Positions 1 through 60,553 of a DNA stretch of 60,553 nt are shown here, piece by piece. Made by a program: the position numbers and the translations under genes. How positions within the stretch are numbered: the first letter of the stretch is position 1; each line of letters starts with the position of its first letter. Source of the DNA: Flavobacteriales bacterium (lineage in GTDB: Bacteria > Bacteroidota > Bacteroidia > Flavobacteriales_F > PHOS-HE28); NCBI GenBank assembly GCA_016787995.1, contig JAEUTB010000197.1:1-60553 (forward strand), read 5' to 3'. The notes under the pieces are model-generated. The model was not told the DNA's origin, ran no database searches, and saw only the letters and a program-made list of their open reading frames with translations.

Positions 1-1
1 G

Positions 2-1021
2 CTCTCTTCGATCGAGCACATACTGCGGACGAAGAACTACGATGCCTTCGGTCTGAGGAGGTTGTATGCCAATCTTCTTCGCGAGGCTGGCATCGAACAT
101 CAGATCGTGCTAACGACCGATCGCAGTGATTCGCCCTTCGACGCCACTTTCGAGAATCACAGCTACATCCGGGACTTTCTGCTCTACTTCCCAACGATAG
201 ACAAGTACCTGGAGCCGGAGCGCCATGATCTGGGTCTGGGCTATCCCGGTTCCGAGCACACAGGTACATCAGGTCTTTTCATCCGGAATGTTGAACTGGG
301 CGGTGTGTTCGCAGGTGTGGGTTCGGTGAAGACGATTCCTCAGCTACCGGCCGAGTCAACCACCCACGATATGCAGGTCGATGTCCGGTTCAATGTGGAT
401 GCCTCGGAAGCCACTATCGTTCACAAGAATGAGATGTCCGGCTATTACGCGAGCTATTGGCAGAATTTCCATCTCTACATGAACGAGGATCAACGCACGC
501 AGATGTACGATGCGCTGCTCGGCTTCCTCATCAATGGGGCCCACGAGAAGAAGATCACCGTGGCCAACGCAGGCTTGATCAACTTCGGGGTGGTCCCGCT
601 CCAGTTGCAAGCAGAGGTGACCACCAACATGTTCACCCATCAGGCCGGAGATGAAGTGCTGTTCGATCTTGGATCATTGATCGGCCCACAAATGGAGATG
701 TACGCAGAGGAGGAGCGCCTACTTCCTGTTGACGAGTACTACCAGCGACGGTACACCCGAACTCTGACCGTGTCGCTGCCACAGGGGTACGTGTGCCGTG
801 ACTTGACCTCGGTGAACATCGACCGGGAACTTGTTATGGATGGAAAGGTCCTAGCCTCGTTCCGCTCGAACGCCACCCTGGTCGATGGAAAGATCGAGGT
901 AACTGCCAATGAGGTGTACTCGACCACCCACGTACCCGTGGAGAACTTCGAGGCTTGGCGTTCAGTGATCAATGCAGCGGCCGATTTCAATAAGGTGAAG
1001 CTCGTTCTGTCCAAAGAATAG
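2..1021 (+). CDS. C-terminal part (5'-truncated at window edge) of a large transglutaminase-associated / DUF3858-like protein (family tentative)
   Basis: The frame of ORF 62..1021 stays open back to base 2, and the listed M at 62 is a TTG. The gene therefore starts upstream of the window. Family call is from recollection of Bacteroidota DUF3857/transglutaminase/DUF3858 proteins and is unverified. Confidence 0.55.
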   Translation, partial: LSSIEHILRTKNYDAFGLRRLYANLLREAGIEHQIVLTTDRSDSPFDATFENHSYIRDFLLYFPTIDKYLEPERHDLGLGYPGSEHTGTSGLFIRNVELGGVFAGVGSVKTIPQLPAESTTHDMQVDVRFNVDASEATIVHKNEMSGYYASYWQNFHLYMNEDQRTQMYDALLGFLINGAHEKKITVANAGLINFGVVPLQLQAEVTTNMFTHQAGDEVLFDLGSLIGPQMEMYAEEERLLPVDEYYQRRYTRTLTVSLPQGYVCRDLTSVNIDRELVMDGKVLASFRSNATLVDGKIEVTANEVYSTTHVPVENFEAWRSVINAAADFNKVKLVLSKE

Positions 1022-1174
1022 CGGTGGCCATGGAACTCCCCGAGTGGCGTGCTATCCGTTCTTCCCACAGTGCCCAATAGTGCTGTTCCGCTGCGCACCG
1101 TGCTGCGCCACTCGGTTCCTGACTTCAACGACAGCGCGTCCGTTACTGCTTGGTACCGCCGACCTTTGCGCTCG

Positions 1175-1795
1175 ATGATCCCGGTGCTTTCCGCATTCTA
1201 TTTCGGCTCGGTGGAGCATTATCGGCTGTTGGCTTCCTGTCCGAAGGTCATCATCGATATCGGTGAACACTATGAACGCCAGAGTTATCGCACACGCACC
1301 AGTATCGTAGGACCCAACGGTGTGCAAGACCTCAACGTGCAGATCAGTCGTGACCATGGGCGCAAGATGCCCATGCGAGATGTCGGCCTGAGCTACGTGG
1401 AGTCATGGCCCCAGCAGCACCTCCATGCCATCCGCAGCGCCTACGGGAATGCGCCTTGGTTCATTCATTATGTCGATGACGTCGAAGCACTGCTCCTAAA
1501 GCGCTACGAACACCTCGTGGACTTGGACTTGGCTACCCTGCGGTCGGGAATGAAATGGCTAGGCATAAAGACCGAGGTGGTGGTGAGTGAGAAGTACGTG
1601 GAGGTGGATGACCTGCCCGATGCCGTGGATCTTCGTCAGGCCTTGCATCCGAAATCACCGCTGCCGCGATCGGTCACCGCTGTGCCCCCCTACCCTCAAG
1701 TTTTCCAGGAAAGGCATGGCTATCAGCGTCGCCTGAGCGTCTTGGACCTCGTGTGCAATGCTGGTCCAAGGTCGCGGGATATCCTTCTCGGTTGA
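1175..1795 (+). CDS. WbqC-like family protein
   Basis: SAFYFGSVEHYRLL and YERQSYRTRTSIVGPNG are typical of the WbqC family. The ATG at 1175 is preferred because the 42-codon extension from 1049 is Pro/Arg/Ser-rich. Confidence 0.8.
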   Translation: MIPVLSAFYFGSVEHYRLLASCPKVIIDIGEHYERQSYRTRTSIVGPNGVQDLNVQISRDHGRKMPMRDVGLSYVESWPQQHLHAIRSAYGNAPWFIHYVDDVEALLLKRYEHLVDLDLATLRSGMKWLGIKTEVVVSEKYVEVDDLPDAVDLRQALHPKSPLPRSVTAVPPYPQVFQERHGYQRRLSVLDLVCNAGPRSRDILLG

Positions 1796-1848
1796 TACCA
1801 TGACCGATTCGATCATTCGTTGAGGATCGGAGTTCCGATCTTCGCAGT

Positions 1849-2412
1849 ATGGACCTCGTTCGTTCAACCATCCAGCGGTATGTGGACCTTTCTGACGCCG
1901 ATTGGCAACGGATCGCTCCACTGTGGCACGAAAGAGCATTTACCAAAGGGGCTCACATCTGCCCCGCCGGTGAGGTCGAACAGTGGTTCTACATCGTTAA
2001 GAGCGGTGTGCAGCGCCTCTCCTTCTTCCATGAGGGCAACGATGTCTGTGTAGGTTTCGCTTACGACGGAAGTTGGTGCGGCGAATACGCATCCTTCGTG
2101 TCGCGGAAACCTGCACGCTTCGATGTGAAGGCCATTTCCGATACTGTGCTCGTCGGTATCCGCCATGAGGACCTGCAACGACTCTACTCCGAAATGAAGA
2201 TCATGGAGCGCTTCGGTCGCCTGATCCTGGAGGAGTTGCTCATCGGCCGCGCTGTGCGCGAGGTCGAGCAACTTAGTTTGAGCGCCGAGGAACGGTATGA
2301 TCGATTGGTGCAACGCAGCCCACAGTTGCTGCAACTCGTGTCGCAGAAGGATATCGCTAGCTACCTCCGTATGACACCGGAGACCTTTAGCCGGCTGCGC
2401 AGACGACGCTGA
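1849..2412 (+). CDS. Crp/Fnr family transcriptional regulator
   Basis: An N-terminal cyclic-nucleotide-binding-type barrel is followed by a C-terminal HTH (SQKDIASYLRMTPETFSRLRR). Confidence 0.85.
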   Translation: MDLVRSTIQRYVDLSDADWQRIAPLWHERAFTKGAHICPAGEVEQWFYIVKSGVQRLSFFHEGNDVCVGFAYDGSWCGEYASFVSRKPARFDVKAISDTVLVGIRHEDLQRLYSEMKIMERFGRLILEELLIGRAVREVEQLSLSAEERYDRLVQRSPQLLQLVSQKDIASYLRMTPETFSRLRRRR

Positions 2413-2467
2413 ACGTTCTTGATCCAGGTCAAGTGCAGAACACCCCTTGGCCCGGTTCCTTTGTAGC

Positions 2468-3028
2468 ATGAAAGTGGACCTGATGATCGAGGAGCTGAGG
2501 GCGGTTCTTCAAGCCCAGCAAGCACGTGCACGCGAGATCGCTGCCCTGCCAGGCACATCGCTTCTGAAGCGCCCGACGCCTGAGGCGTGGAACGTACTGG
2601 AGGTGTTCGAGCACCTCAACCTGAGCAGCGGTGTTTACGTGCGTGGTCTGGAGGAGGTGTTCGCCCGCAAGGCGGCCAGCCATCGGCCGAACAACGACTT
2701 CACCCCAGGCGTGCTCGGCGATTGGTTCACCACTGGACTGGAGCCGCAGCCAGGGGGGGGCATCAAATGGCGCATGCGCACCATGAAGATGTTCGACCCA
2801 GCCAGGAACGCTGGCGCCTCGTTGGAGAGTATCACCCGGTTCATCGACTTCTGTTCGCGCCTCCTGGTCCTTCTGGAGAAGGCCCGTACCACCGACCTGA
2901 ACAAGCTGCGGGTCACCAGCAGTCTGGGGCCAATCATCCGGTTCAAGGCGGGTGATGCCTTCCGCTTCCCGGTCGCCCACCAACGCCGGCACTTCCTGCA
3001 GATCGAGCGGCTCCTGGCTATGGACTGA
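2468..3028 (+). CDS. DinB family protein
   Basis: DinB_2-like helical-bundle pattern (WNVLEVFEHL ... FPVAHQRRHFLQIERLL). ATG at 2468 (MKVDLM) is preferred over 2447. Confidence 0.75.
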   Translation: MKVDLMIEELRAVLQAQQARAREIAALPGTSLLKRPTPEAWNVLEVFEHLNLSSGVYVRGLEEVFARKAASHRPNNDFTPGVLGDWFTTGLEPQPGGGIKWRMRTMKMFDPARNAGASLESITRFIDFCSRLLVLLEKARTTDLNKLRVTSSLGPIIRFKAGDAFRFPVAHQRRHFLQIERLLAMD

Positions 3029-3041
3029 GCCCACCGAACAC

Positions 3042-3070
3042 AAAAGGCCGTGCGCTTGGCACGGCCTTTT
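3042..3070. terminator. Bidirectional rho-independent terminator between convergent genes
   Basis: aaaaggccgtgc-gcttg-gcacggcctttt forms a perfect 12-bp stem including the A/T runs, with a 5-nt loop. An A-run lies on one side and a T-run on the other. Confidence 0.75.
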
Positions 3071-3089
3071 GCGGTGAAGGGTTTACGCC

Positions 3090-3980
3090 CTATTTGTTCT
3101 CCATTTCACTGGCTTGCTTCAGCCCTTGCTCGATCATGCCATAGAACTGATCCATCTTCGGCAGGATGACGATGCGCGTGCGGCGGTTGGTGCTGCGGTT
3201 CTCCGGCGTGTCGTTCGCCACCAGCGGGACGTATTCGCTCCGGCCACCGGCGGTGATGCGTCCAGGGCTCACGGCGTAATCGTTCTGCAAGACACGGGTG
3301 ATAGCCACCGCGCGTTGTACGCTCAGGTCCCAGTTATCCTTGATGCAATCGCGGCTGATGGGAACGTTGTCCGTATGGCCTTCGACCAGCACCTCCATGT
3401 CGGGTTTGGAGTTCACCACGGTGGCCACTTTCGAAAGCACCTCCTTGGCGCGGGGTGAAATGGTGGTGCTGCCACTGTTGAACACCATCTTGTCGCTTAG
3501 GGAGATGAACACCACGCTTTTCTCCACGTTCACTACCACATCCGTATCGTTCAGGTTGCCCAATGCGCTTTTCAAGTTGACGACCAGGGCCAGCGTCACG
3601 GAATCCTTCTTGGTCAGCGCATCGTGCAGGCTGCGGATGCGCAAGTCCTGTTCCTTGATCTGCTCCAAGGACTTCTCCAGGTTCTCTGCTTCCTTTGCTG
3701 AAAGCGTGGCCATTTGGCTGACGTTGTTCAGCAACGCCGCATTGGTATTGTTCAACTGGTTCACCTGGTCTTTCAGGTGCTGGTTCTTGTTCTCCAGTTC
3801 GGCCAGGCGGGCATCCAGGATGGACTTCTGGCTGTTGCAATCGCCTAGGGCGCGATTGGCCTCATCCAATTTGGTCTTCAGCGTTTCGTTAGAAGCCTGC
3901 AAGGCGACATGCTTCTTCTTCGATACGCAAGAGCCCAGCAGTACGATGACGCCGAGCGAAAGCAGTAGTGTCCTTTTCAT
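3090..3980 (-). CDS. OmpA family lipoprotein with long coiled-coil
   Basis: Lipoprotein signal (LLGSC), heptad-rich central region and a C-terminal OmpA/MotB domain (GHTDNVPI ... NRRTRIVILP). Confidence 0.9.
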   Translation of the reverse strand: MKRTLLLSLGVIVLLGSCVSKKKHVALQASNETLKTKLDEANRALGDCNSQKSILDARLAELENKNQHLKDQVNQLNNTNAALLNNVSQMATLSAKEAENLEKSLEQIKEQDLRIRSLHDALTKKDSVTLALVVNLKSALGNLNDTDVVVNVEKSVVFISLSDKMVFNSGSTTISPRAKEVLSKVATVVNSKPDMEVLVEGHTDNVPISRDCIKDNWDLSVQRAVAITRVLQNDYAVSPGRITAGGRSEYVPLVANDTPENRSTNRRTRIVILPKMDQFYGMIEQGLKQASEMENK

Positions 3981-4010
3981 GGTCTGTTCTTCGGTGGGCC
4001 GAAGGTAAAC

Positions 4011-5264
4011 CTACTTCGCGGCTTCTCCGGCCTGGTTCGCGCGCCGCTTCATCCAACGCTCGCGAATGTGGAAAGCCGCGGCGAGAGCGATCATCAACAG
4101 CACCGGCTCGGCCAGCAACCGATGCCGTGTTTCGAAGTAGAAGCTGCATTGCACGAGCGAAAGCGCCACTACGGCAAGCAGTGGACCTGTGAGCCAACGC
4201 GCTCGGAGTGCGACACCCCACAAGATCAGGAGCAGTGTGACGCATGATCCCACTTTGTAGAGCGAAAGGGCTGCGGTGGACGCGGTAGATCCATGGTCCA
4301 CCCCGAGCTGCGACCGGAAAAGCCAGAAGTTCTTCATCTTGACCAGGAACATGCGCCACCAGAGTCCCGGACTCGCCTCCAGCTCCGTGTGCCATTTCGA
4401 GCGGAAGAAAGCCGAACGTTCTACAGGATCCATCTCGAACAACCCGAACCGTTCAGGTTCCGAAAGCAGGTGTGCATAGCTGCGTCCATCGGCCATGTGC
4501 CCCGACCCTTCCGTCTCTTCCTGCAGGCCCATCCAGATCATCTGGTCGGTGACGGAGGTCAATTGGTACCGACCGCTCACCCGTTCATTCCGGACCAGCC
4601 AGAGCGACAATGGGCCGAACAATAGGACCACCATACCGAGCTTGAACGGAAGTGATGCGCTGTTCACGATGAAGCGGAAATGGTCGATCAGGAAGGGCAG
4701 CATGAAGACCCCAAGGGTGGGTCGGTTCAGCAAAGCGAGGCCGCCGACCGCGAAAAGGGCCAACATGGTTCCCCTGCGCTCCGGCGTTGCACGAACCGCC
4801 AAAAAGAGGAGTGCAGTGGCCAACAGGGCATCCCAAGCGAACGGGTGGATCATACGTGCCTGGTAGAAAGCCAGGAACGGGCTGAATGCCGTCAACAGAG
4901 AGCTGCCGAGTGCGACACTTTTCGCGTAAGCGCGGCCGGTCAAGAGGTGCAAGGCCATCTGATGGACGACCCATGCCGTGGCCGTGCCACATGCCACTTG
5001 GAATACCAGTACGGCCCATGGATCCAGGCCTATTGCATAGATCATGGCCACCACGGCCGTATATACCGGGAATTGGAAGGTGGGGTCCCAGTGCCCGAGA
5101 TAGTGGTATCTGAATTGACCTGAAGCGAGCCACTCCACCGCCATGGTGTGCGCCTCGAAAGCTTTCTCCACCCGCATCAGCAAGAGCTTCACGGCCGCAG
5201 AAATGATCAGCACCACCGCCAACCAAGGAAAGACCCGGGTCGGCTTGATCGGGGGGGAATGCAT
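4011..5264 (-). CDS. Polytopic membrane protein, GT-C fold glycosyltransferase-like (ArnT/PMT-type)
   Basis: More than 8 hydrophobic segments with loop pattern and length like ArnT/PMT_2 family proteins. ATG at 5264 (MHSPPIKP) is preferred; the 49-codon extension to 5411 would abut the divergent gene. Confidence 0.6.
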   Translation of the reverse strand: MHSPPIKPTRVFPWLAVVLIISAAVKLLLMRVEKAFEAHTMAVEWLASGQFRYHYLGHWDPTFQFPVYTAVVAMIYAIGLDPWAVLVFQVACGTATAWVVHQMALHLLTGRAYAKSVALGSSLLTAFSPFLAFYQARMIHPFAWDALLATALLFLAVRATPERRGTMLALFAVGGLALLNRPTLGVFMLPFLIDHFRFIVNSASLPFKLGMVVLLFGPLSLWLVRNERVSGRYQLTSVTDQMIWMGLQEETEGSGHMADGRSYAHLLSEPERFGLFEMDPVERSAFFRSKWHTELEASPGLWWRMFLVKMKNFWLFRSQLGVDHGSTASTAALSLYKVGSCVTLLLILWGVALRARWLTGPLLAVVALSLVQCSFYFETRHRLLAEPVLLMIALAAAFHIRERWMKRRANQAGEAAK

Positions 5265-5411
5265 GTTGCTCAAAAGTAGGTTCCAGGTTCCTGATCTAGG
5301 GGCAGAGCGGGGTGCGAACAGCCCAACGTCCATACTCATCCACACTGCCTTGTTCACCATGCTCCTCGGGGCACATGAAGGAACCGTGCGCTGCTGCGGT
5401 TCTTTGCACAC

Positions 5412-6833
5412 ATGGCCCTTAGTCGTTTCTGGACCTTCATCTTGCTCCTAAGCATCATCTATGTGCTGGTGATGCTCGGCACCGGTCGGCAGTACAGCCT
5501 CGGTAGCTTGATCAATGGTAAACAGGGTGAGGCGCTCGTGGTGGCTGAGTTCGACACCGCCTCGTATGCTGATAGCGAAGTGCTGCGGACCTTGCAGGTC
5601 GCCGGTTCCGAGCAGCATGGCGATACGCTGTACAGCCTGAGCAAGAGCGGTGCTTTGGTGAAGAGCGTTGGTACTCAGCCTGCCGATGGCCTGTTCGCTA
5701 CCTGCCGCAACACCATCACCGATCTCTGGCTGCCGTTGATCGGCTACCTCACCTTCTTCTGTGGCTTGCTGAACCTACTGATCGATTCCCGCGCCATGGA
5801 GAAGGTGGCGCGCTTCCTCTCCCCCGTTTTCCATCGGGTGTTCCCCGAACTGCGGAAGGACCACCCCGCCTATGGGTTCATGACGCTCAATTTCGCGGCC
5901 AACTTCCTGGGGTTGGATAGTGCGGCTACTCCATTCGGGTTGAAGGCCATGGAGAGCATGCAGGAGGACAATCCTCAGAAGGATCGTGCCACCAACAGCC
6001 AGATCATGTTCCTCTGCCTGCACGCCGCAGGCCTCACACTGCTCCCCACCAGCATCATCGGCTACCGCGCCGCCCAGGGTGCAGCCAATCCGGCCGACAT
6101 CATGATCCCGTGCATCATCACGAGTTTCGTGGGCACCTTGGTGGCCTTATTCCTTGTGGCCGCGAAGCAGCGCAACAACCTCTTCAACCTACCGGTCATG
6201 CTCGCCGTTCTAGGTGTAAGCGTGCTCATCGGCGGCCTCATGGCGTACATCAGCGGATTGGCGGGTGTGGCCAAGTTCCACTTCACGGACAACCTCAGCA
6301 ATGGCATGCTGCTGGTCATCATCGGCCTCATCGTGGGTTATGCCTTCCTGGTGGAACGCTATTTCATCGAGAAGGGCACGAACATGTTCGACAGCTTCGT
6401 GCATGGTGCCAAGGACGGTTTCACGACCGGACTTCGCGTGCTGCCCTACATGCTGGCCATGCTCGCAGCGCTCAGCATCTTCCGCAATAGCGGTCTCATG
6501 GGCATCGTGATGGATGGGCTTTCTTGGGCGTTGGCATTGGTAGGCGTGGAAAAGGCCGTGATCGATGCCATTCCCGTGGCGTTGATGCGCCCCTTCAGCG
6601 CCGGCGGGTCCCGTGGTTTCATGCTCGATGCCATGAAGACCTACGGTCCCGATAGCCTTACTGGTCAGCTTTCCTGCCTTTTCCAAGGCGCGGCTGAGAC
6701 CACTTTTTATGTGGTGGCGCTCTACTTTGGGTCGGTCAACGTGAAGGACAGCCGCTACACGCTCGGCATCATGCTCCTCGCCGACCTTGCGTGCGTGATC
6801 ACTGCGGTGTTCGTGTGCAAGCTGTATTTCTGA
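5412..6833 (+). CDS. Nucleoside-recognition (Gate) domain membrane protein, fused SpmA/SpmB-like
   Basis: The SpmA-like half (NFAANFLGLDSAATPFGLKAME) and SpmB-like half (PVALMRPFSAGGSRGF ... ETTFYVVALYFGSV) lie in one ORF. Confidence 0.85.
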   Translation: MALSRFWTFILLLSIIYVLVMLGTGRQYSLGSLINGKQGEALVVAEFDTASYADSEVLRTLQVAGSEQHGDTLYSLSKSGALVKSVGTQPADGLFATCRNTITDLWLPLIGYLTFFCGLLNLLIDSRAMEKVARFLSPVFHRVFPELRKDHPAYGFMTLNFAANFLGLDSAATPFGLKAMESMQEDNPQKDRATNSQIMFLCLHAAGLTLLPTSIIGYRAAQGAANPADIMIPCIITSFVGTLVALFLVAAKQRNNLFNLPVMLAVLGVSVLIGGLMAYISGLAGVAKFHFTDNLSNGMLLVIIGLIVGYAFLVERYFIEKGTNMFDSFVHGAKDGFTTGLRVLPYMLAMLAALSIFRNSGLMGIVMDGLSWALALVGVEKAVIDAIPVALMRPFSAGGSRGFMLDAMKTYGPDSLTGQLSCLFQGAAETTFYVVALYFGSVNVKDSRYTLGIMLLADLACVITAVFVCKLYF

Positions 6834-6881
6834 TCGTGTCGGATACAGCGTAGGAAGAACGATCTTCGCGCTCCTTAAGCC

Positions 6882-7409
6882 ATGCCGAAACTCCCTACCA
6901 CGCTCAAGATCAAGAAGCTCCGTTCGCCCATTCACGGCAACGGCGTCATCGCCATCGCACCCATCCGCAAGGGTGAAGCCATCGTTGAATACAAAGGACG
7001 CCTGATGACACACGCAGCGGCGGATGAGGTCTACCATGGTGATGTGACCTCCGGACACACCTTCCTCTTCACCCTCAACGACGAGTGGATCATTGACGCC
7101 AATGTGCGCGGTACCGTTGCCCGCTGGATCAACACCAGCTGCGAGCCGAACGCCATCGCCTTCATCCACAGTGAGAAGAAGAAGAACCCCGATCCAAAGA
7201 AGGATCGAGTGATCATCGAAGCCCTGCGGGCGATCAAACCCGGTGAGGAGATCACCTACGACTACGGCTTCGAGTTCGACGTACCCTACACCGCCAAACT
7301 GCTCAAGACCTGGGCTTGCCACTGCGGCTCCAAGAAGTGCCGCGGTACCATGTTGGGCGGGAAGAAATACAAGGCCTTCGTGAAGGCCAACCCCGACTGG
7401 AACAAGTGA
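6882..7409 (+). CDS. SET domain protein-lysine methyltransferase-like
   Basis: SET motifs GNGVIA, NTSCEPN and ITYDYGF, plus a post-SET Cys cluster (WACHCGSKKCRG). Confidence 0.85.
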   Translation: MPKLPTTLKIKKLRSPIHGNGVIAIAPIRKGEAIVEYKGRLMTHAAADEVYHGDVTSGHTFLFTLNDEWIIDANVRGTVARWINTSCEPNAIAFIHSEKKKNPDPKKDRVIIEALRAIKPGEEITYDYGFEFDVPYTAKLLKTWACHCGSKKCRGTMLGGKKYKAFVKANPDWNK

Positions 7410-7475
7410 CCATCACCGGCTCCCGGATCATTGGCACGTCGTTTGACAAGAAGGCACCGAATTAGCTTTGCCCCC

Positions 7476-8126
7476 ATGAAAAGGACCCTCTTGCTCACCG
7501 TTTGCTCCGTGGTATTGGCGTTGGGCGTTCATGCTCAGGACGATGCCCGAAGCAAGGCGGTGTTGGATAAGCTCATCACCAAAGCCAAGGCTTGGACCAG
7601 CTTCGAAGCGGACTTCTCCAGCCGTCTGCAGAACACCAAGGACAAATTGGATGTGAAGCAGGAAGGGAACATGAAGGTGAAAGGCAAGAAATTCAGGCTC
7701 GTCTTGGACAAGAACACCATCATCAACGATGGCACCACCTTGTACACCTACAATAAGGACGCGAATGAGGTGAACCTGAGCGACCCCGCTGAGATGGACC
7801 AGGAACTGGATCCAAGTACCCTCTTCACGCAGTACGAGAAAGGCTTCAAGAGCGCTTTCGTGGACGAGAAGGCCGACGCCGCCGGTGTCATGGTCCAGAC
7901 CATCAAGCTCTTCCCATTGGAGCCCACCAAGAAGGCTTTCCACACCGTTATCATCGCGGTGGACAAGGCAAAGGTCGAGCCTAAGAGCATTCAGGTCTTG
8001 TACAAGGACGGCAACCAGGTCACCTATACCTTGAAGAAGTTCACGGCGAACCCCGAATTGGCCGATGCGCTGTTCACGTTCGACAAGGCGAAGTACCCGG
8101 GTGTGGAAGTGAACGATATGCGGTAG
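7476..8126 (+). CDS. LolA-like outer-membrane lipoprotein carrier family protein
   Basis: Signal peptide MKRTLLLTVCSVVLALGVHAQ. Size and alternating-strand pattern match LolA-like proteins. ATG at 7476 is preferred over 7431. Confidence 0.75.
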   Translation: MKRTLLLTVCSVVLALGVHAQDDARSKAVLDKLITKAKAWTSFEADFSSRLQNTKDKLDVKQEGNMKVKGKKFRLVLDKNTIINDGTTLYTYNKDANEVNLSDPAEMDQELDPSTLFTQYEKGFKSAFVDEKADAAGVMVQTIKLFPLEPTKKAFHTVIIAVDKAKVEPKSIQVLYKDGNQVTYTLKKFTANPELADALFTFDKAKYPGVEVNDMR

Positions 8127-8149
8127 GGAACCCACATGCACGCTTGAAG

Positions 8150-8170
8150 GGCCACCGCACGGTGGCCTTT
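8150..8170 (+). terminator. Rho-independent terminator
   Basis: ggccacc-gcac-ggtggcc followed by tttcgcgttt, 24 nt after the stop at 8126. Confidence 0.6.
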
Positions 8171-8189
8171 CGCGTTTACCTTGTGGCCA

Positions 8190-8768
8190 ATGGTCCACCT
8201 CGCTTTGGCGTTAACCGTATTCTACGTCTCACATAGCCTGCTCGCTTGGACCGGAGTGAAGCGATGGGTCCATTCCTTGATGGGCTTGGTTCGGTGGTAC
8301 CGGGCGGTGTATACGGTGATAGCGCTCCTCCTCCTGGCTTGGGTGTATGTGGCCTACAGCGCAGCAGGTCATCGCCAGGCATTCTGGGCGAGCGGACTTC
8401 CGATGTCCGTAGCTGGGTGGTCGCTTATTCTTCTTGGTGCCTATCTGGCTTCAGTCGCCGTACTTCGGTTCGGAGGTATGGCCTTTCTCGGCTTCACGCC
8501 GGAACCACCTGGTGCGCTGGTCCGCAGTGGCCTACACGGTCATATCCGTCATCCGATCTACTCGGGCGTGCTCCTTTCCTTGGTCGGCTGGCTCTGCCTA
8601 TCTCCTAATTGGCCTACCGTGCTGTCGAGCCTGATCACGGTGCTGTACCTCCCCATCGGCATCCATCTGGAAGAACTGAAGTTGATCGCGGTCCATGGGG
8701 ATGCCTACCGTCGTTATCGCGAGGAGGTTCCAGCGCTTGTGCCACGTTGGCGCACCAAGGTGGGGTGA
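8190..8768 (+). CDS. Membrane methyltransferase, ICMT/phospholipid methyltransferase family
   Basis: Multi-TM protein with the HIRHPIYSG motif typical of the ICMT/PEMT fold. The track start at 8181 is a TTG; an ATG lies at 8190. Confidence 0.7.
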   Translation: MVHLALALTVFYVSHSLLAWTGVKRWVHSLMGLVRWYRAVYTVIALLLLAWVYVAYSAAGHRQAFWASGLPMSVAGWSLILLGAYLASVAVLRFGGMAFLGFTPEPPGALVRSGLHGHIRHPIYSGVLLSLVGWLCLSPNWPTVLSSLITVLYLPIGIHLEELKLIAVHGDAYRRYREEVPALVPRWRTKVG

Positions 8769-8807
8769 TCGCGCGTTACGCTCCACCACCGATCTCATTC
8801 ACCGGTC

Positions 8808-9569
8808 ATGCGCGCGCTATTCCTACCCTTCTTCATAGCCACACTGGTCGTTCCAGCAACAGCCGGCCATCGTGTGGTGCATGTGATCGTGGCCCTTTGC
8901 GACAATGAATTCCAAGGCATCGTGAAGGTGCCTGCAGGGATCGGCAACGGCCAGAAGCCATCTACGAACCTGTACTGGGGCGCTGGCTATGGGGTGAAGA
9001 CCCACTTCAACCATTCGGAAGAGTGGGTGGCCATCGACTGCATGAAGCCGACCGTCCCCCACATCCTTGATCGCGCCATCTGGAAACACCGTGACAGCGC
9101 GGTCTACCTTGTTGCCGACGCGTATGACGGCCGCAACATCCGCGAAGCCACGGAAGACCTGCTGCGCTTCGCGAGCGGAGCCGCACCCGAAAAGATCCTG
9201 GTCGGGGGAACGGAGATCCGTGCTGGCGGCGGCGCTCAACTCATCGCTTACGTGGGTCACGATGGATTGATGGACTTCGCGCTGGAAGAGGTCTTCGGAC
9301 CAGCTGGCACGAGCACCCGTGAAACCATCATCCTGGCGTGCATCAGCAAGCGTTTTTTTGCGCCCCATCTTCGCCACACCGGTGCGCAACCGCTTCTTTG
9401 GACCACCGGTTTGATGGCACCCGAAGCGTACACTTTGAAAGCCGCGCTCAACGGTTGGGTGCGCCGAGAGACCCACGAAGCCATTCATGAACGGGCCGCG
9501 CAGGCTTATGACAAGTACCAGAAATGCGGCATTACTGGCGCACGCCGGCTCTTCGCTACCGGATGGTGA
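8808..9569 (+). CDS. Secreted hypothetical protein
   Basis: Signal peptide MRALFLPFFIATLVVPATA and good coding composition. No family recognised (see finding on the His/Cys pattern). Confidence 0.65.
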   Translation: MRALFLPFFIATLVVPATAGHRVVHVIVALCDNEFQGIVKVPAGIGNGQKPSTNLYWGAGYGVKTHFNHSEEWVAIDCMKPTVPHILDRAIWKHRDSAVYLVADAYDGRNIREATEDLLRFASGAAPEKILVGGTEIRAGGGAQLIAYVGHDGLMDFALEEVFGPAGTSTRETIILACISKRFFAPHLRHTGAQPLLWTTGLMAPEAYTLKAALNGWVRRETHEAIHERAAQAYDKYQKCGITGARRLFATGW

Positions 9570-9614
9570 CCGAACGCACGGTATAAGCAGTGCTGGTGCG
9601 CGACCTTCGTGCGC

Positions 9615-10046
9615 ATGGAACAGACAACGACCCGGAAGGTTAGCGCCGTTCTGGACGGTGCACCCTATGCCACCGAGATCACCACCCGAGGCCTTCACTG
9701 GCTGGCCGATGAACCGGTCGATCACGGAGGAACGGACCAAGGGCCACGACCACATGAGATGCTGCTGGGTGCGCTGGCTTCGTGCACCGCGATCACCATG
9801 CGTATGTACGCCGATCGTAAGCAGTGGAACGTAGGGCGCATCGGAGTGCACGTTACCATGGAGCGCACCCAGCGTGGAGCCGAGATCGGAACGCGCATCC
9901 ATATGGACATCGACCTTGACCCTTCGTTGCCCGAAGACCAGCGCCAACGGTTGGCCCAGATCGCTCGGTCATGCCCCGTTCATCGCACGCTGGAGAACCC
10001 CATACACCTGAGTTCCGGCTTATTGGGGCCTGCTCTGGCTGACTGA
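9615..10046 (+). CDS. OsmC/Ohr family protein
   Basis: HEMLLGALASCTAITM and CPVHRTLENP are the two conserved Cys regions of the OsmC fold. The track start at 9609 is a GTG; an ATG lies at 9615. Confidence 0.85.
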   Translation: MEQTTTRKVSAVLDGAPYATEITTRGLHWLADEPVDHGGTDQGPRPHEMLLGALASCTAITMRMYADRKQWNVGRIGVHVTMERTQRGAEIGTRIHMDIDLDPSLPEDQRQRLAQIARSCPVHRTLENPIHLSSGLLGPALAD

Positions 10047-10077
10047 TCGGATCCGGTGTGCTATCTTTCCTCTTGCC

Positions 10078-10494
10078 ATGAGCAAGGAACATACCTACAC
10101 CAACGGCGAGGTCACCATTGTTTGGAAGGCTGACCTGTGCATCCATAGCAAGAAGTGCTGGACCGGCCTGGGCGAGGTCTTCAAACCCGGCCAACGGCCT
10201 TGGATCGATCCATCCGGGGCCTCCACCGAACGGATCATCGCACAAGTGAGCGCCTGTCCGAGCGGTGCCTTGTCCTACCGCTTGAACGACTCGGGAACCG
10301 CAGCGGTGCAGGCGAGCACGGAGGTGGAAGTGACGGCGAACGGACCGTTATTGGTAAAGGGCGGCTGCCTGTTGAAACATTCCGACGGTCGCACCGAGGT
10401 GCGTGAAACCGTTTCGGCGTTCTGCCGCTGTGGGGCCTCCGCGAACAAGCCCTATTGCGACGGTAGCCACCGGAAGTCGGGCTTCGTGGGTTGA
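10078..10494 (+). CDS. CDGSH iron-sulfur domain protein with N-terminal divergent 4Fe-4S mono-cluster-like domain
   Basis: C-terminal CRCGASANKPYCDGSH (CDGSH signature). The N-terminal half carries CIHSKKC ... CPSGAL. Confidence 0.85.
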   Translation: MSKEHTYTNGEVTIVWKADLCIHSKKCWTGLGEVFKPGQRPWIDPSGASTERIIAQVSACPSGALSYRLNDSGTAAVQASTEVEVTANGPLLVKGGCLLKHSDGRTEVRETVSAFCRCGASANKPYCDGSHRKSGFVG

Positions 10495-10600
10495 GGCTGC
10501 GGTCCGCTCCTTCCTCCATCCTTACCGTTCCAGCGGAAAAGGCGTGCACGGCGGCGAGCAAGGGGTTAACTTTGCACCATTCAAGTCCTTGGATAGCCGC

Positions 10601-12055
10601 ATGATCGTACAGGATCCACAGCACGTGCCCCTGAGCCCGGCCCAGAAAGCACGCCGGATCAATATCGACAGCGACCTGTATGGCACCTTCGCCGAGATCG
10701 GTGTGGGACAGGAAACGGTGCGTCACTTCTTTCGGGCGGGCGGAGCTTCGCAGACCATCGCGAAGGCCATGAGCGCGTACGACAAGGACTTCAGCAATGC
10801 CATTTATGGCAAAGAGCCCGGCAACCGCTTCGTATGCGAAAGCCGGTTGATGAACATGCTGCGGCATGAGTTCGGCTTGATCAACGAGCGTCTGAACCGC
10901 GCCGACCACCCCACCAAGAAGTTCTTCACCTTCGCCAATACCGTGGCGGGCAGCACCTTCGAGCGGCCCCACAGCGGCCATGGCTGGATCGGCGTGCGTT
11001 TCCAGACCACACCCGATGGTCCCACCAACGACGTGATCATCCACGTACGCTTGCACGACCCGGACATCAGCCTGCAGCAGGAGAGCATCGGTGTGATGGG
11101 TGTGAACCTTCTCCACGGGTGCCTCATGCACCACGGCGATCCGCATACCATCATGACCGCGCTCTACGACAACGTGAGCCGGCACGTGGTGGAAGTGGAC
11201 ATGATCCAGATGAACGGACCCGCGTTCGCCAGCGTGGATAACCGGTTGTTGAGCCTGCAACTGGTGAAGCGTGGTTACACCGACGCGGTGCTCTTCGGAC
11301 CCGATGGTCAGAACCTGCAAGCCAGTGAAGCGCTGTACAAGAAGAACATCCTGGCCATCCGAGGCAGCTTCCGCCCCGTGACCAAGGTGAATATCGACAT
11401 GATCATGAACGGCTACAACATGTTCATCAAGGAACAGCGTGTGGACCGTCAGAACCTGCAGGTGCTCTTCGAGATCACCCTCAATAACCTGCGCGCCGAT
11501 ACCGGCGATGTGGACGAGAAGGACTTCATCGACAGGGCCGATATCCTGTGCTCCTTGGGCCAGACCGTGCTGATCAGCAACTACCAAGAGTACTACAAAC
11601 TGGTGGAGTACTTCAGCCGGTACACGAAGGCCCGCATGGGCGTGATCCTCGGGGTGAACAACCTGATCGAGGTGTTCGACGATAAGTACTATCGCCACCT
11701 GAACGGGGGGATGCTGGAGGCCTTCGGTATCCTCTTCACGCGCGACCTCAAGATCTACGTTTACCCCAGCCGTGCTTCAGTGAACGACGAGATCATGACC
11801 ACGGAGAACATGCCTGTGCATCCGCGCTTGAAACCCTTGTACGACTATCTGCTCTTCAACAAGCGCATCGTGGACATCAACACGTTCGATCCCAACGTGC
11901 TCCACATCTTCAGCAAGGCCGTGCTTGACCTCATTCGTCAGGGCAAACCCGGATGGGAAGACCTCGTTCCACCCTATGTGGACAACATGATCAAGGACAA
12001 TCGGCTCTTCGGTTACAAGCCCACGAGCAAGTCCGCCGACATGGCCGAGGCATGA
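10601..12055 (+). CDS. Conserved hypothetical protein, 484 aa, no domain recognised
   Basis: Long ORF with good coding composition. ATG at 10601 (MIVQDPQHV) is preferred because the stretch from 10403 overlaps the CDGSH gene and is Arg/Ser/Pro-rich. Confidence 0.8.
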   Translation: MIVQDPQHVPLSPAQKARRINIDSDLYGTFAEIGVGQETVRHFFRAGGASQTIAKAMSAYDKDFSNAIYGKEPGNRFVCESRLMNMLRHEFGLINERLNRADHPTKKFFTFANTVAGSTFERPHSGHGWIGVRFQTTPDGPTNDVIIHVRLHDPDISLQQESIGVMGVNLLHGCLMHHGDPHTIMTALYDNVSRHVVEVDMIQMNGPAFASVDNRLLSLQLVKRGYTDAVLFGPDGQNLQASEALYKKNILAIRGSFRPVTKVNIDMIMNGYNMFIKEQRVDRQNLQVLFEITLNNLRADTGDVDEKDFIDRADILCSLGQTVLISNYQEYYKLVEYFSRYTKARMGVILGVNNLIEVFDDKYYRHLNGGMLEAFGILFTRDLKIYVYPSRASVNDEIMTTENMPVHPRLKPLYDYLLFNKRIVDINTFDPNVLHIFSKAVLDLIRQGKPGWEDLVPPYVDNMIKDNRLFGYKPTSKSADMAEA

Positions 12056-12096
12056 CCTGAACGTTACCTCGCCATCAGCCGCGCATTCAGCAGGCT

Positions 12097-12897
12097 ATGT
12101 TAGCCTACCTACTACCGGCGTTGATCTCTACATGGTGGATGCCGTCATTGGCGTTCAGCAAGGGAAATGAACGGATCTTAACGCGTTTCGAAGCCCCCCA
12201 AGGACATTCAAGGGTGCAGGCAGCGCCGAACTCCTTCGCCGCTTGGTTGCGGAACCTGCCCCTTCTACCTCCGGGAAGCCCCGTGGTGTTGCACAACGGC
12301 GAACGTAAAACCCGACAGGACGTGCACGCCGCCGTGCTTGATGTCAGTGTAGGTGCGAAGGACCTTCAACAATGTGCGGATGCCGTTATGCGGTTGCGGG
12401 CCGAATATCTGTTCGCACAAGGTCGGTTCAACGAGATCCAGTTCAACTTCACCAACGGTTTCAAGGCTGAGTTCCGCCGGTGGAAGAAGGGGGAGCGCAT
12501 TAACGTGGTCGGCAACCGATGCTCTTGGTCCGCTTCCGCCAGGCCGGACAGTTCACATGCATCTCTCCTTTCCTACCTGGACCGCGTGTTCACCTATGCA
12601 GGGACATTGAGTTTGAGCAAAGAACTTCGCCCCGCTGAAGGGTCCGACATCGAGCCCGGCGATGTCTTCATCCAAGGGGGAAGCCCTGGTCATGCTGTTA
12701 TCGTCGTAGATGTGGTGGTGACCAATGAAGGACAGCGCGCATTCTTGCTGGCACAGGGCTACATGCCTGCACAAAGCATCCATATCCTGAAGAACCTTTA
12801 CGAGCCCACGTATGGTGCTTGGTTCTTGGAAGGCGTTGGCGAAGTCCTGCGAACACCCGAATGGACCTTCGCTTGGAACGACCGGAAGCGGTGGTAG
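12097..12897 (+). CDS. Secreted hypothetical protein, DUF4846-like (tentative)
   Basis: Hydrophobic N-terminus. QQCADAVMRLRAEYLF and GSPGHAVIVVD resemble DUF4846 from memory; unverified. Confidence 0.65.
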   Translation: MLAYLLPALISTWWMPSLAFSKGNERILTRFEAPQGHSRVQAAPNSFAAWLRNLPLLPPGSPVVLHNGERKTRQDVHAAVLDVSVGAKDLQQCADAVMRLRAEYLFAQGRFNEIQFNFTNGFKAEFRRWKKGERINVVGNRCSWSASARPDSSHASLLSYLDRVFTYAGTLSLSKELRPAEGSDIEPGDVFIQGGSPGHAVIVVDVVVTNEGQRAFLLAQGYMPAQSIHILKNLYEPTYGAWFLEGVGEVLRTPEWTFAWNDRKRW

Positions 12898-12901
12898 TCT
12901 T

Positions 12902-14089
12902 CTACCAGTTGAGCGCGTAGGGCTCCAGCTCGAGTTCCTTCATCAGTTCTTGACGCAGGTTCTCGCGCGTGATGCCCATGCCCGCCAGTGCGGTGAAGAC
13001 ATGCTCTTCGCCGGATGCCAGCACAGCGAAAAGCCCCTCTTTCCCTTGTGTGCGAAGGATACGCTCACACAGAGCGCCACCGATCGCGTAAGCTAGGTTC
13101 GTGTGCTCATTGATGTAGGTCGGTTCATAGCTCGTGAGGACCTTCTCCATATCCGGCATAGCACCAGAAGCGAGGTAAACCTTCAGGTTGGCCCGATGCC
13201 AGGAGTAGGGCTTTTCTGAGCTGCCCGCGAGGAACGTCGCCAACCCTTCGTCCAACACCCAAGGTCTTCCATGGAACTTCATCCCGGTGAATAAGTGCAC
13301 GACTTCGTGGGTGTAGATCTCCTTGTTGTTCCCGGAAAAGACGATGTCCTTGCCTTCCGCTCTTCCACCGGTGGGGAACACATGCATCAGGGGGTGATGC
13401 TGATAGCCCCGGATGCGGAACAACTCCGTTGGATCCATGCAGGAATAGTACGTGATCGGAAAGGCCGGTATGTCAAAGAGAAGGGCTAGGCGCTCCACAT
13501 CCTTCACCTGTTGTCGTGCTTGTTCCATGGAGAAGGTCCGCCCTGGAGAAACGATGAAGGTGATCGGCCGCATACCGATCCGCTCCCAATCCCGGGTCAA
13601 GTGGTCCAAAGGAAAAGAGAGCCGCACACCATCGCCGGTGCGTTTGGCAAGGAAGTCGAACACATACCGGACCCGTTTGGCTATACCCGCACCATCTTCT
13701 TCGGCCCACCTTACGGTCAGCAGGCGTTCGTCCGGGTTCCCGGTGCTGTTGATCGCGAGCAAGGTAGGCGGGTAGCGAGGCTCTCCCACGCTGTCGAATT
13801 CGGCCGCGAACAGTTCGCCGTGGATGCCTCCGAAGCGCTCAAGATCCGTGATCAGCCAGAAGTCATTGGCCCTTGATGTATCCAATTTGAACTGGCAGAA
13901 ACGCCGCAAGCAGGCGATCGCCTCCGCATTGAGCGCGTCGGACGTATCCACCGTGGGCCAGATCCGGAGATGGCCGAATGAATAAGAGCCTGGTCGCAGG
14001 TGGCCTGCGGGTAAGGGGGGCTCCACAGGTGCTTTTTCCGCGCATGATGTCAGGGCGACCAAGACCGCCAAGAGGTAGGTATAAGCCAT
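12902..14089 (-). CDS. Lipoprotein with HExxH zinc-metallopeptidase motif
   Basis: Lipobox LVALTSC. HEVVHLFTG is followed by DEGLATF, a gluzincin-like HExxH...E arrangement. Confidence 0.7.
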   Translation of the reverse strand: MAYTYLLAVLVALTSCAEKAPVEPPLPAGHLRPGSYSFGHLRIWPTVDTSDALNAEAIACLRRFCQFKLDTSRANDFWLITDLERFGGIHGELFAAEFDSVGEPRYPPTLLAINSTGNPDERLLTVRWAEEDGAGIAKRVRYVFDFLAKRTGDGVRLSFPLDHLTRDWERIGMRPITFIVSPGRTFSMEQARQQVKDVERLALLFDIPAFPITYYSCMDPTELFRIRGYQHHPLMHVFPTGGRAEGKDIVFSGNNKEIYTHEVVHLFTGMKFHGRPWVLDEGLATFLAGSSEKPYSWHRANLKVYLASGAMPDMEKVLTSYEPTYINEHTNLAYAIGGALCERILRTQGKEGLFAVLASGEEHVFTALAGMGITRENLRQELMKELELEPYALNW

Positions 14090-14266
14090 TACCGGGCAAG
14101 CTACTTCATGATCAGCTCCCTTGAAGGTCAGGATCGTAAAAGGTTGCTTGGGTTAATGGAACTCATGAGACGCCGTTGGCGATGATGGCGGGAGGATGAC
14201 CGTATCCCGTTCCGCGGAAAGTAGGTATCGTGATGATCCTTAGTTTGCTCCCGATTCATTTAGTCG

Positions 14267-17194
14267 ATGTCCACTGAGCGAACCGTGCGGGCCATCCTGT
14301 GTATTCTGGTCTTGGCGGTGCATACCCTGGCTGCGGGACAAGAACCTTTCCATCGGTCCTTCACCATGGAGGACGGCTTGCCCAGCAACAAGGTCTACCG
14401 GGCGATCCAGGACCATGAGGGGTTCATGTGGTTCGCCACCGACAACGGGGTGGCGCGTTTCGATGGCCTTGAGTTCACCGTGCTCGGGCTGGAAGATGGC
14501 CTCGTGGATACCGAGGTCATCATGATCCAAGAGGATCTTGAGCACCGCATCTGGTTCATGGGGCTGAATGGGAGATTGGCCTATTGGAAGGATGGTAAAG
14601 TCTTCAATGAACGCAATGACCCGCGGTTGAAGGGGATCCGGGCCATAGCCGGGTGGAGCACCATGGCCGTGGACAAGGAGGGGGCCATCTGGTTCGGGGC
14701 TTTGAGCGGGGAATTGGTGCGGTTGGACATGGCACAAGGAACGCATCGCTACATGGGTGCATCAAACTTGAAACGAAATGTGGTGAATGACGCTGCTGGT
14801 GAGATCATCACGATGAGTTATGGGATTTTCCAACTGCACGGGGAAAAGGGCCCATCACTCATCGCATCCGTTGGAACTCGAATGCACTCCACTCACATCT
14901 ATCCAAGCGGCGACCCAAGCAAGAGCCCGTTGGTCATGATCGATGGTCGGTTGCATGAAGTCACTTCGACCGGGGTGGTCCCTTTGACGAATGGACCCGC
15001 ATTGGATCCCATGGTCCATCGTAGCGCTTACCGCACACCTCATGGCGATGTTTGGCTTCACCGGCACGATCGGGGCGTTGACCTAGCGGAGTATCGTATG
15101 GGCGGATTTCAGCCTCCCATTCACTATTTCGGTGACCGCACGATCTCGATGGTCTACACTGATGATGCAGGGAACAATTGGTTCTGCACCACTACACATG
15201 GTGTTGTACTTGTCACGCACGATCAGCGAAAGAACACCATCTGGCTCTCCGGTTCTGGGGTTTCTGATGCGATCATGACTTCAGTCGGAGCTAGCCAGGA
15301 CCGTGTATGGGTAGGAACGGACCAAGGAGATATCCTGGTCTACATGAATGGAGTTTTATCGACACTTCAGGTCCGTCTGCCACGTATTCGTCCCGGCAGG
15401 GTGCTGCGCATCCTTGATGAACCTGATGGTACCATGTGGTTCGGGACCGATTATGCGCTCTTACGCTGGGTTCCAGACGCGCCACAGGAACTGGAGCACG
15501 TTCCTGTAGACATCCTTCCACGAGGATCCAAATCTTGGATAGCTGTGAAAGCTCTTTTGCGAACTCGGAAAGGTGAGGTACTCACAGCTGGCATAGGGGT
15601 ACAACGACTTAAGCGGAGGAATGGTCTATTCGCGAGACACGGCATGCCCTCATCTCTTCCATTTAGGATCAGGAGTTTATGTGAAGATAAAGGGGGCGGA
15701 TTATGGGCGGGAGCACAGAATGGAATTTTCAGTATCGTCGACGAGGAGACCATCGCCCACCCCTTGCCGGACAGTCTAGTTTCTTCTGAGGTCGTCGATA
15801 TGGCACCTTGCGGAGGTGATACTTTGTTACTCGCCACGAGCGGAAATGGACTGCTGCTTTGGGCGAATGACCGTGTGATACAGCGCATCGGTTTGAAGGA
15901 GGGTCTGCCCAGTCTGAACATCCGTCGAATGCGGCTGTATGGAGATACCGTCTGGTGCGCGACAACAGCCGGAGTGGTTGCGCTAGTCTTGAGGGACTAT
16001 AGCGTGGTCGACTCTTGGCGCTGGTCAACGGAACAAGGCACTCCAACGAACGACATCTTCGACTTCGTGTTGAATGAGGGCAGGCTCTTCATGGTGAGTG
16101 ACAAAGGTCTGGGGGTAAGTGGTCTTCAGCCAGAGGAAGCTCGAACCAGTTTAGGACCCCTGTACATGGCGAGTGTCCAGATCAACGATTCCATCATTCG
16201 GTTCCCGAAGGAGGATCGTTGGCGATCCCATCGTGGTGATCGATTCCAACTGGTGGTCCATGCGTTGGAATTCGTGCATGCGCCCTTCGTGGAGTACGCT
16301 TATGCATTGGGGCCATCTGGTACTTGGCGGACCTGCGAGAAGGGTCAAGTGGTCTTAGATGGTTTGGATGACGGTGTCCATACGATCTCGGTGCGTGCCA
16401 GGCTACCGGGCGGACCATGGAGCGATCGGCTGACCACACAGCTGGAAGTGGTGCCTCCCTGGTGGGCACGTCCGTGGATGATCTTCGGGGTGGGACTGGT
16501 GGCCATCATCGGACTTGCTCTCCTTCTACGTCGATACGAACGGGCTCGGTACAAGAAAAAACTGGCGGCGGTCCAGGCACAGATGGTATTGAATGAAGAG
16601 CGCAGGCGCATCGCTGCCGATGTGCATGATGACCTGGGGGCCGACCTTAGCAAGTTGCTCTTGCAGGTGAGGAGACAAGGCGCCGCTCCGGACGACCATG
16701 AACTTCGACTCAGCAAAGGTGTTTTGGCCGCCATCAGCAAGATCGACGAGATCATCTGGTCGCTCGATCCCAAGCGGGATTCGCTCGAGGGTACGCTGAA
16801 CTTCATCGAACAGTATGCCATGGAACTGTGTGAAGCGAATGGCTTGGCGTTCCGGACCATCGCTCAACTACCCGATGGGGAGATACCACTCACAGCGTTC
16901 GAACGGCGAGAGGTATTCCTCATCTTCAAGGAAGCGATCCGCAACGTGGTGAAGCATGCAGCGGCGACCACCCTGAGCCTGCACGCGGCGCTGGAGGGGG
17001 ACGTCGTGGTCATCTCCATCTCCGATGACGGTATCGGTATGGATCCGGATCATAAGTCGGTTGGCCGGAACGGATCGAGCAACATGCGCGAACGGGCTTC
17101 ACGGCTCGGCGGGGTGCTTTTCGTGCGATCGATAGAGCCAAAAGGCACACGTGTCGAACTTCATTTCCCACCCAAGAATCACCCGAATGGATGA
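14267..17194 (+). CDS. Sensor histidine kinase with periplasmic two-component-regulator propeller / Y_Y_Y region
   Basis: Signal/TM segment and repeated propeller motifs (W.AT..G, WFGT). A single TM (IFGVGLVAIIGLALLL) precedes a HisKA_3 H-box (RRRIAADVHDDLGADL) and an HATPase_c domain (DDGIGMD ... NMRERASRLGG). Confidence 0.9.
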   Translation: MSTERTVRAILCILVLAVHTLAAGQEPFHRSFTMEDGLPSNKVYRAIQDHEGFMWFATDNGVARFDGLEFTVLGLEDGLVDTEVIMIQEDLEHRIWFMGLNGRLAYWKDGKVFNERNDPRLKGIRAIAGWSTMAVDKEGAIWFGALSGELVRLDMAQGTHRYMGASNLKRNVVNDAAGEIITMSYGIFQLHGEKGPSLIASVGTRMHSTHIYPSGDPSKSPLVMIDGRLHEVTSTGVVPLTNGPALDPMVHRSAYRTPHGDVWLHRHDRGVDLAEYRMGGFQPPIHYFGDRTISMVYTDDAGNNWFCTTTHGVVLVTHDQRKNTIWLSGSGVSDAIMTSVGASQDRVWVGTDQGDILVYMNGVLSTLQVRLPRIRPGRVLRILDEPDGTMWFGTDYALLRWVPDAPQELEHVPVDILPRGSKSWIAVKALLRTRKGEVLTAGIGVQRLKRRNGLFARHGMPSSLPFRIRSLCEDKGGGLWAGAQNGIFSIVDEETIAHPLPDSLVSSEVVDMAPCGGDTLLLATSGNGLLLWANDRVIQRIGLKEGLPSLNIRRMRLYGDTVWCATTAGVVALVLRDYSVVDSWRWSTEQGTPTNDIFDFVLNEGRLFMVSDKGLGVSGLQPEEARTSLGPLYMASVQINDSIIRFPKEDRWRSHRGDRFQLVVHALEFVHAPFVEYAYALGPSGTWRTCEKGQVVLDGLDDGVHTISVRARLPGGPWSDRLTTQLEVVPPWWARPWMIFGVGLVAIIGLALLLRRYERARYKKKLAAVQAQMVLNEERRRIAADVHDDLGADLSKLLLQVRRQGAAPDDHELRLSKGVLAAISKIDEIIWSLDPKRDSLEGTLNFIEQYAMELCEANGLAFRTIAQLPDGEIPLTAFERREVFLIFKEAIRNVVKHAAATTLSLHAALEGDVVVISISDDGIGMDPDHKSVGRNGSSNMRERASRLGGVLFVRSIEPKGTRVELHFPPKNHPNG

Positions 17195-17228
17195 TGCGGA
17201 GGCTGGTCAATGACCCCATCTTTAGGGC

Positions 17229-17870
17229 ATGACGCCTTGGGAGAACCCGCATACGTTGGTGGATGTGGTGGTGGTGGAGGACCACGCTGAGTTCCGTGAA
17301 AGCCTCCGGTTCATTCTTGAGAACACCGGCCATATCCGTTGTAAGGTCTATGCCGCTGCCGAGGAAGCACTCGGTCCCCTCTTGATGAATACACCGGATG
17401 TCATCATCATGGATATCCGCTTACCCGGAATGAATGGGATCGAGCTCACCAAGCAGCTGATCCAGAAGAGACCTGATGTTCTCGTCCTTATTTGCACCGT
17501 TCATGAGGACGATGAACTCATCTTCCAAGCTTTGCGCGCCGGAGCGAAAGGCTACTTGCTCAAGCGATCAAGCGTGGAGGATCTCGTAGAGGCCATCAGG
17601 CAGGTGCTTGCTGGCGGGTCCCCGATGAGTCCGGCCATCGCCCGACGGGTCGTCAATAGCTTTAGACCACAGCTGCCGAAGGACCTGAACGTGCTCACCG
17701 ATCGTGAGCAAAGCGTACTGGACCTGATCAGCACAGGTATGACGGCAAAGGAGATCAGCGAAAGGCTCTTCGTGAGTGTCAATACCGTGCGTACCCATAT
17801 CCGACATATCTACGAAAAGCTCCAGGTGCAGAGCCGTGTCCAGGCTGCTCGTAAGGCCGGAAAACGCTGA
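17229..17870 (+). CDS. Response regulator, NarL/FixJ (LuxR HTH) family
   Basis: Receiver domain (VVVVEDH ... DVIIMDIRLPGMNG) and LuxR-type HTH (LTDREQSVLDLISTGMTAKEISERLFVSVNTVRTHIRHIYEKL). Confidence 0.9.
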   Translation: MTPWENPHTLVDVVVVEDHAEFRESLRFILENTGHIRCKVYAAAEEALGPLLMNTPDVIIMDIRLPGMNGIELTKQLIQKRPDVLVLICTVHEDDELIFQALRAGAKGYLLKRSSVEDLVEAIRQVLAGGSPMSPAIARRVVNSFRPQLPKDLNVLTDREQSVLDLISTGMTAKEISERLFVSVNTVRTHIRHIYEKLQVQSRVQAARKAGKR

Positions 17871-18044
17871 GACTCGAACCCGAGTTAAAATCATCCGTTC
17901 GGGTGATTCATGAGGCACCAGTTCGATGTGCCTTTGCATCGTGTCATCCACATGACATCGGGGTTGCCGAAAACCGATCAGAGTAGGTACCGAAAAAAAC
18001 GACCTAGAATGTTGATACAACGAATTAAGTAGCATTTCGCAACT

Positions 18045-18608
18045 GTGGCTATTTCGACACTCCTTCTGTCATCCTGCAGTAAAGAGGCTGTTCGTCCTGT
18101 GGATGTGGGAGGAGATACGGAGAGTGAATTGGTCAATCCCAAGACTAATCCTTTCTTCTTAAGGGATGGGGTAAACAACACCGGTTCCTTCACAGTGTAC
18201 CGTTGGTCGGGTTCATGTGCCACACCTTACGGCTTTGTAACAAGTGAGGCCCTTGCGCCAAACAACCTAATCTTGAATGGAAATCCTCGCAAAGTCCGGG
18301 TTACCAATGGTCAAACGACTGGAGTGGACAATTTCTACCTGCGACTAGAAGCGGGCAATACAATTGGCACCGTAAACTCTTGGGGACCGTGGTACTTGAT
18401 CCATCCGAACTTCGGACCTTCTCTGTCAGTAAGGAAGAGCCTGTTGATCAGAATGAAGCGAGTAGCGTTAGGTGATAACACCTACCAAGCTGGTATCTCC
18501 TATAACGGCACCACGAACACGTGGGATTACTCTTCAGCTAGCCAACAGGGGAAATATGAGTTCGCTGAGGTCATCGGTATCTTCAGTTCATGCCCAGTCA
18601 GAAACTAA
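18045..18608 (+). CDS. Small hypothetical lipoprotein (GTG start)
   Basis: An in-frame TAG at 18030 leaves GTG 18045 as the only start. Lipobox LLLSSC. Visibly lower GC than the flanks. A terminator follows. Confidence 0.55.
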   Translation: MAISTLLLSSCSKEAVRPVDVGGDTESELVNPKTNPFFLRDGVNNTGSFTVYRWSGSCATPYGFVTSEALAPNNLILNGNPRKVRVTNGQTTGVDNFYLRLEAGNTIGTVNSWGPWYLIHPNFGPSLSVRKSLLIRMKRVALGDNTYQAGISYNGTTNTWDYSSASQQGKYEFAEVIGIFSSCPVRN

Positions 18609-18696
18609 GCGTGACCAATTGGTTCATTCAGTGCTGTTCCAAACATGTTCGACGGCCTTTCTGAGTTGATCCAATTCGTCGTTTCCTCGATCGAAA

Positions 18697-18725
18697 GGGC
18701 TAGTCCTAAAGGGCTGGCCCTTTTT
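18697..18725 (+). terminator. Rho-independent terminator
   Basis: gggctag-(10 nt)-ctggccc gives a 7-bp stem with one G-U pair, followed by ttttt. Confidence 0.6.
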
Positions 18726-18743
18726 CGTTCGAATTCGTTCGAA
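18724..18743. repeat. Perfect tandem duplication of a 10-mer (ttcgttcgaa x2)
   Basis: Read directly: 18724..18733 and 18734..18743 are identical, and each contains the TTCGAA palindrome. The repeat lies about 80 nt upstream of the WD40 gene. Confidence 0.9.
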
Positions 18744-18823
18744 CGCTGAGGACATTAGAATTTGTAGATCTGTACTCAAACAAGTCACATCTGCATGCCG
18801 AGCTTGTTCACCATCTTGCGATC

Positions 18824-19729
18824 GTGAACCGGAAGCCGCAGTTGACATATCTAGGCCATAGAGCAGCCATCTATTCGCTTTGCCAAGGGTTGGAACAGGG
18901 GGCATTCCTCAGCGCCGGTGGTGATGGGATCGTGGTGCGTTGGCAGGTGGACGCACCCAACGATGGACATGGCTTAGTGAACGTGGGTGAGCCCGTCTTC
19001 AGCTTACAATTGATCGAACGGCGTTCCCTCTTGTTGATCGGAACCGGCTCCGGGCGCTTGGTGATCGTGGACCTACACACACGTCGAGAGGTCCAGGCGC
19101 ACAGCGCACACACGAAGGGCATTTTCCGGATCACGCTGCTGGACGACCATGCACTCGCCTGCGCAGGCGGCGACGGCACATTGAGCATCTGGCGCTTTAC
19201 CGATGATCTTTCCTCCCCATTGACTTTATCTCGGCGCATCCCCCTGTGTGAAGAGAAACTGCGCGATATCGTCCTCTCCTCCGACCACCAGCGGATGATC
19301 GTGGCTTGCGGCGATGGGTCGCTACGCGAATTGGACCTTCCCCTATTGAACGAACGTCAGCGCTTTGATGGTCATGCGAATGGAGCCAACTGCGCGGCCT
19401 TGCATCCCTCCAAGCCGGTGATGGTGAGTGGCGGTAAGGATGGGCAGGTGAAGATCTGGCACGCTGATGGGCGCCTTGCCCTGGAATGGCCAGCCCACAA
19501 AGGTTCGGTCTATGCCACATCATTCGACCCTTCTGGTCGATACCTGGTCACCGCAGGTCGCGATGCCTTGTTGAAGGTCTGGGATGCCAACACGTTGGAT
19601 GTCGTGGTCCGTTCCAACCGGGAGAAGAACGCCCACACCCATTCGATCAACGCCTTGTTTTGGGTCGGTGATGTGCTGCTAACCGCCAGTGATGACAGGC
19701 GTGTGCAGGGTTGGAGGCTTCCCGATTGA
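18824..19729 (+). CDS. WD40 repeat protein
   Basis: About 7 repeats carrying GH...D/W-type signatures (GGDGIVVRWQV, GGDGTLSIWRF, GGKDGQVKIWH, AGRDALLKVWD, SDDRRVQGWR). GTG start. Confidence 0.8.
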   Translation: MNRKPQLTYLGHRAAIYSLCQGLEQGAFLSAGGDGIVVRWQVDAPNDGHGLVNVGEPVFSLQLIERRSLLLIGTGSGRLVIVDLHTRREVQAHSAHTKGIFRITLLDDHALACAGGDGTLSIWRFTDDLSSPLTLSRRIPLCEEKLRDIVLSSDHQRMIVACGDGSLRELDLPLLNERQRFDGHANGANCAALHPSKPVMVSGGKDGQVKIWHADGRLALEWPAHKGSVYATSFDPSGRYLVTAGRDALLKVWDANTLDVVVRSNREKNAHTHSINALFWVGDVLLTASDDRRVQGWRLPD

Positions 19730-19735
19730 TCCGGA

Positions 19736-20725
19736 TCAACCCCAATTCTTCACGTACCATGGCACGGCCTTGCGCAGACCCGCTATAAGGTCGATGGATG
19801 GTGCATAGCCCAGCAATTCCTTGGCCTTGCTGATGTCGGCAAGGGAGTCACGGATATCGCCGGCACGTTCCTCGATGAACTTCATGCCTACTTCCGCGAT
19901 CGCCGGATCCACAGAAGCCAACTCGCTCTGCAAGGCCTTTACCAACTCGACCAAGGTGGTGCGCGCACCGAATGCCACGTTGAACACTTCGCCTACGCAA
20001 CGTGGATCAGCTGCGTCCAAGGCCTGAACGATAACCTGCGCCACGTTGCCCACGTAGGTGAAATCGCGCGATTGCAGACCATCGCCGTGTATCTGGGGTG
20101 GCTGGTGCTTGAGGAAGTTCCGGATGAACTTCGGGATGGCCGCGGCATAGGGACCTTCCGGGTCCTGCCGTTCGCCGAACACGTTGAAGAAGCGCAACCC
20201 GATGGTATCAAAGCCGTGCAGTCTCGTGTAAAGTTGCGCGTACACTTCGTTGGTCACTTTCGTCACGGCGTACGGCGAAAGCGGAAGACCGATGTTCGGC
20301 TCTCGCTTCGGGAGTTCCTTGGAATCGCCGTAGACGCTTGAGCTTGATGCGTACACGAATCGCTTCACCCCCTCGAACCGGGCCGCTTCAAGCATGTGAA
20401 GGAAGCCGGTGAGGTTGGTGGCGTGAGTGGCCAAGGGATCCTTGATCGAACGTGGCACGGAGCCCAAGGCCGCCAGGTGAACCACACCTTCCACCCCATC
20501 TACCGCTCTGGCGCAATCAGCCGCGTTGCGGATATCACCTTCCATGAACTCGAACTCCGGAAGGCCTTCCAAATGAGCGATGTTGTCCTGCTTGCTCGTG
20601 GCCAGGTTATCCATGCAGCGCACGGTGTGGCCTGCTGCTAGCAGCGCATCACAGGCGTGGCTGCCAATGAAACCCGCACCACCGGTCACGAGGATGTGGC
20701 GAGGATGGTTGGAATTCATGGTCAA
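19736..20725 (-). CDS. NAD-dependent nucleotide-sugar epimerase (WbpP/TviC-like UDP-GlcNAc(A) 4-epimerase family)
   Basis: GGAGFIGSH Rossmann motif and SPYAVTK (YxxxK). Overall resembles extended SDR 4-epimerases. Confidence 0.88.
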   Translation of the reverse strand: MTMNSNHPRHILVTGGAGFIGSHACDALLAAGHTVRCMDNLATSKQDNIAHLEGLPEFEFMEGDIRNAADCARAVDGVEGVVHLAALGSVPRSIKDPLATHATNLTGFLHMLEAARFEGVKRFVYASSSSVYGDSKELPKREPNIGLPLSPYAVTKVTNEVYAQLYTRLHGFDTIGLRFFNVFGERQDPEGPYAAAIPKFIRNFLKHQPPQIHGDGLQSRDFTYVGNVAQVIVQALDAADPRCVGEVFNVAFGARTTLVELVKALQSELASVDPAIAEVGMKFIEERAGDIRDSLADISKAKELLGYAPSIDLIAGLRKAVPWYVKNWG

Positions 20726-20813
20726 TGGTGCGCGCTGCGCCGACCCCGGCGCCGCGTCAAAAGTAGCGGAGTAGGCCGAAGATGTTCCCCACTTCCCAGA
20801 AGGATCTCCATGA

Positions 20814-21494
20814 TCAGCCTTTGATCGCGGCCCCGTACCAGATGGTGCGGAGTTTCCTGGGGATCAAAGGCATGATCAACGCATCGAAACGGGCGAGCAC
20901 GTCACGCTGCCTCTCGGTGCGCCCCAGGTTGGCGATGAAGCCCGTGGTGCCTTCCTCCAGACGTTGGAACGCGGCAAAAAGGTCGCCGTCGTCCACCGGA
21001 TCCAGGTAGCGCCAATAACTACTCCAACTGACGAACCGGCGACGCAACAAGCCGTGCACGGGACTTCCATGAAGGTTTTCGGCGAAGAGCAGGACTCCAC
21101 CTGGTTTCAGAACACGGTGCATCTCGCGGATCGCTTGCCGCTGGAGGTCTTTCGCGCCCAGTGCACCTATCACACTCTTGAAGATGACCACATCGTACGA
21201 GGCTTCAGCGAATGGAAGTGCGGTAGCGTCCGCTTGTCGGTAATGAATGTGGTCGGCGACGCCGTATCGTTCGTGCAGCATCCGCGTCTCTGGAGGGAAG
21301 GGTCGCAGGTCCGTACAGGTGACCTCAAGACCTTCACCAGCCAGCCACAGGCTGAGTCCCCCACCGCGTTCTCCTATGGCGAGGCACTTCGCGGGACGTT
21401 GCTCCGGGAGGTGGTTCCGCCAGAGCGGCAGGGCGTTCGACCAGCTGCGGACCTCCCATTGGAAGATGTCCTGCAGCGGGATGCCGGTGTCCAT
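20814..21494 (-). CDS. Class I SAM-dependent methyltransferase
   Basis: Motif I-like LAIGERGGGLSLWLA and post-I/III LKPGGVLLFAE. Confidence 0.8.
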   Translation of the reverse strand: MDTGIPLQDIFQWEVRSWSNALPLWRNHLPEQRPAKCLAIGERGGGLSLWLAGEGLEVTCTDLRPFPPETRMLHERYGVADHIHYRQADATALPFAEASYDVVIFKSVIGALGAKDLQRQAIREMHRVLKPGGVLLFAENLHGSPVHGLLRRRFVSWSSYWRYLDPVDDGDLFAAFQRLEEGTTGFIANLGRTERQRDVLARFDALIMPLIPRKLRTIWYGAAIKG

Positions 21495-21500
21495 GGTGCA

Positions 21501-21532
21501 AAGAAAAGAGGCGACACGCTGGTGTCGCCTCT
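21501..21532 (-). terminator. Rho-independent terminator of rny
   Basis: agaggcgacac-gctg-gtgtcgcctct is a perfect 11-bp stem. On the minus strand it is followed by ttttctttg. Confidence 0.75.
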
Positions 21533-21600
21533 TCGGTCTTCCTTCTAAGGAGGTGGTACGGTGGGTCAGGCGCCTTCCGAGCTGGATCCGCTTGGCCGTA

Positions 21601-23142
21601 TCACTTAGCCACGGCTACCGAGCGCTTCTCGCGGATCACGGTGATCTTCACCTGCCCCGGATAGGTCATCTCGTTCATGATGCGGTCGGCGATGCTCAAG
21701 CTCATCTCGTCGCTCTGCGCGTCGGTGATGCGTTCGCTTTCAACCATGACCCGCAACTCACGACCGGCCTGGATCGCGAAGGCCTTGGTGACCCCGCTAT
21801 AGCTCATCGCCAGGCTTTCCAAGTCCTTCAGACGTTGGATGTAAGCTTCCGTGGCTTCACGACGTGCACCGGGACGGGCGCCGCTGATGGCGTCGCAGGC
21901 CTGAACGATGGGTGACAACAAGGTGGTCATTTCGATCTCGTCGTGGTGAGCACCGATCGCATTGCACACATCGGGCTTCTCGCCGTACTTCTCGGCCAGC
22001 TTCATGCCCAATAAGGCGTGCGGCAATTCCGGTTCCTCATCGGGTACCTTACCGATGTCGTGCAAGAGTCCTGCGCGCTTGGCCGCTTTGGGATTCAAAC
22101 CCAATTCGGCGGCCATGATAGCGCTGAGGTTGGCCACTTCGCGGCTATGCTGCAAGAGGTTCTGACCGTACGAACTGCGGTACTTCATGCGGCCCACCAT
22201 GCGGATGAGCTCACCATGCAACCCATGGATGCCCAGGTCGATGCAGGTGCGTTTACCCGTTTCGATGATCTCCTCCTCCAGGTGCTTCTTGGTCTTGGCC
22301 ACGATCTCCTCGATACGCGCAGGGTGGATACGTCCATCCTTCACCAATTGGTGCAGGGCCAGGCGGGCCACTTCGCGACGCACCGCGTCGAAACAACTGA
22401 GGATGATGGCCCCAGGTGTATCGTCCACGATGATCTCCACGCCGGTCATCTCCTCCAAGGTCCGGATGTTACGGCCTTCGCGACCGATGATACGACCCTT
22501 CACATCGTCGTTCTCGATGTGGAACACGCTTACGCTGTTCTCCACCGCATGTTCCGTGGCCACCCGTTGGATGGTCTGGATCACGATGCGTTTGGCTTCC
22601 TTGTTCGCGGTGAGCTTGGCTTCCTCGGTGATGTCCTTGATGGTGGCCATGGCCGCCGTGCGGGCCTCGTCCTTCAAGCTCTCCACCAGGTGTTTCTTGG
22701 CATCCTCGGCGTTCATGCCACTGATGTTCTCGAGCATCTGCACCTGTTTCGCGTGCATCTTTTCGGTCTCCTCCCGGCGACGCTCCAAGCCGGTGAGCTT
22801 CTGCTGCAGCTCCTCCTTCAGCTTATCCACCTGCTTGTCCTTGTTCGCTAGGTCCTGCTGCTGGCGGCTAAGCTGTTGTTCACGTTGCTTGGCCTTCTCC
22901 TGGGCCTGGCTCACGGCACGTTCACGCTCACGTACTTCCTTCTCGTGCTCTTCCTTCAGCTGAAGGAATTTCTCCTTTGCTTGAATGATCTTCTCCTTCT
23001 TCAAGGCCTCGGCCTGCACTTCGGCCTCTTTGATGATGCCTACGCTGCGCTTCTTCATCGCCGCGTTCAGTACCATGTAAACGATCGCGCCTCCGGCCAC
23101 CAAGCCAGCGAGGATCCCGATCAAAACGCTCATCATGTCCAT
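21601..23142 (-). CDS. rny: Ribonuclease Y
   Basis: N-terminal TM, Lys/Glu coiled coil, KH domain ([12 protein letters not shown]) and HD domain (LLHDIGK ... GAHHDE). Confidence 0.95.
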
Positions 23143-23211
23143 AGTTCCACGTATGTTAAGTGGACCATGTCGGCACCTACGTCAGGGCCCGTTCCGGGGC
23201 GAGGGCAACGG

Positions 23212-23493
23212 TCAAACGTGAAGATCAGCGAGCATGCGTTCGATGGCCCCCAATGTGGCATCGACATCGGCCTCTTGGCGTGTGGTGCTGCTGTTCAACG
23301 CACGCACGGTGACTTCCAAGGCGGCCATCGCTAGTAGGTCCTGCTTGTCGGTCAACGGGTAGTTGGCCTTCAAACGGGCTATGCTCTCATTGATCTCCTC
23401 CACGGCACCACGCACGTTCGCTTCTTCCGATGCTTGTATCGTAAGCGGATATGCGCGTCCCGCGAGTTCGACTCTGATCGATCGTTCTTCCAT
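23212..23493 (-). CDS. zapA: Cell division protein ZapA
   Basis: 93 aa. IRVELAGRAYPLTIQASEE matches the ZapA N-terminal pattern. The gene lies upstream of rny. Confidence 0.85.
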   Translation of the reverse strand: MEERSIRVELAGRAYPLTIQASEEANVRGAVEEINESIARLKANYPLTDKQDLLAMAALEVTVRALNSSTTRQEADVDATLGAIERMLADLHV

Positions 23494-23510
23494 GGGTGCG
23501 TTCTACCAGG

Positions 23511-23810
23511 CTAAGCTTTCAAGAGGGCCAAGCATTGGTCTATCTCGTTCACCAATTCGTCGATCCGTTCCTTCGTTCCCGGCTCGGTCGTTCCGCCACC
23601 AGCGGACCGCCCTTTCCGTAGGACCTCGTTCTCCCGTTCCAGCTCGGTCACGCGAGCGCGCAACACATCCACTTTCCGGTGTTGGTCGCGCACATCTGCT
23701 TCCAGTTCGGCCGCTTTTGTACGCAATGCTTGGTGCTCCCGTGCCAAACGGGTCACCTGCTCGTGTACTGCTTTCAAGCGGTCGGTCAGCGTGTTCATCG
23801 TGCCGGACAA
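23511..23810 (-). CDS. Small coiled-coil protein (ZapB-like by composition)
   Basis: 99 aa, heptad-rich (ELEADVRDQHRKVDVLRARVTELERENEVLRK). Its stop lies 17 nt upstream of the zapA start. Confidence 0.7.
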   Translation of the reverse strand: MSGTMNTLTDRLKAVHEQVTRLAREHQALRTKAAELEADVRDQHRKVDVLRARVTELERENEVLRKGRSAGGGTTEPGTKERIDELVNEIDQCLALLKA

Positions 23811-23975
23811 GAGTCCTAACAGGGTCCGAGGTCAAAGATAGGATCGCCGCCCTCTTGCGCATGCCTTTTGTTTGAACGCCAAGGTGTTCATCAGGTAAAG
23901 CCAATCCGTTGGAACCTACTTGGATCACCGGCCTAGCTTGCGCCTCCTAAGCTCCATTCCTCCCCTCCCGTCCGA

Positions 23976-25718
23976 ATGACCCTTGTAGATCACCTCCCAC
24001 GCGCATCTTTCAATGCTCTGGTAGCTAGTCTTTTATGTGCTGGATGGGCCACTGCCCAGCAAGCGCCTGTCCGGTTCATCCCGCCCATGGACCACGCCAT
24101 CGAGCTCAGCGGGAACTTCATGGAACCGCGGGGAGACCATTTCCATTCGGGACTGGACATCCGCACCCAAGGCAAGGAAGGTCTGCCCGTGAAAGCCGTG
24201 GCCGACGGATGGATCAGCCGCATCAAGATCAGTCCCTGGGGCTACGGCAAGGCCGTGTACATCGACCACCCCGATGGCCATACCTCCGTGTACGGCCATC
24301 TACAAACCCTGAAGGGCACGGTGGCTAAGGCCTGCTTGGACGCACAATACCGCCAGAAGGACTTCAGCATCGACTTTACCCCGGAAAAGGGTGCCGTGCC
24401 GGTGAAACAGGGTGAAGTGATCGCGCTCAGCGGGAATACGGGAGGCAGTGGTGGTCCCCACCTTCATTTCGAACTGCGACGGACCGGTGATCAGCATGCC
24501 TTGGATCCAGAAGCGCTTGGCATCGAGGTGCCCGACAAGATCAAGCCTGAGATGATCGGTGTGCGACTGTACCCGCTCAACGATAGTTCCCTCGTGGGCC
24601 CCTACCCGCCCAAAGCCAAGGGTTTCGCCACAGAAGGCTCCGATGGGCGCTACACCTTGAAAGCGGGTGCGGTAGCCAGCGCCTATGGCACCTTCGGCCT
24701 TGCTCTTCACACGATCGATCGGTATGATGGTCTTGCCGCCAAATGCGGCGTTCGAAGGATCGAGCTTTTCGTGGACAGCGTTCCCACCTTCAGTATCGTG
24801 TTCGACGAGATCGACTTCAACACCACGCGGTATTGCAACGCCCACATGGACTACGCCTTGTTCAAAGGCAGTAAAATGGAATACCACCGGTGCTACAAAC
24901 AGCCCAACGACAAGCTCCGGATCTACGGTAAGGAGGAAGCCCAGGGCCGCATCGCCATAGCACCAGGCCAGCAGCGGCACATCCGGTTCAAGGCCACGGA
25001 CGCCAACGGCAATACGAGTGAGCTCACCTTCGTGGTGAAAGGCGCTAGTGCTGCGGAAGCTCGCGCATGGGCACCAACGACCGAGCCCATGGGTAGCCTT
25101 TTCCGATACGATACGGAGAACGTGTTGAAGGAAGATGGCGTGTCCTTGACCCTACCCCCTTTGGCCCTCTACGATGACACATACGTGCGCTACGAACGCA
25201 AGGTGGCCCCTGGGCGTGCGTTGGCACCATTGCATGTATTGCACGAACCGCTCACCCCCCTGCAGATCGGAGGTATGCTGCGCATCGAGGTTCCCGAACT
25301 GGCCGAACCCCTGCAAAGCAAGGCCCTGGTGGTGCGCATCGATGCCGGGGGAAAGACCAACGCCGTGGGTGGCAGCACCTATTCCAACGGAGCCGTTTCG
25401 GCGAATGTCCGCACATTCGGTGGCTACACCGTGATGGTGGATACCGTGCCCCCGGTGATCACCAACGTGGACCTGAAACCGGACATGAAGGGGCGCTCCC
25501 GATTCACCATCAAGGTTAGTGATAACCTGAGCAGTGTGGAGAAGTGGAAGGCTACCTTGGATGGTGCTTGGGTCTTGATGGAGTACGAGCCGAAGACCAA
25601 GACACTGATGCACACCTTCGATGTGCACTCCGACAAGCCTGGGAACAAGACGTTCTTGCTAGAGGTGACCGATGAACGCGGCAATACGGCGCGTTTCGAG
25701 CAGAAGTTCAGTCATTGA
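23976..25718 (+). CDS. M23 family metallopeptidase
   Basis: HSGLDIRT ... GHLQ ... GGPHLHFELR (HxxxD and HxH zinc motifs), followed by a long C-terminal beta-rich extension. Confidence 0.9.
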   Translation: MTLVDHLPRASFNALVASLLCAGWATAQQAPVRFIPPMDHAIELSGNFMEPRGDHFHSGLDIRTQGKEGLPVKAVADGWISRIKISPWGYGKAVYIDHPDGHTSVYGHLQTLKGTVAKACLDAQYRQKDFSIDFTPEKGAVPVKQGEVIALSGNTGGSGGPHLHFELRRTGDQHALDPEALGIEVPDKIKPEMIGVRLYPLNDSSLVGPYPPKAKGFATEGSDGRYTLKAGAVASAYGTFGLALHTIDRYDGLAAKCGVRRIELFVDSVPTFSIVFDEIDFNTTRYCNAHMDYALFKGSKMEYHRCYKQPNDKLRIYGKEEAQGRIAIAPGQQRHIRFKATDANGNTSELTFVVKGASAAEARAWAPTTEPMGSLFRYDTENVLKEDGVSLTLPPLALYDDTYVRYERKVAPGRALAPLHVLHEPLTPLQIGGMLRIEVPELAEPLQSKALVVRIDAGGKTNAVGGSTYSNGAVSANVRTFGGYTVMVDTVPPVITNVDLKPDMKGRSRFTIKVSDNLSSVEKWKATLDGAWVLMEYEPKTKTLMHTFDVHSDKPGNKTFLLEVTDERGNTARFEQKFSH

Positions 25719-25793
25719 TCCCTATCGATCCACGTGAGCAGCTTGGTGTGCCATTCGGCGACAGTAGCTGTTCCCGGTACTCCTGAAAGCGAA

Positions 25794-25821
25794 GCGGGGC
25801 TCCTCTTGCAAGGAACCCCGC
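25794..25821. terminator. Hairpin between convergent genes (putative bidirectional terminator)
   Basis: gcggggctcc-tcttgcaa-ggaaccccgc is a 10-bp stem with one mismatch. There is no clear U-run. Confidence 0.5.
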
Positions 25822-25841
25822 TCATGGTGAAGGATGGTGGC

Positions 25842-26852
25842 TTACTCCACCACGAAACGACGGAGGCCTTGATCTCCATTACGCGCTGTGATGCGCAAAT
25901 GGTATACTCCCGATGACAGTGTGTGCACATCGAGCACCTGCCGGTCCACCCCGGAAGAGGCACCACGGGTTTCTTGATGAACGATACGACCCTGCGCGTC
26001 CATCACCGTGAAGTCGACGGCTCCTCCTTGGCTGCTGAACAGAACATTCAGATCATCGGTCGCGGGGACAGGGAATACATCGATGCCGATACTGTTCTCC
26101 AGTAGGTCTTGAACGGAAACATCGGCGCCATCGACCCATTGGGTATAGTTCACCTCCGTAGGAGTACCGAATGTGGCACTTGTGGTCTGATAGATCCCGA
26201 AGATCGGTCCGTGGAATCCCGGTTTGTAGAACACGTAGTGGTCGGATGCGTAAGTGAAATACGGAACGCCGCTCAACACGTCCTCGGAGAACTCGACGAC
26301 ATGGATGCGGATCACGTTCTCGACGGTGCCGAAAGGAAGTATCAATGTACCGGTACCATCTGCTTCACCCGTGATGGTGCCTGTACGCACTGCGGATTGT
26401 CCACCGCTGGTATAATTGGATCCGAAATCATCCGTCCATGTGGTGCCGAAGCTGCAGGGATACGGGAACAAGGTCTCCGCGTTGTTGTAGAACAGCGTAG
26501 TACCCGTCTGGCGGGCACCCAGCTGTAAGAGGCCAGTGCTTGTACTGTTGTAGAATACGTAAGATCCTGGTACACCAGGCACAGGAAGCGCCACAGTGGA
26601 GCCGGGAAAGCTGCTCGACACCCCGGTTGATGCCGGTGTTACATAGGCGAATGAAGTGGCTCCAAGGCTGACCAGATCGGAGTGGTCCCAAGTCTGCGAC
26701 GTACCCGCATTACCCTGTTCAACATAAGTGCCGCGTTGTACGGTGTAACTGTCACCTGGTACCGGTGCGGAGTTGGCCTGCGTCAAGGTTTGTGCTGGTA
26801 ATGCGCCTTGGAGGAGGAAGAATGACAGGACTAGCGTAACGTTACTTTTCAT
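25842..26852 (-). CDS. Secreted protein with T9SS type A C-terminal sorting domain
   Basis: Signal peptide MKSNVTLVLSFFLLQGALPAQ. The C-terminal roughly 80 aa (FPVPATDDLNV ... LSSGVYHLRITARNGDQGLRRFVVE) fits the Por secretion tail. ATG at 26852 is preferred over 26969. Confidence 0.85.
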   Translation of the reverse strand: MKSNVTLVLSFFLLQGALPAQTLTQANSAPVPGDSYTVQRGTYVEQGNAGTSQTWDHSDLVSLGATSFAYVTPASTGVSSSFPGSTVALPVPGVPGSYVFYNSTSTGLLQLGARQTGTTLFYNNAETLFPYPCSFGTTWTDDFGSNYTSGGQSAVRTGTITGEADGTGTLILPFGTVENVIRIHVVEFSEDVLSGVPYFTYASDHYVFYKPGFHGPIFGIYQTTSATFGTPTEVNYTQWVDGADVSVQDLLENSIGIDVFPVPATDDLNVLFSSQGGAVDFTVMDAQGRIVHQETRGASSGVDRQVLDVHTLSSGVYHLRITARNGDQGLRRFVVE

Positions 26853-27010
26853 GTGGGTTCGTTTGTAGCCGAATGTACGGATCCCTATTGTAGTGGCGTG
26901 AACGCCATTCCGTCGCCAGGTGTGTCGGTGGACAGCTGGTCGTGCCGTTACGTTCGAGCCACATCGCATTCAGTCCGATACGCTTGCTTCAAATGCTGCG
27001 TTATTCGATC

Positions 27011-27664
27011 ATGCGGAAACGTAGGCTCCTCTTCCTGAACCTGGCGTTGGTCGGCGGAACGCTCCTCGCCGTTCGGGCGTTGGCCCCCACCCCCATCCAC
27101 CTGCCGAATGACCGCATTGCGATGTTGCATGATGGCGATATCGTCTTCCAGCAGACCGGCGGTGAGCAGGGCCGTGCGGTACAGTTGGCCACTGGTTCGC
27201 CCTGGACGCATGTGGGGGTGCTATTCAAGGAAGAGGATCATTGGATGGTCTACGAAGCAGTGGGGCCGGTGGTAAACACTCCGTTTGAGGAATGGGTGAG
27301 CCATGGTGCCGAGGGCGCTTGGGTGGCCAAGCGGTGGGTGGATGCCGATGAGCAGCCACCGAACACCTTGCGGTCGGCCTTGATGAAGGCTGGGGCACGA
27401 TTCCATGGACTACCCTACGACCTGCAATTCCGGTGGGACGATGAAAGGATCTATTGCTCGGAACTGGTCTGGAAGATGTACGCCGAAGGCGCCGGTGTGC
27501 GCTTGTGTGAGCCGAAACCGTTGCGCGAGCACGCCTTGGGCTCGCCCATTGTGCAACAGGCGATGAAGGAGCGGTATGGCACCACACCTCCACTTGACGA
27601 ACCGATGATCGCGCCCGGGGCCTTGTTCAACTGCCCGCTGCTTCGGACAGTGGCCGAGGACTAA
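27011..27664 (+). CDS. YiiX/YaeF-like permuted papain-fold (NlpC/P60 superfamily) hydrolase
   Basis: DGDIVFQ ... SPWTHVGVLF ... YCSELVWKMY matches the pattern of YiiX family proteins. ATG at 27011. Confidence 0.8.
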   Translation: MRKRRLLFLNLALVGGTLLAVRALAPTPIHLPNDRIAMLHDGDIVFQQTGGEQGRAVQLATGSPWTHVGVLFKEEDHWMVYEAVGPVVNTPFEEWVSHGAEGAWVAKRWVDADEQPPNTLRSALMKAGARFHGLPYDLQFRWDDERIYCSELVWKMYAEGAGVRLCEPKPLREHALGSPIVQQAMKERYGTTPPLDEPMIAPGALFNCPLLRTVAED

Positions 27665-27700
27665 AGGTTCCATTCAAAGCACCTTGGTTAACTTGCCGCC

Positions 27701-28084
27701 ATGTTCCGTCCTGTGATCGGCGCTCTGGCCTTGGTCCTGTTGATGCCCGCCTGTAAAAAGGAAGAAGTGAAGGAATACACGGTTTCGTTGAAGGCTACCT
27801 GCTACGACTGTATCGTACAATACGCTTCCGGTCCTGATCGTGGACGTTTCGATACGCTCTTCGGTTCGGTGAACGGTTCGGACACCGTACGCACCACACG
27901 GAGCTACACCCTTACCATGCGGGAGGAAGAGGCCCTTTTCTTCAGGGCTTGCCGGCTTGAACCTGATAGCGGACGTTTCGGTCCGATAGAACTGTTGGCC
28001 GAAGGGGACATCCAGAGCGTGGTAGTGGAAGAGCCATTGGAGGCGGATTGCGCCGTGATCAATCAAGCCGTACAATTCCGCTGA
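27701..28084 (+). CDS. Small hypothetical lipoprotein
   Basis: Lipobox LLMPAC. 127 aa with no recognised family. Confidence 0.6.
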   Translation: MFRPVIGALALVLLMPACKKEEVKEYTVSLKATCYDCIVQYASGPDRGRFDTLFGSVNGSDTVRTTRSYTLTMREEEALFFRACRLEPDSGRFGPIELLAEGDIQSVVVEEPLEADCAVINQAVQFR

Positions 28085-28116
28085 CCGCCCACTTCGGCGA
28101 GGTCAGGCGACTCGGG

Positions 28117-29124
28117 TCATTCGTGATCCCGGCCATAGCCCTTCTGGTTCTGCTCGTAGAGCTCTTGCTCGGCTTTCAGCACGGCCTTCAACGAGTCACT
28201 CACCTCCTTCTGCTCGAAGCGCTCCAGATCCGGCTGGCCCGCCACCACCCAGGCGCTGTACCAGATGTTGCCCAAGGTGAGGATGGACGCGTTCATCCGC
28301 TGTTCCACCATGCCGAGCATGGCCGCTTCGTAGGCTTCGGTGAATTCGCGGGAGTACATGCGCATGGCGCCGCGGCCACGGTCCTCGAACACGTACTTGC
28401 GGTCTTCAGGATAGCTCGCGCTTAGCCGGCGCTCGATGCCCAGTACGCTGTCCACCAACATGTGGCTGGCATAGACCGCATCCCAAGCCACATCCAGCAC
28501 GCGATCCACATACGTGGCCCGGCCCACGAGGTGGTCATAATTCTCAGCGCTGAGCTCAGGGATGCGGCTTTCCCAAAAGGCATGGATGCCATGCTGGTTG
28601 GTGAGCTGCCCGTTGTAGTTCTCGGTGGTGTGCAAGGGAACATGTGCGTCGCCCACGTAGTGCCCGATCTCCGCGCTGTTCCGCAGGATCCGGTCCACAT
28701 CCCCACGTTGGAAAGCGCTTACCAACCGGCCGAACATGACCTCGATGTGCCACGGTACGATGCCATACGCCTGCAAGGTGTCCTCGGAGAATTTGGCCAC
28801 GGCGTCGTTCCATTTTCGGGGCATGGTCTCGAACGGATCCACTCCACCGTGCGCATAGTGGTCGATGTCGATATAGTGGCGCTGCGCTTCGCCTTCCACC
28901 GCATACCGTCGCTTATCGGGGTCCACGGCATGGTCGGTGATGAAATCGATGTGCCGCTTGTAGAAGCCGAACATCTCGGGCGGCAGGGTGAAGCAGGCCG
29001 TTCGGTTGATCCGCTTGTGGCCATAGAAGCCCCACGCATAGGCCGATTCCACGGCGCGCGAGGGCCAGAGCATCACCACCGCTGTGCCGAGCAGTGCCGT
29101 AAGCAAGGCCACCTTGCGGATCAT
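28117..29124 (-). CDS. Zinc-dependent phospholipase C / S1-P1 nuclease superfamily protein
   Basis: Signal peptide, then AWGFYGHKRINR ... HAVDPDKRRY ... GDAHVPLHTTENY (His/Asp zinc-ligand pattern). Confidence 0.72.
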   Translation of the reverse strand: MIRKVALLTALLGTAVVMLWPSRAVESAYAWGFYGHKRINRTACFTLPPEMFGFYKRHIDFITDHAVDPDKRRYAVEGEAQRHYIDIDHYAHGGVDPFETMPRKWNDAVAKFSEDTLQAYGIVPWHIEVMFGRLVSAFQRGDVDRILRNSAEIGHYVGDAHVPLHTTENYNGQLTNQHGIHAFWESRIPELSAENYDHLVGRATYVDRVLDVAWDAVYASHMLVDSVLGIERRLSASYPEDRKYVFEDRGRGAMRMYSREFTEAYEAAMLGMVEQRMNASILTLGNIWYSAWVVAGQPDLERFEQKEVSDSLKAVLKAEQELYEQNQKGYGRDHE

Positions 29125-29879
29125 GGCTTCTTGGCGGTGTCCAACAACACCAGTTCACCATCGCGCAGTACCGGGATCTTGGTGCTCTGGTCCGGTGTGA
29201 GGCAATACTTCACATCGGGCAACAACTGCAGTTGTTCGATGCGCCTGCGGCGGGGTGCGGCCTTCAAGATGCCCATGTAGTTGTCGCGCGCGCTCATGTA
29301 CATGTACTTGGCGGCGATGCTGCTGTCCTCCTCCACCCCGAACTTGCCACTTTCGAGCAGCTTTTCCATGACGGCGCCAGCGAAGACGCTATCCTCCAGG
29401 TTGAATTTATCCTTCCAGCCAGAGCAAAGCAGCAGGATGTTGTCATTCTGCTGGACGAGCCAATCGCTCAGCGCGGTGAGGTTGAGGAAGGAACCGATCA
29501 CCAGCATGCGGGCGTCCTTGGCCAGATTGATGGCCTTGGTGCCGTTGGTGGTGGTCATCACGATGGTCTTGCCACGCAGGTCCTGACCCACATAGGCGAG
29601 CGGCGAATTCCCGTATTGGAAGCCGTGCACCACTTCGCCGTTGCGTTCGGCTGCGGCGATGTATCCGGAGCGGCCGATGTACTGAGCGGCTTCTTCGATG
29701 GTGGCCACAGGGATGATCCGGTCGATACCATTCTCGAAAGCCGCTACCATGGCACTGGTGGCGCGCAGCACATCGATCACCACCACGATGCCCATATCCT
29801 GCGCGTACAACGGGTACTGCCCAGGCATGAAGCACACCTCCACGCGGTACTTGTAATCGCTGTTGCGGATCTGTTCCAT
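29121..29879 (-). CDS. 2-phosphosulfolactate phosphatase (ComB) family protein
   Basis: VVIDVLRATSAMVAAF and the overall length are typical of the ComB family. Its stop overlaps the next start (ATGA). Confidence 0.82.
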   Translation of the reverse strand: MEQIRNSDYKYRVEVCFMPGQYPLYAQDMGIVVVIDVLRATSAMVAAFENGIDRIIPVATIEEAAQYIGRSGYIAAAERNGEVVHGFQYGNSPLAYVGQDLRGKTIVMTTTNGTKAINLAKDARMLVIGSFLNLTALSDWLVQQNDNILLLCSGWKDKFNLEDSVFAGAVMEKLLESGKFGVEEDSSIAAKYMYMSARDNYMGILKAAPRRRRIEQLQLLPDVKYCLTPDQSTKIPVLRDGELVLLDTAKKP

Positions 29880-30992
29880 TCAGGGCTTGCTCAGGAAAGG
29901 TAGCTTTTTGACCACACCTTTCAAAGCCTTGCCACGGATATCGACCCAAATGGGGCTCCCTTCCTGGGCCATGGCGGTCGGCACGTAGGCCATGCCGATG
30001 GGTTTCTGCAAGGTGGGGCTCATGGTGCCGCTGGTGACCTTGCCCACTACGTTCCCCTTCTCATCCAAAACCGGGTGGTCGTGCCGGGGAATACCGCGCT
30101 CCACGAGCTCGAAGCCCACCAATTTGCGCTTCGTGCCCTGCTCCTTCTGCGCTTTCAGCAAGGGTGCATCCACGAAATCCTTGGTGAACTTGGTGATCCA
30201 GCCGAGCCCTGCTTCCATCGGTGAAGTGGTGTCGTCGATGTCGTTGCCGTAGAGGCAGAAGCCCATTTCTAGCCGCAACGTGTCGCGGGAGGCGAGGCCC
30301 GCCGGTTTGATGCCGTGGGCGGCACCAGCCTCGAAGACGGCTTTCCAGGCTTTCTCCGCCAAGGGGTTGGGCATGTAGATCTCATACCCACCGGCGCCCG
30401 TGTAGCCCGTGGTGCTGATGAGCACCAGACCCACGCCCTTCATTTCGGCATACATGGCCGTGTAATACGGCATGGCTCCGATGTCTTCCTTGAATAGCCC
30501 TTTCAAGGTATCGATGGCTTTCGGACCCTGCACGGCGAGTAGCGACATGTGATCGCTGATATCCTCAAGCTGGGCATCAAAAGTGTTGTGTTGCTGGATC
30601 CAGTCCCAGTCCTTTTTGATGTTGCTCGCGTTCACGACCAGTACGTAATGGTGGTCGTCGCCATGTTCCATGCGGTACACGAGGAGGTCGTCCACGATAC
30701 CCCCCTTTCCGTTCGGCATACAGCTGTACTGCACCTTCCCGGGAGTGAGTTTGCTGGCGTCATTGCTGGTGACCTTCTGGATCAGGTCCAAGGCTCCTGG
30801 CCCGCGCACTAGGAACTCCCCCATATGGCTCACGTCGAAGACCCCGACCGCATTGCGCACGGCATGGTGTTCATCATTCACCCCCGTGTATTGCACGGGC
30901 ATGAGGTATCCTGCGAAAGGGACCATTTTAGCGCCCAGGGCTTCGTGTACATGCGCAAGTGCGGTCCGTTTCAATGCTGCTGTGGTTTCCAT
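29880..30992 (-). CDS. gcvT: Glycine cleavage system aminomethyltransferase T
   Basis: GAKMVPFAGYLMPVQY ... VFDVSHMGEF ... DTLRLE match the canonical GcvT motifs. Confidence 0.95.
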   Translation of the reverse strand: METTAALKRTALAHVHEALGAKMVPFAGYLMPVQYTGVNDEHHAVRNAVGVFDVSHMGEFLVRGPGALDLIQKVTSNDASKLTPGKVQYSCMPNGKGGIVDDLLVYRMEHGDDHHYVLVVNASNIKKDWDWIQQHNTFDAQLEDISDHMSLLAVQGPKAIDTLKGLFKEDIGAMPYYTAMYAEMKGVGLVLISTTGYTGAGGYEIYMPNPLAEKAWKAVFEAGAAHGIKPAGLASRDTLRLEMGFCLYGNDIDDTTSPMEAGLGWITKFTKDFVDAPLLKAQKEQGTKRKLVGFELVERGIPRHDHPVLDEKGNVVGKVTSGTMSPTLQKPIGMAYVPTAMAQEGSPIWVDIRGKALKGVVKKLPFLSKP

Positions 30993-31010
30993 CGGTTTGG
31001 TAGTCGTTCG

Positions 31011-32111
31011 TCAGCGCTTTGGCCGACCGTTGATCAATTCGTTGAACAGGTCCAAGTACTTGTCTCGCCAGGCCTTGACGGAATAGCGTTCCTCCACGGT
31101 GCGCCGCGCCTCAGCACCCAACCGGGCGCGAAGGTCGGCACTCTCCACCAGATCACCCAAGGCCTGCAGCCATTCGGCCTCCGATCCCGCGAGCATTCCA
31201 TTCCTGCCTTCCTGGACGATCTCCTTGTTCACCCCCACGCGCCCGAGCACGACCGCTTTCCCCATACCCATGTACTGCAACCCTTTGAAACCGCATTTTC
31301 CACGGCTCCATTCGTCGTCCGGCAAGGGCATGATGCCGATGTCGATACCTGCCAGGTCCTCGGCTTCGCTGCTGCTTTTCCAGCGGATGTTCTCCACCGG
31401 GAGGCCGGGTGCGTGGAGATCGCGATCACTGATCACCCGGAAGATGACCCGTTCGCCGCAGCGTTCGTGCAAGCGTCGAAGCATCGGCAGGGCTGGTTTC
31501 AGGTGGCCCAAGCTCGTGTAACTGCCGGTCCAGCCGATCACCACTTTACCGTCCGCTCTTGGGACAGGTCCGATCGGCACATAACGATCCGTGTCGATCA
31601 CCGTCGGGACGACCTCCACCCGCGAGTTATGGCCCCTGGCATAATCGGCCAGGTAGTTGTTACCCGCGATCACCAGATCCGCCAGCCCGATGATCTTCGC
31701 GGTCTTTCCCGGGTCCTTGAGCCACCGGAGTTTCCGATTGGCGTCGCTCACATCCATGTGCCAGATGGCATCATCGAAGTCGTAGATCACAGGAACCCCG
31801 CTGGCGGCCAGACGCTCCTCGAAACGCGTGCTGCCCGTCATGAAAGCCTCGCGTTGTACGATGATGAGGTCGAATTCACGCGCACGGCGGACCTGTTGAG
31901 CCCGACGGTTCCAGCTGCGCAGGAATATCCCGGCTTTCGCGGCCAAGCGCCCCGGTGAATAGAACGCCTGATCATCCTCCGCTCCGATCAACCAGGCGTA
32001 TTCGTGGGTGAAGCCCTTCTCCGCCCAGTAGCCGGCGAACTGCTCGAACCGGTAGCGCTGGCTCGGTGAGCGGTCCGGACGATGAGCGGCGACGAATAGG
32101 ATCCTGGGCAT
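31011..32111 (-). CDS. Glycosyltransferase family 4 (group 1)
   Basis: GT-B C-terminal domain pattern (GIMPLPDDEWSRGKCGFKGLQYMGMGKAVV ... EGRNG). ATG at 32111 (MPRILFVAA) is preferred over 32213. Confidence 0.85.
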   Translation of the reverse strand: MPRILFVAAHRPDRSPSQRYRFEQFAGYWAEKGFTHEYAWLIGAEDDQAFYSPGRLAAKAGIFLRSWNRRAQQVRRAREFDLIIVQREAFMTGSTRFEERLAASGVPVIYDFDDAIWHMDVSDANRKLRWLKDPGKTAKIIGLADLVIAGNNYLADYARGHNSRVEVVPTVIDTDRYVPIGPVPRADGKVVIGWTGSYTSLGHLKPALPMLRRLHERCGERVIFRVISDRDLHAPGLPVENIRWKSSSEAEDLAGIDIGIMPLPDDEWSRGKCGFKGLQYMGMGKAVVLGRVGVNKEIVQEGRNGMLAGSEAEWLQALGDLVESADLRARLGAEARRTVEERYSVKAWRDKYLDLFNELINGRPKR

Positions 32112-32200
32112 GGCCAACGACCACAAAGAAAGCCGGAGTATCCTTAGTCCACCGCTCCAGGCCTCATCGTCCGCGCTCCGGCTATCTTTCGCACCTCCGA

Positions 32201-34066
32201 ATGGCCAACCCACGGTTCTTCCCGCGCTGGGGCATCCTCTTGATCGATGTGGTGCTCTGCCTTCTGGCCCTCACCGCCGCGTACCTGCTCCGGTTCAACT
32301 TCCGCGTACCTGCATTGGAGGTGGACCTGTTGGTACCGGTACTTCCACTCTTCCTGGCTGTCCGTATCACTTCCTTCCTGATCGCGGGATTGCCGCGTAT
32401 GATGGTGCGCCATACGAATACCGACGATGCGCGACGGATTTTCCTGACCGTGCTTGGCGGCACCCTCGCATTCCTGGTGATCGGTGCGGTGCGATACTTC
32501 CTGTTCGACGGATACTATTTCCTGCCTACGTCCGTGATCGTGATCGACTTCATGGCCACGGTGATGCTCTTGATCGTGACGCGTATCGGTTTCAAGCTGC
32601 TGCACCTCCGCTCACGTGGGGCGGGAAAGGATGAAGTGAAGGTGGTGATCCATGGCGCTGGAGAGGCCGGCCTCATCACCAAGCGCACTTTGGAACGTGA
32701 AGGAAGCCGCCGGTATCGTGTGGAAGCCTTCGTGGATGACGATGAACGGAAGGCGGGGAAACGCCTGGAGGGAAGCCTTGTACACCACACCGATAAGCTG
32801 CCTGAACTGCTGGCATCGGCTGCGGTCAACGAGGTCATCATCGCCATTCAACGCCCCGATCCCGAGAACCGCCGCAAGGTGGTGGACGCTGCGATGGCCG
32901 CCAAGGTTCGCGTACTGACCGTGCCTCCGGTCGGTGAGTGGATCAACGGGCAGTTGAGCGCTGGCCAGATCAAGGATGTCCGCATCGAGGATCTACTGGG
33001 CAGGGCGGTGATCGATCTGGATGATGCACAGCTCCGCTCCCACTTCAAAGGAAAGCGTGTGTTGGTGACCGGGGCCGCAGGTTCCATTGGCGGAGAACTG
33101 GTGCGCCAACTCGCCCGGTTGGGTGTGGAGAGCCTTGTGCTCGTGGACATCGCGGAATCGGGTCTGTACGATGTGGAGACCGAACTCCGGGCGCAAGGCA
33201 CGAACAACCTGCACGTGCGCATAGCCGATGTGCGCGATCGTGAAGCGATGCGTTCCGTTCTCAGTGCACACCGGCCGCAAGTGGTCTTCCACGCAGCCGC
33301 GTACAAACATGTGCCCTTGATGGAGGCGCAGCCGCGCGAAGCGGTGCATACCAACGTGCAAGGCACTCGCCTGGTCGCAGAGTTGGCGTGTGACCATGGT
33401 GTGGAGCAGTTCGTTCTGGTGAGCACCGATAAGGCCGTGAACCCGACGAGTGTGATGGGGGCCAGCAAGCGCGTGGCAGAAATGGTCGTTACCAGCGTGG
33501 GTGCTACGAGACCGCGATCACCGCGGTTCATCACCACCCGGTTCGGCAACGTGCTCGGCAGCAGTGGCTCCGTGATCCCTCTCTTCCGCCGACAGATCGC
33601 TGCCGGAGGGCCCGTGACAGTGACCCATCCGGAGGTGACACGCTTCTTCATGACCATTCCCGAGGCGTGCCGCCTTGTCTTGGAAGCGGCGATCATGGGC
33701 AAGGGGGGCGAGATCTTCGTTTTCGACATGGGGCAGCCTGTCCGTATCGCCGATCTCGCGGAGAAGATGATCCGGTTGAGCGGCCTGGAGCCTGGCGTGG
33801 ATATTCAGGTAGCCTACACGGGTCTGCGCCCCGGGGAAAAGCTGTACGAAGAATTGCTGGCGACGGCGGAGAACACCTTGCCGACCCATCATCCACGGAT
33901 CCTCATCGGTCAGGTGCGCGCAACGGACCCGGCCCTGGTGTTGGCTCAGGTGGACCTCATGGCCGACCTCCAACACGATGATGAACTCGTACGCGCCATG
34001 AAACAGCTGGTGCCCGAATACCGCAGCCACAATTCGGTGTACAGTAACTTCGACCCGACCACGTAG
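32201..34066 (+). CDS. Polysaccharide biosynthesis protein, CapD/WbpM/PglF-like nucleotide-sugar 4,6-dehydratase
   Basis: Four N-terminal TM helices and two Rossmann regions (VTGAAGSIGGEL, YKHVP ... TDKAVNPTSVMGASKR). ATG at 32201 is preferred over 32066. Confidence 0.9.
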   Translation: MANPRFFPRWGILLIDVVLCLLALTAAYLLRFNFRVPALEVDLLVPVLPLFLAVRITSFLIAGLPRMMVRHTNTDDARRIFLTVLGGTLAFLVIGAVRYFLFDGYYFLPTSVIVIDFMATVMLLIVTRIGFKLLHLRSRGAGKDEVKVVIHGAGEAGLITKRTLEREGSRRYRVEAFVDDDERKAGKRLEGSLVHHTDKLPELLASAAVNEVIIAIQRPDPENRRKVVDAAMAAKVRVLTVPPVGEWINGQLSAGQIKDVRIEDLLGRAVIDLDDAQLRSHFKGKRVLVTGAAGSIGGELVRQLARLGVESLVLVDIAESGLYDVETELRAQGTNNLHVRIADVRDREAMRSVLSAHRPQVVFHAAAYKHVPLMEAQPREAVHTNVQGTRLVAELACDHGVEQFVLVSTDKAVNPTSVMGASKRVAEMVVTSVGATRPRSPRFITTRFGNVLGSSGSVIPLFRRQIAAGGPVTVTHPEVTRFFMTIPEACRLVLEAAIMGKGGEIFVFDMGQPVRIADLAEKMIRLSGLEPGVDIQVAYTGLRPGEKLYEELLATAENTLPTHHPRILIGQVRATDPALVLAQVDLMADLQHDDELVRAMKQLVPEYRSHNSVYSNFDPTT

Positions 34067-34103
34067 CAGACCTGATGCCACGGGAACACCAAGGGTAATA
34101 CAC

Positions 34104-34505
34104 ATGACACGGGATAAGAACCTGGAGATCGCCCGGTACCAGAAGGAGATCGCGGATTACATCGGCATCGGACCGGACAGTCTGGTCTTCAATTTCGACG
34201 AGAGCGGAGCGACCACAAAGCTGTTCGTGATCACCTTGAACGCAAGGCATAACCAGAGTTTCCTGTTCCACCAGACCACGGGTAGCGACAAGGTGGATGC
34301 CTTGCGCGCCATGCTGGATTATGTGAGGACCTACAAGGACCGCACCGGAAGCTATACCATCCAATGGAGCGCCCGTGGGGAAGGAAGCTTGCACACCTCG
34401 TATTTCCGCGCGAAGAACATCATGGAGGCGCTCGACAAGCTGTTCTATGATCGCGATCCGAACAGCATCACGGTATTCAGTGTGATGCTGAATCCGATCT
34501 CCTAG
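34104..34505 (+). CDS. Hypothetical protein, 133 aa
   Basis: Clean ORF with coding-like composition, lying between capD-like and thioesterase genes. No family recognised. Confidence 0.6.
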   Translation: MTRDKNLEIARYQKEIADYIGIGPDSLVFNFDESGATTKLFVITLNARHNQSFLFHQTTGSDKVDALRAMLDYVRTYKDRTGSYTIQWSARGEGSLHTSYFRAKNIMEALDKLFYDRDPNSITVFSVMLNPIS

Positions 34506-34513
34506 CCAACAGC

Positions 34514-34927
34514 ATGCTCATGGCCAGGATCCCGATACAGATCCGCTTCGCCGATGTGGACATGGCGCGCCATGTGCACAATGCGGTATACCTGCATTGG
34601 TTCGAAGCTGCTCGGATGGCCTTGCTGGAGCGGTTCATCCCGAAACAGCACGATTGGCGCACGGAAGGGTTGATCCTCGCCCGTAATGAAGTGGACTACC
34701 GCATGCCCGTTCATTTAACGGACCGGATCGAAGCCGAAGCCTGGTGCGGCACCATTGGGAACAAGAGCTTCGACCTGGTCTATGCCATCCATCGGGTCGG
34801 CGGTGAAAGCCCTGGTATCTGCGCCGAAGGACGCAGCGTGTTGGTCTGTTTCAACTACGACCGTAATTCGTCCATACCCCTGCCAGGTGTATGGCGGGTG
34901 GCCTTGGAAGAACTCATCCGCGAATGA
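34514..34927 (+). CDS. Acyl-CoA thioesterase, 4HBT/YbgC-like hotdog fold
   Basis: IQIRFADVDMARHVHNAVYLHWFEAAR matches the hotdog thioesterase N-terminal motif. Confidence 0.85.
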   Translation: MLMARIPIQIRFADVDMARHVHNAVYLHWFEAARMALLERFIPKQHDWRTEGLILARNEVDYRMPVHLTDRIEAEAWCGTIGNKSFDLVYAIHRVGGESPGICAEGRSVLVCFNYDRNSSIPLPGVWRVALEELIRE

Positions 34928-35637
34928 AGCGTCCGCTCCTCCTCCTTTCGTTCTCCCTGCTCCTCTCCTGTTCACCGCAGGATATGCAGAACGTGTTGAA
35001 CTCTTTCCCGTCCTCCGCGCCCCTCTCGAACGATGAGGTCGTTTCCGGTCTGAAGGAAGCCCTGCGCTTAGGGGCGGAACGCAGTGTGGAGAAAGCCAGC
35101 GTGGTTGAAGGTTTCTGGAACGATGCCCGCATCAGGATACCCTTCCCGCAGGAGGCCATCAAAGTGAAGAACACGTTGATGGATCTTGGCATCAAGAAAC
35201 CCGTGGAGGACTTCGAACGCACATTGAACAAGGCAGCGGAACAAGCAGCCAAGGAGGCTGTGCCCGTGTTCGTCGATGCCATTACCAGCATGAGCATCCA
35301 GGATGGCTTCAACCTGCTGCGCGGTGGCGAGAACGCTGCTACCGAATTCCTTCGAGAGAAGACCAGTGATGCCTTACGCACCAAATTCGCACCAGTGGTG
35401 GCCAGCGCCACCCAAGAAGTAGCGTTGACGAGCTATTGGACGCCGGTGGCGAACGCCTACAATACGGCGTCCATCCTCACCGGTGGTAAAGCGGTGGATC
35501 CAGACCTGAACGCCTACGTAACCACCAAGGCCATGGACGGTCTTTTTCTGCTGTTGGCCGAGGAGGAGAAGAGGATACGACAAGACCCGGCCGCACGCGC
35601 CACTGCGCTCTTGCAGCGGGTATTCGCTCAACAGTAG
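34924..35637 (+). CDS. DUF4197 family lipoprotein
   Basis: Lipobox LLLSC. SNDEVVSGLKEALRLG and the periodic helical pattern resemble DUF4197. ATGA overlap with the preceding stop. Confidence 0.75.
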   Translation: MKRPLLLLSFSLLLSCSPQDMQNVLNSFPSSAPLSNDEVVSGLKEALRLGAERSVEKASVVEGFWNDARIRIPFPQEAIKVKNTLMDLGIKKPVEDFERTLNKAAEQAAKEAVPVFVDAITSMSIQDGFNLLRGGENAATEFLREKTSDALRTKFAPVVASATQEVALTSYWTPVANAYNTASILTGGKAVDPDLNAYVTTKAMDGLFLLLAEEEKRIRQDPAARATALLQRVFAQQ

Positions 35638-35691
35638 TTCCACGGCGGCCGGTCAGGGGTCGCTAACCGCATTCTCTCCTTCCTTTGCACC

Positions 35692-36594
35692 ATGCATCCG
35701 ATCACCCTTACACCTCCCGGCACCATCATTCCGCCCAGCGAGCTGATCCTGAATCCCGATGGTTCGGTCTACCACATCGCGTTACGTCCAGAGCAGTTGG
35801 GTGATATCGTACTGGTGGTGGGTGATCAGGGGCGCGTGGAACTCATCAGTCGCCACTTCAGCAGGATCGAGCACAAGGTGCAGAACCGCGAATTCGTGGG
35901 GCATACCGGTGAGTACAACGGTGTGCGGATCACCGCGCTGAGCACCGGGATCGGCACGGACAACATCGATATCGTGGTGAACGAGCTGGATGCCCTGGTG
36001 AATATCGATCTGCAGCAGCGCACACCCAGGGAGAAGACCCGCTCCTTGAAGATCATCCGCCTGGGCACTTGCGGGGCTTTGCAAGAGGATATCCCCGTTG
36101 ATACCCGCATCGTGAGCGCTTACGGCGTTGGGCTGGACAACGTGCTGCACTACTACGCCTACGAATACACCGATGCGGAACTCCGTTTGCTAAACGCACT
36201 ATTGCAACAGACGGAATGGCCGGACAACCTTCCGGTGCCTTACGTGGCCGCTGGTGACAAGGACCTCATCGCCCTGCTGGGACACGGCAACGTCACCGGC
36301 GTGACGTTCACCAGCGGCGGTTTCTACGCACCCCAAGGAAGGCAGCTACGTGGCATCCCGAGTGTGGACGGCTTGAACGAACGGTTCACGGCCTTTGAGC
36401 ACGAAGGGTTGCGTGGCACCAACTTCGAAATGGAGACCAGCGCCCTTTATGGACTAGGCGGATTGTTAGGGCACCGCTGTGCGACCGTTTGCACCGTAGT
36501 GGCCAACCGCCTGCGCAAGGAATACAGCAAGGATCACCACAGCGCCATCGATCGGATGATCGCGGAGGTGCTGGACCGGGTCACGGCCGTCTAA
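35692..36594 (+). CDS. Nucleoside phosphorylase (PNP/UDP family, uridine phosphorylase-like)
   Basis: LSTGIGTDNIDIVVNEL ... RLGTCGAL ... NFEMETSALYGL. Confidence 0.85.
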   Translation: MHPITLTPPGTIIPPSELILNPDGSVYHIALRPEQLGDIVLVVGDQGRVELISRHFSRIEHKVQNREFVGHTGEYNGVRITALSTGIGTDNIDIVVNELDALVNIDLQQRTPREKTRSLKIIRLGTCGALQEDIPVDTRIVSAYGVGLDNVLHYYAYEYTDAELRLLNALLQQTEWPDNLPVPYVAAGDKDLIALLGHGNVTGVTFTSGGFYAPQGRQLRGIPSVDGLNERFTAFEHEGLRGTNFEMETSALYGLGGLLGHRCATVCTVVANRLRKEYSKDHHSAIDRMIAEVLDRVTAV

Positions 36595-36673
36595 AAGACC
36601 AACCGAAAGTTCCGATCGACAGGTCGCCCTGTGCTAAGGAGCGTGCAACGACAACGTCTCCAGCACTTTCCGT

Positions 36674-37141
36674 CTATGGCCTGAATGAGATCGGAAGGGT
36701 GTAGAGGACACGCGCCGGAACATCTTTCATGTAGCACCCCGGTATCCACTTCGGCATGGCGTTCACCACGCGGATAGCCTCCTTATCGAGGGTGGAGTGG
36801 ATGCCGTTCACCACCTTCACACTGGAGCGACTTCCATCGGGTTCTACCACGAAGGAAACCACCACCTTACCATGCAGGTTCTCGCTTCTGGCGGCTTCAG
36901 GGTAGGTCAGGTTCTCGCTGATGAAGGCCATCATCGCCTCCTGCCCTCCCGGGAATTCAGGCATTTGGGCCACCACGGTATGGATGTGCTTCGGATCCTT
37001 CAACGAGGGGTCTTCCGCCGGGACCGCAGGCGCTGAAGCTGCACCGGAAGGAGCCGCATCAGATTGTGCATGTAGCGGTGTCGCTGCAGAGAGCACAGTG
37101 ATGAGACCAAGAATGACGAGGTGGAGTTGCTGACGTTGCAT
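36674..37141 (-). CDS. TonB family protein (C-terminal domain)
   Basis: Signal/anchor segment and Pro/Ala linker, then PEFPGGQEAMMAFISENLTYPEAARSENLHGKVVVSFVVEPDG. Confidence 0.85.
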   Translation of the reverse strand: MQRQQLHLVILGLITVLSAATPLHAQSDAAPSGAASAPAVPAEDPSLKDPKHIHTVVAQMPEFPGGQEAMMAFISENLTYPEAARSENLHGKVVVSFVVEPDGSRSSVKVVNGIHSTLDKEAIRVVNAMPKWIPGCYMKDVPARVLYTLPISFRP

Positions 37142-37327
37142 GGGGTTAAATTAAGCGCACTCGACCCTATCCGCAAAAAAGAGGCTTCCACTGGAGCGGT
37201 CGTTCACGACCCTTTGTCGAAAGCCTTCAACCCATAGCAGTTGAAACAAGACTTCTTCACCCTGTTCGAACCGTTAGTTGCGCCCGATACATTCGCCGCG
37301 ACCATCGTGCAGAATGGTCGAATTCCT

Positions 37328-38221
37328 ATGAGTGAAACCGAGATCCGAGCCTTGATCACACTCATCGAAGATCCCGATGAAACGGTCTATCATCAGGTCC
37401 GGGATCGGATCGTCTCCCTTGGCGATCATGTGGTGCCCGTGTTAGAGCGAGCCTGGGAGTATGACGACCTCGGAGACCTGTTCCGGAACCGCATCGAGGA
37501 CATCCTACAGACCATCCACCTCGGTGCGGTGACCGACCGGCTCAAAGCCTGGAAGGCCAGCGGTGGTGAGGACCTGCTCGAAGGGGCCCTCATCATCAGC
37601 CGGTATCGTTACCCTGACATGGATGAACAAAAGGTGAAGGCTCGGCTCGCCTCCATCCGACAGGATATCTGGCTGGAGTTGAACGACCACCTTACCGCGT
37701 TCGAGAAGGTGCGTGTGTTCAACCATATCTTCTTCCAGGTGCATGGCTTCAAAGGGAATAAGCGGAACTACCATGCCCCGCAGAATTCCTACATCAACGA
37801 GGTGCTCGATACCCGCTCAGGTAATCCGCTTTCGCTGGCGATCATCTACCAAGTGCTCGCAGAGGACCTTGGACTCCCCATGCGGGGCGTGAACCTCCCC
37901 AACCACTTCGTGCTCGCCTACCTGGATGAGGACAGCATCGGGGGCGCGGACAGCGGGCAGCAAGCAGAAGAGAGCGTGTTGTTCTACGTGAATGCCTTCA
38001 GCCAGGGCGATATCCTGGGCCGGAACGAGATCAACGAATTCCTGGAGAAACTGAAGATCGAGCCGAGACCCTCCTTCTATAGCCCCTGTACGAACCTGGA
38101 CATCATTCGTCGGCAGTTGAACAACCTGGCCAACAGCTACGAAAAGCTGGGCGACAGTGAACGAAGCGGGGATCTGGAGCGCTTGCGGGATATCCTCGGA
38201 AAGAACGAGGACTTGGTTTGA
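37328..38221 (+). CDS. Transglutaminase-like / SirB1-type protein with C-terminal TPR-like region
   Basis: FFQVHGFKGNKRNYHAPQNSYINEVLDTRSGNPLSLAIIY matches the SirB1 N-terminal (transglutaminase-like) family. ATG at 37328 is preferred over TTG at 37241. Confidence 0.78.
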   Translation: MSETEIRALITLIEDPDETVYHQVRDRIVSLGDHVVPVLERAWEYDDLGDLFRNRIEDILQTIHLGAVTDRLKAWKASGGEDLLEGALIISRYRYPDMDEQKVKARLASIRQDIWLELNDHLTAFEKVRVFNHIFFQVHGFKGNKRNYHAPQNSYINEVLDTRSGNPLSLAIIYQVLAEDLGLPMRGVNLPNHFVLAYLDEDSIGGADSGQQAEESVLFYVNAFSQGDILGRNEINEFLEKLKIEPRPSFYSPCTNLDIIRRQLNNLANSYEKLGDSERSGDLERLRDILGKNEDLV

Positions 38222-38268
38222 GCTTATGGCTCCTTGGAGTCGCGATCCTCACTAGTACTGAAAAGGTC

Positions 38269-38300
38269 GACCCCGGCACCAAGGCGGCGGCACCGGGGTC
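38269..38300. terminator. GC-rich hairpin, putative terminator
   Basis: gaccccgg-(16 nt)-ccggggtc. On the minus strand it is followed by gaccttttc. It lies 48 nt after the stop at 38221. Confidence 0.4.
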
Positions 38301-38691
38301 TTCGGAACACAGGACAAGGTCCTGGTCAGTGAGCGTTAAGCGACCGGAAATTCGATCGTATCCTCCTCTTCTTGCTCTTTCTGCTGGGGCATCACTTGTT
38401 CAATACGCACCGGTTCCGGTTCGGTCGGCACGCATTGCGCGAAAAGTTGTTCTTCATCGGTGAGACAGAGGAGCAAAGTCAGGGTTTGGACTGGCCACAT
38501 GGTGTATTGGTTCTATTCGTATGTGCCGGTCAATTCTGAGAAGGTGACGCAAGTTCGTAGACAAAGCCATTCTTTGTCAAGACGAACGCATCAAATTCTT
38601 CGACGTATGAACGAATCACAAGGGCCGCCGAAGGCTAAGTCCTTGGTGCTCAAGCCCCAGCGGAGCTATTGGCTATGGCCAGACCTGGTGG

Positions 38692-40275
38692 TCAATCTTG
38701 GAATGTGGCCATGCCGAACCGGTAGTCCTTCTTACGTGTGGCGTACAAGAACATGCGACCATCTTCCAGTTGGCGGCAGCTCTTTGGTCGAAGGATCAGC
38801 TCGCGCTTCTCGGGATCGAACAAGGCTTCGCGGGTCACACGACCATCCTGGTCCACAGTAGCCATGGTCACGATGGAACCCTTGCCTTGAAGGTCCATCT
38901 GCTTGAATTTATCACCCGCTGCCTTGAAGAGGTTCTCCCCGTTATCGTTGAAGATGAAATACAAGTTCTCATCCCGGACCTCCAAGGCGTAGCTACTGAA
39001 GTACCCGCCGTCGTTGGCTGTGTGCTGCCTTTTGGGAACCGTGCTGGCCCATTCGATATCCCCTTCGGGGCTGATGTTCACCACGATGATGTCGTTGTAG
39101 ACGTAATGGTAGATGGTGCGACAGGTCTGACCGCCGTTCTGGGTGCTCGTGCAGACGGTACGGGTGTACATGAAGTACTGCTCTCCAACGAGTACCGCTC
39201 CACCATCTTCGCGCCTGATGATCTCGTCAAGGTCATACTCGAACAATTGCAGCTCCTCATCCTTCTTCTCGGCCTTTTTCTTCGCCTTCTCCTCCTCCTT
39301 CGGTGTCATGTACTGGGTGATGAAATCGTCTGAGAACTCCTTGTAGCTCTCATGCAGGATGGCCTTGGAGTCGGGGTCGAGGCTCATGAAGAAGGCGCCG
39401 CGCACTTTGTTCGCTCCTTTGATGCCATAGAACCCTCCACAGAGGATCGGTCCGTCCCCGTCATCAAGGCTAATGGTCAGATCCTGTAGGAATCGATCCC
39501 CAGAAGCGATCGTATTGTCCGTATATTCTCCTTCGCTGTTGAACGTGAGAAGATGATGGTCATACGTTGCCTTCCCGTCCCGTTTCTTCTCCTTGGCCTC
39601 TTGTTTCTCGAGGTACTTCACACCAAGGGCCACTACATCTCCATCGTTCTCCAGGAGCATGCCGCGCACTGCGAACTCCTTATCCGTATAGGGCATGGTG
39701 ATCTCGCGCTCCCACTCCAAGCTCATCTGCTTGTCATACACCCTTACACGGAAACGCTCGGAGGCCTCCTTTTCGTAGGGCAGATTTATCCCGATCAGGA
39801 TGTGCTCCTCGTTCGGGGAAACATCCATTTGGAAACCTCCGGCATAAGCCTTGGTTGAACTGAATTCGGCCAATCGCTCCCAAGCGCCCCGAGGCTCCAT
39901 GTCCGCAGCATCGTACATGCGCATGTACATGCTCTTCAAGTCAGCCTTCTTATCGTAGCGTGTGGCGAAGATGATGATGCCATCCCCAGCCAGCATGATC
40001 GAACTCAACGCCAGATCCTTCTTGTCCAATGTCAGGTCAACTGCTTTGTGGTAGGCACTGGTAAGCCCCCCGGTCATTTTCTGAACGAAGAGCTTATCCT
40101 TCTTCCAGAATGTCATGTACACGGCATCATCGCTCTGGCCGATCACATAGCCGAACGTCCCGGTCGCCTTCTCCTGGAACTCGGGCCCCCAATTGATGGA
40201 GGCCTTGTCCGTTCTCGGTTGAGCATAGGCGGTCAAGAAAAGGGCCATGGCGGCTCCGGTGAGGGTCGATCTCAT
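38692..40275 (-). CDS. Secreted hypothetical protein, 527 aa
   Basis: Signal peptide MRSTLTGAAMALFLTAYAQ. Beta-rich with a Lys/Glu-rich insert (KEEEKAKKKAEKKDEE). ATG at 40275 is preferred over 40413. Confidence 0.8.
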   Translation of the reverse strand: MRSTLTGAAMALFLTAYAQPRTDKASINWGPEFQEKATGTFGYVIGQSDDAVYMTFWKKDKLFVQKMTGGLTSAYHKAVDLTLDKKDLALSSIMLAGDGIIIFATRYDKKADLKSMYMRMYDAADMEPRGAWERLAEFSSTKAYAGGFQMDVSPNEEHILIGINLPYEKEASERFRVRVYDKQMSLEWEREITMPYTDKEFAVRGMLLENDGDVVALGVKYLEKQEAKEKKRDGKATYDHHLLTFNSEGEYTDNTIASGDRFLQDLTISLDDGDGPILCGGFYGIKGANKVRGAFFMSLDPDSKAILHESYKEFSDDFITQYMTPKEEEKAKKKAEKKDEELQLFEYDLDEIIRREDGGAVLVGEQYFMYTRTVCTSTQNGGQTCRTIYHYVYNDIIVVNISPEGDIEWASTVPKRQHTANDGGYFSSYALEVRDENLYFIFNDNGENLFKAAGDKFKQMDLQGKGSIVTMATVDQDGRVTREALFDPEKRELILRPKSCRQLEDGRMFLYATRKKDYRFGMATFQD

Positions 40276-40325
40276 CGTGGAATTGTTGGTCTTGTTTGAA
40301 GGCGACGAGCGGCTTTCGCCACGTA

Positions 40326-41210
40326 TCAATGTGCTGCTTTCAACGTATTGAGCAGCAAGCTCGTGATCGTCATCGGGCCCACTCCACCTGGAACGGGTGT
40401 GATGGCCGAGCATCGGTCTCGAACGGACCCGTAGTCCACATCACCTTCGAGCCGGAAGCCGTTCTTCTTGGTAGCATCCGGGATGCGGTGGATGCCGACG
40501 TCCACCACCACCGCGCCTTCCTTCACCATATCGCCAGTGATGAAGCCTGGTTTGCCGATGGCGACCACGAGAATATCGGCCTGTTCGGTGATGGAGGGAA
40601 GATCCTTGGTGCGACTGTGGGCCAGGGTTACGGTGCAGTTCCCCGGGTAGGCGTTGCGGCTGAGCAGGATGCTGACCGGCGTGCCTACGATATTGCTGCG
40701 GCCAACGACCACACAGTGTTTGCCCGCGGTCTCGATGTGATAGAACTTGAGCAGTTCGCAAATGCCACTCGGGGTGGCAGGTAGGAATCCGGGCAGACCA
40801 AGTACCATGTTGCCCACGTTCTGCGGATGGAAGCCGTCCACATCCTTCTGCGGATCGATCGCTTGAAGGACCCGGTCAGCGTCGATATGTGCAGGTAATG
40901 GTAACTGCACGATGAATCCGTCCAGGTCGGGATCCGCGTTCAGGCTGCGCACCCGTGCGAGGAGTTCTTCTTCCGTGATGGTCTCTGGAAGCCGGATCAA
41001 TGAACTCCGGAACCCGACGGTGCCACATGCCTTCACCTTGGCCTCTACATAGGTCTTGCTGGCCCCATCATTCCCCACCAGCACGGCTGCCAAATGTGGT
41101 GCACGACCACGCATGGCTTTCACAGCTGCCGCTTGCGTAGCGATATCGGTCTTCAACGCATCGCCACAGCGCTTGCCATCCAGCAGTCGAGGTGAGCCCG
41201 TCATAGGCAC
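40326..41210 (-). CDS. folD: Bifunctional methylenetetrahydrofolate dehydrogenase / methenyl-THF cyclohydrolase
   Basis: ASKTYV..K ... [10 protein letters not shown] ... [11 protein letters not shown] match the canonical FolD motifs. Confidence 0.95.
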
Positions 41211-41240
41211 AAGGATACGGTTTGCGGGGTTCCCTTGGAA

Positions 41241-41786
41241 CTACCACCCCATCCGTTCACGGAGCCGGACGATATGGGCCAAGTGATGGGCGCCGTGCCA
41301 CACATAGAGTTCCAAGGCCTCGGAAAGTGCGATCGTCCGGTTCTGTTCTGGATGGAAGAAGACCCGCTCAAGGTCGGTGCTCTCCAGTGAGCGGAGCAGG
41401 ACGGCCCACCTGGCATGTATTCCGGCGATGATCGAAAGCGATGCTTCAGGTGGCATGGTGCGGGCATCGGTGTGCTCTGCCCATAGGTCCTCGCGGTAGG
41501 GCTTGATCACGGGTGCTTCCTCCGTGAGGGCGAGTTTGAAGCGATGCAAGCATTGGCTGTGACTGTCGGCCAAATGATGAACCACTTGGCGTACCGTCCA
41601 GCCTTCCGGTCGATATGGGGTATCCAACTGTGCTTCGGACAAACCTGCCACGGCTTTGACGAGTTCTTGAGGGAAGCCCTCGATCCGAGCGGTACAAGCT
41701 TTACGCCGCTCGGGATCCTTCGCTGCGGTGCCTCGAACGAAGCGACCTAGAGGATACTTCAGTTCTTCCAAGTCAGGGTTCGACAT
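41241..41786 (-). CDS. DinB superfamily metal-dependent hydrolase, YfiT-like
   Basis: KYPLGRF ... VHHLADSH ... HGAHHLAHI (His triad of YfiT/DinB). Confidence 0.82.
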   Translation of the reverse strand: MSNPDLEELKYPLGRFVRGTAAKDPERRKACTARIEGFPQELVKAVAGLSEAQLDTPYRPEGWTVRQVVHHLADSHSQCLHRFKLALTEEAPVIKPYREDLWAEHTDARTMPPEASLSIIAGIHARWAVLLRSLESTDLERVFFHPEQNRTIALSEALELYVWHGAHHLAHIVRLRERMGW

Positions 41787-41992
41787 GATCGGGGCGAACG
41801 GACCTGATGCCGTTCAGGGAACAAGTTCGCCATTCAGACGCAACATTCGTCATAGTGCACTTTCAACTTGATGCATGCGATCGCAGCTCATGGCGGCTTG
41901 TGGAATGTTTGCTCTAGCAGGAGCGCACTCTCAGAAGATCAACAAATACGTTCGTGCAGGATCTTGACCCGCCTCCTGTCTAGGAAGCCTGA

Positions 41993-43333
41993 TCACCTCC
42001 TCATCCCCTGCATCGCCTGCATCTGCCGCATCATGTTCTGCATCTTCGTCTTGTCACCCATCATCTTCATCATCTTGCGCGTTTCCTCGAACTGCTTCAT
42101 CAGCTTGTTCACCGCCTCGATGTTATTGCCACTGCCTTTGGCGATGCGGGCGCGACGGCTGCCGTTGATCAGCGCGGGGTTCTTGCGCTCTTCGGGGGTC
42201 ATGCTCTTGATGATCGCTTCGATGCCCTTGAACGCGTCATCGGGGATATCGATGTTCTTCAAGGCCTTGCCCACGCCGGGGATCATGCCCATGAGGTCCT
42301 TCATGTTCCCCATCTTCTTGATCTGGCCGATCTGCTCCAGGAAGTCGTCGAAGCCGAACTGGTCCTTCTGGATCTTCTTGTTCAGCTCGCGTGCAGCCTT
42401 CTCATCGAACTGCTGTTGAGCGCGCTCCACCAAGGAGACCACGTCGCCCATGCCGAGGATCCGGCCGGCCATCCGGTCCGGGTGGAACTCGTCGATGGCC
42501 TCCATCTTCTCACCGGTACCGATGAACTTGATCGGCTTGTCCACCACGCTTCGGATGCTGAGGGCCGCACCACCGCGAGTATCGCCGTCCAACTTGGTCA
42601 GCACCACGCCATCGATGTTGAGGCGGTCGTTGAAGGCCTTGGCGGTGTTCACCGCGTCCTGACCCGTCATGCTATCCACCACGAAGAGCGTCTCCTGTGG
42701 TTTGATGGCGGCCTTCACGCGGGTGATCTCGTCCATCATGGCCTCATCCACCGCCAAACGACCGGCGGTGTCCACGATCACCAGGGTAAAGCCGTGGATC
42801 TTGGCGTACTCGATGCCCTTCTGCGCGATGGCCACGGGATCGGTGTTACCGCGCTCACTGTAAACGACCACACCAAGTTGTTTGCCCAGCGTTTCCAGTT
42901 GGTCGATAGCGGCCGGACGGTAGACGTCACAGGCCACCAGCAAGGGCTTCTTCCCCTTCTTCCGCAAGTGGTTGGCCAGCTTGCCGCTGAAGGTGGTCTT
43001 ACCCGAGCCCTGCAAGCCGCTCATCAGCACCACTGTGGGATTCCCGCTCAGGTTGATGCCTGCGGCCTGGCCACCCATCAGTTCGGCCAGCTCGTCGTTG
43101 GTGATCTTGGTGAGCAGTTGCCCCGGGCTCACGCTCGTAAGCACGTTCTGCCCCAACGCCTTGGCCTTCACGCGGTCGGTGAAGTCCTTGGCGGTCTTGT
43201 AGTTCACGTCGGCATCCAGCAGCGCCTTGCGGATCTCCTTGACCGTTTCGGCCACGTTGATCTCGGTGATCTGGCCTTGGCCTTTGAGGACTTTGAAGGC
43301 GCGCTCTAGCTTGTCGTTGAGGTTCTCGAACAT
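41993..43333 (-). CDS. ffh: Signal recognition particle protein Ffh
   Basis: GLQGSGKTT, DTAGR and TKLDGD GTPase motifs, plus a Met-rich M domain and C-terminus (MMKMMGDKTKMQNMMRQMQAMQGM). Confidence 0.97.
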   Translation of the reverse strand: MFENLNDKLERAFKVLKGQGQITEINVAETVKEIRKALLDADVNYKTAKDFTDRVKAKALGQNVLTSVSPGQLLTKITNDELAELMGGQAAGINLSGNPTVVLMSGLQGSGKTTFSGKLANHLRKKGKKPLLVACDVYRPAAIDQLETLGKQLGVVVYSERGNTDPVAIAQKGIEYAKIHGFTLVIVDTAGRLAVDEAMMDEITRVKAAIKPQETLFVVDSMTGQDAVNTAKAFNDRLNIDGVVLTKLDGDTRGGAALSIRSVVDKPIKFIGTGEKMEAIDEFHPDRMAGRILGMGDVVSLVERAQQQFDEKAARELNKKIQKDQFGFDDFLEQIGQIKKMGNMKDLMGMIPGVGKALKNIDIPDDAFKGIEAIIKSMTPEERKNPALINGSRRARIAKGSGNNIEAVNKLMKQFEETRKMMKMMGDKTKMQNMMRQMQAMQGMRR

Positions 43334-43530
43334 GTCTGGTCGTTGCTACAGACCGCGAAGGTAGCAGGGAGTGATGAGAAGATCGGATGATCAGAAAATG
43401 GCTGACCGGGATGATGTAAGGAACGAGCCGGCAGGGAAGATCGTGATGCCGTTAATCCGTCCCTCCTACCAGAGGACCGCTCAACCATGTCTTGCTTCCG
43501 GCAGGATCACGGTCACCCTTCCTTCGCGTC

Positions 43531-44496
43531 ATGAAAGCCATCATCTGCGAACGCTACGGGCCACCCGAGCAACTGCAATTGCTGGATGTACCTGCACCTG
43601 TGCCGCAGAAAGGGCAGGTCCTGGTACGCGTGTGCGCTACCTCGGTGAACGACCAAGACTGGAGCATGGTGAACGGCACCCCACGGATCTACCGGTTGAT
43701 CTTCGGGCTTTTCCGCCCCCGACATCCCGTACCGGGGATCGAGTTGTCGGGCGTGGTGGAGGCGCTTGGTCCCGGTGTGAGCCGATGGCGCCTAGGCGAC
43801 AAGGTCTATGGTGATGTATCGAATGGTGGTATGGGCACCTACGCGGATTTCGTGGTGGCGCCAGAACCGGAGCTTCGACGCATTCCGGATGGGCTCTCGT
43901 TCGTGCAAGCAGCTGCTCTACCGCACGCCCTCGAGCTGGCGCATCAGGCCTTGATAGGGATCGGAAAGTTGAAAGAGGGTGAACGGGTATTGCTCAACGG
44001 TGCGGGTGGCGGCGTGGGCACATTCGCCCTGCAACTGGCCAAACAACAGGGTTGCACGGTATGGGGCGTGGACACCGGCGATAAACTGAAAGCGATGTCC
44101 GCGCTCGGCTTCGACCATGTGATCGACTACACGCAACAGGACTTCACCCAACTCGGCGAACGCTTCGACCTGGTCGTGGACATGAAAACGAAGCGTTCGC
44201 CGCGCGAGCTTCTACGAGCCCTGGTGCCCAATGGCCGTTACGTCACCGTGGGTGGCGATCCAGGTCGCTTGATCGCCTTGTTGTTCGCACGTCTTTTAGG
44301 TCGGCGCAACTTGCACATCGTGGCATTGAAGTCGAATCAGAACCTGGACAGCCTCGCATCACTCATCAGCAACGGCACCCTGAAACCTGTGATCGATGGT
44401 CCCTACACGCTCGAGGATGCACCGCGCCTTGTCCGTTACTTCGGCGAAGGCCGGCACACGGGGAAGGTGGTGATGGTCGTAGGTGGAACGAAATGA
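43531..44496 (+). CDS. NAD(P)-dependent medium-chain dehydrogenase/reductase (quinone oxidoreductase-like)
   Basis: MDR pattern VLVRVCATSVN, GAGGGVG and GKVVM. ATG at 43531. Confidence 0.85.
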   Translation: MKAIICERYGPPEQLQLLDVPAPVPQKGQVLVRVCATSVNDQDWSMVNGTPRIYRLIFGLFRPRHPVPGIELSGVVEALGPGVSRWRLGDKVYGDVSNGGMGTYADFVVAPEPELRRIPDGLSFVQAAALPHALELAHQALIGIGKLKEGERVLLNGAGGGVGTFALQLAKQQGCTVWGVDTGDKLKAMSALGFDHVIDYTQQDFTQLGERFDLVVDMKTKRSPRELLRALVPNGRYVTVGGDPGRLIALLFARLLGRRNLHIVALKSNQNLDSLASLISNGTLKPVIDGPYTLEDAPRLVRYFGEGRHTGKVVMVVGGTK

Positions 44497-44547
44497 TCCG
44501 TTGTACTCCATTCAGACCGATCCCCTTCGCAGACCGATCTTCGCAGC

Positions 44548-45033
44548 ATGCGTGCTTTACTCCTTCTTTCCTGTATTTGGTTTGTCAGTGTGACCGCATT
44601 GCCCCAACGTAGCGCGTCCTTGGTTTCTCGTTCCTTTCCTGGATCAGAGGATGTAAAGGCCAACATCACGGCATTGGACAGCGCACTATTCGCTGCCTTC
44701 AACGCGCATGATGCCGCTGCGCTGGGTGGGTGGTTCACGCCAGACCTCGAGTTCTACCACGACAAAGGCGGCCTAACCGGCTACGACTCTACCATGGCCA
44801 GCTTCCGCGACCTCTTCGCGCGCAACGCCGAGACCGGTCTGCACCGCGAACTGGTACCAGGCAGTTTGGAGGTGTATCCCATTGGCGACTTCGGCCTGTT
44901 GGAAGTGTGCCAACACCGCTTCTGCCATACCGAGAACGGCAAGGAGGACTGCGGCACCTTCAAGAATATCATGGTGTGGCGCAAGGAAGGCACCAGCTAC
45001 AAGGTGAGCCGGGTGATCAGCTACGATCATTGA
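44548..45033 (+). CDS. NTF2-like (DUF4440/SnoaL-like) secreted protein
   Basis: Signal peptide. ITALDSALFAAFNAHDAAALGGWFTPDLEFYHDKGG. Confidence 0.8.
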   Translation: MRALLLLSCIWFVSVTALPQRSASLVSRSFPGSEDVKANITALDSALFAAFNAHDAAALGGWFTPDLEFYHDKGGLTGYDSTMASFRDLFARNAETGLHRELVPGSLEVYPIGDFGLLEVCQHRFCHTENGKEDCGTFKNIMVWRKEGTSYKVSRVISYDH

Positions 45034-45091
45034 ACCCCATGGTCTAGAGCATACCCCCCGCGAAGTCAGCTGACCGTAGGTTCATAATTAT

Positions 45092-45107
45092 TTAGATATT
45101 TGTCTAA
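45092..45107. promoter_or_regulatory. Inverted repeat TTAGA-n6-TCTAA just upstream of sdpR (putative autorepressor operator)
   Basis: ttagatatttgtctaa was read directly. It lies 7 nt before the ATG at 45114 in an AT-rich leader. SdpR-family proteins are autorepressors. Confidence 0.4.
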
Positions 45108-45113
45108 TCATCT

Positions 45114-45386
45114 ATGAATAAGGCCTTCAAAGCCCTCAACGATCCCACGCGTCGACGCATCCTGGAGCTCCTTCGGCAACAGGACATGACGGCGGGTGAT
45201 ATCGCGGAGGAGTTCGACATGAGCTTCCCCAGCATCAGCCACCACCTTGACCTGTTGCGCCAAGCCGGACTGGTAACCTCGATGAAGGAAGGCCAGTTCG
45301 TGCGGTACTCCTTGAACACTACCGTGATGGACGAGCTGATCGGATGGATGCTGGCCTTGAAGACACCACCGGAACGCAAACGATGA
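45114..45386 (+). CDS. sdpR: SdpR-family ArsR-type autorepressor
   Basis: FKALNDPTRRRILELL...DMTAGDIAEEFDMSFPSISHHLDLLRQAGLV...GQFVRYSLNTTV is highly characteristic of the SdpR subfamily. Confidence 0.85.
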   Translation: MNKAFKALNDPTRRRILELLRQQDMTAGDIAEEFDMSFPSISHHLDLLRQAGLVTSMKEGQFVRYSLNTTVMDELIGWMLALKTPPERKR

Positions 45387-46060
45387 ACCAACAGACCAAC
45401 CCCACGGACCGCTTCTTCGAGGCCAGCCTCGTTGCCTTGCTGCTCATCCCCATCGGATACCTCGCTTATAAGTGGTCCAGCTTGCCGCTAAGCGTACCGT
45501 TGCATTGGAACGCCGCAGGTGAAGCGGACCGTTACGGTGATAGGTCCGACCTGTTGCTCCCGCTTGCATTGGTCCTGCTAGTGCCCTATGCCACCCTGCT
45601 GCTGGCCCCGCGTATCGATCCGCGCAAGAAGAACCTCTCGACCTCTTCCAAGGCTTTCCGTGGCGCGCGACTCACGGTATCCCTTTTCACTTGTTGCATC
45701 GCCCTCGTGATCGTGTATAGCGCCGAAGGCCACACCGTACCTCCCGGCGATGTGGTATTCCCCCTGTGTTTCCTACTCCTGGCCGGCCTGGGCAACTTCT
45801 TACCGGCCTTGCGCTCCAATCATTTCATCGGGATACGGACCCCTTGGACCATCGACAGCGAAGAGAATTGGCGTCGTACGCATCGGTTCGGCGCTCGCCT
45901 CTATTTCTGGGGCGGTCTGGCGGGAGCGGTCATCGTGTTCCTCATCATTGACCAACAGCATCGCTTCAACTTCTTCCTACCAGCATTCCTCGGGATAGCC
46001 CTGACCCCAGTCCTGTATTCCTATCTACTCCACCATCGTTCACATCGAACTGAACCATGA
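45383..46060 (+). CDS. sdpI: SdpI-family membrane protein (DUF1648 + SdpI domains)
   Basis: Polytopic protein with NHFIGIRTPWTIDSEENWRRTHRFGARL (SdpI signature). ATGA overlap with sdpR. Confidence 0.8.
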   Translation: MNQQTNPTDRFFEASLVALLLIPIGYLAYKWSSLPLSVPLHWNAAGEADRYGDRSDLLLPLALVLLVPYATLLLAPRIDPRKKNLSTSSKAFRGARLTVSLFTCCIALVIVYSAEGHTVPPGDVVFPLCFLLLAGLGNFLPALRSNHFIGIRTPWTIDSEENWRRTHRFGARLYFWGGLAGAVIVFLIIDQQHRFNFFLPAFLGIALTPVLYSYLLHHRSHRTEP

Positions 46061-46809
46061 AAAACAAGAAGTTCCTCCTCGGATCGCTCATCTTCCTGCT
46101 CGGTGTGGTCGGTGTGCTGAGCCTGCTCACCAGCGACCTCCCAATGGATAGCCTGCCAGCGTTGGTGCGGGAGCGCTTCACCGAAACACAGATCAAGCTG
46201 TTGGTCCTCCTCAATCCTGTGATGCTGGTGTTGATCATGGTGTGCATAGGTACGCCGCTGCATGAACGGGCCGGCCTGAAGGTTCCAGCACTCATGGGCT
46301 GGTTACAGGGCACTCCGGTGGGATCGGTATTCGCCGGTCAAGTGAAGGCTGGTGTCGTGTTCGGCGCCCTGGCCGGTGTGTTGCTCGTAGGCATTTCGTT
46401 CACCTTCGGAGATGCCATCGCCGCCGATCAGGAGAAACTCGCGACCGGCATCAAGCCCTCATTGCTGGCGCGCTTCCTCTATGGCGGCATCACCGAAGAG
46501 ATACTGGTCCGCTTCGGCATGATGACCTTGGTGATGTGGCTGGCACTTAAAGTGCTCCCCTCCACCGCTGCTGCCTGGACGAGCATAGCGTTGACCTCGC
46601 TCCTCTTCGGCCTCGGGCATTTGCCGGCGGTGTTCGCTGTCATTCCCGAACCGAGTACCATTCTCTACGCCTACATCCTTTTGGGGAACATTGCGGGCGG
46701 GATCGTCTTCGGTTGGCTCTATTGGAAGAAGGGATTGGAAGCTGCGATGATCGGGCATGCCATGGCTCATGTGGTCATGGTAAGTGCAGAGCGACTGCTT
46801 CCCGGGTGA
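46057..46809 (+). CDS. CPBP family intramembrane glutamic endopeptidase (CAAX protease/bacteriocin-processing type)
   Basis: EEILVRFG (EExxxR), LLFGLGHL (FxxxH) and a C-terminal His motif (IGHAMAHVV). ATGA overlap with sdpI. Confidence 0.85.
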   Translation: MKNKKFLLGSLIFLLGVVGVLSLLTSDLPMDSLPALVRERFTETQIKLLVLLNPVMLVLIMVCIGTPLHERAGLKVPALMGWLQGTPVGSVFAGQVKAGVVFGALAGVLLVGISFTFGDAIAADQEKLATGIKPSLLARFLYGGITEEILVRFGMMTLVMWLALKVLPSTAAAWTSIALTSLLFGLGHLPAVFAVIPEPSTILYAYILLGNIAGGIVFGWLYWKKGLEAAMIGHAMAHVVMVSAERLLPG

Positions 46810-46831
46810 TGACCTACACAGGGTGACCGCC

Positions 46832-47218
46832 TCAGAAATTCTGCAGTCCCCAAACGTTGAAGCCGTGGACGAGCGTAGCCGGTACCAGGCTCTTCGTCCG
46901 GTAGGTGATATAGCCCCACATCAACCCGAGCGGCAGGATGCTGACCCCACACTTTAGGGCTTCGTAATGTTCAATGCGCTCGGGTCGGCGCACTGGGTTC
47001 TTCTACTTCATGGGGAACCACTGAGCGAACAGGTCGATGATGAACGCGCAAACCAGCATGGCGCCAAGGTAGGCTAGTGCCTTTGGCAGCTCCTCGTGCC
47101 GAATGGCGAGTTCCAGCAAACCGGCCACACAGAGGAGGCTGCCCAGTTCGGTCCACGGGTGTCGGCGCACCGCATTCCACTAAATGCGCAGAACGTCCAT
47201 GGCGGGCGTCATGATCAT
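46832..47218 (-). pseudogene. Degenerate CPBP-like membrane protein remnant with two in-frame TAG codons
   Basis: My own minus-strand translation of one frame gives MIMTPAMDVLRI*WNAVRRHPWTELGSLLCVAGLLELAIRHEELPKALAYLGAMLVCAFIIDLFAQWFPMK*KNPVRRPERIEHYEALKCGVSILPLGLMWGYITYRTKSLVPATLVHGFNVWGLQNF*. It has TM-like segments and a CPBP-like C-terminus. Stops lie at 47180..47182 and 47003..47005. Confidence 0.35.
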
Positions 47219-47257
47219 ATGTATCTGATCTCCTTCAGTTCTGGGCTGAATGAGGGA

Positions 47258-47288
47258 CCATGTTCTCACGCGTTCCTATAGAACATGG
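47258..47288 (-). terminator. Hairpin downstream of yaaA (possible terminator)
   Basis: ccatgttct-(13 nt)-agaacatgg is a perfect 9-bp stem. There is no U-run, so the call is weak. Confidence 0.3.
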
Positions 47289-47333
47289 ATGGTCGCACAC
47301 AAAGGCCACGATCGGCCGCTGTGGATTCCGGCA

Positions 47334-48146
47334 CTACCGCACCCGTCCACCTTGAAGCTTCTTCGTTACCAAGGGCGGCCGCCTATCGCGCAGGAACACC
47401 CATTTCTCCAGTGTGCTCTCTTCTGATGAGAACCGGTAACCATCGCCCGAATAGCCTTTGATGCCTTCCGGCTCCAGGATGCGGTGTTGAATGATGTACC
47501 GTGCCAAAGCACCACGCTGATTCTTCACATACGTCTGCAAGGGTTTATAGACCCCTCCTACTTTGTCCTTGAATTCCGGCGTGATCACCCTGGCCTTCAA
47601 CAGGTCGGGTTTCACAGCTCGGAAGTACTCGGTGCTCGCGCAGTTGATCACCACACTGGACTTGCTGGCTTTGAGGTCGGCATTCAACACCTCGGTGATA
47701 CGGTCGCCCCAGAACGAGTACAAGTTGCGGGCCTTGCCGATCCCGAACGGTGTGCCCATCATCAATCGGTAGTCCTGCATCAGGTCCAGCGGACGTAGCA
47801 CGCCGTAAAGGCCACTAAGGATGCGGAGGTGGTGCTGTGCGAACCGCAGATCATCGGGAGATAAGGACCGCGCTTCCAACCCCCTGTACACTTCACCATT
47901 GAACGTGAACACCGCCGGTCGGGCGTTCTTCGATGTGAATGGTGCGTTCCATCGGGTATAACGGTCGCGGTTGAGTTCGCCGAGCTTCTCACTTAGGTCC
48001 ATCATCTCGGCGAGTTTCTTCGCGCTCAGGGTCTTCAACTTTCCCACCAGGGTTTCCGCTTCCTTCAGCAAGGCTGGTTGGGTGGTCCCGGCCATGGTCG
48101 GTGTCTCTTGAGCCAGATCCTTAGCTGGCGATAACAGTATCAGCAT
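47334..48146 (-). CDS. yaaA: Peroxide stress protein YaaA (DUF328)
   Basis: MLILLSPAKDL ... FTFNGEVYRGL ... LRILSGLYGVLRPLD match the canonical YaaA motifs. Confidence 0.9.
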   Translation of the reverse strand: MLILLSPAKDLAQETPTMAGTTQPALLKEAETLVGKLKTLSAKKLAEMMDLSEKLGELNRDRYTRWNAPFTSKNARPAVFTFNGEVYRGLEARSLSPDDLRFAQHHLRILSGLYGVLRPLDLMQDYRLMMGTPFGIGKARNLYSFWGDRITEVLNADLKASKSSVVINCASTEYFRAVKPDLLKARVITPEFKDKVGGVYKPLQTYVKNQRGALARYIIQHRILEPEGIKGYSGDGYRFSSEESTLEKWVFLRDRRPPLVTKKLQGGRVR

Positions 48147-48228
48147 GGCCGAAAGGTATAAGCCTGCCTAACTGGGTACATCGGTTCCAAGCAGTTCCTA
48201 TCCAAGCAGTGGTGGACGTGTTGCACGC

Positions 48229-48747
48229 TTAGGCTGGGCTATTCCAATGCGGTCCATCACTCTTGAACACGGACACGAGCGCATCCATGCTATCGCACCA
48301 CCCGCCCACATGACTGTCGCGTGAAGCGACTGTGGCGAGACCGGTCTGCCGGAACTCCAACCGCGTGCGCGTGCCTTCTTCGTGTAGGTCCACGGTGACC
48401 AACGTGTGATGGTGGGCCGGGTTCACCGGCACCGGCGGCTTCTCCCACTGGTGCGTGAAGGCTAGGTGACCAATGGGCTTCACAGCGGTGTACGTGCCGT
48501 AGATCGGGATGTCTTCGCCGTCCGGGGTGCGCAACACCACGCGGTATTGACCGCCCTCGCGCACGTCGGCCTCGGCTTGCACCGTGTTGAACGCCGCGCA
48601 GCCGAACCAGTGTAGGAGCATCGCGGGGGTCGTCCAGGCTTTCCAAACCAGCTCGCGCGGCGCGTCGAACACCCGCGTGATGCGGATCTCGTCCGGAGCA
48701 GGTGTAACGACGTTGTTGCGGAGGTGTTGGGCGGTGATCGTCTCCAT
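48229..48747 (-). CDS. SRPBCC superfamily protein, AHSA1 (Aha1-like) type, paralogue 7
   Basis: IRITRVFDAPRELVWKAWTTPAMLLHWFG. ATG at 48747. Confidence 0.85.
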   Translation of the reverse strand: METITAQHLRNNVVTPAPDEIRITRVFDAPRELVWKAWTTPAMLLHWFGCAAFNTVQAEADVREGGQYRVVLRTPDGEDIPIYGTYTAVKPIGHLAFTHQWEKPPVPVNPAHHHTLVTVDLHEEGTRTRLEFRQTGLATVASRDSHVGGWCDSMDALVSVFKSDGPHWNSPA

Positions 48748-48793
48748 ACCCGCGAAGGTAGGATCAGACCACTCCAATTTCGTTGGCCTCGAT

Positions 48794-49855
48794 CTACAAC
48801 CCGAGGAACGTTCTGTAGCGACCGATCTCCTGGTTCACCGCTTTCTTCACGGGTGAACTCAAGGCTCCGAAGGGCGATACCAACACATCTCCTGCATTGG
48901 CCGGGCTATCCCAGGTGCCCGCCACGCGACCATCGATCACCATCATGTGGCGCAGGGATCCGGCAGTGCTTCTTGGAGCAGAGGCCACCGTGGAAGGATC
49001 ATGGATCAGCCGTCGATCCTTGAAACCGATGGCGTACTCATCGTAGTTCGGCAAGAGGCGCGCCGTGTGCTTCGGCAGCGGCACGGGTTCAGCCTCACGC
49101 GGCATCCGGTAGGCGCGGTCGTCGATCATCACTTCCGCGAATTCCTTGCCCAGTGCGGCCATCGCCTTCTTACCATCGCTCACTGTAAGTCCACTCCACC
49201 ATGCGAAGTCGTGCAGCGTAGCGGGGCCACGTGTGCGGAAGTAGCGGCGGGCGAGCTCGAGCAAGGCCTCCTCCTTGGCCATGGCCTTGGCTTTCGGTAC
49301 GCGCTCTTCGAGCAGCATGTAGGTGAATTGTTTGCCGTTGCGCGGCCCGCTGCACAAAAGTCCGGTCAGTTCGGCATCCATCAGCAGATGGATCAAGCGC
49401 ATCTCCGACACGTCGATCCGCGCGCGTTGCAAGGCGGTTGACAGGGCGGTGCGATCCAAGGCTCTTGCGCCGGTGAGTTCCCGCTCGAACACCTTGTTGG
49501 CTCTTCGAAAATGCACCGGTTCCAATCCGAGCTTGCGGTACATGGTGCCGTTGAAGCGCTGCACGCGATGGCCGGTGAGCAGCAACAGCCAGCGCAGATC
49601 CTCTGCAGCGACGAAGTGCCAGGTCGGGCGCAGCAGGTGTGTACGTATAAGTTCGCCGGTGTTGAAGGCAGATCCTACCTCCACGGCATTACTGCCTGTC
49701 CGCTGCCCCACGGCCCATAGCGCGCCGTAGAAATCCTGTGCTTGGACAGCGGCCAATTCACCCACGAGTTCCTGCGGCGTCCGCGCCGAATGCGCGATCA
49801 ACTGCTGAGCCTTGAGGCGAACTCCGAGGGCTTCGGATGCGGTCCACCGTTCCAT
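48794..49855 (-). CDS. YcaQ/AlkZ family winged-helix DNA glycosylase (interstrand-crosslink unhooking family)
   Basis: LAAVQAQDF near the N-terminus and LLRPTWHFV. The length and overall pattern fit the DUF1006/HTH_42 family. Confidence 0.82.
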   Translation of the reverse strand: MERWTASEALGVRLKAQQLIAHSARTPQELVGELAAVQAQDFYGALWAVGQRTGSNAVEVGSAFNTGELIRTHLLRPTWHFVAAEDLRWLLLLTGHRVQRFNGTMYRKLGLEPVHFRRANKVFERELTGARALDRTALSTALQRARIDVSEMRLIHLLMDAELTGLLCSGPRNGKQFTYMLLEERVPKAKAMAKEEALLELARRYFRTRGPATLHDFAWWSGLTVSDGKKAMAALGKEFAEVMIDDRAYRMPREAEPVPLPKHTARLLPNYDEYAIGFKDRRLIHDPSTVASAPRSTAGSLRHMMVIDGRVAGTWDSPANAGDVLVSPFGALSSPVKKAVNQEIGRYRTFLGL

Positions 49856-49865
49856 TGCCGAGCGC

Positions 49866-50243
49866 TCACCTGCTTTTCTCCACGATGCTCTGGAACCCGC
49901 CGAACGCCATGCGCTTGTGATCGAAGATGGGCGTCTTCATCTGCTCGCGGTACATCTTGTCCATGCGCGGATCGGCCATCACCTTCTTGTTCACTTGGTC
50001 GCGGTGCTTGCGGTTCTTGTACACGATGTAGGAGAACAGCACCGTTTCATCGGGCTTGCATTTCGCGGCCTTGTGGAACGGGTAGAACATGCCCTCGTGG
50101 TCCAGGTCATCGCCCACGCATTCCATGTACCGCAAGGCGCCGTGGTCCATCCAGACCTTGCTTGCGGCCGTTGCCAGCTTCTTGTAGCGCGCCAGGTTCT
50201 TCTTGGGAATGGCGATCATGAATCCGTCGATGTAGCTTGCCAT
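49866..50243 (-). CDS. DUF1428 family protein
   Basis: MASYIDGFMIAIPKKNLARYKKLA ... GALRYMEC is typical of DUF1428. Confidence 0.85.
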   Translation of the reverse strand: MASYIDGFMIAIPKKNLARYKKLATAASKVWMDHGALRYMECVGDDLDHEGMFYPFHKAAKCKPDETVLFSYIVYKNRKHRDQVNKKVMADPRMDKMYREQMKTPIFDHKRMAFGGFQSIVEKSR

Positions 50244-50256
50244 GTGAACGTGTGGG

Positions 50257-50784
50257 TTAGTGTTTCTCGGCTTGTGTTTTCAATCCGGCCAGACCGCTGT
50301 CGAAGTCTTTGCCGATCATCTTGTCCATGGAAATGAACAGGCCCATGAGCTTCCCCATGAAGAGGTTCGGCCCATCCATGGTCCAACGAACGGTGGTGGC
50401 CGGGCCCTGCGGCGTGAACTGGAAATGCGTGATGCACGCGTTCTTGAAGGGCCGCACGAAACGCAGGTCGATCTTCACCCCGTTGGTGCTGGCTTCCAGG
50501 ATCTCCATGGTGCCTTCACCAGCTTTGTTGTTCCCGCTCCATGCGTATTTGGCGCCTACGCCTTGCGCTGCGCCGAGGTAGTCGCGCTTCATGATCGGGT
50601 CCAGTTTCTCCCACGGGCTCCAAGGTTGCCACTTGTGGAAGTCGACGATGTGCGGCAGGATGCGCTCGGGCGGTGCGTTGATCACCGTGCTGCGCTCGTA
50701 GTGGACGGTATCCGGTTTCATGGACGCCACGATGAGGATGCCGGCGATGAGGACGGCAAGGCCGAGAAGGATATAGAGTAGCAT
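50257..50784 (-). CDS. Membrane-anchored SRPBCC (polyketide cyclase/START-like) protein
   Basis: N-terminal TM (LLYILLGLAVLIAGILIVA), then INAPPERILPHIVDFHKWQPWSPW. ATG at 50784. Confidence 0.8.
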   Translation of the reverse strand: MLLYILLGLAVLIAGILIVASMKPDTVHYERSTVINAPPERILPHIVDFHKWQPWSPWEKLDPIMKRDYLGAAQGVGAKYAWSGNNKAGEGTMEILEASTNGVKIDLRFVRPFKNACITHFQFTPQGPATTVRWTMDGPNLFMGKLMGLFISMDKMIGKDFDSGLAGLKTQAEKH

Positions 50785-50791
50785 GGTGCGT

Positions 50792-51169
50792 TCAGTTTGC
50801 GGGTTTGAGACGCTTGTGGTGAAGGACATACGCCCACACCAGGAAGGCAACGAACAGGAGCATGGGCGCCACCGAAGCGACCGGATCACCAACAGCGATG
50901 AAGGAGATGATGGCTGCGACCAGGTCGATGAAGAAACCGAAGTAGGCCCACTCTTTTACCCGGGCCGGTACCATGGGCAGCAGTATGGCGATGGCGCCGA
51001 CCACCTTGGCCCACGAGACCAGCTGAATGAAGTAGAGCGGGTACCCAAGGTGGTCGTGGAGCATGGCCACGGCTTCGGGCATCAGCGTGATGCCGCCGAA
51101 GGAGGAGAAGAGCATGAACGCGCTGAACAGCGCGGTGACGATCCAGTAGGTGATGTTGAGCTTTTTCAT
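50792..51169 (-). CDS. DoxX family membrane protein
   Basis: 125 aa with four TM segments, including YWIVTALFSAFMLFSSFGG and LVSWAKVVGAIAILLP. Confidence 0.8.
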   Translation of the reverse strand: MKKLNITYWIVTALFSAFMLFSSFGGITLMPEAVAMLHDHLGYPLYFIQLVSWAKVVGAIAILLPMVPARVKEWAYFGFFIDLVAAIISFIAVGDPVASVAPMLLFVAFLVWAYVLHHKRLKPAN

Positions 51170-51219
51170 GGGGTTTGAGGGCGTTCGTTGGGGGCGTCCA
51201 GTCGCGCGTTTGGTCGTTG

Positions 51220-51239
51220 GGGCCGATCATGATCGGCCC
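51220..51239. repeat. Perfect 20-bp palindrome gggccgatca|tgatcggccc spanning a stop codon
   Basis: Read directly. It contains two GATC sites and overlaps the TGA of the SRPBCC gene at 51227. Confidence 0.9.
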
Positions 51240-51658
51240 GTACAAAGTGCTTTCAGTTTGTCCATGTTCTCCTCGTTCGCCTTGGAGATGAATTCCCGGA
51301 TGGGCGCGAGTTCTTCTGCGGAGTCGAACCGCATGATCCAATCGATGCGGGTTCCTTCTGGCTCCTCGGTGAACGTGATCATGGCCTTGTAGAAGTGCAA
51401 TTCTTTCAGGTGGTCGAATTCCAGGTAGCCCTGCGGTTCGATGCGTTTGAAGACGCAGGTGTTGTGGAAGTCGCCCGGTGGCCCGTGCATGGTGAACTCC
51501 CAGATGCCCTCGGGTTCCAGCTCGAAGCGATGGAAGGTGTTGGTGAAGCCGTGTGGTCCCCACCAGCGCGCGAGTTGCTCGGGATCGGTCCAGGCGGCGA
51601 AGACGCTCTCGCGGTCGGCGTTGATCACTCGGGTTGTATGTACTTCCCGGTCGGTCAT
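51227..51658 (-). CDS. SRPBCC superfamily protein, AHSA1 type, paralogue 5
   Basis: TTRVINADRESVFAAWTDPEQLARWWGPHGF. ATG at 51658 overlaps the upstream stop (ATGA). Confidence 0.85.
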   Translation of the reverse strand: MTDREVHTTRVINADRESVFAAWTDPEQLARWWGPHGFTNTFHRFELEPEGIWEFTMHGPPGDFHNTCVFKRIEPQGYLEFDHLKELHFYKAMITFTEEPEGTRIDWIMRFDSAEELAPIREFISKANEENMDKLKALCTGRS

Positions 51659-52374
51659 TTCTTCTTCGCGGCTTTCTTGGCCGCCTTCTTGGTTGCGGTC
51701 TTCTTTGGCTTCGCGGGCCATCGCACCTCGATCTCCGCCATCTTCATCTTCACGATGTCCTTGACCAACGCGGCGGGCAACGGCTTCTCCGGCGTGAACT
51801 GGATGGTGCCCTTGCTCACGGCGAAGTCCTTCAGTCGGTCCTTGAATCCGACTGGCACTGAGCCGTAGAGCGCGACGTGGTTCTTCGCCGTGCCCAAATA
51901 CAGCATCGGATGATCATTGTACTTGAATCCGGGAAGACCATAGCCGAAGTGCTCCGTGCAACCCGGCGCAGTCGCGAGGATCTGCTTGCGCAAGGTCTGC
52001 AACGCCTTTTGCTGAGAGGCCGGCAGTTGCGCCAGGTAGTCGTCCGTGTTCGTCGGCTTTTTGGGAAGGTCGCGCATGGTCTTGGTCGTGCGTTGTTTGA
52101 GTTGAAGTCCAGCATGTGAGAGTTCGTTCCGCAGGATCGGCAAGCTGGCCGGGCCGAAACCGTGGAGGGCCAGCAGTTCCTTTTCCTTGTGATCCGAAAG
52201 TTCGCCGAGCGTGCGGATACCCGCGCCTTCCAAGGCCCGTCGAGCCGGTGCGCTCAGCTTGGCCATCCAGCCACCTTGCGGAGCCTTCATCGCCTCGCAT
52301 TGCGGACAGGTCGGACAGTCGCTAGATTTCACGAAGCGATGACCGTTGGAACAGGTGCGCTCGGACTTCATCAT
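51655..52374 (-). CDS. Fusion protein: Cys4 zinc-ribbon + helix-hairpin-helix (RNAP alpha-CTD-like) + DUF1801
   Basis: CSNGH...CPTCPQC, then LSAPARRALEGAGIRTLGELSDHKEKELLALHGFGP, then a DUF1801 core (HFGYGLPGFKYNDHPMLYLGTAKNHVALYG). Confidence 0.78.
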   Translation of the reverse strand: MMKSERTCSNGHRFVKSSDCPTCPQCEAMKAPQGGWMAKLSAPARRALEGAGIRTLGELSDHKEKELLALHGFGPASLPILRNELSHAGLQLKQRTTKTMRDLPKKPTNTDDYLAQLPASQQKALQTLRKQILATAPGCTEHFGYGLPGFKYNDHPMLYLGTAKNHVALYGSVPVGFKDRLKDFAVSKGTIQFTPEKPLPAALVKDIVKMKMAEIEVRWPAKPKKTATKKAAKKAAKKK

Positions 52375-52378
52375 CTGA

Positions 52379-52405
52379 TCATCTCATTATCTGATCAACT
52401 GATCA
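52379..52405. repeat. GATC-rich repeat copy A
   Basis: The sequence is tcatctcattatctgatcaactgatca. It matches copy B at 26 of 27 positions and lies between the VOC stop and the DUF1801-fusion start. Confidence 0.9.
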
Positions 52406-52813
52406 CCCTTGCACTGCCTTCTGATCCATCCAGAACACTTCCCAGATGTGGCCGTCGAGGTCGTTGAAACTGCGGCTGTACATGAAGCCGTGGTCGTCCG
52501 CTGGGCGGCATTCGGTTGCTCCGCCCGCGATCGCCTTATTGTAGGCGGCTTCCACCGCATCGCGACTGTCCACGGAGAAGGCCAGCAGCACCTCCGTGTG
52601 CTTGGTGGCATCCGCGGCCGCCTTGCTCGGCGGCAGGAAGCGCTTGATGCTCGTGGGCGTGTGCAGCATGCAGTAGATGGTGTCGCTGATCACCAGGCAC
52701 GCGGCATCGTCGTTGGTGAACTGCATGTTGAAGGTCCAGCCGAGCTGTTGGAAAAAGCTCATGCTGCGTTTCAGGTCGCTCACGACCATGTTGATGAAGA
52801 TCTGGGTAGGCAT
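52403..52813 (-). CDS. VOC (glyoxalase/bleomycin-resistance/dioxygenase) family protein
   Basis: FINMVVSDLKRSMSFFQQLGW ... DLDGHIWEVFW. Confidence 0.85.
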   Translation of the reverse strand: MPTQIFINMVVSDLKRSMSFFQQLGWTFNMQFTNDDAACLVISDTIYCMLHTPTSIKRFLPPSKAAADATKHTEVLLAFSVDSRDAVEAAYNKAIAGGATECRPADDHGFMYSRSFNDLDGHIWEVFWMDQKAVQG

Positions 52814-52840
52814 GGGTAGTTGGATGTTCGTTGTGGGTTG

Positions 52841-53293
52841 TTAGTCGGCGCCGATGTTCTCCGCCAATCCGATCAGCAGTCCCTCGCAGCCGCGGATGTA
52901 GCAGAGCCGGTAGGTGTTCTCGTACTGCATGATCTCACCAACGAGCTCGGCGCCGTGCTCCTGTAGTTTGGCCACCATGCCATCGAGGTTCTCCACGTTG
53001 AACATGATGCGCATGTAGCCGAGCGCGTTCACCGGTGCCGCGCGGTGGTCAGCGATGACGGCCGGCTTGTGGTATTGGCAGATCTCCAAGCGGCTGTGGC
53101 CATCCGGCGTCACCATCATCGCGATCTCCACCGATTGGTCACCGAGTCCGGTCACACGGCCGGCCCATTCGCCTTCGACCATCCCGCGGCCTTCCAGTTT
53201 CAACCCGAGCACGGAGAAGAAGCTGATGGCGGCGTCGAGCGACTCGACGACGATGCCCATGTTGTGCATGTAACGGAGCTTGGGACTTGCCAT
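52841..53293 (-). CDS. VOC family protein
   Basis: HNMGIVVESLDAAISFFSVLGLKLEG ... IEICQY ... GLLIGLAE. ATG at 53293. Confidence 0.85.
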   Translation of the reverse strand: MASPKLRYMHNMGIVVESLDAAISFFSVLGLKLEGRGMVEGEWAGRVTGLGDQSVEIAMMVTPDGHSRLEICQYHKPAVIADHRAAPVNALGYMRIMFNVENLDGMVAKLQEHGAELVGEIMQYENTYRLCYIRGCEGLLIGLAENIGAD

Positions 53294-53301
53294 GGTTCGG
53301 A

Positions 53302-53772
53302 TCAAGTGTGTTGGGTAGCAATGAACAGGAGAAGGCGGTCCAAGCACTCGTTCCAACCGACGCTGTGCTCCTCGCAATGTGGCACGGTGGCGAACGTGGT
53401 TTGATTGAGTGTCAGCACGGTGGAAGCGCCGCGTTCTTCCAGGGTGATGGCCACCACGGTATCACACCAGATGTCGCCATCGTTGTCCTCGCGTAGCCAG
53501 GTGAAGACCAGTCGTGCCGGCGCATCGATGTGCGTGTACTCGCCGCGCACCCAATGGTCACTGCCATCGGGCGCTCGCATGCAGAAGCGGTATTTGCCGC
53601 CCACGCGGAAGTCCTGCTCGCAATGGGGAAGGGTGAAATCCGTCGGGCCCCACCATCGCACCAGATGCTTCGGGTGCGTCCACGCCTCGAATACGCGCTC
53701 ACGCGGTGCGTTCAGGGTGCGTGTTAGCACCAGTGTGCGTTGGTCGATGTCGGGTGCGATCTCCATGGTCAT
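53302..53772 (-). CDS. SRPBCC superfamily protein, AHSA1 type, paralogue 4
   Basis: LVLTRTLNAPRERVFEAWTHPKHLVRWWGPTDF. ATGA overlap with the upstream gene. Confidence 0.85.
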   Translation of the reverse strand: MTMEIAPDIDQRTLVLTRTLNAPRERVFEAWTHPKHLVRWWGPTDFTLPHCEQDFRVGGKYRFCMRAPDGSDHWVRGEYTHIDAPARLVFTWLREDNDGDIWCDTVVAITLEERGASTVLTLNQTTFATVPHCEEHSVGWNECLDRLLLFIATQHT

Positions 53773-54497
53773 TTCTTTTTAGCAGCGCGCTTCGCATCGC
53801 GTTTCCTGGTGCGCTCCGCGATCATGGGACGCTGGATATCGCGCAGCACATCCTTGCCAACCCAGCGCTCGGTCTTGTCAGTGCTGGCGGCCAGGCGCTC
53901 AGCGACGTCCAGAGCGGCTTCACGACAGGCCACGCTGCGCGATCCCATGCTGCGTAGAGCCCAGCTCACAGCCTTCTTCACGAAGTTGCGCTCGTCGTTC
54001 GCCGCCTTCTCGCAGAGCGGGAGCAGGGCGAGGTAGGGCCCATCAGGACCGTTCTTGTCATGCAAGGCCAGTCCCGCGAGCAAAGCGAACGCTGCACGTT
54101 TCTCGAACTCCGGCTTCCGCTTGGCCCACTGCTTCACCTTGGCGATGGCGTGCGGGGTTTTGTCGAAGAGCAGGAAGCACGCCGTGTCGCAATCGGCCCA
54201 ATTCCGGAAGTCGGCGCACCAGGCATCCATTTGGGCGGGCGTCACCTGCTTGGGATCGGCGATGTGCGTGGCCAAGGCTTTTGCTTCGTGCCAACCTGTG
54301 GCCCACAGCAGCGTGGCCAATTCGTGGTCCTTGCCGATGGTCTTAGCCAGTTTCTGCACGTCCGGCATCGACGTACCGAAGGCTAGGTCGGTGTGGATCG
54401 CGAAACGCGCCGACAACTGGTCACGGTATCGCTTCGTACCGTGCGCCTCCAGCCACTGGAGCGCCGCCTTCAAATCCGCATCACGCTTCTTCGCCAT
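53769..54497 (-). CDS. DNA alkylation repair protein (AlkD/AlkC-like HEAT-repeat family)
   Basis: LWATGWHEAKALA ... NFVKKAVSWALRSMG matches the pattern of the DNA_alkylation family. Confidence 0.82.
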   Translation of the reverse strand: MAKKRDADLKAALQWLEAHGTKRYRDQLSARFAIHTDLAFGTSMPDVQKLAKTIGKDHELATLLWATGWHEAKALATHIADPKQVTPAQMDAWCADFRNWADCDTACFLLFDKTPHAIAKVKQWAKRKPEFEKRAAFALLAGLALHDKNGPDGPYLALLPLCEKAANDERNFVKKAVSWALRSMGSRSVACREAALDVAERLAASTDKTERWVGKDVLRDIQRPMIAERTRKRDAKRAAKKK

Positions 54498-54501
54498 CGG
54501 T

Positions 54502-54536
54502 TCATCTCATTATCTGATCGACTGATCATCTGATCC
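54502..54536. repeat. GATC-rich repeat copy B
   Basis: The sequence is tcatctcattatctgatcgactgatcatctgatcc, with three CTGATC units. It lies between the GyrI-like stop and the alkD-like start. Confidence 0.9.
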
Positions 54537-54998
54537 TTACCCCACGATCCAGTTCAGTTCCGTCTTGTAGTCCTTCGGATCCTTCACCTCGTCCGGGTTG
54601 GTGAGATAGGCCTCCCAGAACTTGCCGTTCTCGCCGTGGCCATTCTCGCGCACCCATTTCTGCAAGGCGGGCCACGCTTGCGCCAGACCTTCGTAGGGAC
54701 CCGTGTACACGCTTCGTACGACATTGACTGCGGGCAGCTTGCTGTTGATCACGCGCCCTTCCTCCTTGATCGCTTTCGATACCGGGAATCCGATCTCGAA
54801 ATCGAAGGTGTCGCTCGGACGGCGATGGTGGTAGGAGAACATCGGACCGGCGATCTGGATGCCCTGACCGGTGAGTGTCTTGATGATCTCCTGGATCGCG
54901 GGATCCATGTATTTGGGCATGTCGCGGCCGGGGATCACGAGCGGGATCGCAGCGGTGATGACCTCCTTGGTGGTGATGACTTCGGGTGTGCTGATCAT
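54537..54998 (-). CDS. GyrI-like small-molecule-binding domain protein
   Basis: The pattern of a duplicated beta-alpha-beta-beta module (FEIGFPV ... VYTGPYEGLAQAW ... WEAYL) fits the GyrI-like/SbmC fold. Confidence 0.82.
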   Translation of the reverse strand: MISTPEVITTKEVITAAIPLVIPGRDMPKYMDPAIQEIIKTLTGQGIQIAGPMFSYHHRRPSDTFDFEIGFPVSKAIKEEGRVINSKLPAVNVVRSVYTGPYEGLAQAWPALQKWVRENGHGENGKFWEAYLTNPDEVKDPKDYKTELNWIVG

Positions 54999-55019
54999 GG
55001 TTGAGGAATTAGAGGATGA

Positions 55020-55084
55020 GATGATCAGTAGATCAGATGATGCACAGCATTCTCTGATCCTCTGATCATCTAATTATCTGATCG
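55020..55084. repeat. GATC-rich repeat copy C, including an 18-bp-arm hairpin
   Basis: The arms gatgatcagtagatcaga (55020..55037) and tctgatcctctgatcatc (55053..55070) pair at 16 of 18 positions. The core tcatctaattatctgatcg (55066..55084) matches copy B at 18 of 19. Confidence 0.9.
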
Positions 55085-55472
55085 TGGTTATCCAAGCCCC
55101 GATGATGGCTTGCAGCGCCTTCTGTTTCGTTTTGATGTCGGTCGAGTCCTTGAAGGTGATCTGCCCGCGGTCGTTGCCGAGCCATTTGATCAGGCTTTGC
55201 GGATCGGCGATGCGATCCTTCAAAACGATGCCTTTCGCTTTGGCGCCCGCGTGCAGGATGATCATCGGTTCCTTGATGTGTTTCGGGCCGTTCAGCGTAG
55301 CGAACCACTCACCGGTCTTGAAGCTCGCCGTGTTCCACTTCACGCCTTCCTCGATCGACTTGTCTACGCCCAGAATGATGGTGCGCAACTGATCGATCTC
55401 CCTCCGCAAAGGATGCTTGTTCGCATCCAGCAAGGCGCTCACGACGGGGTCGAACCGAACCATGGAACTCAC
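55074..55472 (-). CDS. DUF1801 family protein
   Basis: NKHPLRREIDQLRTIILG ... IKWLGNDRGQITFKD is YdhG/DUF1801-like. Confidence 0.78.
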   Translation of the reverse strand: MSSMVRFDPVVSALLDANKHPLRREIDQLRTIILGVDKSIEEGVKWNTASFKTGEWFATLNGPKHIKEPMIILHAGAKAKGIVLKDRIADPQSLIKWLGNDRGQITFKDSTDIKTKQKALQAIIGAWITTIR

Positions 55473-55888
55473 TGTTTTTCAGCGTAAGCCTTGAAACGAT
55501 CGAGGATCGCCTGCCAGCCGCCGCGCTGCATCTCCACGGGATTCTGCGATTCGGCATCGAAGGATTCCGCCACGCGGGTGCCACCGTTCTCTTCGGTGAA
55601 AAGGATCTCACAGCTGCGGCCATCGGCCATGGTGTAGGCGATGCGCTTGTGCGTTTGCACATCGTCGTACACGCCTTCGAAGTCGAAGCTGAAACTGCCG
55701 TCGCGGGCGGCCATCGTGCTGCTGAACTTGCCACCGGTGCGCAGGTCGTTCTCCGCTTTGGGGCAGTGCCAGTCATCCGTGGCGGCGTTCCATTGCATGA
55801 TGTGCTTCGGGTCGGTCCAGGTGTTCCATACGTCCGCCACGGGTTTGTTCACGAGTGCGGAGACGGTGATGCGGGTCATGGTGCTCAT
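55469..55888 (-). CDS. SRPBCC superfamily protein, AHSA1 type, paralogue 3
   Basis: ITVSALVNKPVADVWNTWTDPKHIMQW. ATGA overlap with the downstream DUF1801 gene. Confidence 0.85.
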   Translation of the reverse strand: MSTMTRITVSALVNKPVADVWNTWTDPKHIMQWNAATDDWHCPKAENDLRTGGKFSSTMAARDGSFSFDFEGVYDDVQTHKRIAYTMADGRSCEILFTEENGGTRVAESFDAESQNPVEMQRGGWQAILDRFKAYAEKQ

Positions 55889-55919
55889 GGTCTTGGTTCG
55901 TTGGGGTTGATGTGCGGGA

Positions 55920-56315
55920 CTAGTCGATGGCTTCGATGCCTTGTTGCCGCAGGCGCTCGATGTTGTCTTTCATGGCTTGCAACTGTTCCGGCGCGTGCCC
56001 TTTCCATTCCGCCACCTCACCGAGGACACGCAAGGCAGCCTTGGTGCGATAGGACTTGGTGGGGTTCCCGGGGAACTTCTTGTCCGTCAGGTTCGGGTCG
56101 TCCTCGTAGGTGCCCGTGGGCTCCACGATGTAGATGCGTTCGCGACCATCACCTGCGGCCAGTTCAGCACCCCAGATCGCCGCATCCAGCGTTGCGCTGA
56201 AGTACACGTGGTTCGCTGCTTTCCGTTGGCCGTAGTTGGAACTGTAGCCCGGTGCGAGCGAATCGCCAATGCGGAGATCGGCCCTGGTGCCGTGGTAGAA
56301 CGTTTCTTTTTCCAT
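55920..56315 (-). CDS. arr: NAD(+)-rifamycin ADP-ribosyltransferase (Arr family)
   Basis: FYHGTRADLRIGDSLAPGYSSNY ... HVYFSATLDAAIWGAELA ... RIYIVEPTGTYEDDPNLTDKKFPGNPTKSYR match Arr signatures almost throughout its 131 aa. Confidence 0.9.
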   Translation of the reverse strand: MEKETFYHGTRADLRIGDSLAPGYSSNYGQRKAANHVYFSATLDAAIWGAELAAGDGRERIYIVEPTGTYEDDPNLTDKKFPGNPTKSYRTKAALRVLGEVAEWKGHAPEQLQAMKDNIERLRQQGIEAID

Positions 56316-56330
56316 GGGTGATGGTAAAAG

Positions 56331-56831
56331 CTACTTGCTGGTAGTAAGCAGTTCGTCCAGTTGATCCAGCCCCATCGTGAATCCTTCCTTGAAGCCCATG
56401 GCCACGATCTGTTCGAGGTCTTGCGCTGAAGCGAAGTGCAGAAGAACGCGGACCACGGTGCGCCCATCGGACGCGTTGAAGTGCGCTTCCCAGGTCACTT
56501 TCGGTTTGATGGTGTTCGCCACACCGTGCTCATCGCAGAACGCGTCGCTGCCGGAGAAGTACGACTTGGGCCGGATGGTCGCGTAATCGAAATAGCACCA
56601 GTGCCGATCGCCTTGCGGGCCTTGCATGTAGTAGAGCCAGCGTCCGCCCTCGCGGAAGTCCAGCGACTTGATCACGCACTCGTAGGGTCGTGGTGCCCAC
56701 CATTTGCAGAGGACCTCAGCCTCCGTCCATGCGGCCCACACGGGATCGAGCGGTGCGTTGAAGGAGCGCTCCACCGTGATGGAATTCGCGTCCTTCTCCA
56801 CGATGAAATTGAAGAGGGCCTGTTGGGTCAT
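56331..56831 (-). CDS. SRPBCC superfamily protein, AHSA1 type, paralogue 2
   Basis: ITVERSFNAPLDPVWAAWTEAEVLCKWWAPRPY. Confidence 0.85.
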   Translation of the reverse strand: MTQQALFNFIVEKDANSITVERSFNAPLDPVWAAWTEAEVLCKWWAPRPYECVIKSLDFREGGRWLYYMQGPQGDRHWCYFDYATIRPKSYFSGSDAFCDEHGVANTIKPKVTWEAHFNASDGRTVVRVLLHFASAQDLEQIVAMGFKEGFTMGLDQLDELLTTSK

Positions 56832-56834
56832 GGC

Positions 56835-57308
56835 TCAGCGTGTTGGTTGTTTTTGAACGTATTCAGAAAGGCGCGTCAGGGTCTGTTTGCCGCCCTCGGC
56901 CGCGCCGTAGTTCTCGATCGCTTGATCACGCACGTCCTTCGATTGGAACACATTGTGAAGTGTCACCAGCGTGCCGCCTTCCACATCGGTGAAACTGAGC
57001 GAGCCGGTGAACATTTTCGGGTTCTCCCAGTCGCCGTGGTCGTACGCCAGCCGGTCCATCGGCGTGACTTCCGTGTAGGTGATCAGATTGGGCCAGACCT
57101 TCCCATCGGGCCCCGTCATGGTGTATTTCCATACCCCGCCCACGCGCAGGTCGTGCGCGATGGTCTTGTTGGCAAATCCGTTAGGACCCCACCATTGGTC
57201 GATGTGCTTCGGCTCGGTACACGCCATCCACACCAAGGCACGCGGCGCTTTCACCACGCGCGTGATCTCGATCCCGCGATCGCCCACCAGCTTACTTGTT
57301 GCTTCCAT
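56835..57308 (-). CDS. SRPBCC superfamily protein, AHSA1 type, paralogue 1
   Basis: IEITRVVKAPRALVWMACTEPKHIDQWWGPNGF. The start overlaps the arsR-type gene by 17 nt. Confidence 0.85.
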   Translation of the reverse strand: MEATSKLVGDRGIEITRVVKAPRALVWMACTEPKHIDQWWGPNGFANKTIAHDLRVGGVWKYTMTGPDGKVWPNLITYTEVTPMDRLAYDHGDWENPKMFTGSLSFTDVEGGTLVTLHNVFQSKDVRDQAIENYGAAEGGKQTLTRLSEYVQKQPTR

Positions 57309-57669
57309 TCTTCTTGCGTTTGGGCGTTGCCTTCACCGGTGCCGGTTTCTCCTGCGCTTGCAGTTCCTTCAGGTATTCCTCCAGCCGGTCGAAGCGCTCT
57401 TCCCAGAACTGGCGGTACTGCTCCATCCAATCCGTGGCTTCCTTCAGCGGTGCCGCCTTGATCTCGCATGGCCGCCATTGCGCCTCTTTGCCACGGGCGA
57501 TCAGCTGTGCGCGCTCGAGCACCTTCAAGTGTTTGCTCACAGCGGGCAGGCTCATGCTGAAGGGCGCAGCCAGTTCGTTCACCGAAGCCGGACCGCTCGA
57601 AAGCCGCGCCAGAATGGCCCTGCGCGTGGGGTCGGCAAGAGCGGAGAAGGTGAGCGAGAGGCGGTCCAT
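57292..57669 (-). CDS. ArsR/SmtB family transcriptional regulator (first gene of the super-operon)
   Basis: FSALADPTRRAILARLSSGPASVNELAAPFSMSLPAVSKHLKVLERAQLI is a winged-HTH of ArsR type. A C-terminal helical extension is common in SRPBCC-associated ArsR proteins. Confidence 0.9.
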   Translation of the reverse strand: MDRLSLTFSALADPTRRAILARLSSGPASVNELAAPFSMSLPAVSKHLKVLERAQLIARGKEAQWRPCEIKAAPLKEATDWMEQYRQFWEERFDRLEEYLKELQAQEKPAPVKATPKRKKNGSNK

Positions 57670-57692
57670 GGACGTGTTGAGTGGGCAAACAT

Positions 57693-57712
57693 AATTAACC
57701 GTTCAGTTAAAT
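57693..57712. promoter_or_regulatory. Inverted repeat aaTTAAC-cgttca-GTTAAat in the arsR/osmC divergent region (putative ArsR operator)
   Basis: Read directly. A perfect 5-bp core (6 of 7 when extended) lies 24 nt upstream of the arsR-type ATG. Confidence 0.4.
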
Positions 57713-57836
57713 ACAAATTCCCTCGTTCTTCTTTACTGATGGTATCTGGATGGCACCCGTCCGGTCGAAGTGGGTCACGGACCTATCTGCGGCAACGGCA
57801 GGGACTACCTTCGCACCTTAACCAGATAGAGACATC

Positions 57837-58277
57837 ATGGCCATCAACCGCAAAGCGACCGCCACTTGGAAAGGGACCGGCAAAGAAGGAGCCGGGAGTG
57901 TAACCACCATGAGCGGTGCATTGAACGACCTACCCCACTCTTTCCTCACGCGTTTCGTCAGTGAGGATGGCAAGGCCGGCACCAATCCCGAGGAATTGAT
58001 CGCCGCGGCACACGCGAGTTGTTTCACCATGAAGTTGAGCTTCGTGTTAAACGCGGCTGGCTTCACCGCGGACAACTTGGAATGCACCGCCACCGTGAAA
58101 ATGGACAAGGTGGGTGATGGCATGGGCGTAGTCGGCATTCACCTGGATCTGAAAGGCACGGTACCAGGTATCACCGCGGAAAAGTTCAAGTCCTGCGCAG
58201 AGGAAGCGAAGGCCAATTGCCCCATCAGCCAGTTGCTTAAGAGCGTGCCCATCACAATGAGCGCAGTGCTCGCTTAG
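57837..58277 (+). CDS. osmC: OsmC family peroxiredoxin
   Basis: TATWKGTGKEGAGSV ... NPEELIAAAHASCFTM ... ANCPISQ match canonical OsmC. Confidence 0.9.
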   Translation: MAINRKATATWKGTGKEGAGSVTTMSGALNDLPHSFLTRFVSEDGKAGTNPEELIAAAHASCFTMKLSFVLNAAGFTADNLECTATVKMDKVGDGMGVVGIHLDLKGTVPGITAEKFKSCAEEAKANCPISQLLKSVPITMSAVLA

Positions 58278-58304
58278 GTTCCGCGCGTTCCTACCCTATC
58301 CGGA

Positions 58305-59318
58305 ATGTTGCGCACGCTACCCGTGGAGGAATGGCTCGCCATGGATCCGCCCATCATCGATGTGCGATCACCGGGCGAGTTCGAGCGAGGCCACATTCCC
58401 GGTGCGACCAATGTGCCCCTTTTCACCAACGAAGAACGCGCCATCGTTGGCACACTTTACAAGCAAAAGGGCCGTGACGCAGCCTTGTTGGAAGGTCTCC
58501 GGTTGGTAGGGCCAAAGCTTGCCTGGTTGGTGGAGGAAGCTCAACGCCTAGCTCCTACTGGCCGTATTCGCGTGCATTGCTGGCGTGGCGGTGAACGCAG
58601 CGGCAGCGTAGGCTGGTTATTGGACAAAGCCGGCTTCGTTGAGGTCCTCACGCTGAAGCGAGGCTACAAGGGATTCCGAACGCATGCGCAAGCGACGCTC
58701 AAGAGCCCTTTCATATTGAAGGTACTCGGTGGCTACACCGGAAGCGGAAAAACCGGAATACTGAAGCACCTCGAAACATGCGGCGCGCAGGTGGTCGATC
58801 TCGAAGCACTAGCGGATCACAAGGGCTCGGCCTTCGGTGCGCTTGGCCAGCTTCCACAACCCACCACGGAACACTTCGAGAACAGGCTTTGGTCAGCACT
58901 AGCCGCTCTCGATCCCTTGCGTCCGATATGGGTGGAAGATGAAAGTGCGATGATCGGACGCGTGAATGTGCCAGGCACTTTCTTCGCGGCGATGCGCGCT
59001 GCTCCCCTCTACTTCGTTGAAGTGTCAATTGAGGAACGTGCGAAGCGATTAGTACAGCACTATGGGCACTTCCCCAAAGAACAACTTGCCGAAGCGATCC
59101 AGCGCATCGCCAAGCGCATGGGACCTCAGCATTGCAAGAACGCCCTTCTGGCGTTGGACGAAGGTGATCTGGAACAGGTGGCCTTGCTCGCCCTTCGGTA
59201 TTATGACAAGGCCTATCTCCATGGTGCATCGCTGCGGGACCCGATGCGTGTGGTCAAGTTGGCGGCCACCGCGAACGACCCCGAAGCCCTGGCTCGCCAA
59301 TTGATCTCACTCCCATGA
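58305..59318 (+). CDS. selU: tRNA 2-selenouridine(34) synthase
   Basis: Rhodanese domain (IIDVRSPGEFERGHIPGATNVPL ... VHCWRGGERS) followed by a P-loop (GGYTGSGKT). Confidence 0.9.
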   Translation: MLRTLPVEEWLAMDPPIIDVRSPGEFERGHIPGATNVPLFTNEERAIVGTLYKQKGRDAALLEGLRLVGPKLAWLVEEAQRLAPTGRIRVHCWRGGERSGSVGWLLDKAGFVEVLTLKRGYKGFRTHAQATLKSPFILKVLGGYTGSGKTGILKHLETCGAQVVDLEALADHKGSAFGALGQLPQPTTEHFENRLWSALAALDPLRPIWVEDESAMIGRVNVPGTFFAAMRAAPLYFVEVSIEERAKRLVQHYGHFPKEQLAEAIQRIAKRMGPQHCKNALLALDEGDLEQVALLALRYYDKAYLHGASLRDPMRVVKLAATANDPEALARQLISLP

Positions 59319-60361
59319 CGATCGCCTCCGACCCCATTCGACTTACACAGTTCAGTCATGGCGCAGGTTGTGGCTGCAAGATAGCTCCGGCCCAATTGGA
59401 GGTCATTCTGAAAAGCAGCGCTGGTACGTTCCCTGACCCCGCGTTGCTCGTAGGCTATGGATCGCGCGATGATGCCGCCGTCTACTCCATTGGTGATGGT
59501 CGCTGCATCATCAGCACCACCGATTTCTTCTCACCGATCGTCGATGCCCCCCATGACTTCGGCCGGATCGCGGCCACGAACGCGCTGAGCGACGTGTATG
59601 CGATGGGTGGAAAACCCCTCTTGGCCGTAGCGATCCTCGGATGGCCTATTGAGAAACTGCCCGCGGAAGTGGCTCAACAAGTCCTCGAAGGCGGCCGTAG
59701 ATCCTGCCACGAAGCTGGCATCGCCTTGGCAGGGGGGCATAGCATCGATGCTCCTGAACCCTTCTTCGGCCTTGCTGTAACGGGTGAAGTCCTTCAAAAG
59801 GATCTGAAACGGAATGACACGGCCCATGAAGGCGACCTGCTATACCAGACCAAACCCATCGGTACGGGGATACTCAGCACCGCACTGAAGAGAGGTCTTC
59901 TATCGCCAAGGGATTCCCAGGAACTCCTGGATACGATGGTACGACCCAACGTGCTGGGCTATGACCTGGGTAGGATGCCCGCCGTGCATGCCCTCACGGA
60001 TGTGACCGGGTTCGGACTGCTCGGTCATCTGCTCGAGATGTGCGGTGAGCGCCTCCATGTTGAATTGGATCACACGGCAGTACCGAAATTGCAGGCTGCT
60101 TCGGGGCTCATCGCTCAAGGCTGTTATCCTGATGGTGCATTGCGCAATTGGAAGAGCTATGCCCACCATGTAGAAGGTGCATCGACCATGGAACGGTTGT
60201 TCTTGCTCGCCGATCCACAGACCAGTGGAGGCCTCCTGATCGCGGTGGCCCCAACGGGCAAGTCAGCCCTGGAGGAACTCTTGCAGTTCCATGGTCTGCC
60301 ATCCGGACCGATCGGGAAGTTCACCGCACCGGATGCTCGCCCACGGATACAGGTGATCTAG
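59315..60361 (+). CDS. selD: Selenide, water dikinase (Cys-type)
   Basis: LTQFSHGAGCGCKIAP ... DDAAVY ... TTDFF match the canonical SelD motifs. ATGA overlap with selU. Confidence 0.95.
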   Translation: MTIASDPIRLTQFSHGAGCGCKIAPAQLEVILKSSAGTFPDPALLVGYGSRDDAAVYSIGDGRCIISTTDFFSPIVDAPHDFGRIAATNALSDVYAMGGKPLLAVAILGWPIEKLPAEVAQQVLEGGRRSCHEAGIALAGGHSIDAPEPFFGLAVTGEVLQKDLKRNDTAHEGDLLYQTKPIGTGILSTALKRGLLSPRDSQELLDTMVRPNVLGYDLGRMPAVHALTDVTGFGLLGHLLEMCGERLHVELDHTAVPKLQAASGLIAQGCYPDGALRNWKSYAHHVEGASTMERLFLLADPQTSGGLLIAVAPTGKSALEELLQFHGLPSGPIGKFTAPDARPRIQVI

Positions 60362-60394
60362 GCATAATCGGATTATTACAGCGACATTTGCTGC

Positions 60395-60418
60395 GATGGC
60401 ATATCGCCATCTTATATG
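60395..60418 (+). terminator. Possible terminator after selD
   Basis: gatggc-atatc-gccatc followed by ttatatg. The stem is short, so the call is weak. Confidence 0.3.
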
Positions 60419-60441
60419 CTCCACGTAACCCATACGGTAAA

Positions 60442-60553
60442 ATGGCCAACGAAAGACTCGGTGCGAAGAACATCGAACTGCTCCTGAACCAATACCGCTC
60501 CGAGCGGAAACGGTTGATCTTCCAATTGAACAAGGTGCGCGACACCATCGTTC
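60442..60553 (+). CDS. 5' end of a hypothetical gene running off the window
   Basis: ATG at 60442 opens MANERLGAKNIELLLNQYRSERKRLIFQLNKVRDTIV with no stop before the window end. It looks more protein-like than the opposite-strand ORF 60321..60548. Confidence 0.3.
   Translation, partial: MANERLGAKNIELLLNQYRSERKRLIFQLNKVRDTIV

Follow-up and report, generated by a model that had tools for sequence, protein, structure and literature searches.

What an ArsR-type regulator does at the head of 18 genes, seven of which encode SRPBCC proteins, and how such an array came to hold antibiotic-inactivating and DNA-repair genes, are the questions raised by a contig of an uncultured sewage-sludge Flavobacteriales bacterium. 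The whole stretch of DNA analysed (60,553 nucleotides) is referred to here as the window, and all genes described lie on its minus strand. The ORF listing of the window confirmed the gene positions of a first-pass annotation, namely 18 co-directional genes from 57669 down to 48229, followed by yaaA. Pfam, judged against the curated gathering cut-offs, backed every one of its family calls above the gathering score, and the window was indeed devoid of biosynthetic genes. Six of the SRPBCC proteins belong to AHSA1 (PF08327), and one is an N-terminally TM-anchored Polyketide_cyc2 protein (PF10604).

When each gene was given its likeliest start codon, the internal junctions, 17 in all, measured −17, 3, 15, 31, −4, 75, 39, −4, 8, 27, 28, −4, 57, 7, 13, 10, and 46 nt in order, 13 of them being overlaps or at most 31 nt long. 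The gap range of 3–46 nt described earlier, besides overlaps, mostly held, except at the DUF1801-to-GyrI (75 nt) and SRPBCC-to-DoxX (57 nt) junctions. The former spacer carries an intergenic hairpin of GATCAG repeats (55003..55083, minus strand; MFE −33.1 kcal/mol, z = −4.8), which has no U-tract and found no match in an Rfam search. The motif GATCAGATAAT(G/T)AGATGA of this spacer recurs at 54502–54519 and 52379–52396.

A Bacteroidota-type promoter (−33 TTTG, 20 nt, −7 TATGTTTG) was predicted by consensus match at 57686..57717 (minus strand), upstream of ArsR. It is the sole TTTG-N17-22-TAnnTTTG match in the region, and remained the sole match on the coding strand of 47200–57800 when one mismatch was allowed. 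The same layout was found 5′ of ArsR in six of seven related loci, while the exception, L081, keeps the −7 box and lacks TTTG at the −33 position. The tight packing and this single promoter-like site suggest that the 18 genes may be co-transcribed. Internal promoters could nevertheless act within the array, since promoters in the host organism often deviate from the consensus (only six TAnnTTTG sites in 60 kb), and four spacers measure 39–75 nt, one of them containing the strong hairpin. Behind the last array gene, 82 nt away, lies yaaA (47334..48146; peroxide-stress protein family; Pfam, 271 bits), with a terminator-like hairpin on its 3′ side at 47304–47317. It adjoins the array only in the window, L081–L083 and L252, stands outside the conserved array, and is possibly co-transcribed with it.

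The regulator (57292..57669, 125 aa; Pfam HTH_20/HTH_5) is an ArsR/SmtB-family repressor of the non-metal subfamily, as inspection of its sequence revealed neither an alpha3 CxC nor an alpha5 His/Asp/Glu metal site; its nearest structure is the uncharacterised protein 3F6O. Orthologues across phyla are 61–78% identical, and 74 of 81 share its single Cys68. A repeat noticed earlier at 57693–57712 proved real; its sequence is ATTTAACTGAACGGTTAATT, and the window has no second site of this kind. As an 8-N4-8 palindrome on the minus strand (57693..57712), ATTTAACT-GAAC-GGTTAATT matches the consensus ATTTAACC-N4-GGTTAAAT at 14 of 16 positions and is a probable ArsR operator. When at least 13/16 matches were required, the 150 nt preceding the ArsR orthologue contained the consensus in 63 of 77 loci (more than 10 phyla) vs. 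5 of 7883 control windows. Both in the window and in relatives, the palindrome falls between the −33 and −7 boxes. Judged from sequence, this site is most likely the target of a non-metal ArsR dimer. The single ArsR-type regulator of the first-pass annotation was confirmed, and the one promoter that could be recognised carries an operator-like palindrome.

An SRPBCC gene directly follows ArsR in 77 of 80 orthologue loci, which span more than 10 phyla, and overlap of the two is the norm (median about −11 nt). In the window, SRPBCC-a (56835..57308; AHSA1, 157 aa; Pfam, 89 bits) overlaps the ArsR stop by 17 nt, and SRPBCC-b (56331..56831; AHSA1, 166 aa; Pfam) is kept in relatives. SRPBCC-c (55469..55888; AHSA1, 139 aa; Pfam) is joined in frame to a GyrI-like domain in the relative L170, and AHSA1 and DUF1801 were called as a single ORF in L272 and L276; these fusions suggest a functional link between the binders, DUF1801 in the window being a separate YdhG-like protein (55074..55472, 132 aa; Pfam). 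The AHSA1 type that most often adjoins ArsR across phyla, and the best tblastn label in most loci, is that of SRPBCC-d (53302..53772; 156 aa; Pfam, 111 bits), a lineage-core protein. SRPBCC-e (51227..51658; AHSA1, 143 aa; Pfam) starts at an ATG overlapping the upstream stop by 4 nt, and its L081 gene call is also 143 aa long. The anchored SRPBCC-f (50257..50784; 175 aa; Pfam), likewise lineage core, has the hydrophobic N-terminus MLLYILLGLAVLIAGILIVASM and homologues in 14 of 80 cross-phylum arrays, and SRPBCC-g (48229..48747; AHSA1, 172 aa; Pfam, 95 bits), the last gene here, closes the array in most relatives. To our knowledge, a ligand has yet to be proven for any bacterial AHSA1 protein of this kind; among structural-genomics entries, more than 15 such proteins are labelled 'uncharacterized'. 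SRPBCC-d weakly resembles CalU16 (E 4e-6), and CalC/CalU16 are enediyne self-sacrifice proteins (PMC6804068).

The remaining candidate binders were also compared with known structures. The lineage-core GyrI-like protein (54537..54998, 153 aa; Pfam), kept even where the array is down to seven genes (L277), has as its nearest solved structures 9RTM and 9RTL ('AraC effector-binding domain-containing protein'; E 5.5e-21 and 1.4e-18), CTR107 (5KAX/3E0H/2KCU, E ~1e-19), and the EcmrR effector domain. Its closest counterparts are CTR107, a polyspecific drug binder, and the EcmrR effector domain rather than SbmC or the cyclopropanoid hydrolases with which it had been grouped; these relatives, together with the weak CalU16 likeness of SRPBCC-d, support binder roles. 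Neither VOC protein displayed a demonstrable link to the bleomycin or mitomycin binders suggested at first. VOC1 (52841..53293; 150 aa from an internal ATG; Pfam Glyoxalase_4/Glyoxalase) is variable, occurring in the window, L081, L272, and L276, and in L255 outside the array context, and VOC2 (52403..52813, 136 aa; Pfam), lineage core with a Ble-like N-terminus, has relatives of 69–79% identity and the uncharacterised 4GYM as nearest structure. The fusion of a Cys-rich (Zn-ribbon-like) region, an HhH (RNAP alpha-CTD-like) and DUF1801 (51655..52374, 239 aa; Pfam DUF1801 + RNA_pol_A_CTD) matches NCBIfam PRK07758 over residues 3–93. DoxX_2 (50792..51169, 125 aa; Pfam) is a lineage-core membrane protein, and DoxX_2/DoxX recur in cross-phylum arrays (10 ORFs). 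The variable DUF1428 protein (49866..50243, 125 aa; Pfam, 124 bits) was found in 10 cross-phylum loci, and within the lineage only in the window, L081, L272, and L250.

Three genes encode enzymes that look active from their sequences, since catalytic residues are conserved in all of them. Arr (55920..56315, 131 aa; Pfam Arr-ms, 167 bits), an NAD+-rifampin ADP-ribosyltransferase, passes the NCBIfam equivalog rifampin_ARR (221 bits vs. a cut-off of 130) and aligns over its full length with Arr-ms 2HW2 (171 bits; about 60% identity by visual estimate); H19, Y49, and D84 line up and are conserved. The HEAT-like-repeat DNA_alkylation protein of the AlkD/AlkF family (53769..54497, 242 aa; PF08713, 97 bits) has AlkF as its nearest relative both by sequence and among solved structures. 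However, AlkF has no glycosylase activity and lacks AlkD W109, D113, R148, and W187, whereas in the family profile the aligned W100, D104, and R134 are invariant and W179 nearly so; the AlkD-like call thus stood for the catalytic residues, not for overall similarity. The AlkZ-like (HTH_42) glycosylase homologue (48794..49855, 353 aa; Pfam, 200 bits, full length) carries the AZL-type QAQ motif (defined in PMC9040887), its VQAQ aligning over GVQAQ of AlkZ 5UUJ.

Across about 20 related Flavobacteriales contigs, the neighbourhood is conserved as a backbone of ArsR, SRPBCCs, GyrI-like, VOC, DoxX, and TM-SRPBCC, with Arr, AlkD-like, AlkZ-like, DUF1428, VOC1, YdeI, and PhnB as variable cassettes. 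Arr occupies the same slot in L272, L246, L250, and L252, and is missing from L081, L211, L254, L256, L257, and L273–278; the AlkD-like gene is present or absent between strains with an identical ArsR protein (L273 vs. L274). The AlkZ-like gene was seen in the window's species alone, as a clean 1.1-kb insertion of one gene: in L272 (~90% nt identical) it is missing, and the DUF1428 stop lies ~10 nt from the SRPBCC-g leader. Its best homologues, from Anaerolineales and Gemmatimonadaceae, are only 47% identical, and none of 80 AlkZ-homologue loci elsewhere has an SRPBCC array, L017 having one unrelated ArsR-SRPBCC pair ~8 kb off on the opposite strand. Co-occurrence of the array with alkD, ycaQ, and arr holds within the lineage, variably, and for AlkZ-like in one species only. 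Such single-gene insertion and loss at intergenic spacers suggests a regulated backbone that serves as a landing pad for resistance genes.

The earlier reading of a genotoxin and small-molecule defence island was partly supported, its AlkD-like, AlkZ-like, and Arr components being variable add-ons. Among 80 cross-phylum ArsR loci, those beyond Flavobacteriales lacked Arr and AlkZ homologues, and a single AlkD-like homologue came from beyond Bacteroidota (L223), located upstream on the opposite strand. The usual companions elsewhere are VOC, PhnB-like, DoxX, DUF899, DUF1428, DUF1801, and RibD_C, with YCII and PNPOx. Most of them (VOC, PhnB-like, DoxX, DUF899, RibD_C, YCII, PNPOx) fit general electrophile, quinone or redox stress, against which the cross-phylum module may serve at least as much as against genotoxins. 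Arr and the DNA-repair genes are limited to a single Flavobacteriales lineage, where they are dispensable. For this lineage, the acquisition of Arr and two glycosylases provides context evidence for a module defending against toxic small molecules.

Taken together, we favour, at a probability of roughly 60%, an explanation in which this lineage has expanded the pan-bacterial ArsR-AHSA1/SRPBCC stress module: a two-gene ArsR + SRPBCC unit would have grown into an operon of 18 genes, among them one for an enzyme that inactivates rifampicin and two for glycosylases of DNA repair. Bound to the palindrome that lies between the two promoter boxes, ArsR would hold down expression of its own gene and of the 17 closely spaced genes downstream, until a hydrophobic or electrophilic xenobiotic, probably, lifts repression, either by modification of Cys68 or through ligand binding by a translationally coupled SRPBCC partner. 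The lack of this Cys in 7 of 81 orthologues is a point against this explanation. The derepressed products might form three layers: binders or sequesterers (the seven SRPBCC proteins, the CTR107-like GyrI protein, two VOC proteins, DUF1801, and DUF1428), a membrane-associated layer (DoxX and TM-anchored SRPBCC), and plug-in enzymes, with Arr acting against rifamycins, the AlkD-type glycosylase on bulky or cationic alkyl-purine lesions, and the AZL-type AlkZ-like glycosylase on crosslinks or bulky N7-guanine adducts. Operon size would change by gain or loss of single genes in intergenic spacers.

The ArsR-SRPBCC core itself is no new observation and has been known since 2009, when the ArsR-AHSA1/SRPBCC (ArsR-COG3832) pair was reported to form a widely distributed module whose most plausible role was judged to be antibiotic resistance (Makarova et al., 2009; PMC2701414). 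A related autorepressor, Rv2034 of M. tuberculosis, is unresponsive to seven metals, targets an IR-N4-IR site in its own promoter, requires its single Cys, and is the first gene of an operon with the SRPBCC protein Rv2035 (PMC3338718). This precedent is in line with the non-metal regulator type assigned to the ArsR of the window.

Eighteen ORFs were listed on the minus strand from 57669 to 48229, followed by yaaA, just as the first-pass annotation had claimed, and all of its family names were matched by Pfam, each above the curated cut-off. In detail, gene 1 encodes ArsR (HTH_20/HTH_5), genes 2 and 3 AHSA1 proteins, gene 4 Arr-ms, genes 5 and 6 AHSA1 and DUF1801, gene 7 a GyrI-like protein, gene 8 DNA_alkylation, gene 9 AHSA1, genes 10 and 11 Glyoxalase and Glyoxalase with a Ble-like N-terminus (VOC1 and VOC2), gene 12 a DUF1801 fused with an RNAP-alpha-CTD-like HhH and a Cys-rich N-terminus, gene 13 AHSA1, gene 14 DoxX_2, gene 15 a Polyketide_cyc2 protein with a hydrophobic N-terminal helix (TM-SRPf), and genes 16, 17 and 18 DUF1428, an AlkZ-like protein and AHSA1, with YaaA next. 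The claimed gaps of 3–46 nt were slightly too narrow: when junction lengths were computed from the start codons judged most plausible, 13 of the 17 were ≤31 nt or overlapping, while the other four were 39, 46, 57 and 75 nt, two of them beyond that range. The observation is confirmed, and its interpretation as a small-molecule and genotoxin defence island under one ArsR-type repressor is supported in part. The seven SRPBCC proteins (SRPa to SRPg in gene order) share 21–44% pairwise identity; they are old paralogues rather than recent duplicates. The host is an uncultured high-GC Flavobacteriales whose Ffh is 85–90% identical to its counterparts in activated-sludge MAGs; no biosynthetic genes were found in the 60 kb, again as first annotated.

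Downstream, a terminator-like hairpin at 47304–47317 (minus), GGCCGATCGTGGCC then TTTGTGTG, lies directly 3′ of the yaaA stop and is the sole terminator-like one on the coding strand outside genes; its position is consistent with a transcription unit that would end past yaaA. The sequence TACCTT(C/T)(G/C) was found 4–5 nt before the ATG of both SRPBCC-g and yaaA (48748–48770 and 48147–48170), and its equivalent on a related contig (L250:12925–12945) is a perfect −7 box, TACCTTTG. These sequences could be weak internal promoters giving leaderless transcripts; a −33 box at the proper distance was found for neither. Further, the 18-nt motif GATCAGATAAT(G/T)AGATGA occurs in three copies (52379–52396, 54502–54519 and 55066–83, minus; 0.04 copies expected by chance), all of them in longer spacers of the operon and within clusters of GATCAG repeats spaced ~8 nt. 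In the DUF1801-to-GyrI spacer, two inverted copies fold as a hairpin at 55003–55083 (−33 kcal/mol, z = −4.8) that carries no U-tract, and similar motifs were present at the equivalent junctions in the related contigs L081, L246, L248, L211 and others, the hairpin being absent where the spacer is short. Rfam gave no match for this hairpin and nothing meaningful anywhere in the operon; it could represent a REP-like element, a site of RNA processing or stability, or an array of binding sites.

Beyond yaaA, a second, unrelated ArsR/SdpR-like HTH gene (~90 aa) opens a plus-strand group at 45114–46809, followed by an SdpI/DUF1648 membrane protein (45344–46060) and an Rce1-like CPBP protease (46057–46809), an arrangement that resembles, by gene content, an SdpR–SdpI-type toxin-immunity signalling module. 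Between ffh and this group lie DinB_2 (41241–41786, minus), a zinc-type alcohol dehydrogenase (43492–44496, plus) and DUF4440 (44548–45033, plus), small stress- or detoxification-type genes just outside the operon, whose Pfam labels were transferred from the L081 annotation.

The regulator heading the operon scored 53.8 bits for HTH_20 and 43.2 bits for HTH_5 in Pfam, and 81.5 bits (cut-off 55) for NCBIfam HTH_metalloreg. Its ArsR/SmtB membership, the NCBIfam 'metalloregulator' subfamily match and the public annotation as metalloregulator would fit a metal- or metalloid-responsive regulon, in which the VOC proteins were CadI-like and the SRPBCC proteins metal-binding. However, the window ArsR has a single Cys, C68, located in the wing, and a single His, H47, which belongs to the recognition helix, and neither the α3 Cys pair (CxC) nor the α5 Asp/His/His/Glu site of classical metal sensors was found, ASVNELA standing at the ELCVCDL position. 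The ArsR subfamily linked to COG3832 lacks metal motifs (Makarova 2009, PMC2701414), the related Mycobacterium tuberculosis Rv2034 did not respond to seven metals (PMC3338718), and the operon encodes no transporter, reductase or metallochaperone. On sequence and literature the metal-sensor reading of ArsR was rejected, and a metal-responsive regulon is highly improbable. C68 itself is kept in 74 of 81 ArsR orthologues; orthologues 61–78% identical occur in Myxococcota, Alpha- and Betaproteobacteria, Cyanobacteria, Chloroflexota, Acidobacteriota, Actinomycetota, Planctomycetota and other phyla.

The repeat at 57693–57712 pointed out in the first-pass annotation proved to be a copy of a widely conserved site. 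It reads ATTTAACT-GAAC-GGTTAATT and matches the palindrome ATTTAACC-N4-GGTTAAAT at 14 of 16 positions. At a threshold of 13/16, this palindrome was present in the 150 nt preceding the ArsR orthologue at 63 of 77 loci, compared with 5 of 7883 control windows drawn from the same loci, and the putative operator is unique in the 60-kb window. A σ70 promoter scan of the window found nothing, as expected for Bacteroidota, and the TTTG/TAnnTTTG motif was then searched. The putative promoter at 57686–57717 (minus), with a −33 TTTG and the −7 box TATGTTTG, is the sole TTTG-N17–23-TAnnTTTG site on the coding strand of 47200–57800 with one mismatch allowed, and the putative operator sits between its two boxes. 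Among seven Flavobacteriales relatives, the palindrome always precedes a −7 TAnnTTTG box, in six together with a −33 TTTG box. In the literature that we searched, this cross-phylum operator was not described before.

We give a probability of roughly 60% to the reading that the operon is a single ArsR-repressed transcript, induced by xenobiotics, whose products sequester, inactivate or repair. In this model, an ArsR dimer on the palindrome between the −33 and −7 boxes would repress one long, tightly coupled transcript, until a hydrophobic or electrophilic xenobiotic freed it, either via Cys68 or via a coupled SRPBCC partner. Once the operon is induced, the SRPBCC, GyrI-like, VOC, DUF1801 and DUF1428 proteins would bind or sequester the compound, in part at the membrane by way of DoxX and TM-SRPf, and so presumably protect the cell. 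Where the variably present genes are carried, Arr would inactivate rifamycins, and the AlkD-like and AlkZ-like proteins would excise alkyl or crosslink DNA lesions.

The core of this operon, ArsR with SRPBCC, is an ancient and already known module, its function being unsolved. Makarova, Wolf and Koonin (2009) described ArsR–COG3832 (Aha1 family) as a widespread module with 259–280 occurrences and a patchy, multi-copy distribution, treated it as a strict two-gene unit, reported no operator, and proposed antibiotic resistance as its role (PMC2701414). ArsR–AHSA1 operons were later seen in a Frankia genome paper, which called the link 'not elucidated', and a 2026 review of bacterial START proteins leaves the ArsR link unmentioned. 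In this study, one or more SRPBCC genes, often two to seven, lay directly downstream on the same strand at 77 of the 80 best ArsR orthologue loci; ArsR overlaps SRPBCC-a by 17 nt in the window, and the ArsR stop to SRPBCC start distance across phyla has a median of about −11 nt. An ArsR::SRPBCC fusion claim has Radauer 2008 as its only source; the three apparent read-throughs among the 80 loci sit in different frames and are not fusions.

Translational coupling of ArsR and SRPBCC, an autoregulatory ArsR and the patchy, multi-copy distribution (PMC2701414) would also be expected of a toxin–antitoxin-like or purely regulatory module, the original alternative for ArsR–COG3832, with SRPBCC proteins as toxins or regulators and ArsR as antitoxin, and a listing of the TA modules with the strongest induction in M. 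tuberculosis persisters includes Rv2035–Rv2034. However, the Stenotrophomonas maltophilia COG3832 protein was non-toxic in kill-rescue tests in E. coli and in its own host (PMC7650669), and the module is enriched on chromosomes, rare on plasmids and unreported from phages (PMC2701414). Rather than the two genes of a type II TA system, the locus has 18 with seven SRPBCC paralogues, and up to seven divergent SRPBCC genes plus enzymes misfit a two-gene addiction module. We give this explanation very little credence.

The cross-phylum loci (n = 80), labelled by tblastn and by a Pfam census of 147 unlabelled interleaved ORFs, provided the companions of the module. The census gave Glyoxalase/VOC (15 ORFs, plus 5 of Glyoxalase_6), DUF899 (12), PhnB-like 3-dmu-9_3-mt (11), DoxX_2 and DoxX (8 and 2), RibD_C (7), and YCII and PNPOx (3 each), and tblastn added DUF1428 at 10, TM-SRPBCC at 14 and DUF1801 at 7 of the loci. 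No glycosylase or Arr was found within an array at the 80 loci outside the Flavobacteriales lineage. On the basis of this census, the VOC, DoxX, DUF1428, DUF1801 and TM-SRPBCC proteins of the window belong to a guild that recurs in the regulon, whereas the recruitment of Arr, AlkD-like and AlkZ-like is specific to the lineage.

A guild of this kind might also serve a general electrophile, quinone or redox-stress regulon, with ArsR sensing via Cys68, the VOC, DoxX, SRPBCC and DUF proteins detoxifying or buffering quinone-like compounds, and Arr and the glycosylases as opportunistic passengers. Repair enzymes are absent among the cross-phylum companions (VOC, DUF899, PhnB-like, DoxX, RibD_C, PNPOx and YCII), a single Cys is conserved in ArsR, and stress genes flank the operon (OsmC upstream, YaaA downstream, and Usp–OsmC in L273). 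QsrR and YodB are known to sense quinones by single-Cys S-alkylation, and their regulons, which include VOC dioxygenases, raise rifampicin and fluoroquinolone resistance (PMC6798810). The window operon, however, carries no quinone reductase, nitroreductase or azoreductase, and in the PDB search VOC1 and VOC2 matched only uncharacterised structures, neither ring-cleavage dioxygenases nor the bleomycin and mitomycin binders to which the first-pass annotation had linked them. The OsmC/YaaA neighbours are not conserved, GH18 lying upstream in L081 and L272, and Arr and AlkD-like genes were repeatedly recruited in this lineage, a pattern that argues for selection on antibiotic or genotoxin exposure. 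We regard a redox-stress regulon as rather unlikely; it overlaps with the xenobiotic-induced operon favoured here and does not exclude it.

The same backbone was recovered on ~20 related Flavobacteriales contigs, mostly from activated sludge, in the order ArsR, SRPa, SRPb, (Arr), SRPc, a further SRP in some, DUF1801, GyrI, (AlkD-like), (YdeI/OmdA), SRPd, (VOC1), VOC2, Zn/HhH/DUF1801, SRPe, DoxX, TM-SRPf, (DUF1428), (AlkZ-like) and SRPg, where parentheses mark genes that only some versions have. The minimal operon, on L277 and L278 (ArsR 81% identical), consists only of ArsR–AHSA1–GyrI–SRPd–VOC2–TM-SRPf–DoxX, and this set defines the lineage core. Arr occupies one common slot in the window, L272, L246, L250 and L252 and a different one in L170, and is absent from L081, L211, L254, L256, L257 and L273–278; AlkD-like is carried by 12 versions and missing from at least six. 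L273 and L274, with identical ArsR proteins, differ by a block of α/β-hydrolase, DUF1801, AlkD-like and DUF4287 genes.

L081 shares 16.7 kb with the window at 99.7% identity but differs at the operon head, where its ArsR has 88% nucleotide identity, Arr and SRPa are missing, an extra AHSA1 gene is present and the upstream flank is different. The shared block stops at window position 55458. Divergently upstream of the window ArsR are OsmC, the tRNA 2-selenouridine synthase SelU and SelD (57837–60361, plus), which also occur in L273–275 with an added Usp gene; GH18/GH92 stand in their place in the near-identical strain L081 and in L272. The operon head is therefore the site of a breakpoint, produced by rearrangement or recombination.

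The AlkZ-like gene is limited to the window's species among the related contigs. In L272, whose operon shares ~90% nucleotide identity with that of the window, ~10 nt separate the DUF1428 stop from the SRPg leader, where the window has a 1.1-kb segment of AlkZ-like only. Among 185,579 species-representative genomes, its best homologues were 47% identical and came from Anaerolineales and Gemmatimonadaceae, not Bacteroidota, which suggests that the gene was acquired horizontally from a donor not yet sampled. With a GC3 of 0.73, the gene falls at the bottom of the operon range (0.73–0.88). A conserved linkage of AlkZ with the array is ruled out, as 80 AlkZ-homologue loci with 10 kb flanks on each side contained no other operon genes, bar one unrelated ArsR–SRPBCC pair. 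Judged from this clean insertion and the presence or absence of the variable genes across relatives, the operon thus grows by single-gene insertion into spacers; no integrase, attC sites or IS elements were found as an insertion mechanism.

Such turnover raises the alternative that the locus is no functional unit but a co-directional 'parking lot' of small, independently expressed accessory genes at a permissive site, in which ArsR would control just its own gene and the first SRPBCC gene. The content varies strongly even between L273 and L274, the AlkZ-like gene was inserted recently and lacks conserved partners elsewhere, four spacers measure 39–75 nt with a strong hairpin between head and body, and most phyla have merely ArsR and one to three SRPBCC genes. 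Nevertheless, the backbone order is kept over the ~20 contigs at 60–97% protein identity, most junctions leave no room for a promoter, promoter- and terminator-like elements inside the array are not above chance, and the insertions are all in the same orientation and within the operon. Further, neighbouring genes are joined by SRPBCC::GyrI and AHSA1::DUF1801 fusions. Independent expression is an improbable explanation to us, and co-transcription from the ArsR promoter the probable one.

In detail, SRPc, an AHSA1 protein, is fused with GyrI-like in L170 (11392–12303, 303 aa), AHSA1 with DUF1801 in L272 (12263–13264) and L276 (12017–12991) as proteins of 324–333 aa, and AHSA1 with AHSA1 in L273 (10362–11336, 324 aa), and some of these fusions could be gene-calling or sequencing artefacts. 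Being between neighbouring operon genes, they suggest that the small binding proteins may work together physically.

The predicted activities of the recruited enzymes were evaluated by residue comparison. Arr scored 221 bits (cut-off 130) for the NCBIfam equivalog NF033144 and 167 bits for Pfam Arr-ms, and aligned over its full length with Arr-ms 2HW2 (171 bits, roughly 60% identical by eye), with H19, Y49 and D84, the catalytic residues of Arr-ms, all kept; it is a credible predicted rifampin ADP-ribosyltransferase. The DNA_alkylation protein matched PF08713 at 96.9 bits (cut-off 21). In a phmmer search against solved structures it found only AlkF (3ZBO/1T06, E about 1e-7), AlkD not being among the matches even at E up to 10, and a 57-homologue profile gave AlkF 87 bits and AlkD 38 bits. 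The same profile places W100, D104, R134 and W179 of the window protein on W109, D113, R148 and W187 of AlkD. W109, D113 and W187, plus R148, are catalytic in Bacillus cereus AlkD; W100, D104 and R134 are invariant and W179 nearly invariant across the AlkD-like family, while AlkF lacks the W, R and W equivalents. Glycosylase activity is plausible on these residues, in a protein whose closest overall relative is the non-glycosylase AlkF rather than a proven glycosylase.

The AlkZ-like protein matched PF06224 at 199.9 bits over profile positions 2–329 of 329, and its full-length alignment with AlkZ (5UUJ) places AVQAQD over the catalytic GVQAQV, that is, Q-A-Q. In HTH_42 proteins, (Q/H)-φ-Q marks the AlkZ-type glycosylases (AZL) and Q-φ-D the YcaQ type (YQL) (PMC9040887); the motif is of AZL rather than YcaQ type. 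No genotoxin biosynthetic gene cluster (BGC) lies near the gene in the 60-kb window, and most Streptomyces AZL genes are also outside BGCs (PMC9040887). GyrI-like scored 45.5 bits for PF06445 (cut-off 26); its nearest structures were 9RTM/9RTL, both of AraC effector-binding domain proteins, together with CTR107 and the effector domain of EcmrR, a multidrug sensor, and no cyclopropanoid hydrolase of the YtkR7, C10R5 or Lin2189 type was among its solved-structure matches. Judged by these neighbours, drug binding is a likelier role for it than cyclopropanoid hydrolysis or gyrase inhibition.

The close solved structures of the window SRPBCC proteins are structural-genomics entries without function, save a weak CalU16 match of SRPBCC-d (E 3.7e-6), which uncharacterised AHSA1 structures outscore; SRPBCC-a gave no CalU16 match in the solved-structure search. 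A more far-reaching and, for the present, doubtful idea is that ArsR has no ligand site of its own and the coupled SRPBCC protein is the receptor, which, when ligand-loaded, would bind or release ArsR and so switch ATTTAACC-N4-GGTTAAAT, much like the plant PYR/PYL START-domain receptors or TA-style conditional autoregulation. The divergent SRPBCC array would then widen the range of chemicals sensed and soaked up, and in more than ten phyla the regulated operon would be a landing pad that captures resistance genes, Arr, AlkD-like and AlkZ-like being examples. If true, one of the largest bacterial protein families still uncharacterised would gain its first function, and a pan-bacterial regulon that senses xenobiotics would be defined.

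ArsR-paired bacterial AHSA1/SRPBCC proteins number thousands, with more than 15 structural-genomics structures and no function yet, and nothing at this locus is mechanistically surprising so far. The locus nonetheless makes the 17-year-old question of their role directly testable: by guilt-by-association with a predicted rifamycin ADP-ribosyltransferase and two alkyl-DNA/crosslink glycosylase homologues whose putative catalytic residues are intact, the old guess of antibiotic resistance can be approached. The precise cross-phylum operator is usable for EMSA, reporter fusions and regulon prediction, and the relatives provide a natural series of operons of 7 to 18 genes, with or without Arr, AlkD and AlkZ, for comparison. 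An environmental route is also shown, by which resistance genes such as arr are captured into a regulated chromosomal operon of wastewater bacteria with no integron machinery.

Among known systems, integron cassette arrays, of which arr genes are classic cassettes, are alike in their co-directional, promoter-proximal small accessory genes and strain-level gain and loss. In contrast to integrons, the backbone order is conserved, the junctions (−17 to 75 nt) include spacers of 3–75 nt, too short for attC, and the window has no attC and, like L081, no integrase beside the array. An integron/attC origin of Arr was rejected, as its flanking spacers are only 15 and 31 nt.

The genotoxin self-resistance sets of actinomycete BGCs (AlkZ/AZL, YtkR2/AlkD, YtkR7, VOC binders and CalC/CalU16) draw on the same protein families, sharing the HTH_42 (Q/H)-φ-Q motif, the AlkD-type W/D/R/W set, GyrI-like, VOC and SRPBCC proteins of the CalC/CalU16 superfamily. 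Unlike them, the window combines these in one ArsR-headed operon of a Flavobacteriales host with no biosynthetic cluster, its GyrI-like protein is CTR107-like rather than YtkR7-like, and the glycosylases are dispensable in the lineage. The MhqR/QsrR/YodB regulons of Firmicutes also have an autoregulated small repressor, a palindromic operator, and VOC-fold and detoxification genes, and their derepression leads to resistance to quinone-like antimicrobials including rifampicin (PMC6798810). Their repressors, however, are MarR/DUF24 rather than ArsR proteins, they have no SRPBCC arrays, and the window operon has no reductases. The guild resembles theirs by functional analogy, not homology.

Another known system is the Rv2034–Rv2035–Rv2036 operon of M. 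tuberculosis. Rv2034 is an ArsR autorepressor that requires its single Cys and binds, within its own promoter, an inverted repeat whose halves are 4 nt apart, the next gene, Rv2035, encoding an SRPBCC protein (PMC3338718). Compared by this published description, the window ArsR is alike in its putative IR-N4-IR site, single Cys, overlapping genes and adjacent SRPBCC, while the half-sites differ (CCGTAAGT for Rv2034, ATTTAACC for the window type), and the mycobacterial operon has three genes, with proposed roles in lipid, hypoxia or dosR regulation (PMC3338718). The window head, ArsR and SRPBCC-a, is a member of the ArsR–COG3832 module (PMC2701414), with a non-metal ArsR directly upstream of a co-directional AHSA1/SRPBCC gene. 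Unlike the two-gene unit, however, it is followed by 17 downstream genes, among which are seven SRPBCC paralogues along with three enzymes whose antibiotic or DNA-damage targets are defined. In the literature searched, neither the recruitment of Arr and glycosylases into an ArsR–SRPBCC operon nor the turnover of cassettes was described, and the locus is a strongly expanded, cassette-capturing form of the ArsR–COG3832 module.
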